A stretch of 64,000 nucleotides of DNA, from positions 48-64,047 of the forward strand of contig JAUIDY010000017.1 of the NCBI GenBank assembly GCA_030428385.1. The letters run 5' to 3'. The position numbers and the translations under genes were made by a program. The notes beneath the pieces are model-generated. The model was not told where the DNA came from. It saw only the letters and a list, made by a program, of their open reading frames with translations, and searched no databases. Below are positions 1 to 64,000 of the stretch, in pieces. The stretch is from Rhodothermia bacterium (GTDB lineage: Bacteria > Bacteroidota > Rhodothermia > Rhodothermales > JAAAOL01). Position 1 is the first letter of the stretch, and every line of letters begins with the position of its first letter.

Positions 1-1569
1 TCGGAGGGCGCATACATGGTGCAGCGCCGCCCCAACGAAGTGGCCCACCCGGTGCTAGTGCTCGGGTTTGTGGGCATGGCGCTGTTTATGCTGGCGTTGT
101 CGTGCTTCAACTACATCAACATCTCGCTCGGTGCGGCAGCCCGGCGGCTGAAAGAAATCGGGCTGCGCAAGGTGATGGGCAGCAACCGCAACCAGTTGAT
201 TATCCAGTTCATGGCCGAAAACCTGTTGCTGTGCCTGCTGGCATTGGTGCTTGGCATTGTGCTGGCGTGGGCTGTGCTGATTCCGATGTTCAACGCCCGG
301 TTTGTTATTCAGATTGGGATGGCGTGGGGCGAAAATGCGCTGCTGTGGGTGTTTTTGATCGGCTTGCTAGGGTTTGTCGGCGTGGCTTCGGGCGCGTATC
401 CGGCGTTTTATATCGCCTCGTTCCAGCCTGTGACCATCTTTCGGGGGCGGCAGCGGCTGGCCGACAAGACGTGGTTCACGCGAGTGTTTCTGACGTTCCA
501 ATTCATCCTTGCTTTCCTCACCGTCATCGGCGGGGCGTTCCTGATGCTGAACGGGCGCTACCAGACCTCGCTCGACTGGGGGTATCAGGCAGGACATACC
601 GTAGTGGTGCCGTTGCAGAACAGCGAGCAGTTTCCGTTGCTGCGCGACGCGGCCCTGCAAAACGCCCAGATCACCCATGTCGCTGGCACAAACTCGCACA
701 TCGGCCACGGATTTGGCGGTACAACGACGGTCACGCGCAATGGCGAGAAGGAAGAAATCACGAGCATGTTTGTCGGTCCCGGGTATTTCGAGGCGCTGGG
801 GCTGCGCCTGAAAGCGGGGCGTTTCTTCGAAGAGCAGCTAGACAACGAGACCGCGCTGGTCGTGAATACGGCCTTTGCGACAGCACAAGGCTGGGACAAT
901 GCGGTCGGGCAATCGCTGCCTATCAACGGCGAGCCACATACGGTGGTGGGCGTAGTGGAAGACTTTATGTTTTTCCCGATGCTCGGCACCCGCCCGCTGC
1001 TTTTCCGACAAACCGACGCCGCGAATTACGGCTATCTCGTGGTACGCACCAACGCCGAAAACACCACTGCGATCACTGCTTTTCTGGAAGACACGTGGCG
1101 GAAACTATACCCCGAGCAACCCTTTGATGCCTTTGTCCAAACCGACGTGTTTGATGACTTCTACGCGTCGTACTTCAACGTCACCAAAGGCTTTGGCTAC
1201 CTCTCCGCGTTGGCGCTCCTGATTGCGTGCATGGGGCTATTCGGACTGGCAGCGCAGCATTTCTCCGGGCGGCTCAAGGAAGTGAGCGTGCGCAAGGTGT
1301 TGGGCGCGTCGGCGGGGCATGTGATCCTGCTCATCAACCGCCACTTTCTGATCCTGCTGCTGGTGGCAGGCGGCGTGGCTTCTACGTTTATGTATTTCGT
1401 CATCACGCTGGTGCTGCGCCAGTTCCCCGACTTCGAGTTTATGCCCGTCGGTCCCGGCCCGTTCGCCTTCGCCTTTATCGTGGTCTTTCTCACGGCGGCG
1501 CTGGCCATCGGCGCACAGGTCGCCAAAATTGTGCGTGCCAACCCGGCTGAGGTGCTGCGGAATGAGTGA
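1..1569 (+). CDS. FtsX/MacB-like ABC transporter permease, C-terminal part (5' end lies outside the window)
   Basis: Reading frame is open from nt 1. Two FtsX-type modules (KEIGLRKVMGSNRNQLI..., LKEVSVRKVLGASAGHVI...) flank a large periplasmic domain. Paralogous to 23328-25958. Confidence 0.85.
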   Translation, partial: SEGAYMVQRRPNEVAHPVLVLGFVGMALFMLALSCFNYINISLGAAARRLKEIGLRKVMGSNRNQLIIQFMAENLLLCLLALVLGIVLAWAVLIPMFNARFVIQIGMAWGENALLWVFLIGLLGFVGVASGAYPAFYIASFQPVTIFRGRQRLADKTWFTRVFLTFQFILAFLTVIGGAFLMLNGRYQTSLDWGYQAGHTVVVPLQNSEQFPLLRDAALQNAQITHVAGTNSHIGHGFGGTTTVTRNGEKEEITSMFVGPGYFEALGLRLKAGRFFEEQLDNETALVVNTAFATAQGWDNAVGQSLPINGEPHTVVGVVEDFMFFPMLGTRPLLFRQTDAANYGYLVVRTNAENTTAITAFLEDTWRKLYPEQPFDAFVQTDVFDDFYASYFNVTKGFGYLSALALLIACMGLFGLAAQHFSGRLKEVSVRKVLGASAGHVILLINRHFLILLLVAGGVASTFMYFVITLVLRQFPDFEFMPVGPGPFAFAFIVVFLTAALAIGAQVAKIVRANPAEVLRNE

Positions 1570-1717
1570 GAATGGGAGTTTGGGGGTATGGGTGTGTGGG
1601 AGAGAGGGGGAAAGGGTGAGGGGGAATTTGATGAGGCGGGATTTTTTCTTGACGGCCCAGCCCCAACGGTTCACAACAAATAGATCCCGTTCTCCCACTC
1701 TCCCGCTCCCCCTTTCC
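1568..1717. repeat. G-run/C-run low-complexity imperfect hairpin (GGGAGAGAGGGGGAAAGGGTGAGGGGG ... TCTCCCACTCTCCCGCTCCCCCTTTCC), terminator-like
   Basis: G-rich arm directly after the permease stop and a partly complementary C-rich arm about 70 nt later. The same motif style recurs at 10490-10560, 32090-32130 and 63876-63912. Confidence 0.5.
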
Positions 1718-1787
1718 GCACATCTCGAATCTTCAACCCTGCTCCGTCGTACGCGGATAGCTTTTTTGCCCCAACCACTTCACTTTT

Positions 1788-3563
1788 ATGATCATGCCGA
1801 ACCCCACATTGCGGCGTTGTACGTTATTTTTAGCGGTGTTTGTCTTTGTCACCGCTCCTGTCTTTGGACAGGCAGACGTGCCAGCGGCCCTGCCCCAGTC
1901 GGCCACGCCGTCGGCCTTCGACCAACCGGACCTGGTGCAGCAGTACCAGGAATCTATCACCGCGCAAGACCTCGCGTCGCACCTGTACCTGTTTGCCTCC
2001 GACTATTTTGAGGGGCGCGAGACCGCCACGCGCGGACAGAAGCTGGCGGCGTATTACCTCGCGTCGCAATACCGCAAGATGGGCCTGACGCCCAAAGGGA
2101 CGGTCAACCCCGAAGACACGAATGCACCGTCGGCATATTTCCAGCCGTTTCCGTTGTATGGGCGGCGGCTGCAACGCGCTGAACTAAACATTAAGGTCGG
2201 CGAAGAAACCACGGCAACGGGCGTATTTACCCCCGACGGCGCGGATGGCAGCTTGTACGTCGCCTTCGGCAACCTGCCCCAGCAGAGCGGCGGGGTGGTG
2301 TTTGCAGGCTATGGTATCAGCGATGAGGCGCTTGGCTACGACGACTATGCCGCGATGGAGGCAGCAGGCATTGAGGTGCTGGGCAAGTGGCTGCTCGTGC
2401 TGCGCGACGAGCCGCTCCAGTCTGCCGACGAAAGCTTGCTGCCGACTGAAGACGGCGCTCCGTCCAAGTGGACCCGTCAGACCTTCGAGAAGCTACGCAG
2501 GGCCTATGGCGCGGGCGGCCCCGCGGGGATGCTGATTGTCTCGGACATTGGCCCGAATGCGGTGAACATGACGACGCGTGTGGCCGAGCGGGCCGCGCAG
2601 ATTGCCAACGACGTGGACAACCTGTCGCTCAACGAGCAAGGCTTCAACCGCCCGTTCCCACCCGTCTACGCCATCTCCGCCGAATTCGCCAACCAGATCC
2701 TCGCTTCCTCTGGGCAGACGGTGCAAGACCTGCAAGCCCAGATCGACGGCGAACTGAAACCTGTTGTGTTTGAGGCTGAAGGTGTGACGCTCGAAAGCAA
2801 AATCGAACACGGCAGCTTCGAGACGAGCAGCGAGAATGTGCTGGCCTTTATCGAAGGCAGCGACCCGGTGCTCAAAGACGAAGTGGTAATCATTTCGTCG
2901 CACTACGACCACATCGGCATCAACGCGGCAGGCGATGGCGACCGCATCAACAACGGCGCCGACGACGACGGCTCGGGCACGGTGACGACGCTGGAAATCG
3001 CCGAGGCGTTTATGCAGGCTAAAGCCGATGGCTATGGCCCGCGCCGCTCCATCCTGTTCCTCAACGTCTCCGGCGAAGAGAAAGGACTGCTCGGCTCCGC
3101 GTATTATACCGACATCGAACCCGTGCTGCCGCTCGACAAGTCCGTGACGAACCTCAACATCGACATGATCGGGCGCTACGACCCAACGCACCCGAACGAG
3201 GAAACAGCGACGAACTACGTCTACATCATCGGCTCGAACCTGATTTCGCAGGAGTTGCACGACATCAACGACCGCGTCAACGACCTGACCGGCACCGACC
3301 TCGCCCTCGACGAGCGGTTTAACTCCAAGGACGACCCGAACCAGTTCTACCGCCGCAGCGACCACTGGAACTTCGGCAAGCACGAGATCCCGTTCATCTT
3401 CTTTTTCACCGGCACGCACGAAGACTACCACCAGCCCGGCGACGAAGCGCACAAGATCGATTACGACCGCATGGCCCGTATCGGCCAGTTGATCTTTGCA
3501 ACGGCGTGGCAGGTAGCCAACCAGGACACGCCCCCGGAAGTCTCGGGTGCCGGATTTAACTAG
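1788..3563 (+). CDS. M28 family metallopeptidase (aminopeptidase) with PA domain, secreted
   Basis: Signal peptide MIMPNPTLRRCTLFLAVFVFVTAPVFGQ. M28 zinc-site blocks SSHYDHIG, NNGADDDGSGTVTTLEIAEAF, SGEEKGLLGS and DYHQPGDE. Confidence 0.85.
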   Translation: MIMPNPTLRRCTLFLAVFVFVTAPVFGQADVPAALPQSATPSAFDQPDLVQQYQESITAQDLASHLYLFASDYFEGRETATRGQKLAAYYLASQYRKMGLTPKGTVNPEDTNAPSAYFQPFPLYGRRLQRAELNIKVGEETTATGVFTPDGADGSLYVAFGNLPQQSGGVVFAGYGISDEALGYDDYAAMEAAGIEVLGKWLLVLRDEPLQSADESLLPTEDGAPSKWTRQTFEKLRRAYGAGGPAGMLIVSDIGPNAVNMTTRVAERAAQIANDVDNLSLNEQGFNRPFPPVYAISAEFANQILASSGQTVQDLQAQIDGELKPVVFEAEGVTLESKIEHGSFETSSENVLAFIEGSDPVLKDEVVIISSHYDHIGINAAGDGDRINNGADDDGSGTVTTLEIAEAFMQAKADGYGPRRSILFLNVSGEEKGLLGSAYYTDIEPVLPLDKSVTNLNIDMIGRYDPTHPNEETATNYVYIIGSNLISQELHDINDRVNDLTGTDLALDERFNSKDDPNQFYRRSDHWNFGKHEIPFIFFFTGTHEDYHQPGDEAHKIDYDRMARIGQLIFATAWQVANQDTPPEVSGAGFN

Positions 3564-3587
3564 AGCTAATATTTAGTCACTTCTCAA

Positions 3588-3621
3588 GGTCGCGGGATGT
3601 ACGTCCCGCGACCTTTTTCTT
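3588..3621 (+). terminator. Rho-independent terminator after the M28 peptidase gene
   Basis: Perfect 10-bp GC stem GGTCGCGGGA / TCCCGCGACC (3588-3597 / 3604-3613) followed by TTTTTCTTT. Confidence 0.75.
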
Positions 3622-3716
3622 TGCTCCTCTGGTACGATTCTTGATTTTGTATATCAGTCAATTAAGGAAGTACATCCTTAATTAAAACAATATCTTATAC
3701 TAAACACTTTTACTTC

Positions 3717-3745
3717 TTGACAATAGCATGGCCGCCGTTTATGAT
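3717..3745 (+). promoter_or_regulatory. Sigma70-consensus-like promoter hexamers TTGACA-17nt-TATGAT inside an AT-rich island
   Basis: TTGACA at 3717-3722, a 17-nt spacer, then TATGAT at 3740-3745, about 190 nt upstream of the ATG at 3938. Bacteroidota often use a different consensus, so this is tentative. Confidence 0.35.
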
Positions 3746-3937
3746 TTTAGGGCCAGCCAGCCATAACACTGCCTTTTCCTCCCCTCTTTCAGGTAGTGCC
3801 CGGCACCCTTTTCAGGAGTGACACCTACAACATGTTTGTCTCTCGTTGACAACGTTGTTAACTATTAACGGGTACTTTTTTCCGGCTTCCGGACTTGCTC
3901 CCCACCTTTTTACCTATTCCTTTAAACCCCTGCTCCC

Positions 3938-5242
3938 ATGAAACGAGGATACTTCGTTCTGGTCTTGTCAATGCTCGGCCTGTATGGCCTTCCCGCTTTC
4001 GCACAGACCACCCTGTTACCGGGTGAGTTGGCTATTATCAACCTCCAAGGGGACAAACCCGATGCGTTTATTTTTCTTCCCCTCGTTGATCTAGATGCGG
4101 GTACCATCATCTATTTTACCGACTGTGGCTCATCGGCAGCAGGAGCGTTCCCTTCTCCTTGTGGCGGCACCGAAGGGGCGGTACGATATCTTGCTCCGGC
4201 CGGGGGTATCACGGCGGGTACCGTTATTCCGTTTCCCGGCCCAAACTTTAGCACTTATAACGACTCCCGCATTACCGGAGCCTTTCGGGTGGGCAAGCGA
4301 GGAGATCAAATTTTTGCATTTCAGGATGCCAACCCCGCCAATGCAATACCGCCGGGGGCTGAACCCAGCTTTATCTTTGGTCTGAGTAGCGCGTCGAACG
4401 CCATTGCCGATTGCGATGAAACCGACATCAACCAAACCGATGCCCCCACCGTGCTTACGGGAGCAGGGGCCTATCTTGCCTTCGGTGCAGGAAGCGGATG
4501 CGAGGATGAGTTCCAAAACATTATTTTTAATGCGCTAGCGGTTGGATTTTCGTTTCCTTCTCCTGGCGCTGCCCTTGCTGCTTTTACGAATCCTGCAAAT
4601 TGGATTGGCAGCAGCGACCCGCTCACGACAGCCTATATGAATGCGGCTTTGGCTATTACCGGCACGGGGAATTTCACGCTACCCGTTGAGCTTACTTCTT
4701 TTGAAGCCCTCGCCGATGGCAACAATGTACTGTTACAATGGGCCACGGCCAGCGAAACCAACAACGCGGGCTTCTCAGTCGAAATGCAAACCCCGGTGCA
4801 AGGCTGGCAGGAACTAGTCTTTACCGAGGGTTTCGGCACAACCAACACACCCCAGCAGTATCGCCACACGGTGGCTGCATTAACACCCGGCACCTATCAC
4901 TTCCGGCTTCGTCAGGTAGACTTTGATGGTGCGTTTGCATACAGCCCCCAAGTGGAAGTGGTGATTGGCTTAACCGATTCCTTCCGCCTGACCGCACCGT
5001 ACCCCAATCCCACTACGTCTGAGGCCAGTTTTAGTCTGATGGTGCCGCGGGCGCAAGAGGTCAGCGTTGCGGTTTACGATTTGCTCGGACGCCAGGTGGC
5101 CCAACTCCATGAGGGCAACCTGGAGGCGCATCATGCCAAAGCCCTGATGATGGATACGACAAACCTTGCCACCGGGCTTTACTTAATCCGAGCCGAGGGC
5201 GAGGCGTTTGTTGCCACCCAGCGCCTGGTGGTGGCCCGCTAG
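3938..5242 (+). CDS. Secreted protein of unknown function with a PVELT-type pre-CTD domain and a T9SS C-terminal sorting domain
   Basis: Signal peptide MKRGYFVLVLSMLGLYGLPAFAQ. The N-terminal ~245 aa are unassigned. Residues 248-434 (LPVELTSFEAL...TASETNNAGF...YPNPT...GLYLIRAEG...VVAR) are about 50% identical to the C-terminus of 11202-14072. Confidence 0.75.
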   Translation: MKRGYFVLVLSMLGLYGLPAFAQTTLLPGELAIINLQGDKPDAFIFLPLVDLDAGTIIYFTDCGSSAAGAFPSPCGGTEGAVRYLAPAGGITAGTVIPFPGPNFSTYNDSRITGAFRVGKRGDQIFAFQDANPANAIPPGAEPSFIFGLSSASNAIADCDETDINQTDAPTVLTGAGAYLAFGAGSGCEDEFQNIIFNALAVGFSFPSPGAALAAFTNPANWIGSSDPLTTAYMNAALAITGTGNFTLPVELTSFEALADGNNVLLQWATASETNNAGFSVEMQTPVQGWQELVFTEGFGTTNTPQQYRHTVAALTPGTYHFRLRQVDFDGAFAYSPQVEVVIGLTDSFRLTAPYPNPTTSEASFSLMVPRAQEVSVAVYDLLGRQVAQLHEGNLEAHHAKALMMDTTNLATGLYLIRAEGEAFVATQRLVVAR

Positions 5243-5277
5243 TTCATCCCGAACGTTTCAGGCGAGACAACGTTGGT

Positions 5278-5310
5278 AGGGGCGGCTTTTTGAGTCGCCC
5301 CTCCTTTTTT
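5278..5310 (+). terminator. Rho-independent terminator
   Basis: Stem AGGGGCG / CGCCCCT (5278-5284 / 5296-5302) followed by CCTTTTTT. Confidence 0.6.
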
Positions 5311-5318
5311 ATACCGCC

Positions 5319-6521
5319 ATGCTGAACGAAATCAAAGCCCTCGCCGACGACGTCTTCCCCGACGTGGTGCGCCTGCGCCGGACGATCCACCAGAACCCGG
5401 AACTCGCGTTTGAAGAGCACGAAACCGCCCGCCTCGTCATCGACACGCTGACGCCACTCGGCCTCGACATCCAGACCGGCATTGCCCAGACGGGTGTGGT
5501 GGCTACGCTACAAGGCAGCGTGCCGGGGCCGTCGGTGCTGCTGCGGGCCGACATGGACGCGCTGCCTATTCTGGAAGCCAACGACTTTGATTTCGCCTCG
5601 CAGAACGCGGGCAAGATGCACGCCTGCGGGCACGACGCCCACACGTCGTCGCTGCTCGGCACGGCGATGATTCTGAGCCGCCTGCGCGACCGGGTGAAGG
5701 GTACTGTCCGCTTCCTATTCCAGCCCAGCGAAGAACGGCTGCCGGGCGGCGCGAAGTTTATGATTGAAGAAGGTGTGCTGGACGGCAACGCAGCGGGACC
5801 CGCGCCGGACATGGTTTTTGGGCAACACGTCACGCCTGACCTGCCCGCCGGAATGCTGGGTGTGCGCAGCGGCATGTACATGGCCTCGGCGGATGAGTTG
5901 CACCTGACCGTGCGCGGCACGGGCGGACACGCTGCCGCCCCGCATTACCTGAGCGCCGACGCGGTGGTGGTGGCCTCACATATTATCGTGGCGCTGCAAT
6001 CCATCATCAGCCGCCACTGCCCGCCCGATGTGCCCAGCGTGTTGTCCATCGGCAAAGTAATCGCCGACGGGGCCACCAACGTCATCCCCGAAACGGCCCG
6101 GATGGAAGGCACCTTCCGCGCCATGAATGAAGACTGGCGGTTTAAGGCGCATCAACTCATCGAGCGGGTGGTACAGCACACCGCGCAGGCGCACGGTGCC
6201 GAGGTGGACCTCGACATCAAGGTGGGGTATCCCGCTCTTTACAACCACCCCGATCCCACCGAACAGGTGCGGACTGCCGCCGAGGCATACGTGGGCCCCG
6301 ACAACGTGGTAGACCTCGACCTGTGGTTTGCCAGCGAGGACTTCGCGTATTTCCTGCAACTGCGCCCCGGCACCTTCTACCGGCTGGGCACTGGCAATTC
6401 CGACAAAGGCATCGTCCACGGCCTGCACACCCCCCGCTTCACCATCGACGAAGACGCGCTGCGTCTTGGTTCGGGCTTTATGGCCTACCTGGCCTGGCAG
6501 CAGGGCGTGCAGACTGCCTAG
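5319..6521 (+). CDS. M20D family amidohydrolase (N-acyl-L-amino acid amidohydrolase / hippurate hydrolase-like)
   Basis: RRTIHQNPELAFEEHETA, LLRADMDALPI, MHACGHDAHTSSLLG and FQPSEE blocks typical of peptidase M20D. Confidence 0.85.
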   Translation: MLNEIKALADDVFPDVVRLRRTIHQNPELAFEEHETARLVIDTLTPLGLDIQTGIAQTGVVATLQGSVPGPSVLLRADMDALPILEANDFDFASQNAGKMHACGHDAHTSSLLGTAMILSRLRDRVKGTVRFLFQPSEERLPGGAKFMIEEGVLDGNAAGPAPDMVFGQHVTPDLPAGMLGVRSGMYMASADELHLTVRGTGGHAAAPHYLSADAVVVASHIIVALQSIISRHCPPDVPSVLSIGKVIADGATNVIPETARMEGTFRAMNEDWRFKAHQLIERVVQHTAQAHGAEVDLDIKVGYPALYNHPDPTEQVRTAAEAYVGPDNVVDLDLWFASEDFAYFLQLRPGTFYRLGTGNSDKGIVHGLHTPRFTIDEDALRLGSGFMAYLAWQQGVQTA

Positions 6522-6565
6522 CGCTTTTTCGATGACGGTTGACACTTGGTCCGATTTCTCGTCTC

Positions 6566-6649
6566 GACATTCCGAATGCGTAGCCGAGGGATCTCAACGA
6601 GGAGAAAAAGCTCCTTACGACGAGATCCCTCACATGCGTTCGGGATGAC
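6566..6649. repeat. Nested-hairpin intergenic element, copy A (GACATTCCGA...TCGGGATGAC termini)
   Basis: Left arm 6566-6595 and right arm 6622-6649 are imperfect reverse complements. Inner hairpin AGGAG-AAAAAG-CTCCT. Related to copies at 9510, 19755, 55383 and 56573. Confidence 0.6.
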
Positions 6650-6877
6650 AGAAAAGTGAGTCACACGAAAAAGAAGGCGCCCTAACACCTGGTTACCTCA
6701 AAGCCCTCACCCTGTCTTCGTGCGACTCATGGTGGGTTGGTGCAACTCGTCACAGCGGCTGCATCCATATGCGACAAGCCTGTTATAAAGGGTTGTAGGA
6801 CTCACCTACCCGTGGCTCATTCCGTATTTTTGAGGCATGTACATCATTCTTGCTGACAAGGACCTGGGGCTCATTCT

Positions 6878-9403
6878 ATGAAAAATCTTTACTTGCTAAT
6901 CGCCCTTCTGCTCATCCCCGCAGCGATTCCGGCTACTTCGGTTGCCCAACGCACCAGCGGTACGCTGACCGGGGTAGTGCTCGATGCCGACACCGACACG
7001 CCCATCACGTCGGCGACGGTGGGTGTCTGGCAAGCCCGCGACTCCATCCTCGTAACGGGCGGCATTTCCGACGTCGACGGACGGTTCGCCATCGAAGGCC
7101 TGCGCAACGGAGCCTATTATGTGCAGGTCAGCTTTGTCGGCTATCGCACCGAAACCATCACGGACGTCGCCCTGAGCCCGCAAGCGCCGCGTGTTGATAT
7201 CGGGTCCATTTCTCTTCGGCCCGACACGCAGGTGCTCGATGAAGTAGAAATCACTGCCGAGCGCGCCTCCGTGCAGATTGAGATCGACCGCACCGTGTAT
7301 AATACCGCCGACAACCCCGTGGCGGTAGGCGGCACTGCCACCAATGTGCTGGAAACCATTCCGTCGGTGGATGTGGATGTGGACGGCAACGTGAGCCTGC
7401 GCGGCAGCGGTAACGTCGCCATCCTGATCAACGGACGCCCCGCGCCTGTCAGCGCCGAGTTTATTTCCGCCTACCTCAAGCAGCTTCCCGCAGGCACCAT
7501 CGACCGCGTGGAGGTTATTCCCAACCCGTCGGCACGGTATGAACCCGATGGCATGGGCGGCATCCTGAATATTGTGCTCAAAGAAGAGGTAGACCGTGGA
7601 CTGGGCGGCACCGTGTCGGTGGGTGGCGACCGGCTGGGCGGCTACAACGGCACTGGCACCCTCACCTATGGGCGTGGCGACGTCAACATTGCCGCCTCCT
7701 ACGGCTTCCGGCAGGAAGAAGGCAATTCTGGCGGTGACAGCTACCGCATCAACCGCTACAGCGACCCGCTGACCTACCTTGACCAGGACGAAGTGGAGGA
7801 TGAATCCGAGACCGGCCACCAGTTTAGCCTCTCCGGCGACTACCGCCTAACGCCTAAAACAGCGCTCAACGCCTCGGCGCAGTTGGGCCTGCGGGACGAG
7901 TTGGAAAAAGAAAACAACCTCTTTCTGTTCCTCGACGCCAGCGAAGATCCGACGCTGGAATACGAGCGTTTGGTGGAAGAAGGCAGCAGCCGCTGGAACA
8001 CCGACTTCCGGCTGGGCCTGACCCACAACTTTGCGCCCCAGCAGGCACAAGGCCAGCGCGGCGAGCGGGGTCCCCGCAAAGCCCACGAACTCACCATCGA
8101 AGCCCGCTTTAATGCCGACTCGAACGACGGCGAAGAACTGTACCGCGAGCAACTGCTCGCAACCACTGAACTGCGGCAGCTTCAGCGGGCCCTCACCGAC
8201 CGCGGGCGGCAACGCGGCTCGTTGCAGATCGACTATGTGCGCCCGCTCGGCGAATTCCGGCTGGAGACGGGCTACAAAGGCGACCTCGAACTGATGGACT
8301 CGGACCTGTACTCCGAGACGCAGGACATCGAAACCGGTGAGTTTGTGCCTGATGTGGGCTTGATCAACACGTTCGATTTTGACCAGAACATCCACGCTGC
8401 GTATGGGCAGTTGGCCCGCGAATGGGGACCGCTAGGGGTACAACTGGGCGTGCGGCTGGAGTCGGCCACCACCACGTTTACGCTCCGCAACACCAGCGAA
8501 GATTACGACAACGACTACTTCAGCGCTTTCCCCAGCGCGTTCTTCACCTACGAATTGACCGAAAAGCACGTCCTACGCGCCAGCTACAGCCGCCGCATCA
8601 ACCGGCCCCGAACGTGGTTCCTCAACCCGTTCCCTAGCTACGACGACCCGTTAAACATCCGCATGGGCAACCCCGCATTGCGCCCGGAATACGTCGATGC
8701 CATCGAAGCCGGGTATGTTCGCTACACCGATTGGGGCTCGGTCTCCCTGACGCCGTTTTACCGCCGCACCACCGACGTCATCCGCCGCCTCCAAGAGCTG
8801 CGCGAGGACGGCGTGACGGTGCGCACGGTCAAAAACTTTGACACGTCGTCGTCGTCCGGCATCGAACTGATCACGTCGCTTGACGAACTCAGCTTCCTCG
8901 ATGGGTTGCGTGGTTACGCCAGCCTCGAAGGCTTCCGCGTCGTCACCGACGGCACCAACGTGGACACCGAGTTGCAGAACAACGCCTTTGGCTGGGGTGG
9001 GCGGCTCAACCTGAGCTACGCCATTGGCAACGTCGGTCGGCTGGGCGGGCTCGACTTCCAGACAACGGTCCGGTACCGCGCCCCGATGGACACCGAGCAA
9101 GGCCGCGTGGAAGCCCGCGCCTGGAGCGACATGGCGCTACGCCAGGAACTCTTCAGCGACCGTGCCAGCCTTTCGATCCGCGTCCGCGACGTGTTTGGTA
9201 CTGCCGGGTTTGGCTTCACCATCGACCAGCCCACGCTGTACCAGGAGTTTAGCCGCAGCCGCGATGGCCAGCGCGTAGGCGTGACGTTCTCGTACACCTT
9301 TGGCAAGGCCAGCAACAACAACCGCCGACGCGGCGGCGACCGTGAAGGCGGTCCCGATGGCGGCGGGGGCGGTGGCGACGATATGGGCGGCCTCGAAGGA
9401 TAA
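6878..9403 (+). CDS. TonB-dependent receptor / outer-membrane beta-barrel family protein with N-terminal carboxypeptidase-regulatory-like domain
   Basis: Signal peptide. CarbopepD_reg-like GTLTGVVLDADTDTPITSATVGV...DGRFAIEGLRNGAYYVQVSFVGY. Plug region LETIPSVDVDVDGNVSLRGSGNVAILINGRP. Long beta-barrel ending GVTFSYTF, followed by a 33-aa R/G/D-rich tail. Confidence 0.85.
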   Translation: MKNLYLLIALLLIPAAIPATSVAQRTSGTLTGVVLDADTDTPITSATVGVWQARDSILVTGGISDVDGRFAIEGLRNGAYYVQVSFVGYRTETITDVALSPQAPRVDIGSISLRPDTQVLDEVEITAERASVQIEIDRTVYNTADNPVAVGGTATNVLETIPSVDVDVDGNVSLRGSGNVAILINGRPAPVSAEFISAYLKQLPAGTIDRVEVIPNPSARYEPDGMGGILNIVLKEEVDRGLGGTVSVGGDRLGGYNGTGTLTYGRGDVNIAASYGFRQEEGNSGGDSYRINRYSDPLTYLDQDEVEDESETGHQFSLSGDYRLTPKTALNASAQLGLRDELEKENNLFLFLDASEDPTLEYERLVEEGSSRWNTDFRLGLTHNFAPQQAQGQRGERGPRKAHELTIEARFNADSNDGEELYREQLLATTELRQLQRALTDRGRQRGSLQIDYVRPLGEFRLETGYKGDLELMDSDLYSETQDIETGEFVPDVGLINTFDFDQNIHAAYGQLAREWGPLGVQLGVRLESATTTFTLRNTSEDYDNDYFSAFPSAFFTYELTEKHVLRASYSRRINRPRTWFLNPFPSYDDPLNIRMGNPALRPEYVDAIEAGYVRYTDWGSVSLTPFYRRTTDVIRRLQELREDGVTVRTVKNFDTSSSSGIELITSLDELSFLDGLRGYASLEGFRVVTDGTNVDTELQNNAFGWGGRLNLSYAIGNVGRLGGLDFQTTVRYRAPMDTEQGRVEARAWSDMALRQELFSDRASLSIRVRDVFGTAGFGFTIDQPTLYQEFSRSRDGQRVGVTFSYTFGKASNNNRRRGGDREGGPDGGGGGGDDMGGLEG

Positions 9404-9425
9404 GCCGCACCATGGTGACACCTCT

Positions 9426-9470
9426 AACGGGCGGGCGGCTCCTCGCGAGCGGTCCGCCCGTTTTCTTTTT
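9426..9470 (+). terminator. Rho-independent terminator after the receptor gene
   Basis: Stem AACGGGCGG ... CCGCCCGTT followed by TTCTTTTT. Confidence 0.6.
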
Positions 9471-9509
9471 ATGACCACCTTCTCCGCACTTCACAATAAA
9501 TATCCTCGT

Positions 9510-9625
9510 GTCATCTCGAACAGCATGAGAGATCCCCCACGTTGGAACCTGCACAATGTCTTGTTCGAGCATTGTGCGAACCAGCAGCGTGGGAGATCTC
9601 TCCTCGCGATGCTCGTCGAGATGAC
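9510..9625. repeat. Nested-hairpin intergenic element, copy B
   Basis: Arms GTCATCTCGAACAGCATGAGAGATCCCCCACG (9510-9541) and CGTGGGAGATCTCTCCTCGCGATGCTCGTCGAGATGAC (9588-9625). Inner inverted repeat GCACAATG / CATTGTGC (9551-9558 / 9570-9577). Confidence 0.65.
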
Positions 9626-9777
9626 AAGAAAAAACGTATTATCGTGTACTGAGATCGTGTATTAAGGATCATCGCCAAAGAATCACCAAACGATTATGCT
9701 ACACATATTGCATTCGTGCGTCGGTGTTTTCACCTTGGGGCTGAATATGTGTAATTTGTGTTACCCCGTGTTTGCCC

Positions 9778-10482
9778 ATGCTCGACTTTCCGCCGTTTCC
9801 CGGCTTCCGCGACGAAGCCTTTGCCTTCCTCCGCGCCCTCAAAGAGAACAACGACCGCGACTGGTTTAAACCCCGCAAGGCCACCTTCGACGACGAATTG
9901 CAATGGCCCATGCGGTGCCTGCTCGTAGACACGGCTCGCCGCCTTGCCGAGGAAGGCATCCCGCTCCTCGCCGACCCCAAAAAATCCATTTTTCGCATCT
10001 ACCGCGACACGCGGTTCTCAAAAAACAAAGATCCGTACAAAACCCACGTCGGCGGCGTGCTATCGCGCACGGGCACGGCCAAAGAGCACGGCGGCGTTTA
10101 CGTTCATGTAGAACCCGATGCCTCTTTTTTCGGCGCAGGCTTTTATCATCCCGACAAGACCCTGGTGGCGGCCTGGCGTGAGCACATGGTCAACACCCCA
10201 GCCGCGTTCCTGGACATGGTCAGCCAACTCGATGAGCGCGGGCTCGAACTGAACACCACGGACGACAGCCTCAAGCGCATGCCGCGCGGCTTTGAGGAAT
10301 ATGCCGACAGCGACGTCGCCGACTACCTGCGCTGGAAATCCTACCTCGTCGGCAAACCCATCGCCGACGAAGCCTTGCAAGCGTCTGACTTCACCGAGGC
10401 CGTTGTGCAGTTTACCAAAGATGTCCTGCCGTTTCTCGAATATGGCTGGGAACGCATGGATAGCATCACGATGCCGGCGTAG
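9778..10482 (+). CDS. DUF2461 (TIGR02453) family protein
   Basis: FLRALKENNDRDWFKPRK..., FRIYRDTRFSKNKDPYKTHVG, GFYHPD. The ATG at 9778 is preferred over the TTG at 9772. Confidence 0.8.
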   Translation: MLDFPPFPGFRDEAFAFLRALKENNDRDWFKPRKATFDDELQWPMRCLLVDTARRLAEEGIPLLADPKKSIFRIYRDTRFSKNKDPYKTHVGGVLSRTGTAKEHGGVYVHVEPDASFFGAGFYHPDKTLVAAWREHMVNTPAAFLDMVSQLDERGLELNTTDDSLKRMPRGFEEYADSDVADYLRWKSYLVGKPIADEALQASDFTEAVVQFTKDVLPFLEYGWERMDSITMPA

Positions 10483-10489
10483 CGGGGCT

Positions 10490-10560
10490 GAGTATGGGTG
10501 TGATTGAGTATGGGTGTAAGGAGAAGTTTTCTCCCATTCTCACACACTCCCACACTCCCA
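10490..10560. repeat. G-run/C-run imperfect hairpin (GAGTATGGGTGTGATTGAGTATGGGTGTAAGGAGAA / TTCTCCCATTCTCACACACTCCCACACTCCCA)
   Basis: Partly complementary arms 10490-10525 and 10529-10560 immediately after the DUF2461 stop. Same motif family as 1568-1717. Confidence 0.5.
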
Positions 10561-10629
10561 AACCAAGGCCTCACTTCTTTCCCGCCCGTGCCGTATTCTG
10601 AGGCATCGTTTCGATCAACGTTGTGCCTC

Positions 10630-11196
10630 ATGCGTCGTTTGTGTTTGCCGCTGCTCCTTTTCGGGTGCCTCGCGGCGTGTTCGTCTACCCAGCAGATTGA
10701 GACGGCTCCGCCACGTCCCGCTGTGGCGCTCTCGCCCGACACCACCGAGGCCATCCCGCAGGCGCTGCTGTCGGTCGTTGTTGAAACAGGAACCACGGCG
10801 TTGCCCGCTGATGTTGCCAGCCTGCGCCTGCGCATCGCGGAGATCCAGCTAAAACCCACCAACGGCGCGTGGACCAGCTACCCCGCCGCCGTCAACCGCT
10901 TCGAGTGGAGCGCGGGTAACCGCCTGCGCCGCACGGTTCTTTCGACCCAGATCCCCGCTGCTGCCTACGACTCAGTGGCAGTGGTGCTGGACGACCTCTA
11001 CCTCACGTTCGACGCCAATGCGGGCGGTCCGCTCACTATGCCCCGCGACGCCCCCACGCAGCTGCCGCTAGCCTGGACCGCCACCCAAGAACGCCCCACC
11101 ACCCTGCGCCTTACCTTCGAGCCTGGTGCCTCGCTGGTGCACACCCGCGACTGCCGCTGGATCTTTGCGCCGTTTTTTCTGGCTGTTGTGGAGTAG
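10630..11196 (+). CDS. Hypothetical lipoprotein (possibly DUF4382-like)
   Basis: Start moved to the ATG at 10630, which gives a lipobox signal MRRLCLPLLLFGCLAAC|SS. No confident family assignment. Confidence 0.6.
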   Translation: MRRLCLPLLLFGCLAACSSTQQIETAPPRPAVALSPDTTEAIPQALLSVVVETGTTALPADVASLRLRIAEIQLKPTNGAWTSYPAAVNRFEWSAGNRLRRTVLSTQIPAAAYDSVAVVLDDLYLTFDANAGGPLTMPRDAPTQLPLAWTATQERPTTLRLTFEPGASLVHTRDCRWIFAPFFLAVVE

Positions 11197-11201
11197 CCCA
11201 G

Positions 11202-14072
11202 CTATTTCATCAACATGACCTGCCGCGTCTCGGCAAACTGTGCCCCCGCGACCCGGATGAAGTACAACCCACTCGGGTGATCCCCCGCCTCCCACCTAAA
11301 CACACGGCTCACGTTCGCCGCCACCTCGCCCCGGTGCAGCACCGCTACCCGCTGCCCCAACACATTAAATACCTCCACCGACACTGCCTGCGCCTGACCC
11401 ACAGCCAGCGTGAATGTCGTCTCGGGGTTGAACGGGTTTGGATACGCTGCCGACAACTGGTACGCTTCCGCCATCGTGATCTCGACTTCCACCTCCGGGC
11501 TGTATGCAAACGCGCCATCGTAGTCTACCTGCTTCAATCGGAAGACGTGGCTGCCCACAGTGAGGCCCGCGACCGGATAGCGGTACGATTGCGGCTGCAA
11601 CGTCGTGCCAAATCCTTCCACGAAACCCAATTGTACAAACGCGTCGTTCTCCGCCCTGCGATGCTCGATCTCAAAGCCCGCGTTGTTGGTCTCACTGGCG
11701 GTTTCCCAGTTCAGGCGCACGACTTCGCCATCGACCAAGGCTTCGAACAGGGTGAGTTCGACGGGAAGTTCTCCGGCGGACTGTCCTTCGACGGCCCCGA
11801 TGTCGCAGGCGGCAGTACTATCGCCGTTGCCATCGGCGGGGCGGGGCTGTCCGCGCTGGTCGAGGGAGAAGGAGGTGCCACAGCCGAGGGCGCTGGTTTT
11901 GGAGCCGCCGTCGGCGGGGATGGCATCGACGGCGGGGCTGAGCGGGGAGGTGGGGATCTGGGTGAAGGTGGGGCCGCCGTTGTCTTGCAGCGGGCCCAGC
12001 AACGGGTCGGTGTTGATCTGGTCGCCCGTGGCGGTGAGAAAGCCCCCGCCATCGTCGTCGCTCAGGTTGTAGCCCTGCGACGTGATCGTTCCGATAGAGG
12101 TGTCGTCGGCGAGGTTCGCGCCATTGGCCCCATGTGTCAGAATGGTACCACTGACGGTCACATCCCCGATGAAACCGTCATTTAAGATACCCCCCCCCAG
12201 GCCGCTCGTCGCCGTATTTTCACTGATCGTTGCGTTTTGCACCGTTGTGGTGGCACCGAAACTGGTAATGCCGCCCCCTTGAAAAGCCGTGTTCTGGCTG
12301 ATCGTCGTGTTCTGCACCAGGAGCGTGTTGCCACTGTAGATGCCGCCGCCCGTGCCACCGTTCGCGGTGTTACCGCTGATGGTGCTGTTTACCACCGTGG
12401 CACTGCTGCCTGACGTATTGAAAATGCCGCCGCCGTTGATGGCCGTGTTCTGGCTGATTGTCGTGTTCTCCACCGTCAGTGTGCTGTTGTTGCGGATGCC
12501 GCCGCCCGTAGCCAACGACGAGGCCGTGTTGTTCTGGGTGATCACCGCGTTGCGCACCGTCAGCGTGCCACCGTTGAGGATGCCCGCGCCATGATTACCA
12601 CTCGGCACAAACCCGTTTGTTATCGTGAGGCCGCTGATCGTAACCGTGGTGCCCCCGCCGACCTCGAAGATGCGGCTTGTGGCGTCGCCGTCGATGGCGA
12701 GCATCGAGGCGCCCGGCCCGCTGATGGTCATGTCATCGGTGATGGTGGGCAACTGCATGCCGCCAAGCAGGATGGTGCCCGTGACGTTGGTCTTGTCGGA
12801 TATTCCTGTGCTGTCGAATGCAACGACGCCCGTGCCCGCCATGCTGCTCGCGAAGGTGATGATGTCGGTGCCGGGCCGGGCATTGGCGTAGGTGATGGCT
12901 TCGCGCAGGCTCGTGCCGCTTCCAAGGAGCGGATCACTCGTGCCGTTGTATTCGTCGGTGGCGGTTGTCACCACCAGCGATTCGAACGTCTCCACCGCAC
13001 CGATGTCGCTGTTGTCGCCGCCCGAAGCCGGAGCGATGCTGGTATCATCCTGAGGGCGCGTTCGGCCCCGTTGGTCGGTGCCCATGCCCGTGAGTTCTTT
13101 GCCCTTGTCGATGGCGGGGCTGCCGGGCATCGGCAAGTGCGTGGGGGTAGGACCGTCGTTTTCCTGGAGCGGACCCAGCATGGGGTCGGTGTTGAGTTGG
13201 TCGCCCGGTTCATCGAAGACGCTGGGTAGGCTGTTGTCATCGAGGAGGTTGTACCCTAGCGAGGTGACTGTTCCACCACCAACAACGTTAGCCCCTCCTG
13301 TTGCTCGCTTGAAGATATTGCCACCAAAGAACCAAGAACCATCGGCCGTTACGTTGCGGGGCGCATTCTGACTGAACGTAGAATTCAAAATCACCGTATC
13401 ATCCCCGCCGCCTGTGCGAATGATCGCGGCAGATCCGCCCGTATTTTGGCTAAAGGTGGAATTCAAAACCGTCACCGGCCCGCCCCTAATCAAGATGCAA
13501 CTTGCATCTACTCCCACGCCTGTATTTTGGCTAAACGTGGAGCCTTCTACGGTTAAGTTGGAAGTCGAAAGGGTAGTAATGGCAGCGCCAATATCAGGGC
13601 CGTTTTGACGGAAGTGGACATTCCGAACGGTCAACGTGCTCCCCGTCAAGATAGCTTGGGTCGTATTCTGAAGCGTAAGGCCGCTGATGGTGACCGTCGT
13701 GCCGGAAATAACGAAAAAGAGGCGACCATCGGCGGAGACCGTGCCGTCAATCGTAAGCACCGACGCACCTGGCCCGCTAATGGTCAGGTTGGTGGAAAGC
13801 AACAAGATATTACTGAGCGTGATGGTACCCGTCACGCCGCCATCGAACGTGATGGTATCGTCGCCGGGGTTGGCGTTGGCTTCGTCAATCGCCTCGCGCA
13901 GCGTGCAGTGGCTGTCACAAACACCATCGTCGATGTCAGCAGTGGTGGTCACCGTGTAGGTAGCGGCTTGCACAGTCGGAGTCGCCAGCAGCAGCACCCA
14001 AAGACCCAGAAAAAACGCAGAGCGCAACACGGCTATTTGCACTCCGGTGGTAAAAATCGTAGACAAAAGCAT
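11202..14072 (-). CDS. Large secreted parallel beta-helix protein (two choice-of-anchor-Q-like modules) with PVELT domain and T9SS C-terminal sorting domain
   Basis: Start at the ATG at 14072 (MLLSTIFTTGVQIAVLRSAFFLGLWVLLLATPTVQA). Two CxLREAI-type heads (CTLREAIDEANANPGDDTITF; TSLREAITYANARPGTDIITF), each followed by NxTxSxNT beta-helix repeats and a GYNL..D..GDQ.NTDP.LGPLQ.N.GPT...P...SPA.D.....DQRG..RP tail. C-terminus LPVELTLFEAL...AYPNPFNPETTF...GLYFIRV...VMLMK. Confidence 0.8.
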   Translation of the reverse strand: MLLSTIFTTGVQIAVLRSAFFLGLWVLLLATPTVQAATYTVTTTADIDDGVCDSHCTLREAIDEANANPGDDTITFDGGVTGTITLSNILLLSTNLTISGPGASVLTIDGTVSADGRLFFVISGTTVTISGLTLQNTTQAILTGSTLTVRNVHFRQNGPDIGAAITTLSTSNLTVEGSTFSQNTGVGVDASCILIRGGPVTVLNSTFSQNTGGSAAIIRTGGGDDTVILNSTFSQNAPRNVTADGSWFFGGNIFKRATGGANVVGGGTVTSLGYNLLDDNSLPSVFDEPGDQLNTDPMLGPLQENDGPTPTHLPMPGSPAIDKGKELTGMGTDQRGRTRPQDDTSIAPASGGDNSDIGAVETFESLVVTTATDEYNGTSDPLLGSGTSLREAITYANARPGTDIITFASSMAGTGVVAFDSTGISDKTNVTGTILLGGMQLPTITDDMTISGPGASMLAIDGDATSRIFEVGGGTTVTISGLTITNGFVPSGNHGAGILNGGTLTVRNAVITQNNTASSLATGGGIRNNSTLTVENTTISQNTAINGGGIFNTSGSSATVVNSTISGNTANGGTGGGIYSGNTLLVQNTTISQNTAFQGGGITSFGATTTVQNATISENTATSGLGGGILNDGFIGDVTVSGTILTHGANGANLADDTSIGTITSQGYNLSDDDGGGFLTATGDQINTDPLLGPLQDNGGPTFTQIPTSPLSPAVDAIPADGGSKTSALGCGTSFSLDQRGQPRPADGNGDSTAACDIGAVEGQSAGELPVELTLFEALVDGEVVRLNWETASETNNAGFEIEHRRAENDAFVQLGFVEGFGTTLQPQSYRYPVAGLTVGSHVFRLKQVDYDGAFAYSPEVEVEITMAEAYQLSAAYPNPFNPETTFTLAVGQAQAVSVEVFNVLGQRVAVLHRGEVAANVSRVFRWEAGDHPSGLYFIRVAGAQFAETRQVMLMK

Positions 14073-14123
14073 GGTGTACTTCGAATAAGTAGATGTCAAA
14101 TGGTCGAATAGAGCCCGTACGGA

Positions 14124-14173
14124 AACGACAGACAACGACATACAACGACATACAACGACATACAACGACAGAC
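14124..14173. repeat. Tandem repeat, 5 copies of a 10-bp unit (ACGACAKACA)
   Basis: acgacagaca acgacataca acgacataca acgacataca acgacagact. Lies 52-101 nt upstream of the start codon at 14072 (minus strand). Confidence 0.9.
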
Positions 14174-14420
14174 TCGGATATGCCCGAGGGGCTTCCCTTT
14201 CCTACACGACGCTTATTCGGAACCGGCTCATCAGGAACACGGATACCCCAAGCCGGACAGACAGCGGAGAAAAGAGGGGATAACAGGGGCTGTCTGTGCG
14301 GCACCTGACCGTGTGGAGGGCGCGAGACAATAAGGGTTATTTCGAAGAAACGAAAGGACGTAGTCCATAATCTCCGGAAAAACCGTGGCGTTTCCAAGCT
14401 CGTAACAGATCCGCACGGCG

Positions 14421-15404
14421 TTAGGCCTGCTGCAACGCCTCGGCGATGTGCTGCGCCGTCTCAGCGAACGGGCGGAACGTGCAGCCCAGTTCCTCCACGG
14501 CTTTGCGGTTGGTGTACGGGTAGAACCGCGCCGACGCCTGTGCCAGTTCACGGGTCAGCTTGGGCGTGGTGAAGGTAAGCCGGGCGAAGGTCTCAGCGAC
14601 AGTGCCCAGCACCTCCGCCAGCCGCGGCGATGCCATCCGGGCAGGGGGCTGCACCCCAAACGCTTCGGCGAGGGTGCCCATGATGGTTTTCCAGCGCAGG
14701 TTTTCGCTGCCGAGGAAATACCGCTCACCCGTGCGCCCGCGCTGCATCGCAAGGCGGTGCCCCTCAGCCACGTCGCGCACGTCCACCACATTCGTGCCGC
14801 CGACAGGAATGGCTGGAATCTTGCCATCGCGCACCCGCTCGCAGATCAGCCGCGTGTTTTCGCCGGAGCGCCCCACGCCGAAAATCAGCGCCGGGTTGAC
14901 GATAACGGCATCCAATCCTTCGGCAATGCCCCGGTGGATTTCTAGCTCCGACAGATATTTCGAGTAGGCGTATTCGGTATTGGCCTGGGAGTCGCGCCAC
15001 GCCGACGTTTCGTCGATGAGTCCTTCGGGCTGCGGCGGCCGTCCAAACGCGGCGAGGCTGGATGTATGCACCACGCGCTGCACGCCGTTTTTTAAGGCCG
15101 CATTCACCACATTGGCGGTGCCGCCCACGTTGATCCGGTGCAGTTTTTTCTCCTCGCGGCGTCCGCCAAACCCGATGTACGCCGCCACATGGTACACCTG
15201 CGCCACCCCCACTATCGCCGCCAACACGCTGTGTGCATCCGTCACGTCGCCGATGTGGTGTTCCACCGACGCGTCCGCCTCACTCAATAGGTCAAGCTGC
15301 GACGTGCCCCGGCGCAATACCCGCACCTCGGCTCCGTCAGCCAATAACTGTTGGACGAGTTCCGCCCCCACCATCCCGGTTGCGCCTGTGACCAAGACCT
15401 TCAT
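14421..15404 (-). CDS. NAD-dependent epimerase/dehydratase family protein (extended SDR)
   Basis: MKVLVTGATGMVGAELV Rossmann motif and a YSKYLSE (YxxxK) catalytic motif. The start overlaps the upstream stop (ATGA). Confidence 0.85.
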   Translation of the reverse strand: MKVLVTGATGMVGAELVQQLLADGAEVRVLRRGTSQLDLLSEADASVEHHIGDVTDAHSVLAAIVGVAQVYHVAAYIGFGGRREEKKLHRINVGGTANVVNAALKNGVQRVVHTSSLAAFGRPPQPEGLIDETSAWRDSQANTEYAYSKYLSELEIHRGIAEGLDAVIVNPALIFGVGRSGENTRLICERVRDGKIPAIPVGGTNVVDVRDVAEGHRLAMQRGRTGERYFLGSENLRWKTIMGTLAEAFGVQPPARMASPRLAEVLGTVAETFARLTFTTPKLTRELAQASARFYPYTNRKAVEELGCTFRPFAETAQHIAEALQQA

Positions 15405-15907
15405 TCAAACTCCAGCAGCAGGTCGTTTTTGGCGACGGCGGTCCCTTCCTCCACATGGATGGCCTTCACCACGCCATCGCCGCCCGCCCGCAGTTCATTC
15501 TCCATCTTCATCGCTTCTAACACCAACAAGGCCTCGCCCGCTTTAACGGCCTGGCCTGGCGTCACCTCTACCCGTAGTACCAACCCTGGCATGGGAGCCC
15601 GCACTTCGCGCTGGGCGGCATCGTCTCCGGCATCCAGCCCAAACCGCTCCATCAGCAGGGCGCGTTCGTCTTTCACCCGTACGTCGGTAGTTCGCCCGTT
15701 GAGCGTGACGCGGGCCGATCCATCGCCCGGTGCATCAATCACCACCGGGATACTGTTGCCGTTGAATATGAGCAGGTAGTGGCGACCCGACACCTGTTCA
15801 AACGCATAGGTGGTGGGCTCATCGTTGACAAACAATGTTTCTCCCTGCCAGCGGATATCGAAGGTACGCTCACCAACGAGCGCCCGGTAGGTACTTTTTC
15901 CGTTCAT
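15401..15907 (-). CDS. Biotin/lipoyl-attachment (biotin carboxyl carrier) protein
   Basis: C-terminal APMPGLVLRVEVTPGQAVKAGEALLVLEAMKMENELRA with the EAMKM biotinylation motif. Start moved to the ATG at 15907, which removes the overlap with aat. Confidence 0.8.
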   Translation of the reverse strand: MNGKSTYRALVGERTFDIRWQGETLFVNDEPTTYAFEQVSGRHYLLIFNGNSIPVVIDAPGDGSARVTLNGRTTDVRVKDERALLMERFGLDAGDDAAQREVRAPMPGLVLRVEVTPGQAVKAGEALLVLEAMKMENELRAGGDGVVKAIHVEEGTAVAKNDLLLEFE

Positions 15908-16004
15908 AAACCTCCCCGAGTGAATGGAACGCCATCGAAGATACAAACGCCGTAGTTTTAGCGTGTCCGCCAAATCATGGAGTTTATGTGGTGTTTCTCC
16001 CGAC

Positions 16005-16583
16005 ATGGAGCCCGCTTTCACCCCCGAGCTGCTGCTACGCGCCTATGAGATCGGCGTCTTCCCCATGGCCGAGCCCGACCACGGCACCATCTACTGGTAC
16101 CGCCCCGAGCGGCGCGGCGTGCTGCCGCTTGATGCGTTCCATGTGCCTAAAAACCTGCGCAAGACCGTTCAGCGCGGGGTATTTCACGTCACAACCGATC
16201 ATGCCTTCGAGGTGGTGATGCGGGCCTGCGCGGATCGGGATTCGACCTGGATCTCGGAGCAAATCATCGAGACGTACACCACGTTGCATCGCTGGGGGTA
16301 TGCGCACAGCGTAGAATGCTGGCAGGACGAGCAACTGGTCGGCGGCCTGTATGGCGTGGCACTCAACGGCGCTTTTTTTGGCGAGTCGATGTTTCACCGC
16401 GTCACCGACGCCTCGAAGGTGGCGCTGGTACATTTAGTTCACCGGCTGCGGACCGGTGGGTTTTTGTTGCTCGATACGCAGTACACCACCCCCCACCTGG
16501 AGCAATTTGGCGTCGTCGAGATCCCGCGTCAGGAGTACGAACGGCGGCTGGCGCAGGCGCTACAAGTGGAGGCGCGGTGGTAA
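16005..16583 (+). CDS. aat: Leucyl/phenylalanyl-tRNA--protein transferase
   Basis: [15 protein letters not shown]...[25 protein letters not shown]...[19 protein letters not shown]...[18 protein letters not shown] at 16005. Confidence 0.9.
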
Positions 16584-16941
16584 CCGGGTTTATGCCGCAT
16601 TTTCTTCTGTTGCTGTAGTGTTGTTTTCAGGAACTGGGTGCTCGTTAAAAAGGTCGTGAGCATCTTGCGAGGTTGTTGGTTTTTCGTCTTTTCACCGCGG
16701 AACGAACCAAACGCCGGTGACGATTAGCAATGAGTAATGAAGGATGAATAATTACGCATTGCCCATTAGTAATCACTCCTTTGACTAAAGCCGCTGCCAC
16801 AGCTCAGCATCGAGGAAGGGGAACGTGGTCATTAAGAATGCATGCCACGTTCCCCCTTCCAATCAATACGTACAGCGATAAAAGATGGAGCCTCGTCCTC
16901 ATTAGCCGGTAGAAGGCTCCTCCATCAAAACCCGGACTCTG

Positions 16942-17832
16942 ATGCGTTTCCTCTTTACCTGTTGCGTCGCCTTGCTCGCGCTGGCCTGCGAACCCGAAGC
17001 GCCCGCTGCCCAAGACGCGCCGCCGCTAGAAACGGCTACGGCTCCCAGCGTGGCCCCTGATGCCGCCACCCAGCAGCTTTTTAATGCAACGATGGCCTAC
17101 GCCTCCACCAACGGCTTGCACAATCAGCCACTCGGTATGGTGATGCAGGAAATCGGGCTTCAGTTCAGCGGCAAACCCTACGCAGCCGGTACCCTCGATG
17201 CCCCTTCCACGGAAACGTTGGTGGTAAAACTCGACGGGTTCGACTGCGTGACCTACGTGGAGACGGTGCTGGCGATGGCACAGGGCGTAACCGCAGGCGA
17301 CACCACGTACGCGGGCTTCACCAACCGCCTCGAAACGCTGCGCTACCGCGATGGGCACTTAAACGGCTATCCCAGCCGCCTGCATTATTTCTCCGAATGG
17401 ATTGCTGATAACGAGACCCGCGCCCACGTCACCAACCTCACTGATGAACTAGGCGGCGAGCGCCTGGACAAGCAGCTGACGTTTATGGGCACCCACCGCG
17501 AAAGCTACCCACGCATGGCGACTGACGACGACGCCTTCGCACAGATCCGTGCCATGGAAGACCGCCTCGCCGACCTCGCCATCTATTACATCCCCCAGGA
17601 CCAGATCGCCACGGTATACGACCAGTTGCAGGCGGGCGACATCATCGCTACGGCTACCCACATCGACGGGCTGGACGTGACGCACACGGGGCTGGTCTAC
17701 AAAGACGGTGATCAGACCGGGTTTTTGCACGCCTCACTGAACGACGGCGTCAAGGTTTCGCCGGATCTTCAAGCCTACATTCAGAACAACAAAAGCCAGA
17801 TCGGCATTGTGGTAGCCCGCCCGCAGCAGTGA
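16942..17832 (+). CDS. DUF1460 domain protein (N-acetylmuramoyl-L-alanine amidase-like), lipoprotein
   Basis: Lipobox LLALAC|E. DGFDCVTYVETVLAMA and SRLHYFSEWIADNE blocks. Confidence 0.7.
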   Translation: MRFLFTCCVALLALACEPEAPAAQDAPPLETATAPSVAPDAATQQLFNATMAYASTNGLHNQPLGMVMQEIGLQFSGKPYAAGTLDAPSTETLVVKLDGFDCVTYVETVLAMAQGVTAGDTTYAGFTNRLETLRYRDGHLNGYPSRLHYFSEWIADNETRAHVTNLTDELGGERLDKQLTFMGTHRESYPRMATDDDAFAQIRAMEDRLADLAIYYIPQDQIATVYDQLQAGDIIATATHIDGLDVTHTGLVYKDGDQTGFLHASLNDGVKVSPDLQAYIQNNKSQIGIVVARPQQ

Positions 17833-17887
17833 CCCATGCTGGTGCAAACACGCCTCGTTTTCCCCATTTCCCACCCTTCTCACACTC

Positions 17888-18868
17888 ATGGATATCCACC
17901 GCATTGGTGTCTATACAAGCGGAGGCGACGCCCCGGGCATGAATGCCTGCGTCCGCGCTGTCGTCCGCGCTGCCGTCGCCCACGACCTCGAAGTGATTGG
18001 TATCCGGCGCGGCTACGCGGGGATGATCGACGGGGCCTTTGTAGAAATGGACGGACGCTCCGTCTCGAATATTGTGCAACAAGGCGGGACGATCCTCAAA
18101 AGCGCCCGCTCCGAACGCTTCCGTACACCCGAAGGCCGCGCCCTTGCGGCAGAGAACCTCAAAAAGGTAGGCATCGACGCGCTGGTGGGCATAGGCGGCG
18201 ACGGTACGTTTCGCGGGGCCGCCGTGTTTTTCGAAGAACACGGAATCCCTATTGTTGGATGCCCTGGCACCATCGACAACGATCTGTTCGGCACCGACGA
18301 AACCATCGGCTACGACACAGCACTCAACACGGCCGTGGAAAACATCGATAAGATCCGCGACACCGCCGACGCGCACAACCGCGTGTTTCTCGTCGAAGTG
18401 ATGGGCCGCGACTCAGGCTTCATCGCGCTCAACTGCGCCATCAGTGGCGGGGCCGAGTTGGTGCTGATCCCGGAGATGTTTACGGAGATGGACGACATCA
18501 AGGAACGCATCCTTTCGCTGATGACCGCGCAGTCGCGCTCGTCCATCGTGGTGGTGGCCGAAGGCGAAGACCAGGGCGGCGCGCACCAGATCGAGTTGGC
18601 GCTGCGGGCCGATGACGCCTTTTCCAAGATCGACCTGCGCGTATGCATCCTCGGCCATACCCAACGCGGCGGCTCCCCGTCGGCCCGCGACCGGGTGCTG
18701 GCCAGCCGCCTCGGTGCCTCCGCCGTCGAAGCCCTCCTCGACGGCCATACCTCGGTGATGGTCGGTGTGGTGAACCACGACATCAAGATGACGCCCCTGC
18801 GCAACGTGTGGAGCCGCAAGAAAAACATCAACTACGAACTGCTGAAGCTGACGCAACTGCTTTCGTAG
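17888..18868 (+). CDS. pfkA: ATP-dependent 6-phosphofructokinase
   Basis: IGVYTSGGDAPGMNA, GIGGDGTFRGA, PGTIDNDLFGTDETIGYDTALNT, EVMGRDSGFIAL and LGHTQRGG. Confidence 0.92.
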   Translation: MDIHRIGVYTSGGDAPGMNACVRAVVRAAVAHDLEVIGIRRGYAGMIDGAFVEMDGRSVSNIVQQGGTILKSARSERFRTPEGRALAAENLKKVGIDALVGIGGDGTFRGAAVFFEEHGIPIVGCPGTIDNDLFGTDETIGYDTALNTAVENIDKIRDTADAHNRVFLVEVMGRDSGFIALNCAISGGAELVLIPEMFTEMDDIKERILSLMTAQSRSSIVVVAEGEDQGGAHQIELALRADDAFSKIDLRVCILGHTQRGGSPSARDRVLASRLGASAVEALLDGHTSVMVGVVNHDIKMTPLRNVWSRKKNINYELLKLTQLLS

Positions 18869-18991
18869 GGTTGCCGGTTGTTTGGGGGCTATCGGCGGTC
18901 AGCTATCGGCTATTTTGTGCACAGGGCATGGCCCCGCCCCAGCCTTTGGGCCGGGCACCCTCACGTTTCACGTTTTACGCTTCACGAGCCC

Positions 18992-19720
18992 ATGACCACC
19001 AAGCATTTTCCTCCCATCGGCGAGGCCGCAGGCAAGAAACAGGAAGTTGAGCAGATGTTCGACGCCATCGCGCCGAAGTACGACCTGCTGAACCGGGTGC
19101 TGAGCATGGGCATCGACCAGCAATGGCGCAAAAAGGCGGTGCGGCTCCTGCAACCGGAAAAGCCGCAACACATCCTCGACGTGGCGACGGGCACCGCCGA
19201 CCTGGCGCTGCAAGCGATGACGCTAGAGCCGCAGCACGTCACGGGCGTAGACATCGCCGAAGAAATGCTGGCCGTCGGAAGGGAAAAAATCGCGGCCCAA
19301 AACCTCACGGACCGCATCACGCTCCAACGCGGTGATGCCGAAAACCTGCCGTTCGACGATGCCTCGTTCGATGCCGTGCTGGTGGCCTTTGGTGTCCGCA
19401 ATTTTCAAGACCTGGATGCGGGACTTCGCGAGATGCACCGTGTGCTGCGTCCCGGCGGCGTGTTGGTAGTGCTGGAGTTTAGCAAACCACGGGCGTTTCC
19501 CATCAAGCAAGGCTACAACTTCTATTCGCGCCACATCCTGCCGCGCATCGGACGCGCCGTTTCCAAGGACAGCGGGGCGTATGAATACCTGCCTGCGTCC
19601 GTCGCTGCCTTCCCCGACGGCGAAGACTTCCTCATGCGCATGCGCGCTGCGGGCTACCATGACCTCTCGCAGCAGCCGCTCACGTTCGGCATCGCCTCGC
19701 TGTATAAAGGCCGGGCGTAA
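18992..19720 (+). CDS. ubiE: Demethylmenaquinone / ubiquinone C-methyltransferase (UbiE/MenG)
   Basis: VEQMFDAIAPKYDLLNRVLSMGIDQQWRK, ILDVATGTADLA and VLRPGGVLVVLEFSKP. ATG at 18992. Confidence 0.9.
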   Translation: MTTKHFPPIGEAAGKKQEVEQMFDAIAPKYDLLNRVLSMGIDQQWRKKAVRLLQPEKPQHILDVATGTADLALQAMTLEPQHVTGVDIAEEMLAVGREKIAAQNLTDRITLQRGDAENLPFDDASFDAVLVAFGVRNFQDLDAGLREMHRVLRPGGVLVVLEFSKPRAFPIKQGYNFYSRHILPRIGRAVSKDSGAYEYLPASVAAFPDGEDFLMRMRAAGYHDLSQQPLTFGIASLYKGRA

Positions 19721-19754
19721 AGAACAAGCGAGGGCGTTTCCTTTTCCCCCATGT

Positions 19755-19781
19755 GTCATTCCGAACTTGATTCGGGATGAC
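19755..19781. repeat. Minimal copy (E) of the nested-hairpin element: GTCATTCCGAA-CTTGA-TTCGGGATGAC
   Basis: Shares its termini with copies A-D but lacks the internal part. Confidence 0.5.
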
Positions 19782-20113
19782 GAGGTGGAAACGTTGTTTG
19801 GTGGATCAAAGGTCGGGCGAAATACCGCTTCTGAAAAAAGCAGGTGCAAGGTACTTAGGCCCATGATCCTCTCTGACAACACGCTCGGCTTTGCTCGCTT
19901 TGTTGTCTGTCTCTCCTAAAGACATAGGAGAGACAGATTGCTGAGGAACGAAGGTGAGGCAGCAATCGGAGAGGTTGAACCAAACGATGCCCTTCCCTTT
20001 CCTGGATCTGGTAAGGTTCGTCGTTTTTGACCTTGAGATTGCGTCGCAAGGCGGTTAGATTAAAAACACCATCAGGACACCCGACTTATTGTTTCACTTC
20101 TTTGGAGGATGCG

Positions 20114-20830
20114 ATGAAACGCTTATTCCTCGTCGGTTCTGTTGGTCTGTGGTTTGCCCTCGTCGCCCCGGTGGCCGTTGCCTGCACCTGTGTCCCGCTC
20201 CCGCAGCCGGAGCAAGCCTTTTCCGAAGCCACGCTGGTATTCTCCGGCACGGTGCTGGGCTTTAGCGACGCGGACAGCACCGACTTTATGATGTTTGTTA
20301 ACTTCGATGTGCGCCGCGTGTGGAAAGGCCCCGCAAACGGACACCAGGAGGTGCAAACGGCGGGATATGAAGGCGTGCCCAACACCGCCGCGTGTGGCTA
20401 TCCGTTTCAGGTGGGCGAGACGTACCTCGTATACGCCCACGCCTACGGCCCCGACGGCGAAATCGAAGCCTCGTCGTGTACCCGTACCCGCCTGGTGGCC
20501 GATGCCAGCGAAGACCTGGCATTTCTGGGCGAAGGCACGACGGTAAACACCGAATCGCCTGAACTCCCGCTCGTCTCGTCGCTGGGCAATTACCCCAATC
20601 CTTTTGCCCGCACCACCACGGTTTCCTTCACCCTCGAAGCCTCTACTGCTGTCATGCTGAACGTGTATGATCTTGCGGGGCGATTGGTTAAGCAGAGGGA
20701 TCTTGGTGTTCGCAACGCCGGGACCTATGCCGAACCGCTCGACCTAGGCACGCAGGCCGCAGGCATCTACTGGTACGAAATCCAAACTGGCACCTCGGCT
20801 ACCCGTCAACCGCTGCTGCTGGTGCGATAA
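20114..20830 (+). CDS. Secreted TIMP/NTR-like domain protein with T9SS C-terminal sorting domain
   Basis: ATG at 20114 preceded by GGAGGA. Signal peptide ends AVA|CTCVPLPQPEQAFSEATLVFSGTVLG. Cys at mature positions 1, 3, 71 and 99. The C-terminus has NYPNPFARTTTVSF...GIYWYEIQT...LLLVR. Confidence 0.75.
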   Translation: MKRLFLVGSVGLWFALVAPVAVACTCVPLPQPEQAFSEATLVFSGTVLGFSDADSTDFMMFVNFDVRRVWKGPANGHQEVQTAGYEGVPNTAACGYPFQVGETYLVYAHAYGPDGEIEASSCTRTRLVADASEDLAFLGEGTTVNTESPELPLVSSLGNYPNPFARTTTVSFTLEASTAVMLNVYDLAGRLVKQRDLGVRNAGTYAEPLDLGTQAAGIYWYEIQTGTSATRQPLLLVR

Positions 20831-20837
20831 ACAAAAA

Positions 20838-20870
20838 GGGCGGCTTGCGTTGGTGGCAAGCCGCCCTTTT
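20838..20870. terminator. Bidirectional rho-independent terminator between convergent genes
   Basis: Perfect 11-bp stem GGGCGGCTTGC / GCAAGCCGCCC flanked by AAAAA upstream and TTTT downstream. Confidence 0.75.
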
Positions 20871-20876
20871 CCCTTT

Positions 20877-21158
20877 CTAATCGTCCGCCCCATAATCCTT
20901 TAGGATCTTCTTGGCGCGGGCCTCGCCGATCTGGTTAATCAGCTTTTTGGCCTCGTGGTCGTCGCGCAACGTTTTGGACAGCGTGATGGACGAGCCGACG
21001 CAAAACAGCAACCCCATCCCCATGTAGCCTTTCACCCACAGCACCGTCGGCAGCATGGCGATCCCCGCTGCCATGGCACCGACCGACAGCAAAAACGCGG
21101 CTTTGACGTAGAACAGCCATGCAGAAGAATCGCGCTGAATCCCTTGTTCGTGGTTCAT
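20877..21158 (-). CDS. YiaA/YiaB-type two-helix inner membrane protein
   Basis: 93 aa. WVKGYMGMGLLFCVGSSITLSKTLRDDHEAKKL resembles the E. coli YiaA repeat [28 protein letters not shown]. Confidence 0.7.
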   Translation of the reverse strand: MNHEQGIQRDSSAWLFYVKAAFLLSVGAMAAGIAMLPTVLWVKGYMGMGLLFCVGSSITLSKTLRDDHEAKKLINQIGEARAKKILKDYGADD

Positions 21159-21190
21159 GATGACACCTATCGCTGGTTGTAACTATCAAT

Positions 21191-21232
21191 GTTGACAACG
21201 TCAACTTAAATTCCATTGTTGACATTGTCAAC
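21191..21232. promoter_or_regulatory. Two 15-bp palindromes (GTTGACAACGTCAAC, GTTGACATTGTCAAC): candidate TetR operators in a divergent promoter region
   Basis: Palindromes at 21191-21205 and 21218-21232, 27 bp centre to centre, in the 94-bp gap between the yiaAB-like gene (minus strand) and the TetR gene (plus strand). Confidence 0.6.
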
Positions 21233-21252
21233 ATAGGTGGCGATTTTTTTCT

Positions 21253-21855
21253 ATGGCTCCTTCTAAAACGACCTATCACCACGGCGATTTACGGGCGGCG
21301 CTGCTGCAAGAAGCCGCTGCCCTCATCGAAGAAAACGGCACCGAGGCGGTGACGATGCGGGCGCTGAGCGAGCGCGTCGGGGTTTCGCGGACGGCGGCGT
21401 ATCGACATTTTGCGAACAAGACGGACCTGTTGGGCGCAGTGGCCGCCGAAGGATTCCGGGAGTTGCGCGAACGGCTACACCGGGTTAACACTCCCTCGGC
21501 GGCGAATCCAGAAGATGGCTTTGTCGCGATGGCCCAGGCCTACGTGCAATTTGCTGTGGGGCACCCCGCCTACTACCGGCTGATGTACGGGCGCGACGCG
21601 CTGCAACGCGATCAGTACCCCGACTTGCATGCCGCTGCGAACGCGATCTATGACGAGTTGGTCACGCTCATCGTCACCTACCAGCAGCAGGGCTTACTCA
21701 AACCCGGCGATGCCAAACCGCTCGCGTACGTCGCGTGGAGTCTCGTGCATGGCCTCGCCGCGCTGATCATCGACCGGCAGATGGAAACCCCGCCTGACGT
21801 GGATGCCCTCGCTCAACTCGCGCTCCACACGTTGCTTCAAGGACTGCTACGCTGA
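21253..21855 (+). CDS. TetR/AcrR family transcriptional regulator
   Basis: N-terminal HTH TMRALSERVGVSRTAAYRHFANKTDLL. Confidence 0.88.
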   Translation: MAPSKTTYHHGDLRAALLQEAAALIEENGTEAVTMRALSERVGVSRTAAYRHFANKTDLLGAVAAEGFRELRERLHRVNTPSAANPEDGFVAMAQAYVQFAVGHPAYYRLMYGRDALQRDQYPDLHAAANAIYDELVTLIVTYQQQGLLKPGDAKPLAYVAWSLVHGLAALIIDRQMETPPDVDALAQLALHTLLQGLLR

Positions 21856-21859
21856 CGCC

Positions 21860-23239
21860 CTACCGTACCCGGATTAAGAACTGCGACTCGCGGATGCTAC
21901 CCGTTTCGAGGCCGTAGACGTACACCCCTGCCGGAAGACCCGCCGCGTCCAGCTGGTACTGGTACGTGCCCGTCGGCATCGAGGCATTCACCAGCGTGGC
22001 GACTTCCTGCCCGAGCAGGTTAAACAGCCGTAGCCGCACCGGCCCCGGTTCCTGCACCTCGTAGGTGATGGTGGTCTGCGTGCGCACCGGGTTGGGATAG
22101 CTGGCGTGGAGCAACGCCGGGCGTGGGAGTTCGGCTTCTTCGGTTGCCGTCACCACCGCAGGCTGCGTGGAGCGGTACAACGCATCGGGATAAAATCCGA
22201 TGTAGGCATAGCCGTCGGCGTCTATTTCCAACGCCATAGGTCTTAAATCTACTTCCAAAGCGGGGCCTACATCGTGCCAGGTATCACCGCCATCTTCCGA
22301 ATAAATGATCTGAATGCTCCCGCCCTCACGAATAGCCGTAAACACCTTTCCGTTGGAGACCGTCCAGGCTCGGGGAACCCTTTCTTGACACTCCAGAGAG
22401 CAGGGAAACAATCCGTTGATGCGTTCCCACGTCTCGCCGTTGTCTCTGGACCGAAACGTTCCATACCCTGCTGTCGCACTGGTTTTGGGCGCGGCAGCAC
22501 CACCGGTCAGAAACAAGCTATAAAACAGGGTACCAGTCCCATCAATGACAAGATCGGCAGGCCAATTCTCATCGGGGGATTGCTCTTCTTGTGTGGGCAG
22601 GCCGTCATCAAAGCGGGTCCAACTACCGCCTTGATCCTGGGTGCGGTACACAAATGCCCAACCCAAGGTCGCTGCCATGATGCCGCCGTTCTGCGTCATC
22701 GTGAGGCGATACCCTGCAACCTCATATTCATGCTCTCCCACTACTTCGATGGGGCTCACGGTTTCCCACGCCTCATCTCCCTGACGATAACGGTTTATGC
22801 CGAGTTCGCTTCCCACAAAAAGCGCCTCTTCTTCCTCACTGTAGATCATGTCTGATGGGGACGCCCCAGAGCGCCGTGGACCATAATTTTCCCATGTCTC
22901 GCCATTCGCGGAATAAAAAACATGATCCCAATACGTAGCCCACACCCGACCATCTGGCATTGCAAATAAGGCATATATCTTTCGCTGCCCTCGGTCGTCA
23001 GGTAAAGCTACCACATCCCACGTTTCGCCATGATCACGTGACTCATAAAGGCCTCTCCACGTCCCCGCATAGACCCTGCCATCCGGGACTGACGCGAACA
23101 GGACATTCGGAACCCATGCATTTTCGATTGCTTGGATGTCTACGCCCACCACCTTTTCCCAATAATCTGTCGCCGGTTGTCCCATGGCAGCGGTCGCCAA
23201 CAGGCATCCCAGCACCAACACATATCCGCTTCTTTTCAT
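21860..23239 (-). CDS. Secreted BNR/Asp-box beta-propeller protein (sialidase/Ycf48-like fold) with T9SS C-terminal sorting domain
   Basis: ATG at 23239 (MKRSGYVLVLGCLLATAAMGQ). Asp-box repeats SRDHGETW, TQDQGGSW, SRDNGETW and SEDGGDTW. C-terminus SYPNPVRTQTTITY...GVYVYGLET...LIRVR. Confidence 0.75.
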   Translation of the reverse strand: MKRSGYVLVLGCLLATAAMGQPATDYWEKVVGVDIQAIENAWVPNVLFASVPDGRVYAGTWRGLYESRDHGETWDVVALPDDRGQRKIYALFAMPDGRVWATYWDHVFYSANGETWENYGPRRSGASPSDMIYSEEEEALFVGSELGINRYRQGDEAWETVSPIEVVGEHEYEVAGYRLTMTQNGGIMAATLGWAFVYRTQDQGGSWTRFDDGLPTQEEQSPDENWPADLVIDGTGTLFYSLFLTGGAAAPKTSATAGYGTFRSRDNGETWERINGLFPCSLECQERVPRAWTVSNGKVFTAIREGGSIQIIYSEDGGDTWHDVGPALEVDLRPMALEIDADGYAYIGFYPDALYRSTQPAVVTATEEAELPRPALLHASYPNPVRTQTTITYEVQEPGPVRLRLFNLLGQEVATLVNASMPTGTYQYQLDAAGLPAGVYVYGLETGSIRESQFLIRVR

Positions 23240-23327
23240 GACCAGCCCCCGATAAAGATGTGACGAGAAGCACATCCACTAACATAGAGGTTGGCAGGCT
23301 ATGAATCCAGCTACTTCGGTGTAACGA

Positions 23328-25958
23328 TTACTCGTACCGCAGCGCCTTGACGGGGTCGGTGAGGGCAGCGCGGAGGGACTGGTAGCTGACGGTGAGCAGC
23401 GTAATCAGCAGCACAATGCCGCCTGCCCACACAAACGTCGCCACGCCGATGTCGATGCGGTAGGCGAAGTCGGCGAGCCAGCGGTTCATGGCGAGGTACG
23501 CCAGCGGAGCCGCAATCACAAACGCCACGCCGATGAGCTTGAGGATGTCTCTCGACAGCATCGTCACGACGGCGCTGACGGACGCGCCCAGCACCTTGCG
23601 CACGCCGATCTCTTTGGTGCGCTGCTCGGTCATAAACGACGTCAGTCCAAACAGCCCGAGGCACGCAATCAGGATGGCGAGCGCGGCGAAGTACCGAAAC
23701 ACATCGGCCAGCTTTTCCTCAGCGCGGTACAGTTGGTCGAACGTATCGCCGACGAATGCATAGCGAAACAGTTCAGCGGGGCGGCGGCGGTGAATTTCGT
23801 CTTCGAGGAATGACAACACGGCGGGGATCTGACCGCCCTGCGCCCGCACGAGCAGCATGTTGCCCACGCCGGGCCGCAGCGGAATCACCAGCGGCTCGAT
23901 CTCGGTGTGCAGCGAGGCAAAGTGGAAGTCTTCCACCACGCCCACGACGGGTCCCGCGAATCCATTCCAGTCCAGCACGCTGCCAATGGGTTCGTCGAGT
24001 TCCAGCCGGGCCACGGCGGCTTCGTTGATGAGCCACGCGTTGGTATCGGCGGGAGCGCTGCGCGAGAACGTGCGTCCTTCTACGAGGTCCACGCCCAGCG
24101 CATTGATGTAGTCATGATCCACGCCCCATGCGATGCGCATTCCCACTCCTTCCCGCTCGCCCTGGCCCACCACGTGGATGTTTTCCACGCTGTACCGCTC
24201 GCCCGGTGCATCGGCGGCCAGCGACACCTGCGAAATCCCCGGATGCCGCCGCAGTTCTTCCTTGAAAGCATCGAGGTCGGTCATGATCGTCTCTCGCAGT
24301 CCCCAACTAATACGCACGTTGATCACCTGCTCCTTGTCGAAGCCAAGCTGCGTAGTGCGGAAATACTCCAGTTGATCGCTGACAACAAAGGTGCCGACAA
24401 TCAGGAAAATGGATGTGACGAACTGAAACACCACCAGCCCCTGCCGCAGGCGACCCAGGTGCGATGTGCGGTGCGCCTCGCCGCGCAAGGCTTTGGTGGG
24501 ATCGAAGCCGGAAAGCACCAGCGCCGGATACCCGCCCGAAAGCAAGCCCGTCATCAGTAGCATGGCGGCGAGGCCGAACAATACGGTCGGATGTGCCAGC
24601 GTCGCCAGCGACAGCGTTTTGCCCGCCAGATGGTTAAACGGTCCGAGCAAGAGCCAGGTCAAGAGTAGCCCCAGTCCAAACGCCACCGTCACCATCAGCG
24701 CCGCTTCGCCGAGGAATTGCTTGATGAGTTGCCACCGCCCCGCGCCGAGGGTTTTGCGCACGCCCACCTCGCGCATCCGCGTGATGGCCCGGGCAGTGGC
24801 GAGGTTGACAAAGTTGACACACGCGATGAGTAGCACAAACAGCGCAATGGCGGACAGGATATAAACGTACGCGACGTTGCCGTTGGCCTGATACTCTTTC
24901 TCCAACCGCGAATGCAGGTGGATGTCGGTCAGCGGCTGTAATTCCAGACGGGCGTTCTCCGCCACCGGGGTATCAAAAACGCCTTCCAGATACCCATCGA
25001 GAAAAGCAGGCAGCTTGCTTTCGGCGACGGGCAAATCATCGGGCGACCGTAGCTGGACGTAGGTGTACATCCCCGCCCAGGTCCGGCTCCGCATGGCCCA
25101 TTCTGCCTGATCCAAAAACGTGCGCAGCGGAACGAGGTAATCAAACGGCAGGTGTGTGGTCGCGGGCAGGTCTTCGATGACGCCCGTCACGGTAGCTTCC
25201 AGCCAGCCCTCGTTGATCTCAATCGATTCCCCGATGGGCGACGCCGCACCGTACAGCCTGCGCGCGAGGCTTTGGGTAATCACCACGCTGCCCGAAGCAT
25301 TGAGGGCCGAACGGGGATCGCCTTCGACAAACGGCAGCGTGAATACGTCAAACACCGTGGAATCGGCAAACACCCCCGCCACCTTATCGAAGGTATTTTG
25401 CCCCGTTTTTATAATCGTGGACGTCCCCAGCGGATAGATGCGTGCCATCTCTGTGACTTCGGGGATTTCATCGCGCAGGCTCGGTCCGAGCGGTGGGGCG
25501 GTGGCTGCCCAGTGGCGGTCGATGGACATCGAAACCGCTGTGGCCCGGTACACGCGGTCGGCCTCGGTGTGATGGCGGTCGTAGCTCAGTTCGTGCTGGA
25601 CATACAGGAAAATGAGCAGGCAACACGTCAGCCCGATGGCCAGGCCGGAGGTGTTCAGAAACGCGTAGCCCACATGGCGGCGCAAGGAGCGGAGGGCAAC
25701 GGTGAGGTAGTTTTTGAGCATAACAGGACCCGTGGCGGTGATATAATCAGGGGCTTGGCGACGCAGCAAGGCGGGGCGAAACGAGCGCACCACGTCGAGC
25801 CAGAAACAGGCGTTGGCCTTCCAGCGCGGCTGGCGACACAGACGCCGGGCAAAAAGCTCATGCAGGTCGCCCTGCACCTCTTCGAGTTTGTCGGGCGCAC
25901 AGAACCATGCCAGCAGGGCATCGGCAGCGCGGGGCGGCTGGGGTAGATGTGGCTTCAT
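23328..25958 (-). CDS. MacB/FtsX-type duplicated permease with N-terminal 'permease prefix' helix; no adjacent ATPase
   Basis: ATG at 25958 overlaps the padR stop (ATGA). Prefix ADALLAWFCAPDKLEEVQGDLHELF. Two FtsX modules (MREVGVRKTLGAGRWQLI; TKEIGVRKVLGASVSAVV). Confidence 0.85.
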   Translation of the reverse strand: MKPHLPQPPRAADALLAWFCAPDKLEEVQGDLHELFARRLCRQPRWKANACFWLDVVRSFRPALLRRQAPDYITATGPVMLKNYLTVALRSLRRHVGYAFLNTSGLAIGLTCCLLIFLYVQHELSYDRHHTEADRVYRATAVSMSIDRHWAATAPPLGPSLRDEIPEVTEMARIYPLGTSTIIKTGQNTFDKVAGVFADSTVFDVFTLPFVEGDPRSALNASGSVVITQSLARRLYGAASPIGESIEINEGWLEATVTGVIEDLPATTHLPFDYLVPLRTFLDQAEWAMRSRTWAGMYTYVQLRSPDDLPVAESKLPAFLDGYLEGVFDTPVAENARLELQPLTDIHLHSRLEKEYQANGNVAYVYILSAIALFVLLIACVNFVNLATARAITRMREVGVRKTLGAGRWQLIKQFLGEAALMVTVAFGLGLLLTWLLLGPFNHLAGKTLSLATLAHPTVLFGLAAMLLMTGLLSGGYPALVLSGFDPTKALRGEAHRTSHLGRLRQGLVVFQFVTSIFLIVGTFVVSDQLEYFRTTQLGFDKEQVINVRISWGLRETIMTDLDAFKEELRRHPGISQVSLAADAPGERYSVENIHVVGQGEREGVGMRIAWGVDHDYINALGVDLVEGRTFSRSAPADTNAWLINEAAVARLELDEPIGSVLDWNGFAGPVVGVVEDFHFASLHTEIEPLVIPLRPGVGNMLLVRAQGGQIPAVLSFLEDEIHRRRPAELFRYAFVGDTFDQLYRAEEKLADVFRYFAALAILIACLGLFGLTSFMTEQRTKEIGVRKVLGASVSAVVTMLSRDILKLIGVAFVIAAPLAYLAMNRWLADFAYRIDIGVATFVWAGGIVLLITLLTVSYQSLRAALTDPVKALRYE

Positions 25959-26293
25959 GCCCGTCCTCCCCGCAACGCCGGATCGAGCACGAGGCCCCAC
26001 AGCTTGTCGCGCAGCGCCCGTGTCTCGCGAAGCGCCTGGTCACCGGCACCGGTGACCTGAAAAAGCCGCTTGCGCCGCCCGCCGCGTTCGGGCGTGGGGT
26101 CGCCCATCTCGGAGCGCAGCAGCCCCTTTTTTTCGAGCCGGTACAACGTCGCGTGTACGGCGCTGATCGACGCCTCGCGACCTGCCTCCTGTGCCAGAGC
26201 TTCCTGCACCCGCACGCCGTAGGCTTCGTCGTACAGCATGCCCACGCTGAGCAGGACCAGTTCCTCAAATTCGCCGAGGTGAGTGCCTTTCAT
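25955..26293 (-). CDS. PadR family transcriptional regulator
   Basis: LGEFEELVLLSVGMLYDEAYGVRVQEAL...SISAVHATLYRLEKKGLLRSEMG...GGRRKRLFQVT winged-helix pattern. Confidence 0.88.
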   Translation of the reverse strand: MKGTHLGEFEELVLLSVGMLYDEAYGVRVQEALAQEAGREASISAVHATLYRLEKKGLLRSEMGDPTPERGGRRKRLFQVTGAGDQALRETRALRDKLWGLVLDPALRGGRA

Positions 26294-26600
26294 ACCGCGC
26301 CCGTTCCGATGACCAATGCCACGCGCTACGGGCCGCTTCGTTTATTAGTTTCATGTTTGTAGATAAAATATCTCCTCAATGTAATTGGCCTTAGCAAAAT
26401 CGGCGTCTCGGACGCGAAGCGGAGGGAGCGACAAGCGCAACTTCCTGTTTGAGCGCAGCGCCAGCGGAGCGAGTTTGAAGTTGTGCCGCTCCCGCAGCAC
26501 AGTGTCAGCCGATTTTGGTGGAGCCTCGATCTTTTGGTTCTTTGGGATCAAGCCAAAAGAACGTCAAACAAGAGAAGCAAGCGCCTGAACCGCCCTCTGC

Positions 26601-27803
26601 TCATCGCAACTGCACCACATACGCCGCGCCCGGCTCCTGCTCAGACGCCCGCCCGATGAGCGCCAGCGAACCCTCGATGTCGATGTCGGTGCCAAAGGCC
26701 ACCTCGCCGATGTCTACAATGTGCTGCTGTTCCCATGCTTCGGCGGTGGGGTTGTAGGCAAAGACATACACGACGCGGTCGATGTTGAAGTCCTGCCCCA
26801 GTTGCTCGTCGTAGCCTGCAATCAGGGCCCGGTTGCCGTTGAGCGAGACGGCAGAGCCAAATGCACCGTGGTCGTAGGGTGTCACGGGATTGAGCACAGC
26901 GCTTTGCTGCCAGGTGCCGGTGGAATCGCGCCGGTACATGCTGGCTTCGCCCACATCGTTTGTCCCGGCCTTACTTTCACCTACGAGCAGACGGTCGCCG
27001 TCCAGCGCCAGCGTGATAAAGAAGTCGTCGATGCCACCAAAGCGAGCGGCCTGCTCCCACATCCCAGACGCCGGGTCGCGCTCGAAGATGTACACCGAGC
27101 CCGGCGCGTTTCGGAAATACGTGGAGGCCGTGATCGCCGCGCGGTCGCCATCCAGCACCGCGTTGCCGCCGAAGACGCCAAAGGCGGGACCCCGGCTTCC
27201 CGTGAACCGCGCCACCTGCTCCCATTGCCCCGTCTTGGGACTCGGCTCGAAGATGTAGGCCGCACCGCCATATTTGCCATCCGACGGGTCGCCCCAGGAG
27301 GTAATCAAGGCGCGGTCGCCATCCAGCGCGACCGACGCGGCAAACGCACCCTCGTCAACGGTTGGATCGACGGTGAGGCGGGCGATTTGCGTCCACGCCC
27401 CCGTGGTGTCTTGCTCAAAGAGATAGGCCGCGTTGGAAGCGGCGGAGGCAAAAAAATCGGCGGAGGCAGCGATCAGCGCCCGGTTGCCACTCAGCGCCAC
27501 CGAGCGCCCGAAGAATTCGCCCGACAGGCACACGCTCGGCGTCAGGCGCGCAGTCTGCATCCACGTGTTCGTGCTGTCGCGCTCGAAGACATACGCCGCG
27601 CCTGCGTTGTCGCCGCATATTTCCTCGCCGCTGGCTCCCACCAGCGCCCGGTCGCCGTCAATCGACACCGCCACGCCAAAGAAGTTACCCCGTGTGGTGT
27701 CTGGGTGCGGCAGCTTGTCGATCTGGGCTAACGCCGATGGCGCACTACCCGTTACTAGGACAAGCACCATCAGCAAAGCAACAAAAGGAGAAAAGCGAGA
27801 CAT
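26601..27803 (-). CDS. Secreted FG-GAP-like repeat protein (predicted 7-bladed beta-propeller)
   Basis: ATG at 27803 (MSRFSPFVALLMVLVLVTGSAPSALAQ). Seven repeats of the F(F)G.SVALDGDRAL(V/I) type, for example FFGVAVSIDGDRALVGA, FFGRSVALSGNRALIAA and AFGSAVSLNGNRALIAG. Confidence 0.75.
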   Translation of the reverse strand: MSRFSPFVALLMVLVLVTGSAPSALAQIDKLPHPDTTRGNFFGVAVSIDGDRALVGASGEEICGDNAGAAYVFERDSTNTWMQTARLTPSVCLSGEFFGRSVALSGNRALIAASADFFASAASNAAYLFEQDTTGAWTQIARLTVDPTVDEGAFAASVALDGDRALITSWGDPSDGKYGGAAYIFEPSPKTGQWEQVARFTGSRGPAFGVFGGNAVLDGDRAAITASTYFRNAPGSVYIFERDPASGMWEQAARFGGIDDFFITLALDGDRLLVGESKAGTNDVGEASMYRRDSTGTWQQSAVLNPVTPYDHGAFGSAVSLNGNRALIAGYDEQLGQDFNIDRVVYVFAYNPTAEAWEQQHIVDIGEVAFGTDIDIEGSLALIGRASEQEPGAAYVVQLR

Positions 27804-27820
27804 ATAAAAAAGCAAAAATC

Positions 27821-28882
27821 TTACGCTGCAGCCGACTTCCACGCCTCGAAGGCTTGCGCCAGCGACGCCTCGAAGGCGTCAGGCGCATCCACCGCAAACT
27901 GAAGACGGGAGATCGTTTTTTGATATCCATACAATCCGTGTGCCACCACGGGCTCCGTCAGCGTGAGCAAATACTGCGGCGCGCCGAGGGGTGTCACATT
28001 AAGGAGATGCGTGGTTTTACGCGGAAGGGGATACTCGTGCGCCCGCCAAACCGCATCAATGGCCGAAAACGGGACGTGGATGGTCCATCGCAGCCCCGAA
28101 CGGACCACCACGCCCTCGGAACCCACCGTAATAGGGCGGAGCCGCGCCGCCTGAATCTCGGCGAGGCCCCATAACATACCATAGGCGCTGAGCCCGGTCA
28201 GCACCCACGCTGCCACCGCGCTCCACTGCTGCACCAGCACATGCACCGCCACCATTTCGACACAGGCAGCGACCAGTATTGCGGTCACCACCACGCCATA
28301 GCTACTCCGCCGGTGCGAGGAAAAGCACGGCGCTCCCTGCGGTGTTGCACGCCGCCATCCCGTCAGGGCGTAGGCAAACACACTCAGTTCATACGCCACC
28401 ACGTTGGCCGCCCAGGGAACGGGAATGACCTCACGCACCCCCGCCATCATGGCTTCCAGCAAATCGGCATTGGCAGAGCGTGTCCGTAGCTGTTGGGCGA
28501 TACGATACGCCCGGTGGCCGAGCACGCCCAACACCAGCAGTTCGATCGGTGCTGCGAGGTAACCCAATAAGTGCAACGCGGCCTGATGGTCAGCCGGGAT
28601 GAGTTGGTGTGCCACCAACATGCTCCCCACAAAAACGGGCACGACGGTAATCCACGACCATCCCTGCCACCGGACGACCAGGCCATAAAAGAGCAATGGC
28701 ACCAGCACCACCAGATCAAACGTCAGCGCCGCCGCCAACACGTCGGGCTTGGGGGTTTGTGCGATGATGCCTACCACATAAACCGCCGTGGCATACACCA
28801 GCAACGTAACCAGAAAAAACAACAACAGCGGCAGGCGAAGGCGGAGCATAAACAGGGAAAAGGACTGCGTCAGGGCAGGCAT
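27821..28882 (-). CDS. Polytopic membrane protein of unknown function with a soluble C-terminal domain
   Basis: Start moved to the ATG at 28882 (MPALTQSFSLFMLRLRLPLLLFF...), which removes an R/S-rich extension and the overlap with the yjbR-like gene. Several hydrophobic helices. The stop lies 17 nt upstream of the FG-GAP gene start. Confidence 0.55.
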   Translation of the reverse strand: MPALTQSFSLFMLRLRLPLLLFFLVTLLVYATAVYVVGIIAQTPKPDVLAAALTFDLVVLVPLLFYGLVVRWQGWSWITVVPVFVGSMLVAHQLIPADHQAALHLLGYLAAPIELLVLGVLGHRAYRIAQQLRTRSANADLLEAMMAGVREVIPVPWAANVVAYELSVFAYALTGWRRATPQGAPCFSSHRRSSYGVVVTAILVAACVEMVAVHVLVQQWSAVAAWVLTGLSAYGMLWGLAEIQAARLRPITVGSEGVVVRSGLRWTIHVPFSAIDAVWRAHEYPLPRKTTHLLNVTPLGAPQYLLTLTEPVVAHGLYGYQKTISRLQFAVDAPDAFEASLAQAFEAWKSAAA

Positions 28883-29022
28883 GGTACCCGCCGACCGGGC
28901 GTTGTGTTGCGAACCGTCGGTCTGCGTAGCGCCGGTGGTGTTGCGAACCGGCTTCGTCCCCTGGAATGGCCTTGGTGTGCCCCGTATCTTTCCACCTCTT
29001 CGCCACCTGCTGCTGCTTGCTG

Positions 29023-29385
29023 ATGACGCTCGACTCCTTCCGCGACTACTGCCTCGCCAAGCCGGGCACCACCGAGGAATTGCCATTCGGCCCCGATGTG
29101 CTTGTCTTCAAAGTGAAGGGCAAGATGTATGCGACCCTGTCCCTCGACGATATTCCGCCGCGTGTCAACTTAAAATGTGACCCCGAAGAAGCCGTGGCGT
29201 TGCGCGACCGCTACGAGGCGGTGGTACCCGGCTATCACATGAACAAAAAACACTGGAACACCGTCATCCTGAACGGCTCCGTCCCGCTGGCGGTGCTTCG
29301 GGACATGATCGAGCAGTCGTACGCGCTGGTTGTCGCCAAGCTCAAAAAAGCCGACCGAGAATCCCTCAACCTGACGCCTTCATGA
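29023..29385 (+). CDS. MmcQ/YjbR family DNA-binding protein
   Basis: FRDYCLAKPGTTEELPFGPDVLVFKVKGKMYA...VNLKCDPEEA...PGYHMNKKHWNTVILNG. ATG at 29023. Confidence 0.8.
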   Translation: MTLDSFRDYCLAKPGTTEELPFGPDVLVFKVKGKMYATLSLDDIPPRVNLKCDPEEAVALRDRYEAVVPGYHMNKKHWNTVILNGSVPLAVLRDMIEQSYALVVAKLKKADRESLNLTPS

Positions 29386-29870
29386 AAACACTGCTTCCTC
29401 TGTTGCTGCTCGTGGGCCTCAGTGCCTGCCACACCATCACTCCACGCGGCACCGACCACGACCTCGCGGCCACGCTGATCGCCCTGGAACGCACCTGGGC
29501 CGAAGCAGAACTCGCCGCCGACACCACTACGATGCGCCGCCTGCTGGCCGATGACCTCGTGGCGACCACGTTTTATGGCGTCATGATTCAAGACGTCGAT
29601 GCGGTGGTTGCCGCCCCGCTTGACCCGGCCCTTTCCCTCCGCACCATCCAACAGTCGGATCTGCAGGTCAAGCGTCTTGGCCCCGACCTGGCGATGGTAA
29701 CCGGCCGGGCTGACATGGACTGGGCCTTTAACAACACGCCCCTCCCTGCTGCGATGCGGTACACCCGTCTTTACCAGCACCAGCGCGGCACCTGGAAAGT
29801 CATCGCCGTGCATGTGTCTCCCGTCGTAAACCCCCTGCGCGTGGCCACTGCCGAGGGCGATGGGGCCTAA
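29382..29870 (+). CDS. DUF4440/SnoaL-like (NTF2 fold) lipoprotein
   Basis: Lipobox LLLLVGLSAC|H. LERTWAEAELAADTTTMRRLLADDLV...YTRLYQHQRGTWKVIAVHVS. The start overlaps the upstream stop (ATGA). Confidence 0.7.
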   Translation: MKTLLPLLLLVGLSACHTITPRGTDHDLAATLIALERTWAEAELAADTTTMRRLLADDLVATTFYGVMIQDVDAVVAAPLDPALSLRTIQQSDLQVKRLGPDLAMVTGRADMDWAFNNTPLPAAMRYTRLYQHQRGTWKVIAVHVSPVVNPLRVATAEGDGA

Positions 29871-30330
29871 CTTTTCAGGTCTGCTAAAAATCACGTACTT
29901 CCCGGAACGCCTATTTTCGAACGGGCGTTTTCCCTCTCGCAAGGTATTGCCATTTGGAAAACGGAAGGCTTTAGATTGGAACGGTCTTGGCATAGCCCCG
30001 TGCTATAAACGTCCCGCTATTTTTTTCCAGCATCCCGAAGACCAAACAGGCGCAGATTTTGGTTGCTCAAGACCTGCTTTTTGGCGTTCTTCGTGATGAT
30101 TGATTTTTTCTGGTCGCCTTCCCCAACGCCAGTGAAGGGAAAAAACTGGATTCCTTTGATCGATCCCTCAGGGTTTGCCCCGAGACAGGTCATTGACCAC
30201 CTGCTGGACGCCCCTACCACCTACCGGGTTGGCGCAACCAGCCCCTTCGTTAAACGGTCTCTTACTCGTCCGATTTTCTCGCACTGAAAGATCCGATGTC
30301 TCGCTTAGCGACTCGGAATGGAATGGAACG

Positions 30331-32076
30331 ATGCAATTTCAACAAGCACCCCCTGCCCTTGGTAACCAGTACGACCACGACCGTGTCTTACGCTCGTATC
30401 TCAAGCGGGTGTTGCCCGAGGAAGTCTTGACGGCTATTGAAGACAGCTTGCAGGGCATGGGTGCCCTTGCTGCGGGGCCTTTGCTCGATTTACAACGTGC
30501 CGAGCGCGGCAAGGAGCCAATCCTCACCCAGTGGGACGCCTGGGGAAACCGCATCGACCGGGTGGAAACGACGCCGCTGTGGAAAGAAGCCGAACGCATC
30601 GCGGCAGAAACCGGACTGGTATCCACAGCCTACGAGCATCTCCACGGGCGGTACTCCCGCGTGCACCACTTTGCCAAGGTGTTTCTCTTTACCCCGTCGA
30701 GCGATGGCTTTGCCAGCCCGCTGGCCATGACGGACGGCACCACCCGCACCCTGCTGGCCTCCGGCAACGACACGCTGATGGAGCAGGCCGTCCCACACCT
30801 GGCTTCGCGCAACCCGGAGCAGTTCTGGACGAGCGGCTACTGGATGACGACCCTCGCTAAAAAGGAGGAAGACCGCGGCCAGGAAACGGTGGCCCGCCTC
30901 AATGAGGACGGCACCTGGCGACTCTATGGGCGCAAGTGGTACACGTCAGATATTACCACCCAAGTGGCGTTGGTGCTGGCCCGCCCCGAAGACCTGGACG
31001 ACCTCGCGCTGTTTTACGTGAAGCTGCGCGATGATGACGGCAACCTGCAAAACATCCAGATCCACCGGCTGAAAGACAAGCTGGGCACCCGCAAGCTGCC
31101 CTCCGCCGAACTGACCCTGGATGGCACGCCGGCCCAGTTAGTGGGCGACCTCGACGATGGGCTGCGCCAACTCGCGCCGATGCTCAACATCACCCGCACG
31201 TGGAACGCGGTTTCGGCGGTCGCCACCATGCGCCGGGGGCTGGCGCTGGCGCGGGATTATGCCCAAAAACGGGTGGACAACGGCACGCCCCTCTCGGAAA
31301 ACCCCTTGCACCTTGATACGATGGCGGGCCTCCAGGCCGAGTTTGAGGGAGCGTTTCACCTCACCTTCCGCGTCATTGAACTGATCGGGCGGCTGGAGGC
31401 AGGCGGCCTGAACGACGAGCAACGCACCCTCGTCGAGTTGCTCCTGAACGTGCTCACGTCTGCAATGAAACTGACGACCGCGAAGCAGGCCGTAACCGTG
31501 ACCAGTGAAGTGCTGGAACTGTTTGGTGGTGCGGGCTACATGGAAGACACGGGCCTGCCCGCGCTGCTCCGCGACGCCCAGGTACTCACCATCGGCGAAG
31601 GCACCACCAACGAGGTGGCGCTCGACCTCCTGGATGCGCTGGAGCAAGCAGGCGGCATGGTGATCCTCAAGGCGGAGCAGAAACGCTGCGCCGCAGCAGT
31701 CCGCGAGCCGAGCCTCGTGGAAGCTGTGGAACGCGCCCAGCAAGCCCTGTCGTTCTGCGCCATCTGGCTACGCGGAGCAAAAGACAACCCCGACGCCCTC
31801 AACGCAGGCGCACGGCGGTTCGCCATCACGCTGGGCCGCAGCCTCGAACTGGCACTGTTGGCCCGCCATGCACAATGGTCACTCGACAACGAGCAAGACG
31901 GACGCGCTGCCGCCGCCGCCCGCCGCCTCGCCGCTGGCACCGACCCCATGGCGACCATCCGTCCCATCGACTCCTACGCCCTCGCAAACGATACCCCCCT
32001 CACCGCCGACGCCGAAGCCAGTGCCGACGGGGCCGTCGAAGAAATCGACCTGGAGTTGCTGCTCCCTGGCGAATAG
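30331..32076 (+). CDS. Acyl-CoA dehydrogenase family protein, AidB-like
   Basis: ATG at 30331 (MQFQQAPPALGNQY...). IHRLKDKLGTRKLPSAELTLDG matches AidB LERLKDKLGNRSNASCEVEF. LELFGGAGYMEDTGLPALLRDAQVLTIGEGTTNE. Confidence 0.8.
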   Translation: MQFQQAPPALGNQYDHDRVLRSYLKRVLPEEVLTAIEDSLQGMGALAAGPLLDLQRAERGKEPILTQWDAWGNRIDRVETTPLWKEAERIAAETGLVSTAYEHLHGRYSRVHHFAKVFLFTPSSDGFASPLAMTDGTTRTLLASGNDTLMEQAVPHLASRNPEQFWTSGYWMTTLAKKEEDRGQETVARLNEDGTWRLYGRKWYTSDITTQVALVLARPEDLDDLALFYVKLRDDDGNLQNIQIHRLKDKLGTRKLPSAELTLDGTPAQLVGDLDDGLRQLAPMLNITRTWNAVSAVATMRRGLALARDYAQKRVDNGTPLSENPLHLDTMAGLQAEFEGAFHLTFRVIELIGRLEAGGLNDEQRTLVELLLNVLTSAMKLTTAKQAVTVTSEVLELFGGAGYMEDTGLPALLRDAQVLTIGEGTTNEVALDLLDALEQAGGMVILKAEQKRCAAAVREPSLVEAVERAQQALSFCAIWLRGAKDNPDALNAGARRFAITLGRSLELALLARHAQWSLDNEQDGRAAAAARRLAAGTDPMATIRPIDSYALANDTPLTADAEASADGAVEEIDLELLLPGE

Positions 32077-32135
32077 CGCTTGCCTGATATCCACATTACT
32101 CCCACACCTCCACACTCCCTTACCCCATACGCTAG

Positions 32136-33338
32136 CTAGAACACCTCGCGTTCCACCGCAAACGGAACGAAGGTGTCCGATCCGGTGGGAATGGTGGCAA
32201 TGCCATCGGGTAAGGGCAGGCTGGGGAGATGGAGGGTTCGTGCTTCTCCGTTCGGTAGCGGATTGGGTTCGGCCCAGCGGGTGCCGCGCGGGGTTTTCAT
32301 GATGACATGGTCGCCCGCCCGCCCCTGCACATAGCTGCGCGTGAGCGGCACCTTGCCATACGGCGTGTCGAGCACGTATTTCGGGATGGCAAAACCCGTC
32401 GTGGTGCCCTGCAACGCCTCCATCAGTTCCATGCCTTTCTCGATAGACGTACGCAGGTGGGCCGTCCCGCCGATAAGTTGCGCTTGGTACAAATAATAGG
32501 GCCGTACCCGTAGCCGCACGAGTCCCTGCGAGAGCGTCCGCAGCGTCTCCGCGTCGTCGTTGATGCCCCGCAAGAGCACCGTCTGGTTGCCAATGGGGAC
32601 ACCGGCCCGCAGCAAGCGGTCGAGCCCTTCGGCGGCGTCATCCGTCAATTCTTTGGGATGGTTGAAGTGCGTGTTGACCCAGATCGGGTGGTACTGCTGC
32701 AACAGCGCACACAGGTCGTCGGTGATACGAAACGGCAGCTTCACCGGCATGCGTGTACCTAGGCGGATGACCTCCACATGCGGAATGGCACGCAGGCGGC
32801 TGAGCAGCCAATCGAGGTGGGCTTCATTAAACGTGAGCGGGTCGCCTCCGGTGAGCAACACGTCGCGGATTTCCGGATGCGCAGCGATGTAGTCGATGGC
32901 GGCCTGATGTTCGGCGCGGCGCATCATAAAGTCGGCGTCGCCCACCATGCGCTTGCGGAGGCAGTAGCGGCAGTAGATGGCGCACTCGCTGGTCACGCAA
33001 AACGCCACCCGGTCGCGGTAGTTGTGGATCAGGTTTTTGACGGGCGAATGCGCGACTTCTTCGAGTGGATCGACGACGCCCACGAGGTCCGGCTCCAGTT
33101 CGTCGAGGCGTGGCACCACCTGCTTGCGGATCGGACAATTCGGATCGTCCTGGTCCATCAGGCGCGCGTAATACGGCGTGATGTTCCACCGAAAAACGGC
33201 TTTGGTGGCCTCAATGGCTGCCAGCTCATCCGCTGTCGGGTTTATGTACTGGCACAGCGTCTCCACATCATGGACGCGGTGTTGCATCTGCCACCGCCAG
33301 TTGCGCCATTGTTTAGCATCAAGATCAGAAGAAGCCAT
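32136..33338 (-). CDS. KamA family radical SAM protein (lysine 2,3-aminomutase-like)
   Basis: WRNWRWQMQHRV N-terminal signature, radical SAM CAIYCRYCLRKR (CxxxCxxC) and LLTGGDPL. Confidence 0.88.
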   Translation of the reverse strand: MASSDLDAKQWRNWRWQMQHRVHDVETLCQYINPTADELAAIEATKAVFRWNITPYYARLMDQDDPNCPIRKQVVPRLDELEPDLVGVVDPLEEVAHSPVKNLIHNYRDRVAFCVTSECAIYCRYCLRKRMVGDADFMMRRAEHQAAIDYIAAHPEIRDVLLTGGDPLTFNEAHLDWLLSRLRAIPHVEVIRLGTRMPVKLPFRITDDLCALLQQYHPIWVNTHFNHPKELTDDAAEGLDRLLRAGVPIGNQTVLLRGINDDAETLRTLSQGLVRLRVRPYYLYQAQLIGGTAHLRTSIEKGMELMEALQGTTTGFAIPKYVLDTPYGKVPLTRSYVQGRAGDHVIMKTPRGTRWAEPNPLPNGEARTLHLPSLPLPDGIATIPTGSDTFVPFAVEREVF

Positions 33339-33669
33339 TTGTAAAATTGCAGAATCAAGAACAAGCCTCTGCGTTCAGGTTGCATTCCATACCGCGTATA
33401 TAAAGTAACCAAGCGGCTGTTCAGGTTTTTAGTTTGCAGGCGAACACGAGGCGTTTGGAGAGGGATTGGCCATCGGTTGTCAGGCGCATAGCAGCGCTAC
33501 GGACCAATCCAACAAAGACCAAGAGGACCGCAAGGACCGCGCGCAGCCCAACAGCATAAACTTGAACCGCCGCTAAAAAAGTTCTGTCCTAACAGGTTTT
33601 CAACAATCGCTTCGAGATGAGCCGTAAGTATACGGTAATCTCCTCACAGACTCCCGGTTCGAGCCTCTA

Positions 33670-34248
33670 CTATTGGTTCTCAAGTCCATGACCAAGCGCC
33701 GCTAAATACGTCTGCCCCAGCGAAAGAAAAACTTCGAACGGCTCGTCAATGCTCCACTCATGATACGCCGTCCCGACGGCCGCCGTCGCGACGTTGACCT
33801 GCATCCGGGCAGACGGTTGCGCCGAGGCAGGCACACGGGCTTCGGCCCATGCCTGAAGCTCGTCGGTCCCGGGGCTCGTGGCGGCATAGAGTGCCTGGGC
33901 CATTTCAGGGGCCGTATCCTCGACGCGTTTCAGGACGAGGAGCCAGTCACGCCCCACCTCCATGCATGTCAGAATCACAACCGTGAGCGATGTCCACAGT
34001 GGCTCGTCCTGCGGACGCTCATCACGAATCTGCCGCCACGCATCGGTGAGGTCCAGGTCCGGCTGGAGCAGGATGGCCTCCTTGCTCGGGAAGTAATTAA
34101 AAACCGTCCGGCGGGACACATTGGCCTCGGCCGCGACCTGCTCGACGTTTACTGCATCATAACCATGTTCGATAAAAAGGTGGCGCGCGGCAGTCCGGAT
34201 TTGCCGCTCCGTCTCGCGTCGTTTGCGTTCTCGGAGGGGGAGGGTCAT
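33670..34248 (-). CDS. TetR/AcrR family transcriptional regulator
   Basis: HTH NVEQVAAEANVSRRTVFNYFPSKEAIL. Divergent from the GH3 gene. Confidence 0.85.
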   Translation of the reverse strand: MTLPLRERKRRETERQIRTAARHLFIEHGYDAVNVEQVAAEANVSRRTVFNYFPSKEAILLQPDLDLTDAWRQIRDERPQDEPLWTSLTVVILTCMEVGRDWLLVLKRVEDTAPEMAQALYAATSPGTDELQAWAEARVPASAQPSARMQVNVATAAVGTAYHEWSIDEPFEVFLSLGQTYLAALGHGLENQ

Positions 34249-34266
34249 AGAAAGAATTAAGAATTA

Positions 34267-34281
34267 TTGCACTTGGTGCAA
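34267..34281. promoter_or_regulatory. 15-bp palindrome TTGCAC-TTG-GTGCAA: candidate operator for the adjacent TetR
   Basis: Perfect 6-3-6 palindrome in the 100-bp divergent gap between the TetR gene (start 34248) and the GH3 gene (start 34349). Confidence 0.5.
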
Positions 34282-34348
34282 ATTTACACGCGATGCATTG
34301 TATCTTGGTTCCATTCAACCATGCGCACACTCATTTCTTCCCAATGCC

Positions 34349-36709
34349 ATGAAACCCCATCTCACCCTCCGGCGGCTCCTGCTTGCTCTTTGCCTGTTTT
34401 TCCTCGCAGTGCCTGCCTCTGCTCAAGGTCTTCCCCAATTCGGCGAGGCACCGCTCGATGACCTCATTGGCGCCATGACGACCGAAGAAAAGGCCCTGTT
34501 ACTCGTCGGGCTCGGGCTCCAAATAGACCTTCCTGGGCTCCCGCCCCTTGACCCGCGTGACGCAGCCCTCCCGGATCCCACCCCGGGCGCGGCGGGAAGA
34601 ACACATCCTGTCGAACGGCTCGGCGTGCCACTCCTTGTCCTCTCCGACGGCCCTGCTGGCGTCCGGATCGACCCTATTCGCGAGGACGACGACCGAACCT
34701 TTTACGCTACGGCTTTTCCCGTAGCGACGCTGCTGGCATCGTCGTGGGATGCTCGCCTCGTTGAAGAAGTAGGTGCCGCTTTTGGCCGTGAAGCGCGCGA
34801 TTTTGGCGTCGATGTCCTGCTCGCTCCCGGCATGAATATCCACCGGAGCCCCCTGGGCGGGCGCAACTTCGAATACTATTCAGAAGACCCCGTCCTCTCA
34901 GGTCGTATCGCCGCCGCGTTCGTGCGCGGTGTCGAGGGCGAGGGTGTGGGCACGTCTGTTAAGCACTTCGCCGCGAACAACCAAGAATGGAACCGGATGC
35001 AACTCGACACACGCCTCTCGGAACGGGCGTTGCGCGAAATTTACCTCCGCGGGTTTGAGATTGCGATCCGAGAGGGTGAGCCCATGACCGTCATGTCGGC
35101 CTACAACCGGATCAACGGGACGTACGCATCGGAAAGCCGCGATCTTCTCATGACGATCCTTCGCGATGAGTGGGGCTTTGACGGTGTTGTTATGACGGAC
35201 TGGTTCGCTGGGAGCGACCCCGTTGCTCAGGTCACGGCCGGGACTGACCTTATCATGCCCGGCAACCGTGCCCAGGCGGCAGCCATTGCCGAGGCGATCG
35301 AGTCGGGAAGACTATCGATGGCTGACCTCGACGCGAGCGTCCGCCGGGTGCTCCGGCTTGCACTCCAGACGCCCGTTGGCCGGGGCGTCGAGCCTTCGGG
35401 GACACCGGACATCGCTGCCGGGCGTGCGGTCTCGCGGCAGGCCGCAACCGAGGGCATGGTGTTGCTGAAAAACGAAGGCGGCGCACTGCCCTTGGCAGAA
35501 GGAGCCCGACTGGCCCTCTTTGGCAATGGCGGCTACCGGCTCATCAAGGGCGGAACGGGAAGTGGTGACGTGAACGTGTCGGACGTGATTGAACTCGATG
35601 ATGCACTCCGCACCGCCGGGTATAGCTTCGATGCCGATCTTGCACGTACCTATGAAAACTATATCGCCCAAATATTGGAAGAACAGGGACCCCCGACACC
35701 CTTCTTCCCTGCTCCTCCGATCCCAGAGAAGCCGCTCGACATCGACGAAATCACTTCGGTGCTTGACGGTGCCGATGCAGCCGTCGTCGTCCTGACGCGG
35801 TCTTCGGGTGAGATTGCCGATCGCGTGGTTGCCGACGATTTTGACCTCACCAATGAGGAGCAGGCGATGCTCCGCGACGTGTCCAGCGCGGCCCGGGCCG
35901 AAGGCCTGCCAGTCGTTGTGGTGCTCAACGTGGGTGGCGTGATTGAGTCCGCCTCGTGGCGCCCGTACGCCGATGCGATCCTGCTCGCGTGGCAGCCGGG
36001 CCAAGATGCAGGCGCTGCCATCACCGATGTGCTCTCGGGCGCCGTGACACCGTCGGGCAAGCTCCCCATGACGTGGCCCATGACCTACACCGATGTGCCC
36101 GCAGCCGAGAGTTGGCCGGGTGAGCTCATCCTACAGGAGGGCGAGGGCCCGGGGGGCGTTGTAGGCATGATGGCTAAGCCGTCACAAACAACCTACACCG
36201 ATGGCCTCTTCGTTGGCTACCGCTACTATGATGCATTCGGGGTCGAGCCGGCCTACCCGTTTGGCTATGGCCTGAGCTACACGACGTTTAGCCTGTCTGA
36301 CGTTGCCCTCGACACGAGCGGTGTGCACCCAACGGTTTCCGTCACCGTGACCAACACGGGCGACGCTCCCGGCCGCGAGGTTGTCCAAGTGTACGTCGCA
36401 TTGCCAAACGGGCAGCTCGTGCATCCAGCCCGTGAACTCCGGACCTTCGCGAAGACACGGCTTCTCCAGCCGGGCGACGCTGAGACCGTCCGGCTCGCCC
36501 TCGCTCCCCGCGACTTTACCTACTACGACACCGAGCAAGCAGCATGGGTGACGCCCTCAGGTTCCTACACCATCACCGTAGGTACCTCATCGCGTGACCT
36601 TCAGAAAGCCGGACAGGTAACGGTGTCGGAGGATCGTCTCGTGGAAAAGGCCACGCCTGTTCTCCGTCCGCAGGTGAAAATCACTGAGCGGACCCCCGCT
36701 GACAGATGA
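34349..36709 (+). CDS. Glycoside hydrolase family 3 (beta-glucosidase/beta-xylosidase, BglX-like); signal peptide, no T9SS domain
   Basis: ATG at 34349 (MKPHLTLRRLLLALCLFFLAVPASAQ). KHFAANNQE, GVVMTDWFAG (nucleophile Asp) and C-terminal FnIII-like PFGYGLSYTTF. Confidence 0.9.
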   Translation: MKPHLTLRRLLLALCLFFLAVPASAQGLPQFGEAPLDDLIGAMTTEEKALLLVGLGLQIDLPGLPPLDPRDAALPDPTPGAAGRTHPVERLGVPLLVLSDGPAGVRIDPIREDDDRTFYATAFPVATLLASSWDARLVEEVGAAFGREARDFGVDVLLAPGMNIHRSPLGGRNFEYYSEDPVLSGRIAAAFVRGVEGEGVGTSVKHFAANNQEWNRMQLDTRLSERALREIYLRGFEIAIREGEPMTVMSAYNRINGTYASESRDLLMTILRDEWGFDGVVMTDWFAGSDPVAQVTAGTDLIMPGNRAQAAAIAEAIESGRLSMADLDASVRRVLRLALQTPVGRGVEPSGTPDIAAGRAVSRQAATEGMVLLKNEGGALPLAEGARLALFGNGGYRLIKGGTGSGDVNVSDVIELDDALRTAGYSFDADLARTYENYIAQILEEQGPPTPFFPAPPIPEKPLDIDEITSVLDGADAAVVVLTRSSGEIADRVVADDFDLTNEEQAMLRDVSSAARAEGLPVVVVLNVGGVIESASWRPYADAILLAWQPGQDAGAAITDVLSGAVTPSGKLPMTWPMTYTDVPAAESWPGELILQEGEGPGGVVGMMAKPSQTTYTDGLFVGYRYYDAFGVEPAYPFGYGLSYTTFSLSDVALDTSGVHPTVSVTVTNTGDAPGREVVQVYVALPNGQLVHPARELRTFAKTRLLQPGDAETVRLALAPRDFTYYDTEQAAWVTPSGSYTITVGTSSRDLQKAGQVTVSEDRLVEKATPVLRPQVKITERTPADR

Positions 36710-36748
36710 TGCGGCGGAGCACGTGTCATGCTCTCCAAACATGGAATG

Positions 36749-36784
36749 ATCAAAGGCCGATGGTTGCGACCGTCGGCCTTTGAT
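36749..36784 (+). terminator. Strong hairpin after the GH3 gene (12-bp perfect stem ATCAAAGGCCGA / TCGGCCTTTGAT)
   Basis: Perfect stem at 36749-36760 / 36773-36784 with a 12-nt loop. No clear T-run, so its terminator function is uncertain. Confidence 0.5.
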
Positions 36785-37300
36785 TGCTTCAAGAGCACAG
36801 GGACCGGGACCCCAACATCCTATCTTGCACTGACCGGATGCCTCAGAAGCGACAAGCAGCCTCGTCAAATAACCAGTGCATCGCCCCTTCCAGCAGGGCT
36901 TGATACTCAGGAGCATGAAATGCCTCGCGGCGTCAATATCCCTCGTTGTCACCGTGACATCGTACTAAAAAACTGCCTGCAATTGTCGTGCTAATGGGGA
37001 CATCAGTACGACAGGGGTTTTTATACGCGGTGGCAGAAAAAACATCAAAACGGCTTTTGGGAACAACAGGTGGCAGGCTTGCACAACAGGTCGGCAGGTA
37101 TAAACTACGCAGAGACCGCATAGATCAGCCCTGGACACCCGGTGCAGTACCTCCACCAGCAAAAAGCACTTCTTCAGATTAAACAGGTTCGCCGCCCTTT
37201 TGGGATAGTTGACATACAAAAATTGATATGATTACTTTATTTCTTGCTGTCTACGCCACGGATCGCTGTGTCTATTCTTCGCCTCCACCCGTTATTGTTG

Positions 37301-37310
37301 CCCCCCCCCC
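37301..37310 (+). repeat. C10 homopolymer immediately 5' of the GH43 start codon
   Basis: cccccccccc at 37301-37310, followed directly by the ATG at 37311. Confidence 0.95.
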
Positions 37311-39608
37311 ATGCATCCCGCCTGTCGTTATCCCCTGCTTCTGGTCGTTTTTCTTTTGCTGGCCACCACCACGCACGCGCAACCAACCTATGTGAACGCC
37401 GTCATCCCCGGCGACCATCCCGATCCCACACTCACCCAGATCGGGAACGACTATTACACCTCCGGCTCGTCGTTTAACGTCACGCCCAAGATTTACCACT
37501 CCACCGACCTCGTTCACTGGCAGGTCATCGCACAGCCGGTTCCGGCAGACTGGGACCTCTACGGCGATGTGCCCGCAGGCGGCATCTGGGGTGGGCACAT
37601 GGTGTACCACGGCGGCCTCTACTGGCACTTCTTCGGGCGCGGCACGGGCGACCGGGCCATGTACTTCGTGACCTCGAACCGCCCAGAAGGACCGTGGGGG
37701 CCTCCGTTTCGCATGACGGTGCCTGCAGGCGTACCTGGATTCGGCGTCGACAACTCCATCTTCATCGACGAGGACGACCGCTGGTTCTTGCTCACCAAAA
37801 ACGGACGTTCCGCCAACTACCTCGTTGAGTTAGGCCCGAACGGCCAGCCCGAAGGAGAAATCTACGACCTCACATGGATCAACCCCGAATCGGAGGGCAA
37901 TCCCTTCGGGTGGGCCGAGGGGCCGGTCATGTGGAAGCACGACGGCTACTACTATTACAGCTTTGCGCAGCATCTGGCAGGCAACCAGTACGTGATGAAA
38001 AGTGCCGTGCAAGGCGCGCCCCTCTCCGACGACCCGGACGCCTGGGAGCGACCGCGGGTGCTGTTTGAAGGATCGCGGGATAACTTCCGCACGCCGAACC
38101 ACAGTTCGCCCGCCGTCACCACACCCCACGGCACCAGTTGGGTTATTTCGCAATCGTACGATGTGGCCGAGTGGCAGGCGCTGGGCCGCCAGGGCATCCT
38201 CAGCCAGATCGTCTACGACGCGCAGGGGTGGCCCACGGCGCAATACCCCAACGGCCCCGAAGCAGCCCCCGCCCTTCCCAGCAGCGGCATCCCGTGGACA
38301 GTACCCCGGTCGGACCGGTTTAATGAATCAAAGCTGGCACCGGACTGGTCATTCCTAGGCTTCACACCGGATGATTCCTACTCGCTCACCGAGCGGCCCG
38401 GCTGGCTGCGGCTTACGCCATCGGGGGGCAATCGCTTTTTTGTCGGCGAAAATACCGTCATCCAGAACGCCCCGGAGCACGCCTACACCCTGCTCACCCG
38501 TGTGGATTTTACACCTGTTGAGACATCCGATGAGGCGGGCCTCTGGACGTTCAACGGCCCCGAAACGCTACAAGCCAAGCTGTCCATCACCCGTGACGAT
38601 ACCGGCGCACGCAACGTGGTGTTCAGCTTTGACGAAACCATCCACGCCGTGCCGCTTGACCATGAGGGCATCATCTGGCTGCGGCTCCAGCGCGACGGTC
38701 ACGACCTCACCGGCTCCTTTAGCTTCAACGGGGCGGGCTGGACGCCGGTGGGCGAGGCCATCGACGTATCAAGAATGGACCGGGAGCAACCCGCCTCGGA
38801 GTCGAACTATGACTTCAACGCCTTCACCGGCAACCAGCAGGGGCTGTTCGTGCGGGGCGACATCCCGGCAGACTTCGATGCCTATATCTATCGCGATGCC
38901 TATTCACCCCTTCCCGCCCGGTATCCGTCTAACTACAGCGGCGTCATTGGGTCCAATGCGGGTTACCTCGGCAGCATCCATAACGGCGACTGGGCCATGT
39001 ACGCGGGCGTCGAATTGGGCGACTCTGCCGGCAATGGAAACGGTGCGAACTACACCCGCCGCCCGGAAACCCTGGAGCTTGTCGCCTCCAGCGCGGCGGC
39101 GGGGGGCATGGTCGAGATACGGCTCGACTCGCTGGATGGGCCAAAAATCGCCGAGGTTGTCATCGAAAGCACGGGCGGTTGGAGCGACTACATGACCTTC
39201 AGCGCTGATGTGAGCGCCGCCAGCGGGCAACACGACGTGTTTCTGGTGTTCACCGGTACCGATTCGGGCGAGTTGTTCCGCATCGAGCAATTCCAGTTTA
39301 CCACTACCGTCACCCTCTCCACGCCCAACGAAACTGCATCACCCGGCCCTGTGCTCCGCCAGAACCATCCGAACCCATTCGGGACCCGCCCCACCACCAT
39401 CGGCTATACCACGCAAGCAGCGGGGCCGGTCACTTTAGCCGTCTACAATGTGCTGGGACAGGAGGTGGCGACACTCGTGAACACCTTCCAGCCTGCGGGC
39501 CACCACACGGTCCGTTTCAGCGGACGTGATCTTCCGAGCGGCCTCTATTTCTACCGCCTCACGGTGGGTGCCTTTTCGGAAACCAAGATCATGACGCTGG
39601 TCCGTTAG
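37311..39608 (+). CDS. Glycoside hydrolase family 43 (beta-xylosidase/alpha-L-arabinofuranosidase type) with beta-sandwich domain, CBM6-like module and T9SS C-terminal sorting domain
   Basis: Signal peptide. NAVIPGDHPDPTLTQIGNDYYTSGSSF GH43 N-terminus. XynB-like C-terminal domain (LAPDWSFLG...GWLRL). CBM6-like GDWAMYAGVELG...GGWSDYMTFSADV...HDVFLVFTG. NHPNPFGTRPTTIGY...GLYFYRLTV...MTLVR. Confidence 0.85.
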   Translation: MHPACRYPLLLVVFLLLATTTHAQPTYVNAVIPGDHPDPTLTQIGNDYYTSGSSFNVTPKIYHSTDLVHWQVIAQPVPADWDLYGDVPAGGIWGGHMVYHGGLYWHFFGRGTGDRAMYFVTSNRPEGPWGPPFRMTVPAGVPGFGVDNSIFIDEDDRWFLLTKNGRSANYLVELGPNGQPEGEIYDLTWINPESEGNPFGWAEGPVMWKHDGYYYYSFAQHLAGNQYVMKSAVQGAPLSDDPDAWERPRVLFEGSRDNFRTPNHSSPAVTTPHGTSWVISQSYDVAEWQALGRQGILSQIVYDAQGWPTAQYPNGPEAAPALPSSGIPWTVPRSDRFNESKLAPDWSFLGFTPDDSYSLTERPGWLRLTPSGGNRFFVGENTVIQNAPEHAYTLLTRVDFTPVETSDEAGLWTFNGPETLQAKLSITRDDTGARNVVFSFDETIHAVPLDHEGIIWLRLQRDGHDLTGSFSFNGAGWTPVGEAIDVSRMDREQPASESNYDFNAFTGNQQGLFVRGDIPADFDAYIYRDAYSPLPARYPSNYSGVIGSNAGYLGSIHNGDWAMYAGVELGDSAGNGNGANYTRRPETLELVASSAAAGGMVEIRLDSLDGPKIAEVVIESTGGWSDYMTFSADVSAASGQHDVFLVFTGTDSGELFRIEQFQFTTTVTLSTPNETASPGPVLRQNHPNPFGTRPTTIGYTTQAAGPVTLAVYNVLGQEVATLVNTFQPAGHHTVRFSGRDLPSGLYFYRLTVGAFSETKIMTLVR

Positions 39609-39706
39609 GCATAGGGTGGATGCATACACAATAACCACCCGTGGGACGACCTCCGTGGCGCCCCGCGTACATAATCCCCAACCCTCTTTTTCTCTTGCCC
39701 CAAAGT

Positions 39707-39734
39707 CATATTACGAATATAAATTCGTAATATG
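39707..39734. promoter_or_regulatory. AT-rich inverted repeat CATATTACGAAT-ATAA-ATTCGTAATATG (12+4+12): candidate operator upstream of the GH30 gene
   Basis: Perfect 12-bp arms at 39707-39718 and 39723-39734, 47-74 nt upstream of the ATG at 39781. Confidence 0.45.
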
Positions 39735-39780
39735 TATTTCATATCTAAGCCCCAATTTTGAATCCTTACCCTGCTCTTTC

Positions 39781-41325
39781 ATGCCTCCACCCTTCCGCTC
39801 CTCGCTGCGTGTTGTGTCAAAGCCCCTTGGCTGTCTCCTTGCTTTGCTGGTTGCGTTTTCGCCCCCGGTCCAGGCACAGGAAGAAGTACACGTTTTCCTC
39901 GACAGCACGGCGCAGGTGATCCGGGGCTTTGGAGCGGCCAACATCGTGGGGTGGCGGCCCGACATGACCAGCGCCGAGATCGAAACGGCGTTTGGAACGG
40001 AGGAAGGCCAACTCGGCTTTTCAATCATGCGGCTGCGTATTCCGCCTCAGCAAAACCAGTGGGGCCTGAACCTGCCCTCAGCACAGGCCGCGCATGCCAT
40101 GGGCGTCACCGTAATCGCCTCGCCGTGGTCACCGCCTGCCTCCATGAAAACAAACAACAGCCTTGTGCGGGGGCGGCTTCGGGAGGATAGCTATGCTGAC
40201 TACGCGGCGTATCTGGACGACTTTAACACCTACATGAACGACAATGGCGTGCCGCTCTACGCCGTCTCGATCCAGAACGAGCCGGATGTGGAGGTGACGT
40301 ATGAGTCGTGCGACTGGAACGGAGAGGAAGTGCGGAAATTTATGGCGGAGAATGCCGGAGCCATCAACACCAACGTGATTGCTCCCGAATCCTTTCAGTT
40401 CAGGCGCAACGTGTCGGACCCCATGTTAAACGACCCGGACGCCCTCGCCAATGTGGACATCGTGGGCGGGCACATCTATGGAGGCGGGCTGGCTCCGTAT
40501 CCGCTGGCCCAGGAAAAGGGCAAGGAGGTTTGGATGACCGAGCACCTCGTCCTGGACATCAACCTGGCCGCCAACATCGGGACGGCCACGGAGATTCAGA
40601 ACGTGATGAAAGCGGGGATGAGCGCTTACATCTGGTGGTACATCGTCCGGTTTTACGGCCCCATCAGCGATGGCGAAATGGGCGGCTATGCCAAAGGCGA
40701 AATCACCAAACGCGGCTATGCCATGTCGCAATTCTCCCGGTTCATCCGCCCCGGCTATATGCGCGTGCACACCGATGATACGGCATCAAACGTTTCCGTC
40801 ACAGCCTACAAGGATGACTCGCGGGTTGTTATCGTGGCGATCAACGATGGCGCGGCGTCTGAAGACGTTCAGTTCACGCTAGACGGCAGCATGGACGGTT
40901 TATTTAGCCGCTATGTAACCAGCGAAACGCAAAACGTGGAGCGCATGGACGACATCGCTCTTTCTGGCCATGCGTTTACCGCGACGCTCGGCCCCCGCAG
41001 CGTGACGACGTTTGTGTCGGATGCCACCGTGCTGTCCGATGAAAACACCGACGAGCTACCGACGGCCTACCAACTTCTCCAGAACTACCCCAACCCGTTC
41101 GCCTCTGCTACGACCATTGGCTATGCCATTCCGCACGCCAGCAATGTCACGCTGGAGGTATTCGACGTGATGGGCCGCAAGGTCGCAACACTGGTAGACG
41201 GCATGGTTCCGGCCGGCAGCCATCAGACCTCCTTTAACGCCGCCGCTCTCTCCGCCGGGGTGTATATTTATCAACTCAGCGCCAATGGAAGCGTACAGAC
41301 GCAACGGATGACGGTGGTGAAATAG
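39781..41325 (+). CDS. xynC: Glycoside hydrolase family 30 subfamily 8 glucuronoxylanase (XynC-like) with T9SS C-terminal sorting domain
   Basis: ATG at 39781. Collinear with B. subtilis XynC as recalled: VIRGFGAAN, QLGFSIMRLRI, ASPWSPPASM, LYAVSIQNEPD, VIAPESFQF, LNDPDALANVDIVGGHIYG, EVWMTE, YIWWYIVRFYGP, ITKRGYAMSQFSRFIRPGY. C-terminus NYPNPFASATTIGY...GVYIYQL...MTVVK. Confidence 0.88.
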   Translation: MPPPFRSSLRVVSKPLGCLLALLVAFSPPVQAQEEVHVFLDSTAQVIRGFGAANIVGWRPDMTSAEIETAFGTEEGQLGFSIMRLRIPPQQNQWGLNLPSAQAAHAMGVTVIASPWSPPASMKTNNSLVRGRLREDSYADYAAYLDDFNTYMNDNGVPLYAVSIQNEPDVEVTYESCDWNGEEVRKFMAENAGAINTNVIAPESFQFRRNVSDPMLNDPDALANVDIVGGHIYGGGLAPYPLAQEKGKEVWMTEHLVLDINLAANIGTATEIQNVMKAGMSAYIWWYIVRFYGPISDGEMGGYAKGEITKRGYAMSQFSRFIRPGYMRVHTDDTASNVSVTAYKDDSRVVIVAINDGAASEDVQFTLDGSMDGLFSRYVTSETQNVERMDDIALSGHAFTATLGPRSVTTFVSDATVLSDENTDELPTAYQLLQNYPNPFASATTIGYAIPHASNVTLEVFDVMGRKVATLVDGMVPAGSHQTSFNAAALSAGVYIYQLSANGSVQTQRMTVVK

Positions 41326-41334
41326 GGGAGTGCG

Positions 41335-43770
41335 CTATTTCATCAGCACCATCTGCCCAACCTGCATCTGCTCGCCAGCCTGCAAACGGTAGAGGTAGAT
41401 CCCACTCGCAAGCCCCGAGGCATCAAACAGCGCCTCATGTTCTCCTGCGCGCTGCGGCTCTGCCACCAACGACGCCACGAGGCGGCCCATGATATCGTAC
41501 ACTTTCAGCGTGACGTCGGCGGGGTTATCCAGGACGTACCGGATGCGGGTCGTTCCCGAAAAGGGATTGGGCAGGTTGCCTACTGCCATCACGGACGGCA
41601 CCTCGGCTTCTGGCTCCACCGCGACGGTGAAATCCGCGAGGTACTCCTGAAGCCATACCAACGCGGGGCGGGGTTGTCCATTGGCCTCCACCAGGTAGGC
41701 TTCCTGATCCGTCCGCCACAGGCCGGGCCGCCATCCCCAGAACGTAATCCCTTCCACCGACGGGTGCTCCCACATGGCCGGGAAAATACGCTGCATGTCC
41801 TGTAACTGGTTCTGGTCCGACTGTTCAGGCGTGACATTGGGACTCTGGTTGGGGTTGCCATCCACGTCCATCTCTGTCACCTGGATCGGCAGACCGGTTG
41901 CGCCCAGCATGTCTAGCACGGCTGTGATGGGGGCACCGGGCCGCGTGGAAAAAGCATGACCCTGCACACCGATGACATCAATGAGGTTGCGTTCCTGAAG
42001 CAGGTTAATCACTTGCAGATAAGACTGCCCGCCGCCGGTGCTTCCGAGGATGCCGTAGTCGTTGAGCATGAGGCGTGTGCCTTCGGGGAAAATCTCGCGT
42101 GCCATCTCGAAGGCCGTGATCACCCAGTCGTACCCGGTGTCGCCTCTTCCGCCGAGCGCATCCATGTAGTTGGCGCGGCCATTATTTCCATCCGGTGGGT
42201 TGTGCGTCGGTAGCACTTCATTCGCCACCTGCACTACTTCCATATCCGGGTAACGCTCGGCGACAGCCTCAAACCACTCCCTGATTTCTTCCACCTGCTC
42301 TTCCGGCGGGAGGTTCGAGATCCACCCCGGTTGCTGGTTGCCCCACAGGAGCACATGGAAATTATAAAGGAGTCCGTTTTCCTGCGCCAGTTGATACGAG
42401 GCATCAAGCCCGCCCCAGTTCATCTGGTCGCGCGTGCCTTCCACGCTTCCCCATTTTCCCGCGTTCTCGGCGATGACGTAGTTCCAGTAGTACTCAAAAT
42501 CTGCCGTCTGCGAGGGGCTGTAGATGTTGCCCACAAACTTGTTGAGCCCTGCTGCCAGTGGCTCATCCGGTAGTTCAAACCCGCCGTCTCCCATCGTCGG
42601 CGAACCGGACTCGCCGTTGTCCAAGTTGGCGACGGTGAAGAACAGATCGGAGCGCCCAAAAGCGAGCCGGTCGATAAGCAAGCCGTTTTCCCGCGCGCCA
42701 ATCTCGAACGTCTGGGTCAGGTTGCCTTCTTCAACCACAAAGGTGGCGGCCGGGACCTCGTTGAAGTTATTATCGGAAAGGTTGACCCACTTCCATTCCT
42801 CGGAGCCGACGCCCCCGAGCCCCACCACATAGTCGTCATCAACGTTAAAACCTGCTGCTGCCAGTTGGTTGGCAATCACCCAATCATCCGCAAGCTCTGG
42901 ATCTTTATCGCCAAAGGCGTTGGCGTAGAAAAAACTGTCGTCGTTAAAGGTGCCGCCGCCGACGTACACATACGCAAAGAGGTCATACTCGCCCGCCTCC
43001 GCAAAGGTGACTTCATAGCTGGCGGTGCGGTTGGCTCCGGGATGGTCGCCATCGCCTGTTGTTTCGTTGAAGTCCGTGGTGATGTTGATGTACGAGACGC
43101 CGAGGTTGTCGGTGCCTGTCTCGTACTCGCCGCCCAGATCGCCGTCCTCGGCCTCAACGACAACGGCCGGAGCGCCCGCATTCGGGTCGATGATGGTGAG
43201 GTTGTCGATGTAGATCGTGTTGCCCACGTTGGCCCCCACGCCAAAGTGGATCGGCGCGCGGATCACGGTCTCGCTGTCCGTAACCGTAAACTCAAAGGTA
43301 ATCTCTTGCCAGTCCGTCGTGACCGGGTTGGTGAGGCGACCGTATTCCTGAAATGATTGATTCCCCACGGTGAAGCTGACCTGCGCGCCTCCCTGTGCCG
43401 CCCTTGCCCATATTGAATAGGTATAGGTCACCCCCGGCGTGACGTTTATCGGAAACGCGGTGGCCTCCACACCCCACGGGTTCGCACCCGCATTGTTGAC
43501 CGTGATGGCCAGCGCTTTGTCGCCGTCCTGCGCGGCTTCGACGATTTCGAACGTCGGTGCCGGGTTCACGTCGCCGCCCACAGCGAAGGCCCAGCCCTCC
43601 AATCCGGCCCCCACGTCGGTGATGACCCCGGTGGGTGAGTTTTCAAAACTACCGTTGATGTTGCTCTGCGCAAAAGCGCTTCCAGCAAATACAAAAGCAA
43701 CGAGCATGAACAGGCCAACGATGCGGGTGACGATGGCGCTTGAACGGGCGTTGGCGGTACACATAAACAT
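41335..43770 (-). CDS. Glycoside hydrolase family 10 endo-1,4-beta-xylanase with CBM4/9(22)-like module, an unassigned 190-aa module and T9SS C-terminal sorting domain
   Basis: Start at the ATG at 43770 or 43764 ([35 protein letters not shown]). CBM4_9-like [10 protein letters not shown]...GWAF...PWGVEA. GH10 blocks [19 protein letters not shown] (acid/base) and IQVTEMDV (nucleophile). [14 protein letters not shown]...GIYLYRLQA...MVLMK. Confidence 0.9.
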
Positions 43771-44024
43771 CAGCGTGGCTCCGCGAGGGGTGGTTGGTGG
43801 AGAAAAGGAAGAAAATCGAGGCATGCCCAATGCTGGCATCATCGATAAAGGTAAAGTCATATGATGAATCTGAATGCTAAGAAGGATGGTGCTACTTGTC
43901 AAGCCTTTTTCGTTACCGACATGGTAACTTTGACGGACAACCGGTTCTTCTCGCACAGGCTTTTTCAAGCCCTTGGGCACCGTGTGTCTAGACTATGCCC
44001 GTCGTGGAATGCCTGTATCTCCAT

Positions 44025-46226
44025 TCATCGGAGCACCACCATCTTGTTCATCAGCCTGCGTTCGCCCACCTGCAGGCGGTACATATAGAGTCCCGAAGGA
44101 AGGGTGGCGGCATCAAACGTGACCGTATGCATTCCTTCTGCCTGAACCTCATCTACGAGGACGGCTACTTTCTGCCCAATCATATTAAAGACCTCTAGCT
44201 GTACCCGTGTGGACGCGGGCAGGCGATACGGAATCTTCGTCTCTTGCTGAAACGGATTCGGATAGTTCTGACCCAAGGCAAAATCGCCCGCAAGGCCCTC
44301 GGGGAGGGCTTCCGTCGCAACGATTTGGCCCACCGGTGCTACGTATACCCGATATCCGTAGAGCGGATCAGCGATATCCACCGGGACCGTGATTGAGCCT
44401 TCCGCAACCTCGTAGGTGGTGAGGGACACGGTAACGGGGCCTGCCACGGGCGTGTCTTTGTTGGACCACGGCACATATTCCACCTGCACATCCACCTCGT
44501 CGCCAAAGCTGGCGGGGATGCCGCTGATCACTACATCCACATTGCCCATGTGGTCGCCTCCCAAACCGATGCTGGCATATGCTGCGTCCATATCCAGATT
44601 TGCAAAACCGTCGATGCCATCCCCACTTTCGCTCGGCGGTGTTACCCGCACCATGTCCCCGGTCATGTCGCCATACCACTTATAGAACCACCAGCCGCCG
44701 CCTCGCTCATTGCTCGCCGTCAGCAGACTCCCCAACCGGCCGGGCAAATTGACAAACCACCAGGAAATAGAAGCGCTGTGGACCAGCTTGCGCTCGAATT
44801 TAGCAATAAACGGAGCCGAAATGCCGGGCGCGCCTTCGTATTCACGCGTCGTGTGCGAGTACTCGTTGATGCTGATCTCGCGGGGTGCAATACCGAGACT
44901 GCTCTCCAGCGACCGGTAGCTGTCGATATTGCTGCTCACATTGTCCGAACCCCCGAGTTCATGCCACGAAATAATATCGGGCAGGCAGTCATTTTGGATA
45001 CAAAACGTCAGGAACTCCTCGATGCGCGAGCGGCTGTAAAACGAATCCGAGGGTCCAATAATAGCGGCTTCGGGGTCCAGCGAGCGGATCAGGTCACAGG
45101 TGGGCTTCCAAAGGGTGGAAAAGAACTCGCCGTTGGCCGTATCCCATGTGCCGTGCTGTTCGTTCCATATCTCATAGCCGTAGTAGTTATCGCGTCCAGA
45201 CGCAATCTTGTCATTGATGACGCCCGTAACCTGGGAGACCCAACTCGCCTCGCCGGGCCAGATATAGGGCCAATTAGGAGAAATATCCGCCAACCGGATC
45301 GCGACCTGGCCTGTCGTAGAAGCGAGCCGTGCTGAAACCGGGATGGCGGCGCCAAAGGGCTGTTGGTGTCCTGCTCCAGACAGGGCTGGCTGCACATACA
45401 CATAGGGTTTGAGGGGAGCGACCATCTCTTCCAGGTTGGCGGGCAAGGTTTCCGTGACGCCATACAGCGCACCAGAGGCTGCATGCGTAACGGGCCGCAG
45501 GATATCGGAAAGATCGACCCGCAGCGTGTTCTCAATGTCTGGAATTTCGAATACGCCGGGCTCCCCATTGTCCAGGTTCTCCACGGTGTAGAATGCATCC
45601 AGCGGCGCAAAGGCAAACTTGTCAATGTCGAGCCCATCCTCCCGCGCACCGATCTCGAAGACTTGCGTCAGCGCCCCCGCCGCGACGACGAACGGGTCTC
45701 CCGGCTCGCTTGTCACGTCGTAGCTCGTGAGCCGCAGCCACTTCCATACCTCACTGCCCAGCGTCCCCGCCGACTCCACGTAGGCACCAGCGTCTGCGTA
45801 GCCTACGCCTGCGAGGCCGTTGACCAGCGTCCAGGCATCAGGATTTGTTGGATCGTGCGCTTCCCCAAAGCCAATGCCGTAGAAAAAGCTGTCATCATCA
45901 AACGCACCGGGGCCAACACGCAGACGCACATAGAGCGCATAGGTACCCGCTTCAGGAAACGTAACCACGTAACTTGCGGTGCGCCCCGCGCCCGGAAACC
46001 CGGCGTCTCCCGTTGTCTCGTTAAAGTTGGTCGTGATGGAGATGTAGGAAGCAGAGTCTTCGCTGAGCGTGGCAAATTCACCACCGATGGTGCCCGACTC
46101 CGCCTCGACAAGCAGGGGCGGCGGCGCGGCATCTTGCGCCATCGATGGAATCGTGGTGGGCACCAGGACGAGGAGCCCGAAGAGGGTGGTCATTACCACC
46201 AACAGCGCGGGGAAGCGGGTATTCAT
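44025..46226 (-). CDS. Secreted putative glycoside hydrolase (clan GH-A-like core, family unassigned) with the same N-terminal 190-aa module as the GH10 enzyme and a T9SS C-terminal sorting domain
   Basis: Signal peptide MNTRFPALLVVMTTLFGLLVLVPTTIPSMAQ. Module LLVEAESGTIGGEF...YTVENLDNGEPG. Core contains YYGYEIWNEQHG (candidate acid/base) and EISINEYSH (candidate nucleophile) 99 aa apart. NYPNPFQQETKIPY...GLYMYRLQV...MVVLR. Confidence 0.6.
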   Translation of the reverse strand: MNTRFPALLVVMTTLFGLLVLVPTTIPSMAQDAAPPPLLVEAESGTIGGEFATLSEDSASYISITTNFNETTGDAGFPGAGRTASYVVTFPEAGTYALYVRLRVGPGAFDDDSFFYGIGFGEAHDPTNPDAWTLVNGLAGVGYADAGAYVESAGTLGSEVWKWLRLTSYDVTSEPGDPFVVAAGALTQVFEIGAREDGLDIDKFAFAPLDAFYTVENLDNGEPGVFEIPDIENTLRVDLSDILRPVTHAASGALYGVTETLPANLEEMVAPLKPYVYVQPALSGAGHQQPFGAAIPVSARLASTTGQVAIRLADISPNWPYIWPGEASWVSQVTGVINDKIASGRDNYYGYEIWNEQHGTWDTANGEFFSTLWKPTCDLIRSLDPEAAIIGPSDSFYSRSRIEEFLTFCIQNDCLPDIISWHELGGSDNVSSNIDSYRSLESSLGIAPREISINEYSHTTREYEGAPGISAPFIAKFERKLVHSASISWWFVNLPGRLGSLLTASNERGGGWWFYKWYGDMTGDMVRVTPPSESGDGIDGFANLDMDAAYASIGLGGDHMGNVDVVISGIPASFGDEVDVQVEYVPWSNKDTPVAGPVTVSLTTYEVAEGSITVPVDIADPLYGYRVYVAPVGQIVATEALPEGLAGDFALGQNYPNPFQQETKIPYRLPASTRVQLEVFNMIGQKVAVLVDEVQAEGMHTVTFDAATLPSGLYMYRLQVGERRLMNKMVVLR

Positions 46227-46241
46227 TGGAGCGGGGGACTA

Positions 46242-46263
46242 TCAATTGAAACGTTTCAATTGA
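46242..46263. promoter_or_regulatory. Perfect 22-bp palindrome TCAATTGAAAC|GTTTCAATTGA with a LacI/GalR-type operator core (TGAAACGTTTCA)
   Basis: Lies 16-37 nt upstream of the start codon at 46226 (minus strand). Central CG and a TGxAAxCGxTTxCA-like symmetry. Confidence 0.55.
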
Positions 46264-46472
46264 CTGATAATATGAATTTTTCTCAACCCTTGCTCGCAAT
46301 TGAAGGTTTAATAGCATATCCCTTTTGGGAAAGCGTAGTACATCGTCCCTGTCATCCCAAACCGAGTCCTGTGCGCAAGATCTTGGAAAGCACCCTCGCC
46401 CCATTTGTTGAGATGACATGCAATGAAGCGTAACGTGGGTTGGTGTATTTTAGCAGCATGACGGCTTGCGTG

Positions 46473-47228
46473 CTATAAACCCTCCCGTGTCCGCATCCCA
46501 ATAAACCCCATCATCCGCCCGGTGATACCATTCTCGGCGCGGTGAGAAAAGAAAGTGCCCGTATCTCCATACGTACACTCTGGGGCTACTTCGAGGTGAG
46601 CCTCATCCAGCCCGGCTGCTACCAGTTGGGCGACAAGTGCCGCCTTCAGGTCCACATGGGGTTTGGGCCAGCCGGGGCGCTGTACCACAAAGGCCGCGTC
46701 GAACTGGGCGGCGACTTCAGGGCCGACTTCAAAATTTTCGGCGGAAATACACGGGCTAATGTAGGCCCGCATCCGAGCGGGCACGGCCCCGCGTTCCTGC
46801 ATCCAGGCCACCGTTTTTGGCGTGATCTGCGCGACCGCGCCGCGCCACCCCGCATGGCACGCCCCAATAACACCCGCCTCCGCGTCGGCGAGCAGGATGT
46901 TGGCGCAATCAGCGGCGGTGGTGCAAAGCAGCAGCCCGCGCGCGCGTGTCACCATGCCGTCGTAGCCGCGATAGACGCCGGGCGCGGTAGCGTCCAGCAG
47001 ATCATTGCCGTGTACCTGTCCCGTGAAGGCGATTTGATCCACCGAAAACCCAATGGCTTCCTCAAACAGCTGCCTCCGGTTGGTGTGGACATGCGCGGGG
47101 TTGTCATCCTGGCTCAGGCTGAGGTTAAGGCTGGCATACGGCGCTTTGCTCACCCCACCAAGGCGGGTGCTAAACCCGGCCACCACACCGGGCTGTTCGT
47201 CGAAAACGGTGGGGGAGAGATACATCAT
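46473..47228 (-). CDS. pgeF: Peptidoglycan editing factor PgeF (YfiH/DUF152, laccase-domain protein)
   Basis: QVHGNDLL, TADCANILLAD and GACHAGWRG motifs. Confidence 0.85.
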   Translation of the reverse strand: MMYLSPTVFDEQPGVVAGFSTRLGGVSKAPYASLNLSLSQDDNPAHVHTNRRQLFEEAIGFSVDQIAFTGQVHGNDLLDATAPGVYRGYDGMVTRARGLLLCTTAADCANILLADAEAGVIGACHAGWRGAVAQITPKTVAWMQERGAVPARMRAYISPCISAENFEVGPEVAAQFDAAFVVQRPGWPKPHVDLKAALVAQLVAAGLDEAHLEVAPECTYGDTGTFFSHRAENGITGRMMGFIGMRTREGL

Positions 47229-47243
47229 GGTGCGGTTCTCACT

Positions 47244-48335
47244 TCAAGGCATCGCAGAACGATACGCGGCCTTCAGCAGGCATTGAAAATGGTAGACGCC
47301 GGCCTCCTCTTGCACCGAGAACCGTCCCCGGTCGTAGGCGCGTGAGGTGAGGCCCTCCTGCACATGCTCGCAGATCTCGATGTCTTCCTGCTGCACCTTA
47401 TCGCTAAACGCAAGGTCTTCGGCGAGGCGCTGCTCGTCCGAGAGGTCGTCATAGTAATAGTCGAAATGCACGCGGCAGCGGTCGGCAGTGACGGGCTCGA
47501 CGATGTTGGTCTGGAGTCGCCCTGGCAGGATGTTGAGCATAATGTTGGGGAAGACGAAGTAATAATACGCTGCCTCGTTATCGCCACCGTAGTAGCCGTC
47601 GCCGGTGCCCCGGAAACCGCTGTGCTGGAGCGAGTGCCACCGAAACGTTTCGGTGGTGTAGCCACGCACGTCGAGCCGCTCGCACAGTTCGGGATGCACC
47701 AGCGGCAGGTGGTACCCTTCGAGGTAGTTATCCACGTACGCCTTCCAATTGCACGCCACGTCGTATGTCACCCGGCGGTAAAACCGGAGCGCCTCCAGCC
47801 GCCACGGCGCGATGCGCGCGGCAATGCCGTCCACCAGTTCATCCAGCGTCGGCTCCTCGGCGTCATCGAGGCGCACAAACACCAGCCCTTGCCACGTCGC
47901 CACGCGCAGCGGCACGAGGCCATAGTCGCGTTTGTCGAACAGTTCGGTGTATTTAAAGCGCGGCACGCCCCGCAGGCTGCCGTCGAGGCGATACGTCCAG
48001 CCGTGATACTGGCATTGCAACATGTTGACGTGCCCGCACGGGGCCGTCACCATCGGCCCGCCCCGGTGGCGGCACACGTTGTAGAACGCCCGCAGGTCGC
48101 CCGTTTTGTCGCGCACCACCACGACGGGGTTGCCTGCCACCTTCGCCGTCACATAATCGCCCGTCTTGGCAAGCTGCCCGACGTGCCCGACGAGTTGCCA
48201 CATCCGCCCGAACACGGCCTCTTGATCAAAGGCGTGATAGTCCGCATCGACATACCACCGCGACGGGATGGTTTCGGCACGCGGCAGCGGCGCAATGAGC
48301 AGGGCGTCATCGGTGAGAGTAACAGGTGGGGTCAT
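47244..48335 (-). CDS. Rieske [2Fe-2S] non-heme-iron oxygenase, alpha-subunit type (choline-monooxygenase-like family)
   Basis: Rieske CRHRGGPM...CQYHGWTY. Mononuclear-iron motif DNYLEGYHLPLVHPEL. No reductase or ferredoxin gene nearby. Confidence 0.85.
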   Translation of the reverse strand: MTPPVTLTDDALLIAPLPRAETIPSRWYVDADYHAFDQEAVFGRMWQLVGHVGQLAKTGDYVTAKVAGNPVVVVRDKTGDLRAFYNVCRHRGGPMVTAPCGHVNMLQCQYHGWTYRLDGSLRGVPRFKYTELFDKRDYGLVPLRVATWQGLVFVRLDDAEEPTLDELVDGIAARIAPWRLEALRFYRRVTYDVACNWKAYVDNYLEGYHLPLVHPELCERLDVRGYTTETFRWHSLQHSGFRGTGDGYYGGDNEAAYYYFVFPNIMLNILPGRLQTNIVEPVTADRCRVHFDYYYDDLSDEQRLAEDLAFSDKVQQEDIEICEHVQEGLTSRAYDRGRFSVQEEAGVYHFQCLLKAAYRSAMP

Positions 48336-48356
48336 GCGTTGATGAAGGATAAAACA

Positions 48357-49049
48357 TCAGTCGATATGAAGGTCATCGACAAGCCGCGCCTGGGGCATAA
48401 TCTCATGAATCGGAAGGCCGAGTTCATGCGCGATGATAAGCTGCACCCGTTCCCATACGGCATGACGCGACCACGTCGCAGGCGCGGCACCCAACACCTG
48501 ATGGTTTTCCACCAGAACCTGCTGGGCCAACGCACCCACGGTGAGGCCCGGCTCGAAGTAGACCAGCCATGGCTTGGAGAATACATAGATCAAATACGTG
48601 GTGCCCCATACGGCGGCTAAACCCAACAGGGCATCCGTGAGTGGGATCAGGTCATTGCATCCGCTCAAGATCAATGCCACGGTTCCAATCCAAAAGATCC
48701 ATGTCATCACCACACGCACCGTTTCGGGACGACTTGGCGGTGGAAAATCGAGACGGACGGAGGTTCGGAGGTGCTTCCAGTGCGCCTTGTGGTTGACAGG
48801 TGGGATGAGTTGATCCAGTGTGGTCTTCGGCGTGATGGCGTGGCGAGGAACGTTGCCCTGTTCCATGAGGGCACGACGCAGCCGGTAAAAAACATGTGCC
48901 GTGAGGCAAGCGGGCCACACCTTGCCGTTCACCTTTTGCATGATGAGCTGATGCAAATCGGTCACGGTGTAAAGCCCCGTGACATCTTCAGGTGTGATGG
49001 AAATGCCAAAGGTTTCCTCAACGCGATGGATTAGATCTTCCGCTTCCAT
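48357..49049 (-). CDS. Membrane protein with split ACP-like termini (apparent circularly permuted acyl carrier protein fold, no Ser)
   Basis: First ATG at 49049; the longest ORF starts at a TTG at 49061. The N-terminus MEAEDLIHRVEETFGISITPEDVTGLYTVTDLHQLI resembles ACP helices II-IV. Two TM helices (VVMTWIFWIGTVALILSGC, LLGLAAVWGTTYLIYVF). The C-terminus VWERVQLIIAHELGLPIHEIMPQARLVDDLHID resembles ACP helix I up to the residue before the Ser. Confidence 0.5.
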   Translation of the reverse strand: MEAEDLIHRVEETFGISITPEDVTGLYTVTDLHQLIMQKVNGKVWPACLTAHVFYRLRRALMEQGNVPRHAITPKTTLDQLIPPVNHKAHWKHLRTSVRLDFPPPSRPETVRVVMTWIFWIGTVALILSGCNDLIPLTDALLGLAAVWGTTYLIYVFSKPWLVYFEPGLTVGALAQQVLVENHQVLGAAPATWSRHAVWERVQLIIAHELGLPIHEIMPQARLVDDLHID

Positions 49050-49127
49050 GTCTTTAAACAACGATCTGGATTACGTGAAGCGAAAAAGTACACGCTCCAG
49101 TTCAAACAGACAACGCAAAAATACACG

Positions 49128-49934
49128 TTATCGATGCACTACCAACAGCCCCACCGTCAGGAGATCCACGGCGTGAACAACGCCCTGCTGCCGACGAAGC
49201 CGGTGCCACGCCCGCCGCATGCCAAACGACCATGCGATGTCGTCGAATACCAACACGGCGGTGTCAGCCAAATGAGGGCGCAGTTGCTCGGCATACCGCA
49301 GCGTGGCCTCGGGGTTGTGGTGCCCATCGATGAAGGCAAAATCGATGGCCGACCGCGACGCGAGCACATCGGGCAAGGTGTCATAAAAACGCCCCGTCAC
49401 GATTTCTACACGGGCGAGGCCGAGGTCGGCCAGATGACGTCGGGCGCGATCTGCCAGCGCCGCGCCGCCTTCGAGCGACACGAGGTGTCCGGCTCGGTTC
49501 TCCGCCAGCGCCGCCGCCTGATACGCCGCCGAAATGCCCAGGCACGTCCCCAGTTCGAGGCACTGTGTCGGCTGAAACCGCCGGATTAAATGATACAGCA
49601 GCACCGCTTCGTGCCGGGGCGCGCTGCCCCTGTTCACCGACGCCAGCGTCCGCGTGACCTGCTGTGCAGCGGTCGCTGCCTGCATCCGCCCCTGCGCTCC
49701 AAAATCGGTAAACGCCACTGCCTCTTTCGATTGCCCCAAGCCTTCGCGCAGGACTTCAATTCGTTCGCTCCATGCAGCCAATGGAGGCTCTGCCGGAAAC
49801 GCTATCATATCGGCTAGCGCCGCCGCCAGTTTCTGTGCCCCCTCGTCCTCGTCATGCCGCAGCCGCTGCGACGCCCACCGCGCCTGCCTTCGAAACACAA
49901 GGCGGTGAAAAAAAAGGGCCAGCGTGTGCAGCAT
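49128..49934 (-). CDS. Class I SAM-dependent methyltransferase (O-methyltransferase family 3 / Methyltransf_24-like)
   Basis: CLELGTCLGISAAY (SAM motif I), FAFIDGHHNPEATL and VLVFDDIAW. Confidence 0.8.
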   Translation of the reverse strand: MLHTLALFFHRLVFRRQARWASQRLRHDEDEGAQKLAAALADMIAFPAEPPLAAWSERIEVLREGLGQSKEAVAFTDFGAQGRMQAATAAQQVTRTLASVNRGSAPRHEAVLLYHLIRRFQPTQCLELGTCLGISAAYQAAALAENRAGHLVSLEGGAALADRARRHLADLGLARVEIVTGRFYDTLPDVLASRSAIDFAFIDGHHNPEATLRYAEQLRPHLADTAVLVFDDIAWSFGMRRAWHRLRRQQGVVHAVDLLTVGLLVVHR

Positions 49935-50043
49935 AAATCGGGAATCGGTCGAGGTACAAATCGCGGCGATGAAAATACAAATTTATTGCCTTGGCGGTCT
50001 GTCTGGTGCTGCTGTCGATCAAAGCGCGATGGGGTTCCGGACA

Positions 50044-50072
50044 AGGGTCGCCACAGGGGGCGACCCCTACGG
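50044..50072 (+). repeat. 29-nt GC hairpin element AGGGTCGCCACAGGGGGCGACCCCTACGG, copy 1
   Basis: Stem GGGTCGCC / GGCGACCC. 28 of 29 nt identical to 52538-52566, same orientation. Confidence 0.85.
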
Positions 50073-50158
50073 ATGGTGGATGGGTACCGTTTTCGCAATC
50101 CTAAAACCCCTATTGTAACCTTTCTAAACGCCCGTGCGTTTTGCTCCTCGAATCGACG

Positions 50159-50749
50159 ATGCACGACGATGAACAACACCCAACACCCCGGCTTGTGAGC
50201 TTTTCCCTGGACCCTGCACAGCGCCGCTTCGAGCGGCTGGTGCATCAATACCAGCACCGTATCTACGGCTTTGCGCTGTATTTCCTGGGCCGCCAGATGC
50301 AGGCGGAGGACGTCACCCAGGAAGTGCTGCTGAAGCTGTGGGAACGGCTTGACCAGGTGGACGAGGAACGGCTCTTGGGGTGGTTGTTACGGGTGACGCG
50401 TAATGCGTGCGTGGACAAGGTGCGCAAGAACAAGTCGTACCGCAAGGTGGTGGCGCAAGCCCCGGAAGACGGCCTGAACGACGCCCTCGGCGACGACCCG
50501 ACGCCCGAAGCCGAAGCCGAAGCCGCCGACTTTCAGCAGCACCTGACCCGTGCGCTGACACGGCTCGCCGAGCCATACCGCAGCATCGTCATCCTTCGCG
50601 AAGTCCAAGACATGAAATACGAAGAGATCAGCGGGGCGATGGACCTGCCGCTCAACACGGTGAAGGTGTACCTCCACCGCGCCCGCAAGATGCTTCGCTC
50701 TGCTTTACACGCTGAACTACACGGAGAACTAGACCGTGAACTCGCTTGA
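50159..50749 (+). CDS. RNA polymerase sigma-70 factor, ECF subfamily
   Basis: Region 2 YGFALYFLGRQMQAEDVTQEVLLKLWE...WLLRVTRNACVDKVRK. Region 4 YRSIVILREVQDMKYEEISGAMDLPLNTVKVYLHRARKML. ATG at 50159. Confidence 0.88.
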   Translation: MHDDEQHPTPRLVSFSLDPAQRRFERLVHQYQHRIYGFALYFLGRQMQAEDVTQEVLLKLWERLDQVDEERLLGWLLRVTRNACVDKVRKNKSYRKVVAQAPEDGLNDALGDDPTPEAEAEAADFQQHLTRALTRLAEPYRSIVILREVQDMKYEEISGAMDLPLNTVKVYLHRARKMLRSALHAELHGELDRELA

Positions 50750-50750
50750 C

Positions 50751-51308
50751 ATGAATACCCCGGCGTGGCCGAACAACAACGACTGGATGGACGACCGGCT
50801 GGAGGCGTACCTCGACGACGCCCTGCCTGCCGACGAACGCCGCGTCTTTGAACAACGGCTACAGGAAGAAGACGAATGGAGCAACGAGCTGGCGCTGGCG
50901 CGTCAGATCCAAGACGGGCTGCATACCTTGCCGTTCCCCTCGTGTCCCCCAGCGGTGACCCAGGCGGTGTTGGCCGAGGTACAGCACCGACGCCGGATGT
51001 CGTTTATGACCCGCGTGCGGGCTTGGCTCGATGCCCAGTTCCACAGTTTCTGGCAGCCTGCGCTCGCCATGAGTGTGCTCGTGCTGGTGGTGGGCTCCGC
51101 CGTGCTCTTTGGCCGTCCGCCCCAACAATCCAACAGCGCCGAGGTCGAGCAGGCGCTGGCCGAGGTACGCTGGACCCTGGCCCTCCTTACCGAGATGGGC
51201 CGCGAAACCGGCACCGCCGTGCGCAGCGATGTCATCGAAAAGCGCATTGTTACGCCCATGCAAGACGCGCTCGGGTTTGCCCCGCCGCGTGACACCGATA
51301 CCGACTAA
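50751..51308 (+). CDS. Putative anti-sigma factor (single-pass membrane protein)
   Basis: The ATG lies 2 nt after the sigma stop. N-terminal LEAYLDDALPADERRVFEQRLQEEDEW anti-sigma-like helix and one TM segment (PALAMSVLVLVVGSAVLF). Confidence 0.7.
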   Translation: MNTPAWPNNNDWMDDRLEAYLDDALPADERRVFEQRLQEEDEWSNELALARQIQDGLHTLPFPSCPPAVTQAVLAEVQHRRRMSFMTRVRAWLDAQFHSFWQPALAMSVLVLVVGSAVLFGRPPQQSNSAEVEQALAEVRWTLALLTEMGRETGTAVRSDVIEKRIVTPMQDALGFAPPRDTDTD

Positions 51309-51332
51309 AACCCTTTTAAGAGGCATAGACCG

Positions 51333-51884
51333 ATGATGAAACAACTCCTTTGCTGCCTGCTGCTGGCACTCGGCCTGACGGGTGCCGCCCACGCGCAACA
51401 AGACAACCTGAGCCGTGATCCGGGCTACGTGGATCTGCAAGCGATTGATGGCTGGTTTCCCCGCGAAGCCAAAATCGAAGTCAATATCAAGGGCGCCTTG
51501 CTCGAACTCGTCGCCGAGGCGTCGCGCTATGAAGATCCCGAACTGGCCAACCTGCTGCGCAAGCTCAAGGCCATCCAGGTACGCGGCTATGAGGTGTCAC
51601 TAAACGACTTTCGCTCCGTAGAGGACCGGATGAGCACCCTCGCCCGCAGCCTCGAAAGCCAGGGATGGGATACCGTGGTCAAGGTCCGCGAAGACGATGA
51701 GCGGGTCAATATGTACACCCGCATTCAAAACGGGGTCATTGCCGGGATGATGGTGATGGTGCTTTCTGAAGACGACGAGAGCTACTTTGTCAATATTGTC
51801 GGCGAAATAAGCCCCGAACAGATTGGCCGCATCGGAAACCGGTTTGACATCGACCCGCTCCGTGGCACCGTGGACGGCTATTAA
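51333..51884 (+). CDS. DUF4252 domain protein
   Basis: Signal peptide. IEVNIKGALLELVAE...LRKLKAIQVRGYEV...VIAGMMVMVLSEDDESYFVNIVGEISPEQIGRIG pattern. ECF-operon context is typical for this family. Confidence 0.72.
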   Translation: MMKQLLCCLLLALGLTGAAHAQQDNLSRDPGYVDLQAIDGWFPREAKIEVNIKGALLELVAEASRYEDPELANLLRKLKAIQVRGYEVSLNDFRSVEDRMSTLARSLESQGWDTVVKVREDDERVNMYTRIQNGVIAGMMVMVLSEDDESYFVNIVGEISPEQIGRIGNRFDIDPLRGTVDGY

Positions 51885-51959
51885 TCGCCACCTGCCCCCT
51901 TTGACTTGTGACTTTCACCCACCCCCGCTTCGGCGCGGGCTGTTAAAACCCTTTGCGTG

Positions 51960-52511
51960 ATGCAACGTCTGCTTGCCCTCTGCCTCCTGGTAACCCTCGT
52001 GCTGCCCCTGTCGGGCTGCTTCTACTCCCGCGAAATCGCCAACACCCGCCGCGACATTGAGCGCCAGACCGGCGCTGAACTCGACCGCGAAATCGTCGTC
52101 AGCCTCGGCCCCGCCTCGCTCCGCACGGTCGGCTGGATTGCCGGGCTGGTGCCTGAAGAAGAGGCCCAGATGGCCCGCTCGTACCTCCGCGACATCCGCC
52201 GCGTGAAAGTGGGCGTGTATCAGGTGGAGTCGATGCCGCATTCGCTCGAAGCTGTCGAACTGCCCAAAGCCGCAAAACTAGAACGCCAGGGCTGGGACCT
52301 GCTCGCCAAGGTGTTCGAAGACGATGAAATGGTGTACGTGTACTACCGCGAGCGCAAAAACACCATCCGCGACCTGTACGTCATGGTCCTTTCGGATGAT
52401 GAACTGGTCATCGCCAAGGTGCGCGGCAACCTGAGCAACCTCGTCGCCCGCGCCATGCACGACCACGTCGACTGGACCGACTGGGACGACTTTGTCGAGG
52501 TTGATTTTTAG
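51960..52511 (+). CDS. DUF4252-like lipoprotein (second copy)
   Basis: ATG at 51960. Lipobox LPLSGC|F. IRRVKVGVYQVES...IRDLYVMVLSDDELVIAKVRGNLSNLV parallels the upstream paralogue. Confidence 0.6.
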   Translation: MQRLLALCLLVTLVLPLSGCFYSREIANTRRDIERQTGAELDREIVVSLGPASLRTVGWIAGLVPEEEAQMARSYLRDIRRVKVGVYQVESMPHSLEAVELPKAAKLERQGWDLLAKVFEDDEMVYVYYRERKNTIRDLYVMVLSDDELVIAKVRGNLSNLVARAMHDHVDWTDWDDFVEVDF

Positions 52512-52537
52512 ATTGACCCTGATGGTATTTCCCACCC

Positions 52538-52566
52538 AGGGTCGCCACGGGGGGCGACCCCTACGG
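52538..52566 (+). repeat. 29-nt GC hairpin element AGGGTCGCCACGGGGGGCGACCCCTACGG, copy 2
   Basis: 27 nt after the stop of the last ECF-operon gene. May also serve as a terminator stem. Confidence 0.85.
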
Positions 52567-52609
52567 GATCAGAAATCAACCGTTTCCCTCTTCCCTCGAA
52601 CCCCATCCC

Positions 52610-53686
52610 TCACACGTACCGATCCAACTGGTGCGCATGTAGGTAATCCACCACGTTCTTGACACCCTGCGTTCGCTCCCGTTGGCAGACCAGCAACGCG
52701 TCATCGGTGTCTACCACGATGGCATCGTGAATCCCGATGAGCACCACAAGGCGTTCGTCCGTCTGAACGTAGCACCGGCTGGAATCATGCACGATGACGT
52801 TGCCTTTCAGAGCATTGCCGTGGTCGTCTTTGGGGCTAAGTTGATAGACGGTGCGCCAGTCGCCCACGTCGCTCCACCCGAAGGAACCCGGCACCACGTA
52901 CACCTTCTTGGCCCGCTCCATCACGCCATAATCGATGGAGATGCGCGGGCTGTCCTGAAACGCCCGGTAGACTGCGGCCCCTTCCTTTTCCGTGCCGAGC
53001 ACATCACAGACCGGCATAAACGCCTTGTGGGCGTCCGGGAGATGTTTTTCCATCTCCCCCAGAATGGAATCGGCCTGCCAGATAAACATACCGCTGTTCC
53101 AAAGGAAGTCGCCCGAATCGAGGAAGCGCTCGGCGGTGGCAATGTCGGGCTTTTCGGCGAAGGTGCGCACCGGAAACGCCTGTGTCACGTCGGGATCGAT
53201 GGGGGCATCACCGTCATACTGGATATAGCCGTAGCCCGTTGACGGATGCGTGGGCGTGATGCCGATGGTGACCAATGACCCCGGCTCCTGGGCTTTTTCC
53301 GCCGCGACACGCACGACCTCATGAAAACGTTGCACGTTTTCGATGAGGTGGTCCGCCGGAAGCACCAGCATCGTCGCCTCGGGGTCGAGCGCTTGTAGCT
53401 TTACGGCCGCGTAGGCGATACATGGGGCCGTGTTGCGGCTGATGGGCTCGGCCAGGATGTTTTCGGGCGGCACCGCAGGCAGTTGATGCTGCGTCTGATC
53501 GATGTAGCGTTCATGGGTGACTACAAAGCAGCGCTCGGGGGGGATCAGCCCTTGCAGCCGCGCCACGGTATTCTGGATGAGTGTCGCCTCCCCAAAAACG
53601 TTGATAAATTGCTTCGGGCGGGCCTTGCGGCTTTCGGGCCAGAACCGGCTGCCGATGCCTCCCGCCATGATAACAGCATAGAGCAT
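52610..53686 (-). CDS. Mannose-1-phosphate guanylyltransferase (GDP-mannose pyrophosphorylase, no PMI domain)
   Basis: MLYAVIMAGGIGSRFWPESRKARPKQF nucleotidyltransferase N-terminus, VLPADH and FAEKPD. Confidence 0.88.
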   Translation of the reverse strand: MLYAVIMAGGIGSRFWPESRKARPKQFINVFGEATLIQNTVARLQGLIPPERCFVVTHERYIDQTQHQLPAVPPENILAEPISRNTAPCIAYAAVKLQALDPEATMLVLPADHLIENVQRFHEVVRVAAEKAQEPGSLVTIGITPTHPSTGYGYIQYDGDAPIDPDVTQAFPVRTFAEKPDIATAERFLDSGDFLWNSGMFIWQADSILGEMEKHLPDAHKAFMPVCDVLGTEKEGAAVYRAFQDSPRISIDYGVMERAKKVYVVPGSFGWSDVGDWRTVYQLSPKDDHGNALKGNVIVHDSSRCYVQTDERLVVLIGIHDAIVVDTDDALLVCQRERTQGVKNVVDYLHAHQLDRYV

Positions 53687-53800
53687 ATAAACAAGACGTT
53701 ATCGTCAAAAAGAAAGTGCGCCCAAGGTACAGGTTGACAAGGAAGAAGTCTCGTGACCGGGCCTAAAAATCGTGATCGGTCGGCGTCCCATCGTGCACGT

Positions 53801-54301
53801 TCAAGGCACCGTGTTTAGTCCAAGCGCCTCACTTACCGCCGCCACCAGCACGTCGGGAGGCTGCGTCACATCCAGGCGGAGCGCTTCCTTGCCGGGCGGC
53901 TCCAGCGCGTCGAACTGGCTTTGCAGCATCGCGGCTTTCATGTAGTGCCCCGCCCGGGCCTTCATCCGGTTGTAGATGGTATCGAAGTCGCCGTGGAGAT
54001 ACACAAAGTGCACGTCAGGATGGTCGATGAGGAGCCGCTCACGATAGGCTTCTTTCAGCGCCGAGCAAGCCACCACGCCCGAAGAATCGTTTTCCAGCAT
54101 CTGCTCGATGGCAACGCGCAGGGCGGTGAGCCACGGGGCCCGGTCGTCGTCGTTGAGCGGCTCGCCACGGGCCATCTTGGCCACGTTTTCAGGCGGGTGG
54201 TAGGCATCACCTTCGTGGTATTCCCAGTCCATCAAAGCCGCCAGCGCTTCGCCTACCGTTGACTTCCCACACCCCGAAACCCCCATGACTACAATTACCA
54301 T
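53801..54301 (-). CDS. gntK: Gluconokinase (GntK/IdnK family)
   Basis: Collinear with E. coli GntK as recalled: VMGVSGCGKSTVG (P-loop), EGDAYHPPENVAKMARGEPLNDDDRAPWL, ACSALKEAYRE, FVYLHGDFDTIYNRMKARAGHY. Confidence 0.9.
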   Translation of the reverse strand: MVIVVMGVSGCGKSTVGEALAALMDWEYHEGDAYHPPENVAKMARGEPLNDDDRAPWLTALRVAIEQMLENDSSGVVACSALKEAYRERLLIDHPDVHFVYLHGDFDTIYNRMKARAGHYMKAAMLQSQFDALEPPGKEALRLDVTQPPDVLVAAVSEALGLNTVP

Positions 54302-54415
54302 ACTCCAATTTACGCTTTAAAACCGTGTCCTCTCGAATCGTGTCTGCTCCCTTCATTCATCGAGATGACCAAAACTGATGAGGGGAGCGATACCCTCTGC
54401 AGATTTCCCTTGTGC

Positions 54416-55315
54416 CTACTCAGCTTGCGGACTGATTTGCTCGAACAGCGCCTTCGTCTCGGCAAGGCGGGCGGGGTCGTTGATGGCAAAATACCAGAAC
54501 CGCTCCAGATTTATGTCGCCGTCCATGCTAAAAAACTGCATAGTTCCCTGCGACTTATGCTCGGCCACCAGCCAGTTGACAACGATGCGGTAATCCAACC
54601 GCTCCAGGTCGTCGAGTTTTTGCAGCCGGTCGAAGGTGACAACGGGTGTGGCCTGGGTCGTTTTTGTAATCGGATAGCCGGTAAGCTGTTCAAACGCTTG
54701 CACAAACCGGGTGGAATCGGTGCTGCTACCCACGAAGCCGCCCAGCACCACGGGTTTGCGTTCAGCATCGAGCGCTTCGACAGCCTGCAAGGCCAGAATC
54801 GTCGCTCCTTTGTGGTGCCCGTGGAAGCCTTCGTCGATGGGCAGGTGAGCAAAGATGTAGTCGTAGTCGCCGCGTTCGAGGATCTGGATCAGCCGCGTGC
54901 GCACCACATCGGTGTCCCACACATGCTGCAACACGGTATCAACGTTGGTGGTGAACTGGTGGTCGTACTGGTCAAAGAAGAAATAATTGCGCAGCCCGAT
55001 GATGCGCCCGCCCGCCATCAGTTCTTGCTTTCGGATCGCGGGGAGGTGCTTCCGCGCCACGGCTTCGTTGTCGAGGTCCAGCCCGTAGATTGGCTCGGCG
55101 AGGTCGGCATAACGAAAGCCGCCGCTGCCATCGGTGATAAGCGCCAGATCTACGTTGCCGCCCAACTTGTGGGTGATGGCGTAGACGCTGGCGGCAAACA
55201 TGGCGTCGTCATCCGGGTGCGCGGTGACGATGAGCACATCGACGGGATCGGTCTCCTGCGCCAGCAGCGGGGAAGCTAGCAGGACGGAAAGGGATAGCAG
55301 CAAAGAAAAGCGCAC
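54416..55315 (-). CDS. PIG-L/LmbE family deacetylase, secreted
   Basis: VLIVTAHPDDDAMFAA zinc-site motif. A GTG start at 55315 gives the signal peptide MRFSLLLSLSVLLASPLLAQ. The longer ORF (to 55417) runs into repeat element C. Confidence 0.78.
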   Translation of the reverse strand: MRFSLLLSLSVLLASPLLAQETDPVDVLIVTAHPDDDAMFAASVYAITHKLGGNVDLALITDGSGGFRYADLAEPIYGLDLDNEAVARKHLPAIRKQELMAGGRIIGLRNYFFFDQYDHQFTTNVDTVLQHVWDTDVVRTRLIQILERGDYDYIFAHLPIDEGFHGHHKGATILALQAVEALDAERKPVVLGGFVGSSTDSTRFVQAFEQLTGYPITKTTQATPVVTFDRLQKLDDLERLDYRIVVNWLVAEHKSQGTMQFFSMDGDINLERFWYFAINDPARLAETKALFEQISPQAE

Positions 55316-55382
55316 GGCAAAGGGTGATTTGTGGGTTTTATGAGGGAGGTATTTCCAGTTATACGACAAAACGTTCTTTCTT

Positions 55383-55532
55383 GTCATCTCGAACGAATGT
55401 GAGACACGAGGCGACACGAGGGCGCAGCCCGACTGATGTCAATAAACCGACTGACGTAAGTAAATCTCCCAATTTCTGGTTTTGCTAAACGGCAGCGTGG
55501 GGATCTCTCCTTGCTATGCTCGTCGAGATGAC
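55383..55532. repeat. Nested-hairpin intergenic element, copy C (about 150 bp)
   Basis: Arms GTCATCTCGAACGAATGTGAGACACGAGG (55383-55411) and CGTGGGGATCTCTCCTTGCTATGCTCGTCGAGATGAC (55496-55532). The right arm is nearly identical to the right arm of copy B. Confidence 0.6.
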
Positions 55533-55622
55533 ACCTTATTTTTTGTCGTGTCCGCCGACTGTGTATTCAACATGACGGAAACGTTGCAGGAAACGCCAAA
55601 AAAGGCATCACCATGTCGCAAA

Positions 55623-56444
55623 TCACACAAATAAGTCACGCATCAGCGGCACACTCGGATCGACGGCATAGGGTGTCAGGTCGGTGATGCCTGCTTTTTC
55701 CAACACCTCTTCGTCGAGGAAAAAGTGGCCGGTGCACGACGCGCTAGGCTGTGTCAGAATCCAGTGGGCCGCGTCGGCGACGATGGCGGGCGTGCGCGAG
55801 CTTTGGATCATGGCCTCACCGCCAAGCAGGTTGCGCACCGCTGCCGTGGCAATCGTGGTGCGGGGCCATAGCGCGTTCACCGCGATGCCATCGCTCTCAA
55901 ACTCGGTGGCCATGCCCAGCACACACATGCTCATGCCGTACTTCGCCATCGTGTAGGCGCCGTGTTTTTTGAACCACTTCGGGTCCATGTTCAGCGGCGG
56001 CGACAGGTTCAGGATGTGCGGGTTGTCGGCTTGCTGGAGGTAGGGCAGACACACCTGCGAACACAGAAACGTCCCGCGCACGTTCACCTGATGCATCAGG
56101 TCGAAGCGCTTCATCGGCGTGTCGGGCGTCTTCGCCAGAAAGATGGCGCTGGCGTTGTTCACCAGGATGTCGATGCCACCAAACGTGGCGGCGGCTTGCT
56201 CGGTGGCGGCGCGGACTTCCTCCTCAAACCGAATGTCGACCTTAACCGGCAGCGCCTTGCCTCCGGCGGCTTCGATCTCTTCAGCGGCGGTGTAGATGGT
56301 ACCCGCGAGCTTCGGATGTGGCTCCGTGGTTTTGGCGGCAATCACAATGTTCGCGCCGTCGCGGGCCGCCCGCAGCGCGATGGCCTTGCCGATGCCCCGG
56401 CTCGCCCCGGTGATAAACAGCGTCTTTCCGTTGAGGGTGCTCAT
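55623..56444 (-). CDS. SDR family oxidoreductase (HSDL2-like)
   Basis: LNGKTLFITGASRGIGKAIALRAARDGANIVIAAKT and the YTMAK (YxxxK) catalytic motif. Confidence 0.88.
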   Translation of the reverse strand: MSTLNGKTLFITGASRGIGKAIALRAARDGANIVIAAKTTEPHPKLAGTIYTAAEEIEAAGGKALPVKVDIRFEEEVRAATEQAAATFGGIDILVNNASAIFLAKTPDTPMKRFDLMHQVNVRGTFLCSQVCLPYLQQADNPHILNLSPPLNMDPKWFKKHGAYTMAKYGMSMCVLGMATEFESDGIAVNALWPRTTIATAAVRNLLGGEAMIQSSRTPAIVADAAHWILTQPSASCTGHFFLDEEVLEKAGITDLTPYAVDPSVPLMRDLFV

Positions 56445-56572
56445 GCGTCGGTGGGTTAAGTTTGTTTATTCTACTGCCATCAATGATTGCGATGCCAACA
56501 AGATCCACCTTGACCCTTTGTCGCAATTTACCTACACTATTTTAGTCTCGTTTCCCCCAGCGTTCTTTTCTC

Positions 56573-56676
56573 GTCATCACGAAGGATCGCAGATCCTGTG
56601 GTGATCTCACCCCAGTCGAGGTGCTTTTTCCCTTCGGGGTGAGATCGCCACGTCGCCGTTGGCTCCTCGCGATGAC
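56573..56676. repeat. Nested-hairpin intergenic element, copy D
   Basis: GTCATCACGAAGGATCGC...GCTCCTCGCGATGAC termini. Inner inverted repeat GGTGATCTCACCCC / GGGGTGAGATCGCC (56600-56613 / 56636-56649). Confidence 0.6.
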
Positions 56677-56694
56677 GATGGGAGAAGCGTGCTG

Positions 56695-58712
<2,018 letters not shown>

Positions 58713-58716
<4 letters not shown>

Positions 58717-59759
58717 GGCGAAGCGGACGTGGTGCGCAAATGGTTATAGAGGGCGTCTGCAACGACGCGGTGCCCCTCCGGGTTCATGTGGTCGTCCAGC
58801 ACATAATAATGCTGCGGCGAAAGCAGCGGCCCCACATCCAGCGTTTCGATGTGTAAACCCAACGCGGCGGCTTCTTCCAGATGCTCGTTCAGGGCTCGAA
58901 TAAACGCGCCGTCGCTGGGGCTGAAGGTTTGCGATTCAAACACGACGATGCGTAGGCCACGCAGTTGGTCGGCGTGGTGCTTCAGGATGGCCCAAAACAT
59001 CGCCGCTTCTTCGGCATCGGTCAGGGTTTCTTCGATGTTTTGCGGCGCGTTGCCGCGCACCTGATACCACAGCGTCTGCGCGGTGAGGCGGCTCATTACC
59101 CACACGTACTTCCCCAGCCAATAGCGTGTCCGTTGCAGATGGCTATCCACGCGTTGTTGATACTGGGCAGCGCTGCTGATCTGGAGTTCCCCTTGCTCGA
59201 CGTATGGGCGGTTCTCCATGGGGTCGCCTTCGTTGTACTGGATCACAAGCGTCTGCAAGCTATCCGTGGGCAGTTGTTCAAAGAGGCGTAGTTCACGCAC
59301 CGTCCCATACGATGCAATGCCGGCATTAAGCACCGGTTGTTGCAGTTGGCTTTCTAGCCGCTCGACGAAGGTTTCGTCCTGTTCCACGCCCCATCCCATC
59401 GTGTGCGAGTCACCCAGCACCATCACGGCAGGATGCAGCACTTCCTCATCGCGCAACCCCAACGCGTTGATGTGCAAGGTGGTGCGAAACTCAATGTTCT
59501 CAAACTCGCAGGCGCCCGGTCGCAGCCGGTACCCAAGGTCGGAATCATGATGCGCACAGGCGGGCTGATACTGAACGATCTGGCGCATGCTGCCCATGTA
59601 GAGCACCCGCATCTTGTCACGCAGCAAGCCGTCGCCCAACCGCTCGGGATGATGCACCAGCCATCCCAGTGCCCCTTCCACCAATGCCAGCAGCACCAGC
59701 AAAAGGCCGAGGTTAACCAGCATCACCTTCGCCTTATACCGCCAGCGTCCGGGACTCAT
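58713..59759 (-). CDS. Membrane-anchored SGNH/GDSL-like hydrolase
   Basis: N-terminal TM helix (LVNLGLLLVLLALVEG) and block I VMVLGDSHTMGWGV. The stop overlaps the ABC-F GTG start (GTGA). Confidence 0.65.
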
Positions 59760-59786
59760 GGTTCTTGTGGACGCATGATGACGGGA

Positions 59787-61193
59787 TTAATACGCATTGT
59801 CATTCACGAAGCCACTCCACAGGGTCATCAGCATAATCTTCAGGTCGAGCTTCAGCGACCAGTTCTGGATGTAGTACAGGTCGTACTCGATGCGCTTTTC
59901 CAGCGACGTGCTCCCGCGCCAGCCGTTGACCTGCGCCCAACCCGTGATGCCCGCCTTCACTTTGTGCCGCAGCATGTAGCCGGGGATACGCTCCTTAAAC
60001 TGTGCGATGAACACCGGGCGTTCGGGGCGCGGTCCTACCACCGACATGTCGCCCCGAAGCACGTTGATAAACTGCGGCAGTTCGTCGAGGGAGGTGCGCC
60101 GCAGGAACCCGCCCACCTTCGTGGCGCGGTTTTCGCCAGGCTTGGCCCACACCGCACCCGTTTGCGTCTCCGCATCAACGGGCATTGAGCGGAACTTGAG
60201 CATGTCGAACGTCTGTCCGTTCAGCCCCATGCGTTCTTGTCGGTAAAATACCGGGCCGGGCGAGGAGAGTTTTACCGCCACGGCAATGATCAGCAAGATA
60301 GGCGAAGCCAGCAAAAGAAAGAGCGCGGAAAACACCACATCCACGCCGCGCTTGATGAACCGCCGAAATTCGAGGGGGGCTTCGTCGATGAGATGAATGA
60401 CAGGGAGCCCGTCTACGTCCGAGATGCGACTGTTGATAATGTCGAACTGAAACAGGTCGGGCACCAGGCACACATGAGCCAGCCGCGTAGACATCGCCTC
60501 CACAATGCGCTCGATGCGCGTGGCAGCGGTCAGCGGCAGGGCGATATACACGTAGTCAATGGGCGTCTCGGCCGCCTGAAACCGATCCACGACGGCGGCA
60601 GCTTCGTCGGTGGTACCTAGCACATCGGGGTCATCGGGCTTATGGTCGTCCAAAAAACCCACCACTTCGAACCCCATCCACGGGTATTGCTGAAACGACT
60701 GCTCCAGGCGGCGCCCGGCTTTACCGGCGCCCACAATAAGCACCCGTTTGAGGTTTTTGCCCTGCTGCCGCGCCCGGCGGGCGTACGAATACAGCGCCAC
60801 ACGCACCGCCACCATCAAGAGCGGCGTGAGGATGCCAAAAAACACCACTGTCAGCCGCGAAAAGTACAGCTCACGGTAGAACGACAGCGACGCCGACACC
60901 ACCAGCAGTTCCAGAAACACCGCCTTCGCCACCGCAAACACCAGCCTCGGAAGCCGCTGTGCCCGGTCGGACTGGTACAACCCCGACGCCCAGAATACAA
61001 ACGACGAGGCAATCAGAATCCACGGGAGGAAGTAGAGATAGCGCGACAGCGGCACCCATTCGGGCAACGCAAATATCCCGGTCGTGAGCACCTCGAACCG
61101 CAGGTAATAGGACGCGATCCACCCCAACGCCACCAGCACAAAATCTACGAAGAAGAGCGTGCGCTGAAAAATTCGACTTTGTTCGTACAGCAT
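59787..61193 (-). CDS. Exopolysaccharide polyprenyl glycosylphosphotransferase (WcaJ/EpsL-type bacterial sugar transferase)
   Basis: ATG at 61193. N-terminal TM helices, a central Rossmann-like LIVGAGKAGRRL, and a C-terminal sugar-transferase domain PGPVFYRQERMGLNGQTFDMLKFRSM...LDELPQFINVLRGDMSVVGPRP. Confidence 0.88.
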   Translation of the reverse strand: MLYEQSRIFQRTLFFVDFVLVALGWIASYYLRFEVLTTGIFALPEWVPLSRYLYFLPWILIASSFVFWASGLYQSDRAQRLPRLVFAVAKAVFLELLVVSASLSFYRELYFSRLTVVFFGILTPLLMVAVRVALYSYARRARQQGKNLKRVLIVGAGKAGRRLEQSFQQYPWMGFEVVGFLDDHKPDDPDVLGTTDEAAAVVDRFQAAETPIDYVYIALPLTAATRIERIVEAMSTRLAHVCLVPDLFQFDIINSRISDVDGLPVIHLIDEAPLEFRRFIKRGVDVVFSALFLLLASPILLIIAVAVKLSSPGPVFYRQERMGLNGQTFDMLKFRSMPVDAETQTGAVWAKPGENRATKVGGFLRRTSLDELPQFINVLRGDMSVVGPRPERPVFIAQFKERIPGYMLRHKVKAGITGWAQVNGWRGSTSLEKRIEYDLYYIQNWSLKLDLKIMLMTLWSGFVNDNAY

Positions 61194-61481
61194 AACACCC
61201 AGCAACCACTGGCTTTAACAAGCGTGAACACGGTACCGGTTACACCATAAACGAGGCGGTGGCAAGAGAATGAGAGTGGGTGGGCACAATATACACGGAT
61301 CCAACGGGTTATGTGCAAAGGCGACGTTGATTTTTGAGGGACTGGGGGTGCCAGGCAGTATCCATGCAGCCCATTCAAGCATCCCGCCCCTGCGGGTCGG
61401 CATTGCCTTCTCCCTTACGCCCAGTGCCGGGATTTTGTATTTTGCAAACTGGTTGTACTTCCCCATCTGAAACCATCTTAC

Positions 61482-61835
61482 ATGACCAAATATATGCACC
61501 GGCTCCTGCTCGTTGCCGCCTTGTTGGTGGCTGCCTGTGACACCACCGACGAGCCCGAGACCAGAGACGCTGCCTTTGTCGTTACCGGCGATGCTTCCAG
61601 TGCCTTCATCGTCCAGTTTATCGATGAGCTCTCTTTTTCCTCCACCGAAAGGATCCCGTGGGGTACGGCCTTTCCTGCAGCCCCGGGCCTAATGCTTCAG
61701 CTCAGTGCCACCAGCATGGATGAGGGCCAAAGCGTGCGCGTGGCCATTTTGATTGATGGCGAAGAAGTTGAGTTTGCCGAGTCGGAAAACGGTACCGAGA
61801 TCGGCATTGTGTATGAGGTGCCTCCCATCGAATGA
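61482..61835 (+). CDS. Hypothetical lipoprotein
   Basis: Lipobox LLVAALLVAAC|D. No recognisable family. Confidence 0.5.
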   Translation: MTKYMHRLLLVAALLVAACDTTDEPETRDAAFVVTGDASSAFIVQFIDELSFSSTERIPWGTAFPAAPGLMLQLSATSMDEGQSVRVAILIDGEEVEFAESENGTEIGIVYEVPPIE

Positions 61836-61836
61836 C

Positions 61837-62721
61837 TCAGGCCTGCCTCATGGCCAATGCCAGCGCCCCTAAGATACCAGCCCGGTCGCCCAGTCCCGGT
61901 GGTACAATGTACGCCTCGATAGTATCGGTGATAGCGGGGACTTTGACGTACCCGTTCAGCAGCGTTTGCACCTCGGCACGGATCATCGGAAACAGGACTT
62001 CCTGATGCATCACCCCGCCGCCCAGGATGATACGCTCGGGCGAGAGGGTGAGGATGAGGTTGACCAGCGCCAGCGCGAGGTAGTGTGCTTCCAGCGCCCA
62101 CGCCTGATGGTCGGGCGGTAATGCTTCGGCGGGCTTGCCCCAGCGATCCAGCAAGGCCGGACCTGCAGCCAGTCCTTCGAGGCAGTCGCCATGGAACGGG
62201 CAAAACCCCGCGTACGGGTCCCGCGTGCGGTCGTGCGGAATGATGAGGTGCCCCATCTCGGGATGCACCAGCCCCTGCACGGGCTCTCCGTTCACCAGTG
62301 CGCCCCCCCCAATGCCCGTGCCTACGGTAATGTACAGGCACGAACCTATGCCTTGCGCCGCCCCCCAGCGGTGTTCCCCTATGGCAGCGGCATTCACGTC
62401 GGTGTCAAACGCCACCGGCACCTTCAGTTCGCGCTGCAAATGTTTGGCAAGGTCGGTGTTTTGCCAGCCTGGCTTGGGTGTGCTGGTGATGTAGCCGTAC
62501 GTTGGGGAAGTGGGCTGGAGGTCTACCGGACCAAAAGAACCAACACCTAACGCGGTGAGGGTGGGTTGGGCTTCAAAAAAAGCCCGGACGTGGCGCAGCG
62601 TCTCCTCGGGCGTGGTGGTAGGAATGCGCGTGGTACTACGCAGATCATGGGGGCCGGTACCAACAGCACAGACAAACTTGGTCCCTCCGGCTTCGATGGC
62701 CCCATAGAGCGGTGCATTCAT
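61837..62721 (-). CDS. ROK family sugar kinase (fructokinase/Mak-like)
   Basis: [26 protein letters not shown] and the zinc motif HPEMGH...[10 protein letters not shown]. Confidence 0.85.
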
Positions 62722-62936
62722 AGATTTAAGTAAGAGCGGGTTTGATCAACGTCGGCAATCGCGAAAAGGGGCGTACGCATCGCTGCCACACGTGGTCCAG
62801 CCCGCCAAGGCTTTGCCTTGCCCCGATGACGATACGGAGGTTCTTGTTTTTCAGGCTTATTGCTCCTATCCTTTGCCCCCCGTCTCGGCGGTTGGTATCT
62901 TTCTATACCCCGTTTTTCTACCCGCCTCCTGTCCCT

Positions 62937-63269
62937 ATGCGCTATCTTCTTTTTTTGACCCTCGTATTGCTGGGCATGGGCTGTGCTTCATCCGACCCGG
63001 CTACCGAGCCGGAGGGTACAACAATTGTTGTGGAAGGCACCCTTTCGATGCGTGGTAACGAACCGTTCACGGCACTGGTCCTAGAAACAGCGGAACGCAA
63101 TACCTATGTGCTGAACGTGGACGATATGCAGCAAGAAGTGCTCGATTATGGCACGCCCGTACGCGCACGGGTCTCTGGCATTCTCTATCAAGATACGTGG
63201 AATGGACAGCCCTATGCCCACCTGCGCGTCACGTCTATCCTCGACCTTGCCATTGTGCCCAGCAACTAG
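62937..63269 (+). CDS. Hypothetical lipoprotein
   Basis: ATG at 62937. Lipobox LVLLGMGC|A. No recognisable family. Confidence 0.5.
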   Translation: MRYLLFLTLVLLGMGCASSDPATEPEGTTIVVEGTLSMRGNEPFTALVLETAERNTYVLNVDDMQQEVLDYGTPVRARVSGILYQDTWNGQPYAHLRVTSILDLAIVPSN

Positions 63270-63769
63270 CGGCTCCGGCGGCGCTTCAAACTCAGCACCA
63301 GCCCATCCATAAACAGGTGACTGAGGTACCCCACCACTGCCGCTCCATAAAACGGCAACCCGGCCAGCGGGCGTTCAGGGTAAAAAATGTAGGGCAAGAT
63401 GAGCAGGGGCGACGGAATTAAGAACATGGCCCACCACGAATGCGTCCAGCCACGGTGTTTGCCGAGAATGGGAAGAATAGCAAACAGCCCCAAGTAGGCG
63501 GCCTCCTCAAAGTGCCGCGTGGCGATAAGCACCACATCGACAAGGAAAAAGATGGTGTAGAAGATGTTCTGCCCGATGGAGTTGGTATCGACGTCGGGCC
63601 ACAACCCAAACATCAGGCACAGCCCGAATAGCGCCAAGGGAAAAGCTATCAGTTCAACAAGCGTAAATTGCCGGTACGCCGCGTCGATGGAAAAAACATA
63701 AATCAACCCCGCCAGATATACGGCAAAAAATGCGCTCGCCCCTGCAAGATGTCCTCGGTATCCGGCCAT
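63266..63769 (-). CDS. Membrane-bound metal-dependent hydrolase, YdjM/DUF457 family
   Basis: Multi-TM protein. HRGWTHSWW and LSHLFMDGL histidine motifs. Confidence 0.7.
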   Translation of the reverse strand: MAGYRGHLAGASAFFAVYLAGLIYVFSIDAAYRQFTLVELIAFPLALFGLCLMFGLWPDVDTNSIGQNIFYTIFFLVDVVLIATRHFEEAAYLGLFAILPILGKHRGWTHSWWAMFLIPSPLLILPYIFYPERPLAGLPFYGAAVVGYLSHLFMDGLVLSLKRRRSR

Positions 63770-63899
63770 AGGTTTGGGTCTATAAGGTCATTTATTGCTA
63801 TCAGCTATCAGCACAACGTTCTTCGGTTCCTTGTGGCTTCGATTCGTCGTCTCTTCGGCTCGTCGATTCAACCGCTTCCCCTCTCTCCACTTCTCCCGC

Positions 63900-64000
63900 T
63901 CACCCTTTCCTGCGCAACCGTCCCACCCACGCCTGAAGCTCCGAGATGCCGAATCCGTGCGCTAACGCAAGATAACCGATGCCGTAGCTCCCCACCACCA
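63900..64000 (-). CDS. 3' end of an unidentified gene (the rest lies outside the window)
   Basis: Minus-strand frame is open to the window edge and ends ...VVGSYGIGYLALAHGFGISELQAWVGRLRRKG-stop (TGA at 63902-63900). Too short to assign. Confidence 0.3.
   Translation of the reverse strand, partial: VVGSYGIGYLALAHGFGISELQAWVGRLRRKG

Follow-up and report, generated by a model that had tools for sequence, protein, structure and literature searches.

The gene, its signals, and its surroundings

The 64-kb window (the whole stretch of DNA that was analyzed) carries on its plus strand a complete reading frame for a protein of 238 residues, in which a signal peptide is followed by a TIMP-like domain, a flexible linker, and a T9SS C-terminal sorting domain (CTD) (Table 1). 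This reading frame is a genuine gene. The GGAGGA element just upstream favors the ATG as its start over a more distant TTG at position 20027, and a protein identical to the product is recorded in public assemblies. The GC content of the gene, 60%, matches that of its surroundings, and the neighbors are Rhodothermales housekeeping genes; the assignment to Rhodothermales follows from a PFK identity of 80 to 83%. Searches for a phage or defense origin with PHROGs and PADLOC returned zero matches, and such an origin was rejected. Downstream, a terminator-like hairpin separates the gene from a convergent yiaAB-like gene.

Table 1. Features of the gene for the TIMP-like protein (window coordinates; Cys and Thr numbered in the mature protein)
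Feature	Position	Strand	Basis
Promoter candidate, sigma-70-like, TTGAGA-17-TAGATT	20033..20061	+	Consensus match only; 1 found versus 0.3 expected (shuffles)
Shine-Dalgarno-like GGAGGA	20104..20109	+	Direct reading; 4 nt 5' of ATG
Complete CDS, 238 aa plus stop	20114..20830	+	ATG 20114; stop 20828-20830
Sec signal peptide, aa 1-23	20114..20182	+	Direct reading with the -3/-1 rule
N-TIMP-like NTR/OB-fold domain, aa 24-146 (123 aa)	20183..20551	+	Pfam TIMP, family profile, AF2, Foldseek
Cys codons C1, C3, C71, C99	20183-5, 20189-91, 20393-5, 20477-9	+	
Thr2 codon	20186-8	+	
Flexible linker, aa 148-162	20555..20599	+	Full-length model, pLDDT <50
T9SS type-A C-terminal sorting domain, aa 160-238	20591..20827	+	PF18962, TIGR04183, all-beta model
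Intrinsic-terminator-like GC-rich hairpin (GGGCGGCTTGC...GCAAGCCGCCC) plus T-run	20838..20876	+	Direct reading; inner stem 20852-20865 found computationally

The translation begins MKRLFLVGSVGLWFALVAPVAVA|CTCVPLPQPEQAFSEATLVFSGTVLG..., with the predicted cut at AVA|C, so that the mature protein starts CTCVP. The signal peptide comprises an n-region (MKR), an h-region (LFLVGSVGLWFALVA), and a c-region (PVAVA). An earlier note on this DNA, written from the sequence alone, had quoted this translation exactly and had correctly placed cysteines at mature positions 1, 3, 71, and 99 (residues 24, 26, 94, and 122).

The same note had read the C-terminus as a T9SS sorting domain, and two profiles bear this out above their cutoffs: TIGR04183 (37.8 bits versus 23, E = 1.4e-9) and PF18962 (32.6 bits versus 27, E = 1e-7), whose matches cover residues 160 to 230 of 238. 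In the full-length model the sorting domain (mature residues 144 to 213) is all-beta with a pLDDT of about 70 to 88, and the linker (mature residues 125 to 139) falls below 50. At least four further CTD-bearing reading frames lie in the window (11202-14165, 21860-23275, 39616-41325, and 44025-46226). The profiles, the model, and these further CTD proteins support the reading of the protein as a T9SS cargo. The four reading frames and the Rhodothermales affiliation also speak indirectly for a putative T9SS machinery (PorK/L/M/N, Sov, PorU/V) elsewhere in the genome. Together with the Pfam TIMP match, the CTD profiles and the full-length model also confirm that a linker and a T9SS CTD stand in place of the C-TIMP subdomain.

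Relationship of the first domain to animal TIMPs

We conclude that the N-terminal domain is genuinely related to animal TIMPs. Its similarity to them is far beyond chance by the Pfam TIMP profile, by a profile of the bacterial family compared with TIMP-2, and by Foldseek. The Pfam search (PF00965), a check that the earlier note had called for, gave a significant match above the curated threshold (24.3 bits for the full protein, E = 3.1e-5, and 26.0 bits for the N-domain alone, versus a gathering score of 23.1) that spans profile positions 2 to 108 of 183. Individually, 49 of 88 relatives match the same profile, the best at E = 8e-10. When the bacterial family profile was run against the PDB, all 15 matches were TIMPs, with TIMP-2 at E = 4.7e-10 in an alignment that runs from Cys1 to Cys101. 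HMMER also reproduces the collinear matches to TIMP-1 and TIMP-2 that the note had listed (CTCVP/CTCVP, AF/AF, WKG/FKG, AACG/AVCG, and the last cysteine). Profiles were necessary because single-sequence searches were marginal: phmmer gave E values of 0.3 to 1.7 against PDB TIMPs, and a word-indexed search for homologues that used the N-domain sequence by itself returned only 2 proteins, badly underestimating the size of the family.

The predicted structure leads to the same relatives. The AF2 model of the N-domain (pLDDT 91.5, pTM 0.87) is a five-stranded OB barrel of the NTR type with flanking helices, in line with the fold that the note had expected, and N-TIMPs are its nearest neighbors. 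Foldseek ranks 1 to 17 are TIMP-1, TIMP-2, and TIMP-3 (E of 2e-6 to 3e-5, TM of 0.64 to 0.73, probability 1.00), followed by agrin NtA, PCOLCE, meteorin, and C345C NTR modules. By the family profile (sequence) and Foldseek (structure), no other NTR module comes as close to the domain as the TIMPs do. The observation of a TIMP-like N-domain on a T9SS cargo is thus confirmed, and the interpretation of the domain as a TIMP module is supported; its inhibitory activity is something that we infer.

HMMER retrieved 10,015 related cluster representatives (clusters defined at 50% identity), 2,992 of them at E<=1e-10, from Bacillota, Myxococcota, Chloroflexota, Acidobacteriota, Bacteroidota, and Thaumarchaeota. 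The view of the protein as a Bacteroidota curiosity must therefore give way to membership in a very large pan-prokaryotic family. The weak phmmer values taken singly might suggest a resemblance by chance or convergence, contamination with eukaryotic DNA, or recent acquisition from an animal, a reading that we find barely credible. It is refuted by the HMMER family, with its thousands of representatives in many prokaryotic phyla, and by the PDB profile matches and Foldseek, which combine strong profile significance with a matching fold; the bacterial signal peptide, the T9SS CTD, the 60% GC, and the Rhodothermales neighbors speak against it as well.

The protein has only four cysteines (C24, C26, C94, and C122). 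They are invariant in 88 sequences and essentially invariant among 257 family members, and they align with C1, C3, C72, and C101 of TIMP-2, equivalent to C1, C3, C70, and C99 of TIMP-1. C-x-C motifs and free N-termini are able to bind metals, the protein is extracytoplasmic, and a protease partner was not found among its neighbors; a reduced C-x-C might thus serve as a metal-binding or redox motif on an OB-fold (e.g., to handle envelope Cu or Zn), the TIMP features being merely ancestral. We consider this very unlikely, as the four cysteines occupy the TIMP disulfide positions and the family alignments show no other conserved metal-ligand residues (His or Met clusters). Moreover, Cys3 and Cys99 are lost jointly in 7 domains (archaea and Chloroflexota), versus 3 single losses, while Cys1 and Cys71 are kept, a pattern that fits structural disulfide pairs and not a C-x-C chelate.

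The TIMP-1 C13-C124 disulfide and the C-terminal subdomain with its three disulfides, both typical of vertebrate TIMPs, are absent. We treat both the third disulfide and the C-TIMP subdomain as non-defining, because they are missing also from accepted single-domain helminth TIMPs. The serine that had been claimed at the place of TIMP-1 Cys13 is present, but it is mature residue 14, not 13, owing to a one-residue insertion relative to TIMP-1. After Cys99 the family carries a motif specific to bacteria, C-[ST]-R-T...A-x-E-D-L, in which R101 is invariant; it has no TIMP counterpart and could signal a different function.

The mature N-terminus and a proposed function

Cleavage exactly before Cys1, as the earlier note had it, agrees with our prediction, which was rule-based (the -3/-1 rule): A-V-A|C-T-C is the sole site in the protein that obeys the rule for signal peptidase I. 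The A-x-A|C-x-C arrangement is shared by 239 of 257 family members. Among these 257, Ala occupies position -3 in 193 and Val in 28 (together 221), position -1 is Ala in 244, and Y, F, R, H, W, D, or E is frequent at -2. Residue 2, which matters in TIMPs as an S1' determinant (PMC3679795), is Ser or Thr in 232 of the 257 (about 90%; 185 Ser and 47 Thr) and Thr here. In 147 of the 150 best family representatives, the signal peptide ends right before the CxC. To our knowledge, NTR modules without inhibitory activity occupy internal or C-terminal positions and never the mature N-terminus, so the conserved N-terminal placement argues for a function of the N-terminus itself.

A cysteine straight after a signal peptide is also the hallmark of bacterial lipoproteins, and VAVA|C meets a permissive PROSITE-style lipobox rule, as do the sites of 94 of 257 relatives. 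If signal peptidase II made the cut and Cys24 then received a diacylglycerol and an N-acyl group, both a Cys1 disulfide and zinc chelation would be excluded. This is highly improbable, as a classical lipobox ([LVI][ASTVI][GAS]C) occurs in just 5 of 257 members, the site here is A-V-A-C with the Ala at -3 that prevails in the family, and the residues frequent at -2 are tolerated by signal peptidase I but not by a lipobox. The lipoprotein reading was rejected on these -3 and -2 statistics. Cys1 is, in addition, one of four co-conserved cysteines aligned with the TIMP disulfides, and a C-terminal T9SS CTD, TM segment, or MYXO-CTERM makes an N-terminal anchor redundant. Every recognizable anchor in the family is C-terminal (among 258 members, 96 TM-like, 21 MYXO-CTERM-like, and 20 T9SS-like, with the MYXO-CTERM profile above its cutoff). 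Such anchors leave the N-terminus free, which fits a need for it to be free.

No metalloprotease gene adjoins the gene among its neighbors in the window, where the sole peptidase of note is an M28 aminopeptidase, not a TIMP-type target. At 80 related loci, a HExxH/metzincin motif scan found a putative metallopeptidase neighbor in only 4, scattered, and all-versus-all clustering of the neighbors found no gene family conserved across phyla. Two apparent HExxH neighbors proved in Pfam scans to be an IstB ATPase and an M50 protease. An ABC ATPase neighbor recurs only within related Bacillaceae and Acidobacteria.

It is possible, though in our judgment unlikely, that the protein is a TIMP homologue by fold and ancestry that inhibits nothing, i.e., an NTR/OB module for binding or adhesion displayed on the surface by the T9SS, comparable to agrin NtA, netrin, sFRP, PCOLCE, or C345C modules. 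Non-inhibitory NTR modules do come after the TIMPs in the Foldseek ranking, a protease neighbor is not conserved, and the motif after Cys99 is missing from TIMPs. Multidomain relatives also exist whose tandem internal repeats begin C-P-R-C and, being internal, are unable to present a free N-terminus. Against a mere binding module stand the start of the domain at the exact signal peptidase site in nearly all of the best representatives, the prevalence of Ser or Thr at residue 2, the exclusively C-terminal anchors, and the greater proximity of TIMPs, in sequence and structure, than of other NTR modules.

Based on these features, we favor the reading that the gene encodes a prokaryotic TIMP that would share the mechanism and inhibitory action of the animal proteins, with a probability of roughly 0.6. 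Most likely, it would act as an inhibitor, tethered to the cell surface or released, whose Cys1 chelates the zinc of a protease. After Sec export, signal peptidase I would cut after AVA and expose the free alpha-amino group of Cys1, and oxidation in the periplasm would form Cys1-Cys71 and Cys3-Cys99. The T9SS would then recognize the CTD, translocate the already folded protein through the outer membrane, and cleave off the CTD, leaving the module either released or tethered C-terminally to the cell surface. As in TIMPs, a wedge of residues 1 to 5 (CTCVP) and the disulfide-linked loop of residues 68 to 71 (TAAC) would enter the active-site cleft of a zinc metalloprotease, where the alpha-amino and carbonyl groups of Cys1 would chelate the catalytic zinc and Thr2 would face the S1' pocket. 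The protein may in this way guard the cell surface or secreted cargo against metalloproteases, whether these are secreted by the organism itself or come from competitors, predators, or grazers; the target protease would be encoded away from this locus.

A prokaryotic family and its comparison with known systems

The origin of the TIMP family has been placed in the eumetazoan ancestor (PMC10755359), and a 2021 study of Listeria stated that bacterial TIMP-like proteins were unrecorded in the literature (PMC8235301). We found no published work on bacterial TIMPs in the literature searched, with subscription journals outside its coverage. The existence in prokaryotes of some 10,000 clusters of such proteins alters the accepted view of TIMP origin, and the family retains the mechanistic TIMP signature, namely, a predicted signal peptide cut before C-[S/T]-C and the cysteines of the two wedge disulfides. 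We tentatively propose, at odds that we would put slightly below even, that TIMPs are no eumetazoan invention: they would belong to a vast and ancient family of bacteria and Thaumarchaeota, composed of N-terminal-Cys OB-fold proteins that are functional zinc-metalloprotease inhibitors, shown on surfaces with a free N-terminus via C-terminal TM, MYXO-CTERM, or T9SS anchors, and serving as a general shield against proteolysis in microbial communities, with animal TIMPs derived from this family or sharing its origin. Few protease inhibitors have received as much attention in medicine as the TIMPs. If the prokaryotic proteins are active, the evolutionary origin of TIMPs needs rethinking, the family offers a large and diverse library of minimal scaffolds (about 120 aa, two predicted disulfides) for engineering metalloprotease inhibitors, and a widespread, unrecognized layer of protease defense or regulation exists on microbial surfaces.

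Vertebrate TIMPs belong to MEROPS I35. The bacterial protein shares with the N-domain of TIMP-1 to TIMP-4 the NTR/OB fold, a mature C-[T/S]-C-x-P terminus generated by signal peptide cleavage, the positions of Cys1-Cys~70 and Cys3-Cys~99, the T-A-x-x-S-A-x-C-G loop before Cys70/72, and the W/F-K-G motif. It differs in lacking the C-TIMP subdomain and the third N-domain disulfide, in its identity of about 22%, in the C-[ST]-R-T...A-x-E-D-L motif after Cys99, and in its fusion to a T9SS sorting domain.

The nearest bacterial analogue of the mechanism that we infer here is provided by the serralysin inhibitors of Erwinia and Pseudomonas (Inh/APRin; MEROPS I38; cited in PMC8235301). The N-terminal residues of these extracytoplasmic beta-barrel proteins insert into the metzincin cleft, where the N-terminus touches the catalytic zinc. 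In contrast to the TIMP-like protein, they are built on an unrelated eight-stranded barrel and have neither a CxC nor a disulfide wedge. Their genes adjoin that of their protease, whereas the TIMP-like family has no conserved protease neighbor.

Both isolated N-TIMP domains and the single-domain TIMPs of helminths count as recognized inhibitors or family members (PMC3679795). The single-domain proteins of nematodes and other helminths (e.g., hookworm Ac-TMP and AceES-2; PMC3679795) are likewise secreted N-TIMP/NTR domains without a C-TIMP subdomain, and AceES-2 has just two disulfides (PMC3679795), the number predicted for the bacterial protein. However, the second disulfide of AceES-2 sits elsewhere, whereas the cysteines of the bacterial protein lie at both canonical TIMP pair positions, and the helminth proteins are eukaryotic and carry no C-terminal sorting signal.

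Two further bacterial proteins invite comparison. Potempin A of Tannerella forsythia is, like the protein studied here, an OB-fold protein of a member of the Bacteroidota; it is an inhibitor located at the surface, as the TIMP-like protein may be, and it blocks karilysin, an MMP-like T9SS protease, as well as human MMP-12 (PMC9890683). It differs in being lipid-anchored at its N-terminus and in acting by a "bilobal" loop mechanism rather than by chelation of zinc through the N-terminus; the authors of the study see no structural relationship to TIMPs, and the potempin A gene lies immediately upstream of that for its target (PMC9890683). Tim of Listeria monocytogenes is another bacterial protein described as TIMP-like, and its partner is a metzincin (PMC8235301). 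Its likeness to TIMPs comes solely from a Phyre2 fold prediction and is "not in sequence," and it is a lipoprotein without a CxC N-terminus, which the metzincin cuts about 50 residues in (PMC8235301).

TIMP homology and gene architecture

We conclude that the resemblance of the N-domain to TIMPs is real at three independent levels: a curated profile, a family profile and the fold. Pfam TIMP (PF00965; gathering score, 23.1) matches residues 23 to 123 over profile positions 2 to 108 with 24.3 bits, and the N-domain alone scores 26.0 bits. When a profile built from 116 bacterial relatives was searched against PDB sequences, it retrieved 15 distinct sequences, all 15 of them TIMPs (top match, TIMP-2; E=4.7e-10). 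The alignment with TIMP-2 runs from Cys1 of the mature human protein to Cys101; C1 and C3 match, as do the W/F-K-G motif and the loop T-A-x-S-S-A-x-C-G, which contains Cys72. AlphaFold2 models the mature N-domain with confidence (pLDDT 91.5, pTM 0.87) and gives it the expected NTR-type OB fold: the best 17 Foldseek matches in the PDB are TIMP-1, -2 and -3 (E 2e-6 to 3e-5, TM 0.64 to 0.73), followed by other NTR modules (agrin NtA, PCOLCE, meteorin and complement C345C). Single-sequence phmmer against PDB TIMPs is marginal (E=0.3); therefore, a resemblance spotted by eye needs profiles for proof.

The C-terminal half holds a T9SS type-A sorting domain (residues 160 to 230) that exceeds the cut-offs of both PF18962 (32.6 bits versus 27) and TIGR04183 (37.8 bits versus 23). 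In the full-length model, a disordered linker (mature positions 125 to 139, pLDDT <50) separates the N-domain from an all-beta CTD (mature positions 144 to 213). The window encodes at least four further T9SS CTD proteins. The adjoining phosphofructokinase is 80 to 83% identical to Rhodothermales, Rhodocaloribacter and Rhodothermus enzymes, from which we assign the host to the Rhodothermales, as an uncultured member of a lineage using T9SS. The finding of the earlier note, a TIMP-like module exported as T9SS cargo, is thus real and its reading is supported. Homology and domain architecture, taken without the inhibitory mechanism, are very nearly certain.

The first start of the open frame in the ORF listing is a TTG at 20027. 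We consider the ATG at 20114 the better start, because a GGAGGA and a promoter-like site precede it. The gene looks monocistronic, since a hairpin with a T-run and then a convergent gene follow its end. Translation and ORF listing agree with the ORF as first described. The 238-residue product begins MKRLFLVGSVGLWFALVAPVAVA, followed after the predicted cleavage by CTCVPLPQPEQAFSEATLVFSGTVLG, and Cys residues 24, 26, 94 and 122 fall exactly at the mature positions 1, 3, 71 and 99 that had been claimed. A Ser had been placed opposite Cys13 of TIMP-1; the phmmer alignment confirms the Ser but puts it at mature position 14, not 13, because of a one-residue insertion.

Features of the window and of related loci (L handles) that carry a TIMP-like homologue
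Feature	Location	Strand	Remark
M28-family aminopeptidase, 591 aa	window 1788-3563	+	PF04389 E=1e-36; only peptidase among ORFs scanned
T9SS CTD ORF, 987 aa	window 11202-14165	-	no other Pfam domain
Promoter-like site	window 20033-20061	+	upstream of ATG 20114
GGAGGA	window 20104-20109	+	ahead of ATG 20114
GC-rich hairpin and T-run	window, after gene end 20830		just before convergent yiaAB-like gene
T9SS CTD ORF, BNR/sortilin-like	window 21860-23275	-
ORF, 421 aa	window 27821-29086	-	no Pfam match at E<=1e-4
ORF, 252 aa	window 29235-29993	-	no Pfam match at E<=1e-4
T9SS CTD ORF, GH30/GH59-like	window 39616-41325	+
T9SS CTD ORF, GH39-like	window 44025-46226	-
ORF, 193 aa, HExxH motif	window 50859-51440	-	no Pfam match at E<=1e-4
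DUF4344 'putative metallopeptidase'	L020:4121-4984		Acidobacteriota; beside TIMP-like gene
DUF4344 'putative metallopeptidase'	L067:669-1520		Acidobacteriota; beside TIMP-like gene
M60 enhancin-like gene	L040:4558-5886		Blastocatellaceae MAG (Acidobacteriota); directly upstream of homologue
Thaumarchaeal homologue	L023:5887-6543		Nitrososphaera
Thaumarchaeal homologue	L028:5845-6531	+	Nitrosocaldus
Neighbour of that homologue	L028:4180-5049	-	Nitrosocaldus

A prokaryotic family with a conserved N-terminus

The Rhodothermales protein belongs to a huge family of prokaryotic proteins. A word-indexed search with the single sequence returned 2 proteins only; exhaustive HMMER over 1.84 billion cluster representatives gave 10,015 matches at E<=1e-3 and 2,992 at E<=1e-10. 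A genome scan placed relatives in bacteria (Sporosarcina, Bacillus, Brevibacillus and allies, Myxococcota, Chloroflexota, many Acidobacteriota, one cyanobacterium, Cytophagia, KSB1 and Omnitrophota) and archaea (Nitrososphaera and Nitrosocaldus). Pfam TIMP is reached individually by 49 of 88 members at E<=0.01, and NCBIfam contains no model for the TIMP-like domain. Nearly all source annotations read 'hypothetical protein'. Some members are already tagged automatically in databases: many have a precomputed PF00965 match, and a single JGI entry bears the name 'Tissue inhibitor of metalloproteinase'.

The signal peptide stops directly before C-x-C in 147 of the 150 best representatives (CSC in 106, CTC in 26). 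Of 257 members, 193 have Ala and 28 have Val at position -3, 244 have Ala at -1, and position -2 is highly variable (frequently Tyr, Phe, Arg, His, Trp, Asp or Glu). The predicted family cleavage site is of the signal-peptidase-I A-x-A type, and a classical lipobox occurs in only 5/257; we therefore reject the reading of the Cys after the signal peptide as that of a lipoprotein. Cys1 is followed by Ser or Thr in 232 of the 257, as in the four human TIMPs.

An 88-sequence alignment shows no variation at any of the four Cys, and 320 of 391 aligned domains have them all, the remainder being mostly from Bryobacterales proteins with an insertion that splits the domain. Single losses are confined to 3 of the 391; in 7 (Thaumarchaeota, Chloroflexota and two unplaced sequences, with the Nitrosocaldus and Nitrososphaera homologues showing this state) Cys3 and Cys99 are jointly absent and Cys1 and Cys71 kept. 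Disulfides paired as in TIMPs, Cys1-Cys71 and Cys3-Cys99, would be expected to leave such a pattern, which supports this pairing indirectly; the Cys positions align with those of the TIMP disulfides.

Split domains occur at loci L041, L045-L048, L050-L053, L055-L057, L063-L066, L068-L072, L074, L075, L077 and L079, mainly from Bryobacterales/Solibacteraceae (Acidobacteriota) plus one MAG labelled Verrucomicrobiia. There, the N-terminal piece with CxC and the piece with Cys71 and Cys99 come out as two HMMER matches, 70 to 150 residues apart.

Recognisable anchors in 258 members are all C-terminal: a TM-like helix with a basic tail (96), a T9SS CTD (20) and a MYXO-CTERM-like GGCxxC...RRR tail (21; TIGR03901 above cut-off in member proteins P0124 and P0064); 74 are bare domains. 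Other C-terminal extensions include Ig-like spacers, CarboxypepD_reg and dockerin. Different phyla have thus each fused their own sorting device C-terminally, leaving the N-terminus free. In four members (P0078, P0201, P0222 and P0151), the C-terminus carries repeats resembling dockerin or EF-hand (a PF00404 match is precomputed for P0201 and P0222), so that binding to scaffolds with cohesins may be another form of C-terminal display.

Probable inhibition, a rival binding role and candidate targets

The mechanism, beyond the fold, is probably also retained, the main argument being the conserved position of the N-terminus. After Sec export, signal peptidase I would cut after AVA and expose Cys1, and periplasmic oxidation would form two disulfides. 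The T9SS would then export the protein and remove the CTD, leaving the module released or C-terminally attached to the surface. A wedge of Cys1-Thr2-Cys3-Val4-Pro5 and the disulfide-linked loop before Cys71 would enter the cleft of a zinc metalloprotease; as TIMPs do when bound to MMPs (PMC9890683, PMC3679795), it would bind the zinc through the alpha-amino and carbonyl groups of Cys1 and place Thr2 at S1'. We give this full reading, a prokaryotic TIMP inhibiting a zinc metalloprotease via Cys1, a probability of about 0.6.

A non-inhibitory binding role is a weaker candidate, which we consider rather unlikely. After Cys99, the family shows an invariant motif (C-[ST]-R-T ... A-x-E-D-L) that is absent from TIMPs, and internal C-P-R-C repeats in multidomain relatives (P0008, P0009, P0015 and P0029) make a free N-terminus impossible there. 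Nor do the neighbours include an evident target (AmiA-like amidase, PFK, UbiE methyltransferase, YiaAB, TetR regulator, BNR-repeat T9SS cargo and MacB/FtsX permease). However, the family N-terminus lies at the cleavage site, whereas non-inhibitory NTR modules are, to our knowledge, internal or C-terminal.

Giant or tandem members (P0015, P0018 and P0029, of 1030 to 1213 aa, and P0008, P0009, P0061 and P0146) have two or three TIMP-like repeats; CSC opens the first after the signal peptide, and C-P-R-C opens the internal ones. P0015, P0018 and P0029 extend about 800 residues beyond the repeats; a scan of P0015 gave no Pfam or NCBIfam match.

Binding without inhibition would also fit the sparse genomic context of potential targets. 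The sole peptidase found in the window, the M28 aminopeptidase, is an unlikely target, because it is not a metzincin and lies 16 kb away. Across 80 related loci there is no conserved neighbour family beyond local synteny, and only 4 have a putative metallopeptidase nearby; therefore, any target of an inhibitor is normally encoded in trans or comes from another organism. The M60 enhancin-like and DUF4344 products are candidate targets, although we know of no TIMP inhibition of such enzymes. Divergent from the Nitrosocaldus homologue lies an ORF for a secreted product of 289 aa, which has the metzincin-type motif HEVSHAYGLEH and no Pfam match; the two could be a novel archaeal metzincin and its inhibitor.

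Comparison with known inhibitors

The protein shows each defining TIMP feature that was examined in sequence and model: profile match, fold, a Cys-X-Cys start at the predicted cleavage site, and Ser/Thr2. Missing, in contrast to vertebrate TIMPs, are the third disulfide of the N-domain and the C-TIMP subdomain. The accepted single-domain helminth TIMPs also lack both (PMC3679795); therefore, their absence does not exclude TIMP membership. The present protein differs from the helminth ones in being prokaryotic and in having a C-terminal sorting signal.

What should surprise specialists is the scale of the family and the strict retention of the mechanistic signature outside animals. The weight of this is limited, as the inhibitory function and any target are putative and automatic annotation had already caught the domain. 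The literature searched, which takes in few subscription journals, yielded no studies of bacterial TIMPs.

The closest mechanistic analogues in bacteria have either an unrelated fold or an unrelated mechanism. Serralysin inhibitors fold differently and share an operon with the protease. Potempin A shows the OB fold, yet it is a lipoprotein and inhibits by another mechanism, termed 'bilobal' (PMC9890683). Listeria Tim is TIMP-like by fold prediction only, and its authors could find no previous report of TIMP-like proteins in bacteria (PMC8235301). A 2023 phylogenomic paper placed the origin of the TIMP family in the eumetazoan ancestor (PMC10755359). We regard the Rhodothermales protein as a putative minimal, single-domain prokaryotic TIMP with two predicted disulfides, fused to a T9SS sorting domain and standing for a very large uncharacterised family.

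Follow-up and report, generated by a model that had tools for sequence, protein, structure and literature searches.

A bacterial family of circularly permuted, serine-less acyl carrier protein homologues and a divergent member with a transmembrane hairpin

A 230-aa protein encoded in a 64,000-nt stretch of contig JAUIDY010000017.1 from a Rhodothermia bacterium (hereafter, the window) is a circularly permuted homologue of acyl carrier protein (ACP) that lacks the phosphopantetheinylated serine, an assignment of identity and permutation that we make with great confidence. Few small proteins are as well studied as ACP, and what defines its function is the phosphopantetheine arm borne by a single serine. 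In the window protein, ACP helices II–IV form the N-terminus and helix I forms the C-terminus, the two halves co-evolve, and between them lies an insert that carries a transmembrane (TM) hairpin within what appears to be a second, nested ACP-like repeat. The best explanation of the evidence as a whole, towards which we lean, is that the protein belongs, as a divergent member, to a large bacterial family of permuted, serine-less ACP folds and would act as a membrane-tethered docking mimic.

The coding sequence (48357–49049, minus strand), a divergent class-A member of the family, runs from an ATG start, in the same place as given in the earlier note, through 230 codons to a TGA stop at 48357–48359. 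Its ACP homology falls into two stretches that we refer to together as the outer domain. The N-half (residues 1–44; 48918–49049, minus strand) corresponds to ACP helices II, III, and IV, with M1 at the ACP Leu37 position; residues 5–39 match positions 44–78 of 80 in NF002150, the half aligns with residues 36–77 of the Aquifex ACP 2ehs, and AlphaFold places helices at residues 2–14, 20–23, and 29–42. The C-half (residues 191–230; 48360–48479, minus strand) corresponds to helix I and loop I, with residues 196–230 matching positions 3–37 of 79 in NF002148 and the half aligning with 2ehs 3–34, so that D230, the last residue of the protein, falls on the ACP Asp35 position, directly preceding the Ser. 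These matches bear out the earlier note, which had read the two ends of the protein in this way from the letters alone.

In native order, all NCBIfam ACP models scored far under their cut-offs, with the two stretches in the wrong order, and PF00550 covered only profile positions 36–63, its score of 19.6 bits falling short of the gathering score of 20.8; no contiguous native-order match of the window protein to PF00550 rose above this curated threshold. Rejoining the halves as C-half followed by N-half raised the PF00550 score to 24.0 bits in one contiguous match over positions 2–64 of 67, as expected from the swapped order that the earlier note had claimed. The same permuted concatenation matched NF002148 over positions 3–77 of 79 (E=5e-13), and in a phmmer search of PDB sequences construct residues 10–83 aligned with 2ehs 3–77 (E=3.7e-10). 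The sole gap in this last alignment sits opposite the phosphopantetheinylated Ser ("hid.meaed" against "GADsLDVVE"), which places the break exactly where it had been proposed, and the Ser of the D-S-L motif is absent from the junction of the window protein. The whole four-helix domain is thus homologous to ACP when order is disregarded, with a likeness far beyond chance, and the chain does not run I-II-III-IV continuously; its order is II-III-IV-(insert)-I.

Exhaustive phmmer searches of sequences clustered at 50% identity recovered 2242 homologous clusters at E<=1e-3, nearly all of them 225–245 aa long and aligned over their full length; 730 of these reach E<=1e-10. The best non-self match of the window protein covers residues 2–230 at 33% identity (E=1.2e-32), and a search with the family profile recovers the window protein at E=1.1e-63. 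The split seen in the window protein is shared by the family, whose profile matches 2ehs (E=1e-24) in two stretches corresponding to ACP residues 4–34 and 36–76, skipping the Ser alone. Members occur in at least seven phyla, with Planctomycetota, Acidobacteriota, Bacteroidota, Verrucomicrobiota, Pseudomonadota, and Melainabacteria represented, as well as on plasmids. Tractable hosts are among the carriers, namely Sphingobium indicum UT26S (WP_007685994.1, plasmid pUT1), Phaeobacter inhibens, Niastella, Duganella, and Singulisphaera. Their source labels read "acyl carrier protein," "phosphopantetheine-binding protein," or "hypothetical"; the first two are almost certainly wrong in a functional sense, and such mislabelling makes genome-based predictions of metabolism and biosynthesis count too many ACPs. 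A full-text literature search, with subscription-only papers outside its scope, found no account of a stand-alone ACP that is permuted or lacks the serine in nature.

Conservation among the homologues is highest in the terminal segments. Among 266 members, 220 start with M-G-[LMIV] and a further 15 have this motif internally, behind a longer called N-terminus; position 2 is Gly in the same 220, Ser in 3, Ala in 1, and Cys in 1. The chain ends exactly three residues past the D-L pair (the Asp35 equivalent) in 213 of the 266, with a last residue that varies (D 49%, G 20%, S 8%). No column of the family alignment holds a conserved Ser, the maximum being 47%. The acidic positions of helix II are kept (E11 at 99%, with D/E at positions 2, 5, and 20), and in ACP numbering the E47 equivalent is conserved at 99%, the E41 equivalent is Glu in 91%, and the D38 equivalent is Asp in 89%; the E47 and F50 equivalents together stand at 98%–99%. 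The window protein has this acidic helix II recognition surface and ends in DDLHID-stop, in keeping with the family pattern D-L-x-x-X-stop. It is an outlier at the other end, starting with MEAEDLI in place of the family M-G-[LM]-[DE] and so without the near-universal Met-Gly-Leu, and it differs from the consensus at nine highly conserved columns; given these departures and the missing Gly-Leu, its function may have drifted from that of the family. In class-B relatives, the break lies about six residues earlier, and the Ser position is occupied by Pro, Ala, or Asp.

These data leave virtually no room for chance resemblance or a decaying, rearranged acpP fragment. Such a reading could draw on the sub-threshold native-order PF00550 score (19.6 versus 20.8) and on the few differences from a close strain with a 98% identical protein (4 synonymous and 5 non-synonymous, too few for a dN/dS comparison), but it is ruled out by the family, with its 2242 clusters of full-length homologues with conserved termini in at least seven phyla, and is at odds with the E-values of the re-permuted sequence (5e-13 for NF002148, 3.7e-10 for 2ehs).

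The limits of the reading frame agree with the alignments. An alternative TTG start (49059–49061, minus strand), four codons upstream of the ATG and itself preceded four codons upstream by TAA, would add MFKD; judging from the alignments, this extension would repeat ACP positions 33–36, which the C-terminus already supplies, and we therefore prefer the ATG, which the public gene calls for the 230-aa protein also use, and consider the TTG unlikely. At the other end, the neighbouring Rieske gene lies in frame seven codons past the TGA. Read-through into it was rejected, since the intervening codons (CFILHQR) bear no likeness to ACP and the same stop position is found in 213 of 266 family members.

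To the permuted order, mean-field direct-coupling analysis of 294 homologues (Neff 268) adds evidence that the two halves pack together. Of the 80 strongest couplings, 24 fall in the block of residues 1–44 against 191–230, where 5.6 were expected (P=5.5e-10), and the coupled pairs correspond to what we take to be the AcpP core contacts L46-V7, F50-I3, and I72-V7. Among the 24 are pairs that join the chain ends themselves (E2-D230, A3-I229, and M1-V224), and M1-D226 is coupled as well. The AlphaFold model of the window protein has a pLDDT of 92.6 overall, 89 over residues 1–10 and 95 over residues 221–230, with a pTM of 0.68. The earlier note had named three outcomes that would speak against its reading, namely no PP-binding match for the permuted concatenation, termini that do not associate, and terminal segments that are not conserved; we found instead a PF00550 match, strongly coupled termini, and terminal segments that lead the protein in conservation.

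Natural minimal forms of 84–92 aa consist of the permuted ACP alone, that is, of helices II-III-IV, a linker of 6–10 residues, and helix I. One of these, the 86-aa member P0268, is predicted by AlphaFold with a pLDDT of 94.9 and a pTM of 0.84; DSSP assigns only two bridge residues in this model, T30 and A78, which therefore pair with each other. In a Foldseek search of the PDB, the top 50 matches of P0268 were all ACPs (rmsd 0.4–1.6 Å), with 50%–58% identity to E. coli AcpP over helices II–IV. The Foldseek E-values are not significant (0.3–5, none <=0.001), because a sequential aligner matches only half of a permuted domain.

From the couplings, the pLDDT, and the DSSP bridge residues, we infer that the outer domain probably closes within one chain. 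An unlikely alternative is that the bundle forms between chains, from the N-half of one and the C-half of another, in a domain-swapped dimer or oligomer held by the TM hairpins. Direct-coupling analysis does not separate within-chain from between-chain contacts, the pTM of 0.68 is below what the pLDDT would lead one to expect, and a tandem-duplicated relative of 411 aa (P0104) exists, all of which would suit such an arrangement; against it are the confidence of the monomer model at both ends (pLDDT 89 and 95) and the minimal forms, which are predicted as closed monomers (pTM 0.84) across linkers of only 6–10 residues. The N- and C-termini of ACP are close together, which makes closure within one chain easy.

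The spacer of about 150 aa between the halves does contain the two TM helices reported in the earlier note, as supported by hydropathy and AlphaFold, but it is not a plain linker. Compared with the re-permuted outer profile by hhalign, it gave a 93% probability match over 73 columns (E=3.1e-7), whereas controls (the reversed profile and 20 column-shuffled profiles) gave at most 0.4%. The insert alone had no Pfam match, and its ACP ancestry is visible only by profile-profile comparison. On this basis, the insert is a degenerate, basic second ACP-like repeat bearing a TM hairpin, a feature that is new here. It begins with a short linker, Cys48, and helix I' with loop I' (residues 45–83; 48801–48917, minus strand), delimited by hhalign and conservation and carrying the motif C.T..FYRLRRAL ... 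R..I.P.T.L..L.P, and continues with helix II' (residues 84–107; 48729–48800, minus strand; RR..W..L ... L.LP.L), which has Arg/His in the Ser-equivalent region and an AlphaFold helix at 84–98. The hairpin (residues 108–160; 48570–48728, minus strand), assigned by hydropathy, K/R distribution, and AlphaFold, occupies the place of helix III'. It consists of TM1 (residues 113–131; 48657–48713, minus strand; Kyte-Doolittle 1.99, AlphaFold helix 109–131) and TM2 (residues 140–158; 48576–48632, minus strand; Kyte-Doolittle 1.57, AlphaFold helix 137–157), joined by an 8-aa acidic loop. Helix IV', with a TVG.L motif, and a linker to the C-half follow (residues 161–190; 48480–48569, minus strand), as delimited by hhalign and couplings; hhalign pairs LTVGALAQQVL of this helix with YTVTDLHQLIM.

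The window protein carries the signature of the long-form insert (C48, F54, Y55, R58, R69, P74, P83, W91, and P103 with the TM hairpin) and departs from it in having His at R87 and Pro at L105. Outer and inner domains are oppositely charged, with net charges of -8 and +5 in the window protein and family means of -10 and +7.4. Family mean K+R counts are 2.3 before TM1, 0.9 in the loop, and 1.7 after TM2, a distribution that would put both termini in the cytoplasm, in accord with the earlier suggestion that they lie on the same side of the membrane. Cys48, conserved at 98%, stands at the N-terminus of helix I' and adjoins the only flexible linker. A pure docking model leaves both this residue and the Gly preference at position 2 unexplained.

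A nested two-domain architecture is probable in view of these features and of the couplings. Within the inner domain, these include I72-V171, T50-Q176, P74-G172, and L78-L174, and R107 and S158 are coupled near the ends of the hairpin. A contact from loop I to the region before helix IV is present in both domains, as V29-I217 in the outer and I72-V171 in the inner. Instead of nesting, the protein could be divided into two tandem permuted units, II-III-IV-I' and then II'-TM-TM-IV'-I; read in frame from the Ser position, it spans two ACP repeat lengths, and helix IV and helix I' are joined by a linker no longer than that of the minimal forms. We rejected this topology on the couplings, which make it very improbable: the N-half couples with the C-half (24 of the top 80 versus 5.6 expected) and has only 2 of the top 80 with helix I' (5.4 expected), and the partner of helix I' is instead helix IV', with 12 of the top 120 couplings (5.6 expected, P=0.01). 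The distribution of sequence likeness also goes against it, with both outer pieces strongly canonical and both inner pieces degenerate.

The gene belongs to a co-directional run of four, spaced 78, 21, and 15 nt apart, including a Methyltransf_24 methyltransferase upstream (49128–49934, minus strand; 78-nt gap), a Rieske/Ring_hydroxyl_A oxygenase downstream (47244–48335, minus strand; 21-nt gap), and PgeF. So tight a cluster could mean a local pathway role, and the window protein might be a dedicated subunit of it, for instance a membrane dock for the oxygenase. The gene order is kept in the strain with the 98% identical protein, a comparison at close range, since the nearest relative beyond that strain is only 33% identical. 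We regard a dedicated subunit as improbable, since the 61 likely operonic neighbours from 80 genomes yield 92 different Pfam families, the most frequent of which, PhyH, occurs 4 times, with neither Rieske nor Methyltransf_24 among the 25 most frequent families listed. All-against-all BLAST clustering of the neighbours in 80 loci likewise gave no neighbour family that occurs at more than 6 of them, and a tabulation of the genes immediately adjacent showed none that is conserved. The Rieske and methyltransferase genes, which the earlier note had singled out as a possibly conserved neighbourhood, proved to be local to the species and were rejected as a family feature; they are therefore uninformative on family function.

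A scan of the neighbours of the short forms found no conserved genes. The islands that harbour the short forms also contain toxin-antitoxin (TA) modules, a serine recombinase, and a TIR protein, and family copies adjoin IS6100 on at least 11 sphingomonad plasmids. PADLOC gave no match to known defence systems, and tblastn of 50,697 phage records gave no match. Genes of such a solitary, mobile kind are easier to reconcile with a binder than with a component of a pathway. The proteins might conceivably be ACP decoys borne by mobile elements that would neutralise an ACP-recognising enzyme or toxin.

Because there is no Ser and the chain is broken at its site, no phosphopantetheine arm is possible; ACP-style acyl shuttling would be precluded, and with the acceptor missing, modification by a phosphopantetheinyl transferase is predicted to be negative. 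In the architecture that we consider probable, the N-terminal 44 and C-terminal 40 residues would pack on the cytoplasmic side into an acidic four-helix ACP-like bundle whose chain ends sit at the canonical Ser site. The nested repeat, in canonical helix order, degenerate, and strongly basic, would be anchored in the inner membrane by the hairpin that replaces its helix III. The retained acidic helix II "recognition" face would allow docking with proteins that normally recognise ACP, making the protein a membrane-tethered ACP mimic that could act as decoy, scaffold, or regulator. Docking would be the most likely mode because ACP-style carrying is precluded while the ACP recognition face is kept. 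We put this mechanism forward tentatively, on the strength of what the protein cannot do and of the surface features that it retains.

A cofactor-free carrier would hold its cargo on the new chain ends at the Ser36 position, or on Cys48. LysW amino-group carrier protein and the ThiS/MoaD-type carriers have their attachment point at a chain terminus, and the resemblance is one of concept only, a small acidic carrier with a terminal group in place of a cofactor. Their folds are unrelated to ACP, and they have invariant terminal residues and conserved adjacent partner enzymes, whereas the permuted family has a variable C-terminal residue and no conserved neighbour. Favouring a carrier are the predominance of Gly at position 2 (220 of 266 members, with Ser in 3, Ala in 1, and Cys in 1), the co-evolving chain ends (E2-D230, A3-I229, M1-V224, and M1-D226), and the 98% conserved Cys48 beside the only flexible linker. 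Against it, the window protein lacks the N-terminal Gly, and class-B members, whose break comes about six residues earlier, have Pro, Ala, or Asp where the Ser would be; the C-terminal residue is not constant (D 49%, G 20%, S 8%), the short forms have no Cys, and no ligase or transferase is found among conserved neighbours. A carrier is accordingly doubtful, and it seems just as doubtful that the permutation exists to put a free terminus (the Gly alpha-amine after Met removal, or the C-terminal carboxylate) atop helix II for cargo. Were the termini or Cys48 to carry cargo, they would represent a new carrier chemistry for the ACP fold.

As for the permuted family as a whole, its closest counterpart is the AcpP-type ACP of type II fatty acid synthesis (PF00550; TIGR00517/NF002148). 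Both halves are clearly homologous to it, minimal family members are 50%–58% identical over helices II–IV and superpose at 0.4–1.6 Å, and the same acidic helix II (E47 and F50 equivalents at 98%–99%) and, from the couplings, the same core contacts are present. Unlike AcpP, the family is ordered II-III-IV ... I with a chain that ends at the Ser36 site and has no phosphopantetheine attachment site, and the window protein nests a second ACP-like repeat with a TM hairpin. For small helical bundles, the textbook case of circular permutation in nature is the saposin-like domain of plant aspartic proteases (swaposin), a type of change most easily explained by duplication followed by trimming at both ends. 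The permuted ACP is likewise a small all-helical domain that has been permuted in nature, but swaposin differs in fold and biology, and its break removes no cofactor attachment residue.

Apo-ACP has been reported to be toxic in E. coli, inhibiting ACP-dependent enzymes. In our working model, the permuted fold, likewise without the prosthetic group, would remain able to bind the client enzymes of ACP and to change their activity; apo-ACP, by contrast, is a transient, modifiable precursor, whereas the permuted family is permanently unmodifiable, often membrane-anchored, and encoded by separate, often mobile genes. Thousands of bacterial proteins have thus preserved the fold and the acidic recognition helix of ACP with the chain opened at the removed serine, and if they are ACP mimics, they would offer a natural tool to regulate or hijack ACP-dependent enzymes. 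At 86 aa, the minimal forms lend themselves readily to structure determination and mass spectrometry.

The permuted acyl carrier protein (ACP) gene is an intact open reading frame of 230 codons running from ATG to TGA (48357-49049, minus strand), with an alternative TTG start four codons upstream that would add MFKD. In native order, the protein matches ACP models in two stretches whose order is swapped relative to ACP: residues 196-230 align with positions 3-37 of 79 in NCBIfam NF002148, and residues 5-39 with positions 44-78 of 80 in NF002150, agreeing with the earlier note's assignment of the C-terminus to ACP helix I plus the loop and of the N-terminus to helices II-IV. The Pfam PP-binding model (PF00550) scores the native sequence at 19.6 bits, below its threshold of 20.8. 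We then scored a re-permuted construct, with the C-terminal 40 residues placed before the N-terminal 45, and obtained a single contiguous PF00550 match of 24.0 bits (positions 2-64 of 67), so that the two out-of-order matches fuse into one. The construct also matches NF002148 at E=5e-13 (positions 3-77 of 79) and aligns over its whole length with 2ehs, the Aquifex aeolicus ACP structure, among PDB sequences (E=3.7e-10); the sole gap lies opposite the phosphopantetheinylated Ser ('hid.meaed' versus 'GADsLDVVE'), upholding the proposal that the halves are swapped, with the break at the Ser position and the Ser absent. Judged by these alignments, the resemblance at 48357-49049 is real and lies far beyond chance. 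We are almost certain that this is a permuted ACP, and give chance similarity or gene decay a negligible probability.

To define the family, we ran an exhaustive phmmer search with this protein against 1.84 billion representative proteins, which returned 2242 homologous clusters with E<=1e-3, 730 of them with E<=1e-10; nearly all measure 225-245 aa and align end to end. The closest non-self match has 33% identity (E=1.2e-32), making the query a distant member. A typical member begins MGLD.VELV..VEE.FGI.I.DEEA and ends EVW..L..II.EQLGV..E.V.PEARFVEDLG.D before the stop codon; compared with canonical ACP sequence, the C-terminus therefore stops at the Asp before Ser and the N-terminus starts at the Ser position. 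The terminal segments on which the earlier reading turned are conserved: 220 of 266 members start with M-G-[LMIV] and 213 end exactly three residues past the D-L pair. Fifteen further members carry the start motif internally; their N-termini as called are longer, probably because the start was placed wrongly. Ser occupies position 2 in only 3 of the 266 and stays at or below 47% in every column of the family alignment. The family profile matches 2ehs (E=1e-24) in two stretches, positions 203-233 with ACP 4-34 and positions 3-43 with ACP 36-76, omitting the Ser alone.

Our protein belongs to class A, with the break at the Ser position, yet lacks the Gly-Leu, M1 occupying the Leu37 position; it also differs from the family at nine columns of high conservation (E2, E4, D5, P20, V23, T30, H87, P105 and L223). 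In a minority class B, comprising the single protein P0002, a clade beginning MCENLVPPDP and the plasmid copies described below, the break falls about six residues earlier, within loop I in the plasmid copies. The class B C-terminus stops just past the 'ARF' of loop I, and the N-terminus carries the DLG.DS equivalent, in which Pro, Ala or Asp takes the place of the Ser. Loss of the Ser is therefore universal, and a chain end at that position is not. One metagenomic member (P0104, 411 aa) has the whole long unit tandemly duplicated, the second copy being degenerate.

A one-genome-per-species scan with the search pattern MGLDTVEL yielded 165 relatives. The best 80 of these come mostly from Planctomycetota, the others from Acidobacteriota, Bacteroidota, Verrucomicrobiota, Pseudomonadota, Melainabacteria and Armatimonadota; all 80 start with MGLDTVEL, which is the search pattern itself, and intact ones end DLG.D. 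Length classes are 86-88 aa (helices II-III-IV, a linker of about 10 residues, then helix I and the loop), 107 aa, about 181 aa (with a soluble insert), about 198 aa and 220-245 aa (insert plus two transmembrane (TM) helices). These classes show the core unit of the family to be the permuted ACP. Searching with an 86-aa member recovered 60 further clusters, mostly of 84-92 aa. The AlphaFold2 model of one such short member, P0268 (58-sequence alignment; pLDDT 94.9, pTM 0.84), has helices at residues 3-16, 22-27, 31-44 and 51-66 and two beta-bridge residues only. These two, T30 and A78, must be each other's partners, which in the model would place the C-terminal loop against the segment before helix IV. 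Its best 50 Foldseek matches in the PDB are all ACPs (36-42 aligned columns at an rmsd of 0.4-1.6 A, with E. coli AcpP 50-58% identical); the E-values are only 0.3-2 because a sequential aligner covers just half of a permuted domain.

For the 230-residue protein, AlphaFold2 gave a confident model (113-sequence alignment; mean pLDDT 92.6, pTM 0.68), with pLDDT of 89 at residues 1-10 and 95 at residues 221-230, and a single softer stretch at 41-50 (69). Low-rmsd Foldseek matches in the PDB were again only ACPs (49-57 columns, 1.7-2.7 A, E of 2-5). Mean-field direct-coupling analysis of 294 full-length homologues (Neff 268) placed 24 of the 80 strongest couplings at separation >=6 between residues 1-44 and 191-230, versus 5.6 expected (hypergeometric P=5.5e-10). 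These include pairs at the extreme ends (E2-D230, A3-I229, M1-V224 and M1-D226) and others that map through the 2ehs alignment to AcpP L46-V7, F50-I3, I72-V7 and V65-V22, the first three of which we take to be core contacts of the ACP bundle. Together with the confident ends of the model, they support the proposed reassembly of the termini into an ACP-like bundle. Because couplings do not separate intra-chain from inter-chain contacts, they would equally suit assembly between chains, an arrangement compatible with any function; the high confidence of the monomer models and the existence of closed minimal forms speak for a bundle built from a single chain and make the inter-chain alternative unlikely.

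The insert between the halves has the consensus C.T..FYRLRRAL...G..R..IRP.T.L..L.P...RR..W..L.....L.LP.L, then a TM hairpin, then TVG.L, and resembles ACP helix I, loop, helix II and helix IV. With the hairpin removed, hhalign aligned it in canonical order with the family's re-permuted outer domain (93% probability, E=3.1e-7, 73 columns, score 38); reversed profiles and 20 column-shuffled controls did not exceed 0.4% probability or a score of 11. Couplings join the inner pieces (I72-V171, T50-Q176, P74-G172, L78-L174, K88-L162 and L100-L186), I72-V171 being the exact equivalent of the outer V29-I217 contact, and in light of these couplings the six isolated bridge residues of the model fit the pairs T28-A221, T77-T170 and S106-L162. 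The hhalign match, inner couplings and bridge pairs thus point to a nested architecture, which we consider likely: an outer permuted ACP formed by both ends, enclosing an inner ACP' in canonical order with the TM hairpin in place of helix III. Two tandem permuted units are a very unlikely substitute, since only 2 of the 80 couplings join residues 1-44 to 45-83 (5.4 expected). The nested domains differ in net charge: the outer is acidic, at -8 against a mean of -10 for the family, and the inner is basic, at +5 against a mean of +7.4.

Two TM helices are predicted, as in the earlier note; they span residues 113-131 and 140-158, and the eight-residue loop between them (NDLIPLTD) contains no Lys or Arg. 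In the family as a whole, K+R counts per 15 residues are 2.3 and 1.7 in the flanks versus 0.9 in the loop; by the positive-inside rule both ACP-like domains, and hence both termini, would be cytoplasmic. A single Cys, Cys48 (48906-48908, minus strand), stands at the start of inner helix I' and is 98% conserved in the 294 long-form homologues and absent from short forms; a covalent carrier dispensing with the cofactor and using the termini or Cys48 is improbable. F54, R58, W91 and P103 are conserved alongside Cys48, which lies at the end of the model's sole lower-confidence linker.

AcpP-type ACPs are the closest known family and homology to them is certain, but three of their defining features are absent here, namely the native-order profile match, the Ser and the helix order; functionally, the protein should not be classed with the ACPs. 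The best 60 profile matches among PDB sequences are all ACPs, and the searches returned essentially canonical ACPs only, the sole exception being an enoyl-CoA hydratase (E=0.13). No Pfam, NCBIfam or PADLOC model describes the permuted family, and we found no natural permuted or serine-less stand-alone ACP in the full-text literature outside subscription. Members go under the names 'acyl carrier protein' in JGI, 'phosphopantetheine-binding protein' in NCBI and 'Carrier domain-containing protein' in UniRef, or are called 'hypothetical'. The fold is known; the architecture in which it occurs here is widespread, has not been described and is mis-annotated systematically.

This ACP fold cannot take up phosphopantetheine, since it lacks the acceptor and its backbone breaks at that site; it keeps the acidic helix II recognised by ACP clients and, in this member, is tethered to the membrane through the basic second repeat. 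The family's preference for Gly at position 2 may be explained by Gly being the sole residue that is compatible with both Met removal and helix N-capping and also escapes phosphopantetheinylation. We tentatively suggest that the protein might dock to ACP-recognising proteins, as decoy, scaffold or regulator, and would carry no acyl group. The lack of a conserved partner gene and the mobile contexts suit a binder better than a pathway subunit.

On the minus strand, a Methyltransf_24 methyltransferase gene lies 78 nt upstream, a Rieske/Ring_hydroxyl_A oxygenase gene 21 nt downstream and PgeF 15 nt beyond the latter. The identical gene order in a strain with a 98% identical protein speaks for a local role with this cluster; across 80 loci, however, no neighbour family recurs in more than 6, and 61 likely operonic neighbours represent 92 Pfam families, the commonest seen four times. 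The suggested conserved Rieske/methyltransferase neighbourhood thus does not extend to the family, and a cluster-specific role is doubtful. Three Isosphaeraceae/Planctomycetota loci (L004, L006 and L007) have a metallo-beta-lactamase-fold gene about 50 nt upstream that scores 53.7 bits on the Anti-Pycsar Apyc1 model (cut-off 50), probably lineage-specific synteny.

Genes of this family stand alone as accessory genes and are often mobile. Some divergent long forms are plasmid-borne: on at least 11 plasmids of sphingomonads they adjoin IS6100, IS256 and IS21 elements, with the gene for the traA relaxase some 2.3 kb away and with identical match statistics across these plasmids (Sphingobium indicum UT26S pUT1, WP_007685994.1, L084 4962-5654), and others lie on Phaeobacter plasmids (P. 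inhibens, L085 4920-5627). Searches of phage genomes and a PADLOC scan found no family member. The short forms (loci L087-L094, 86-88 aa) lie in arrays of small ORFs that share one strand and carry no annotation. The arrays also contain toxin-antitoxin modules (VapB, Gp49/HTH_37, BrnT/CopG), genes for a large serine recombinase and for a TIR-TPR protein, GNAT and NUDIX genes, and a gene for a 115-aa protein that consists of EF-Tu domain 3 by itself (L089 2963-3310). They resemble accessory or mobile islands and might accumulate proteins that mimic domains of host factors.

Around the gene itself, a terminator-like inverted repeat (GTCGATGACCTTCATATCGAC then TGATGTTTTA; 48360-48380, minus strand) overlaps the last seven codons and the stop, between the permuted ACP and Rieske genes; terminator-like sites in the region number 1 versus 4.3 in shuffles, i.e. 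fewer, and the repeat is not significant. The Rieske ATG follows seven codons after the TGA and shares its frame (TGA TGT TTT ATC CTT CAT CAA CGC ATG; 48333-48359, minus strand), with identical spacing in the strain carrying the 98% identical protein. Read-through appears unlikely, because the peptide encoded in between does not resemble ACP. Upstream of the methyltransferase gene, and also in the related strain, a divergent block (50141-52511, plus strand) encodes an ECF sigma factor, a putative anti-sigma protein and two DUF4252 proteins. At 44025-46226 (minus strand) lies a gene for a 733-aa secreted protein with a C-terminal T9SS type A sorting domain; T9SS-sorted proteins and a GC content of 59.7% indicate a host in Bacteroidota or a related group.
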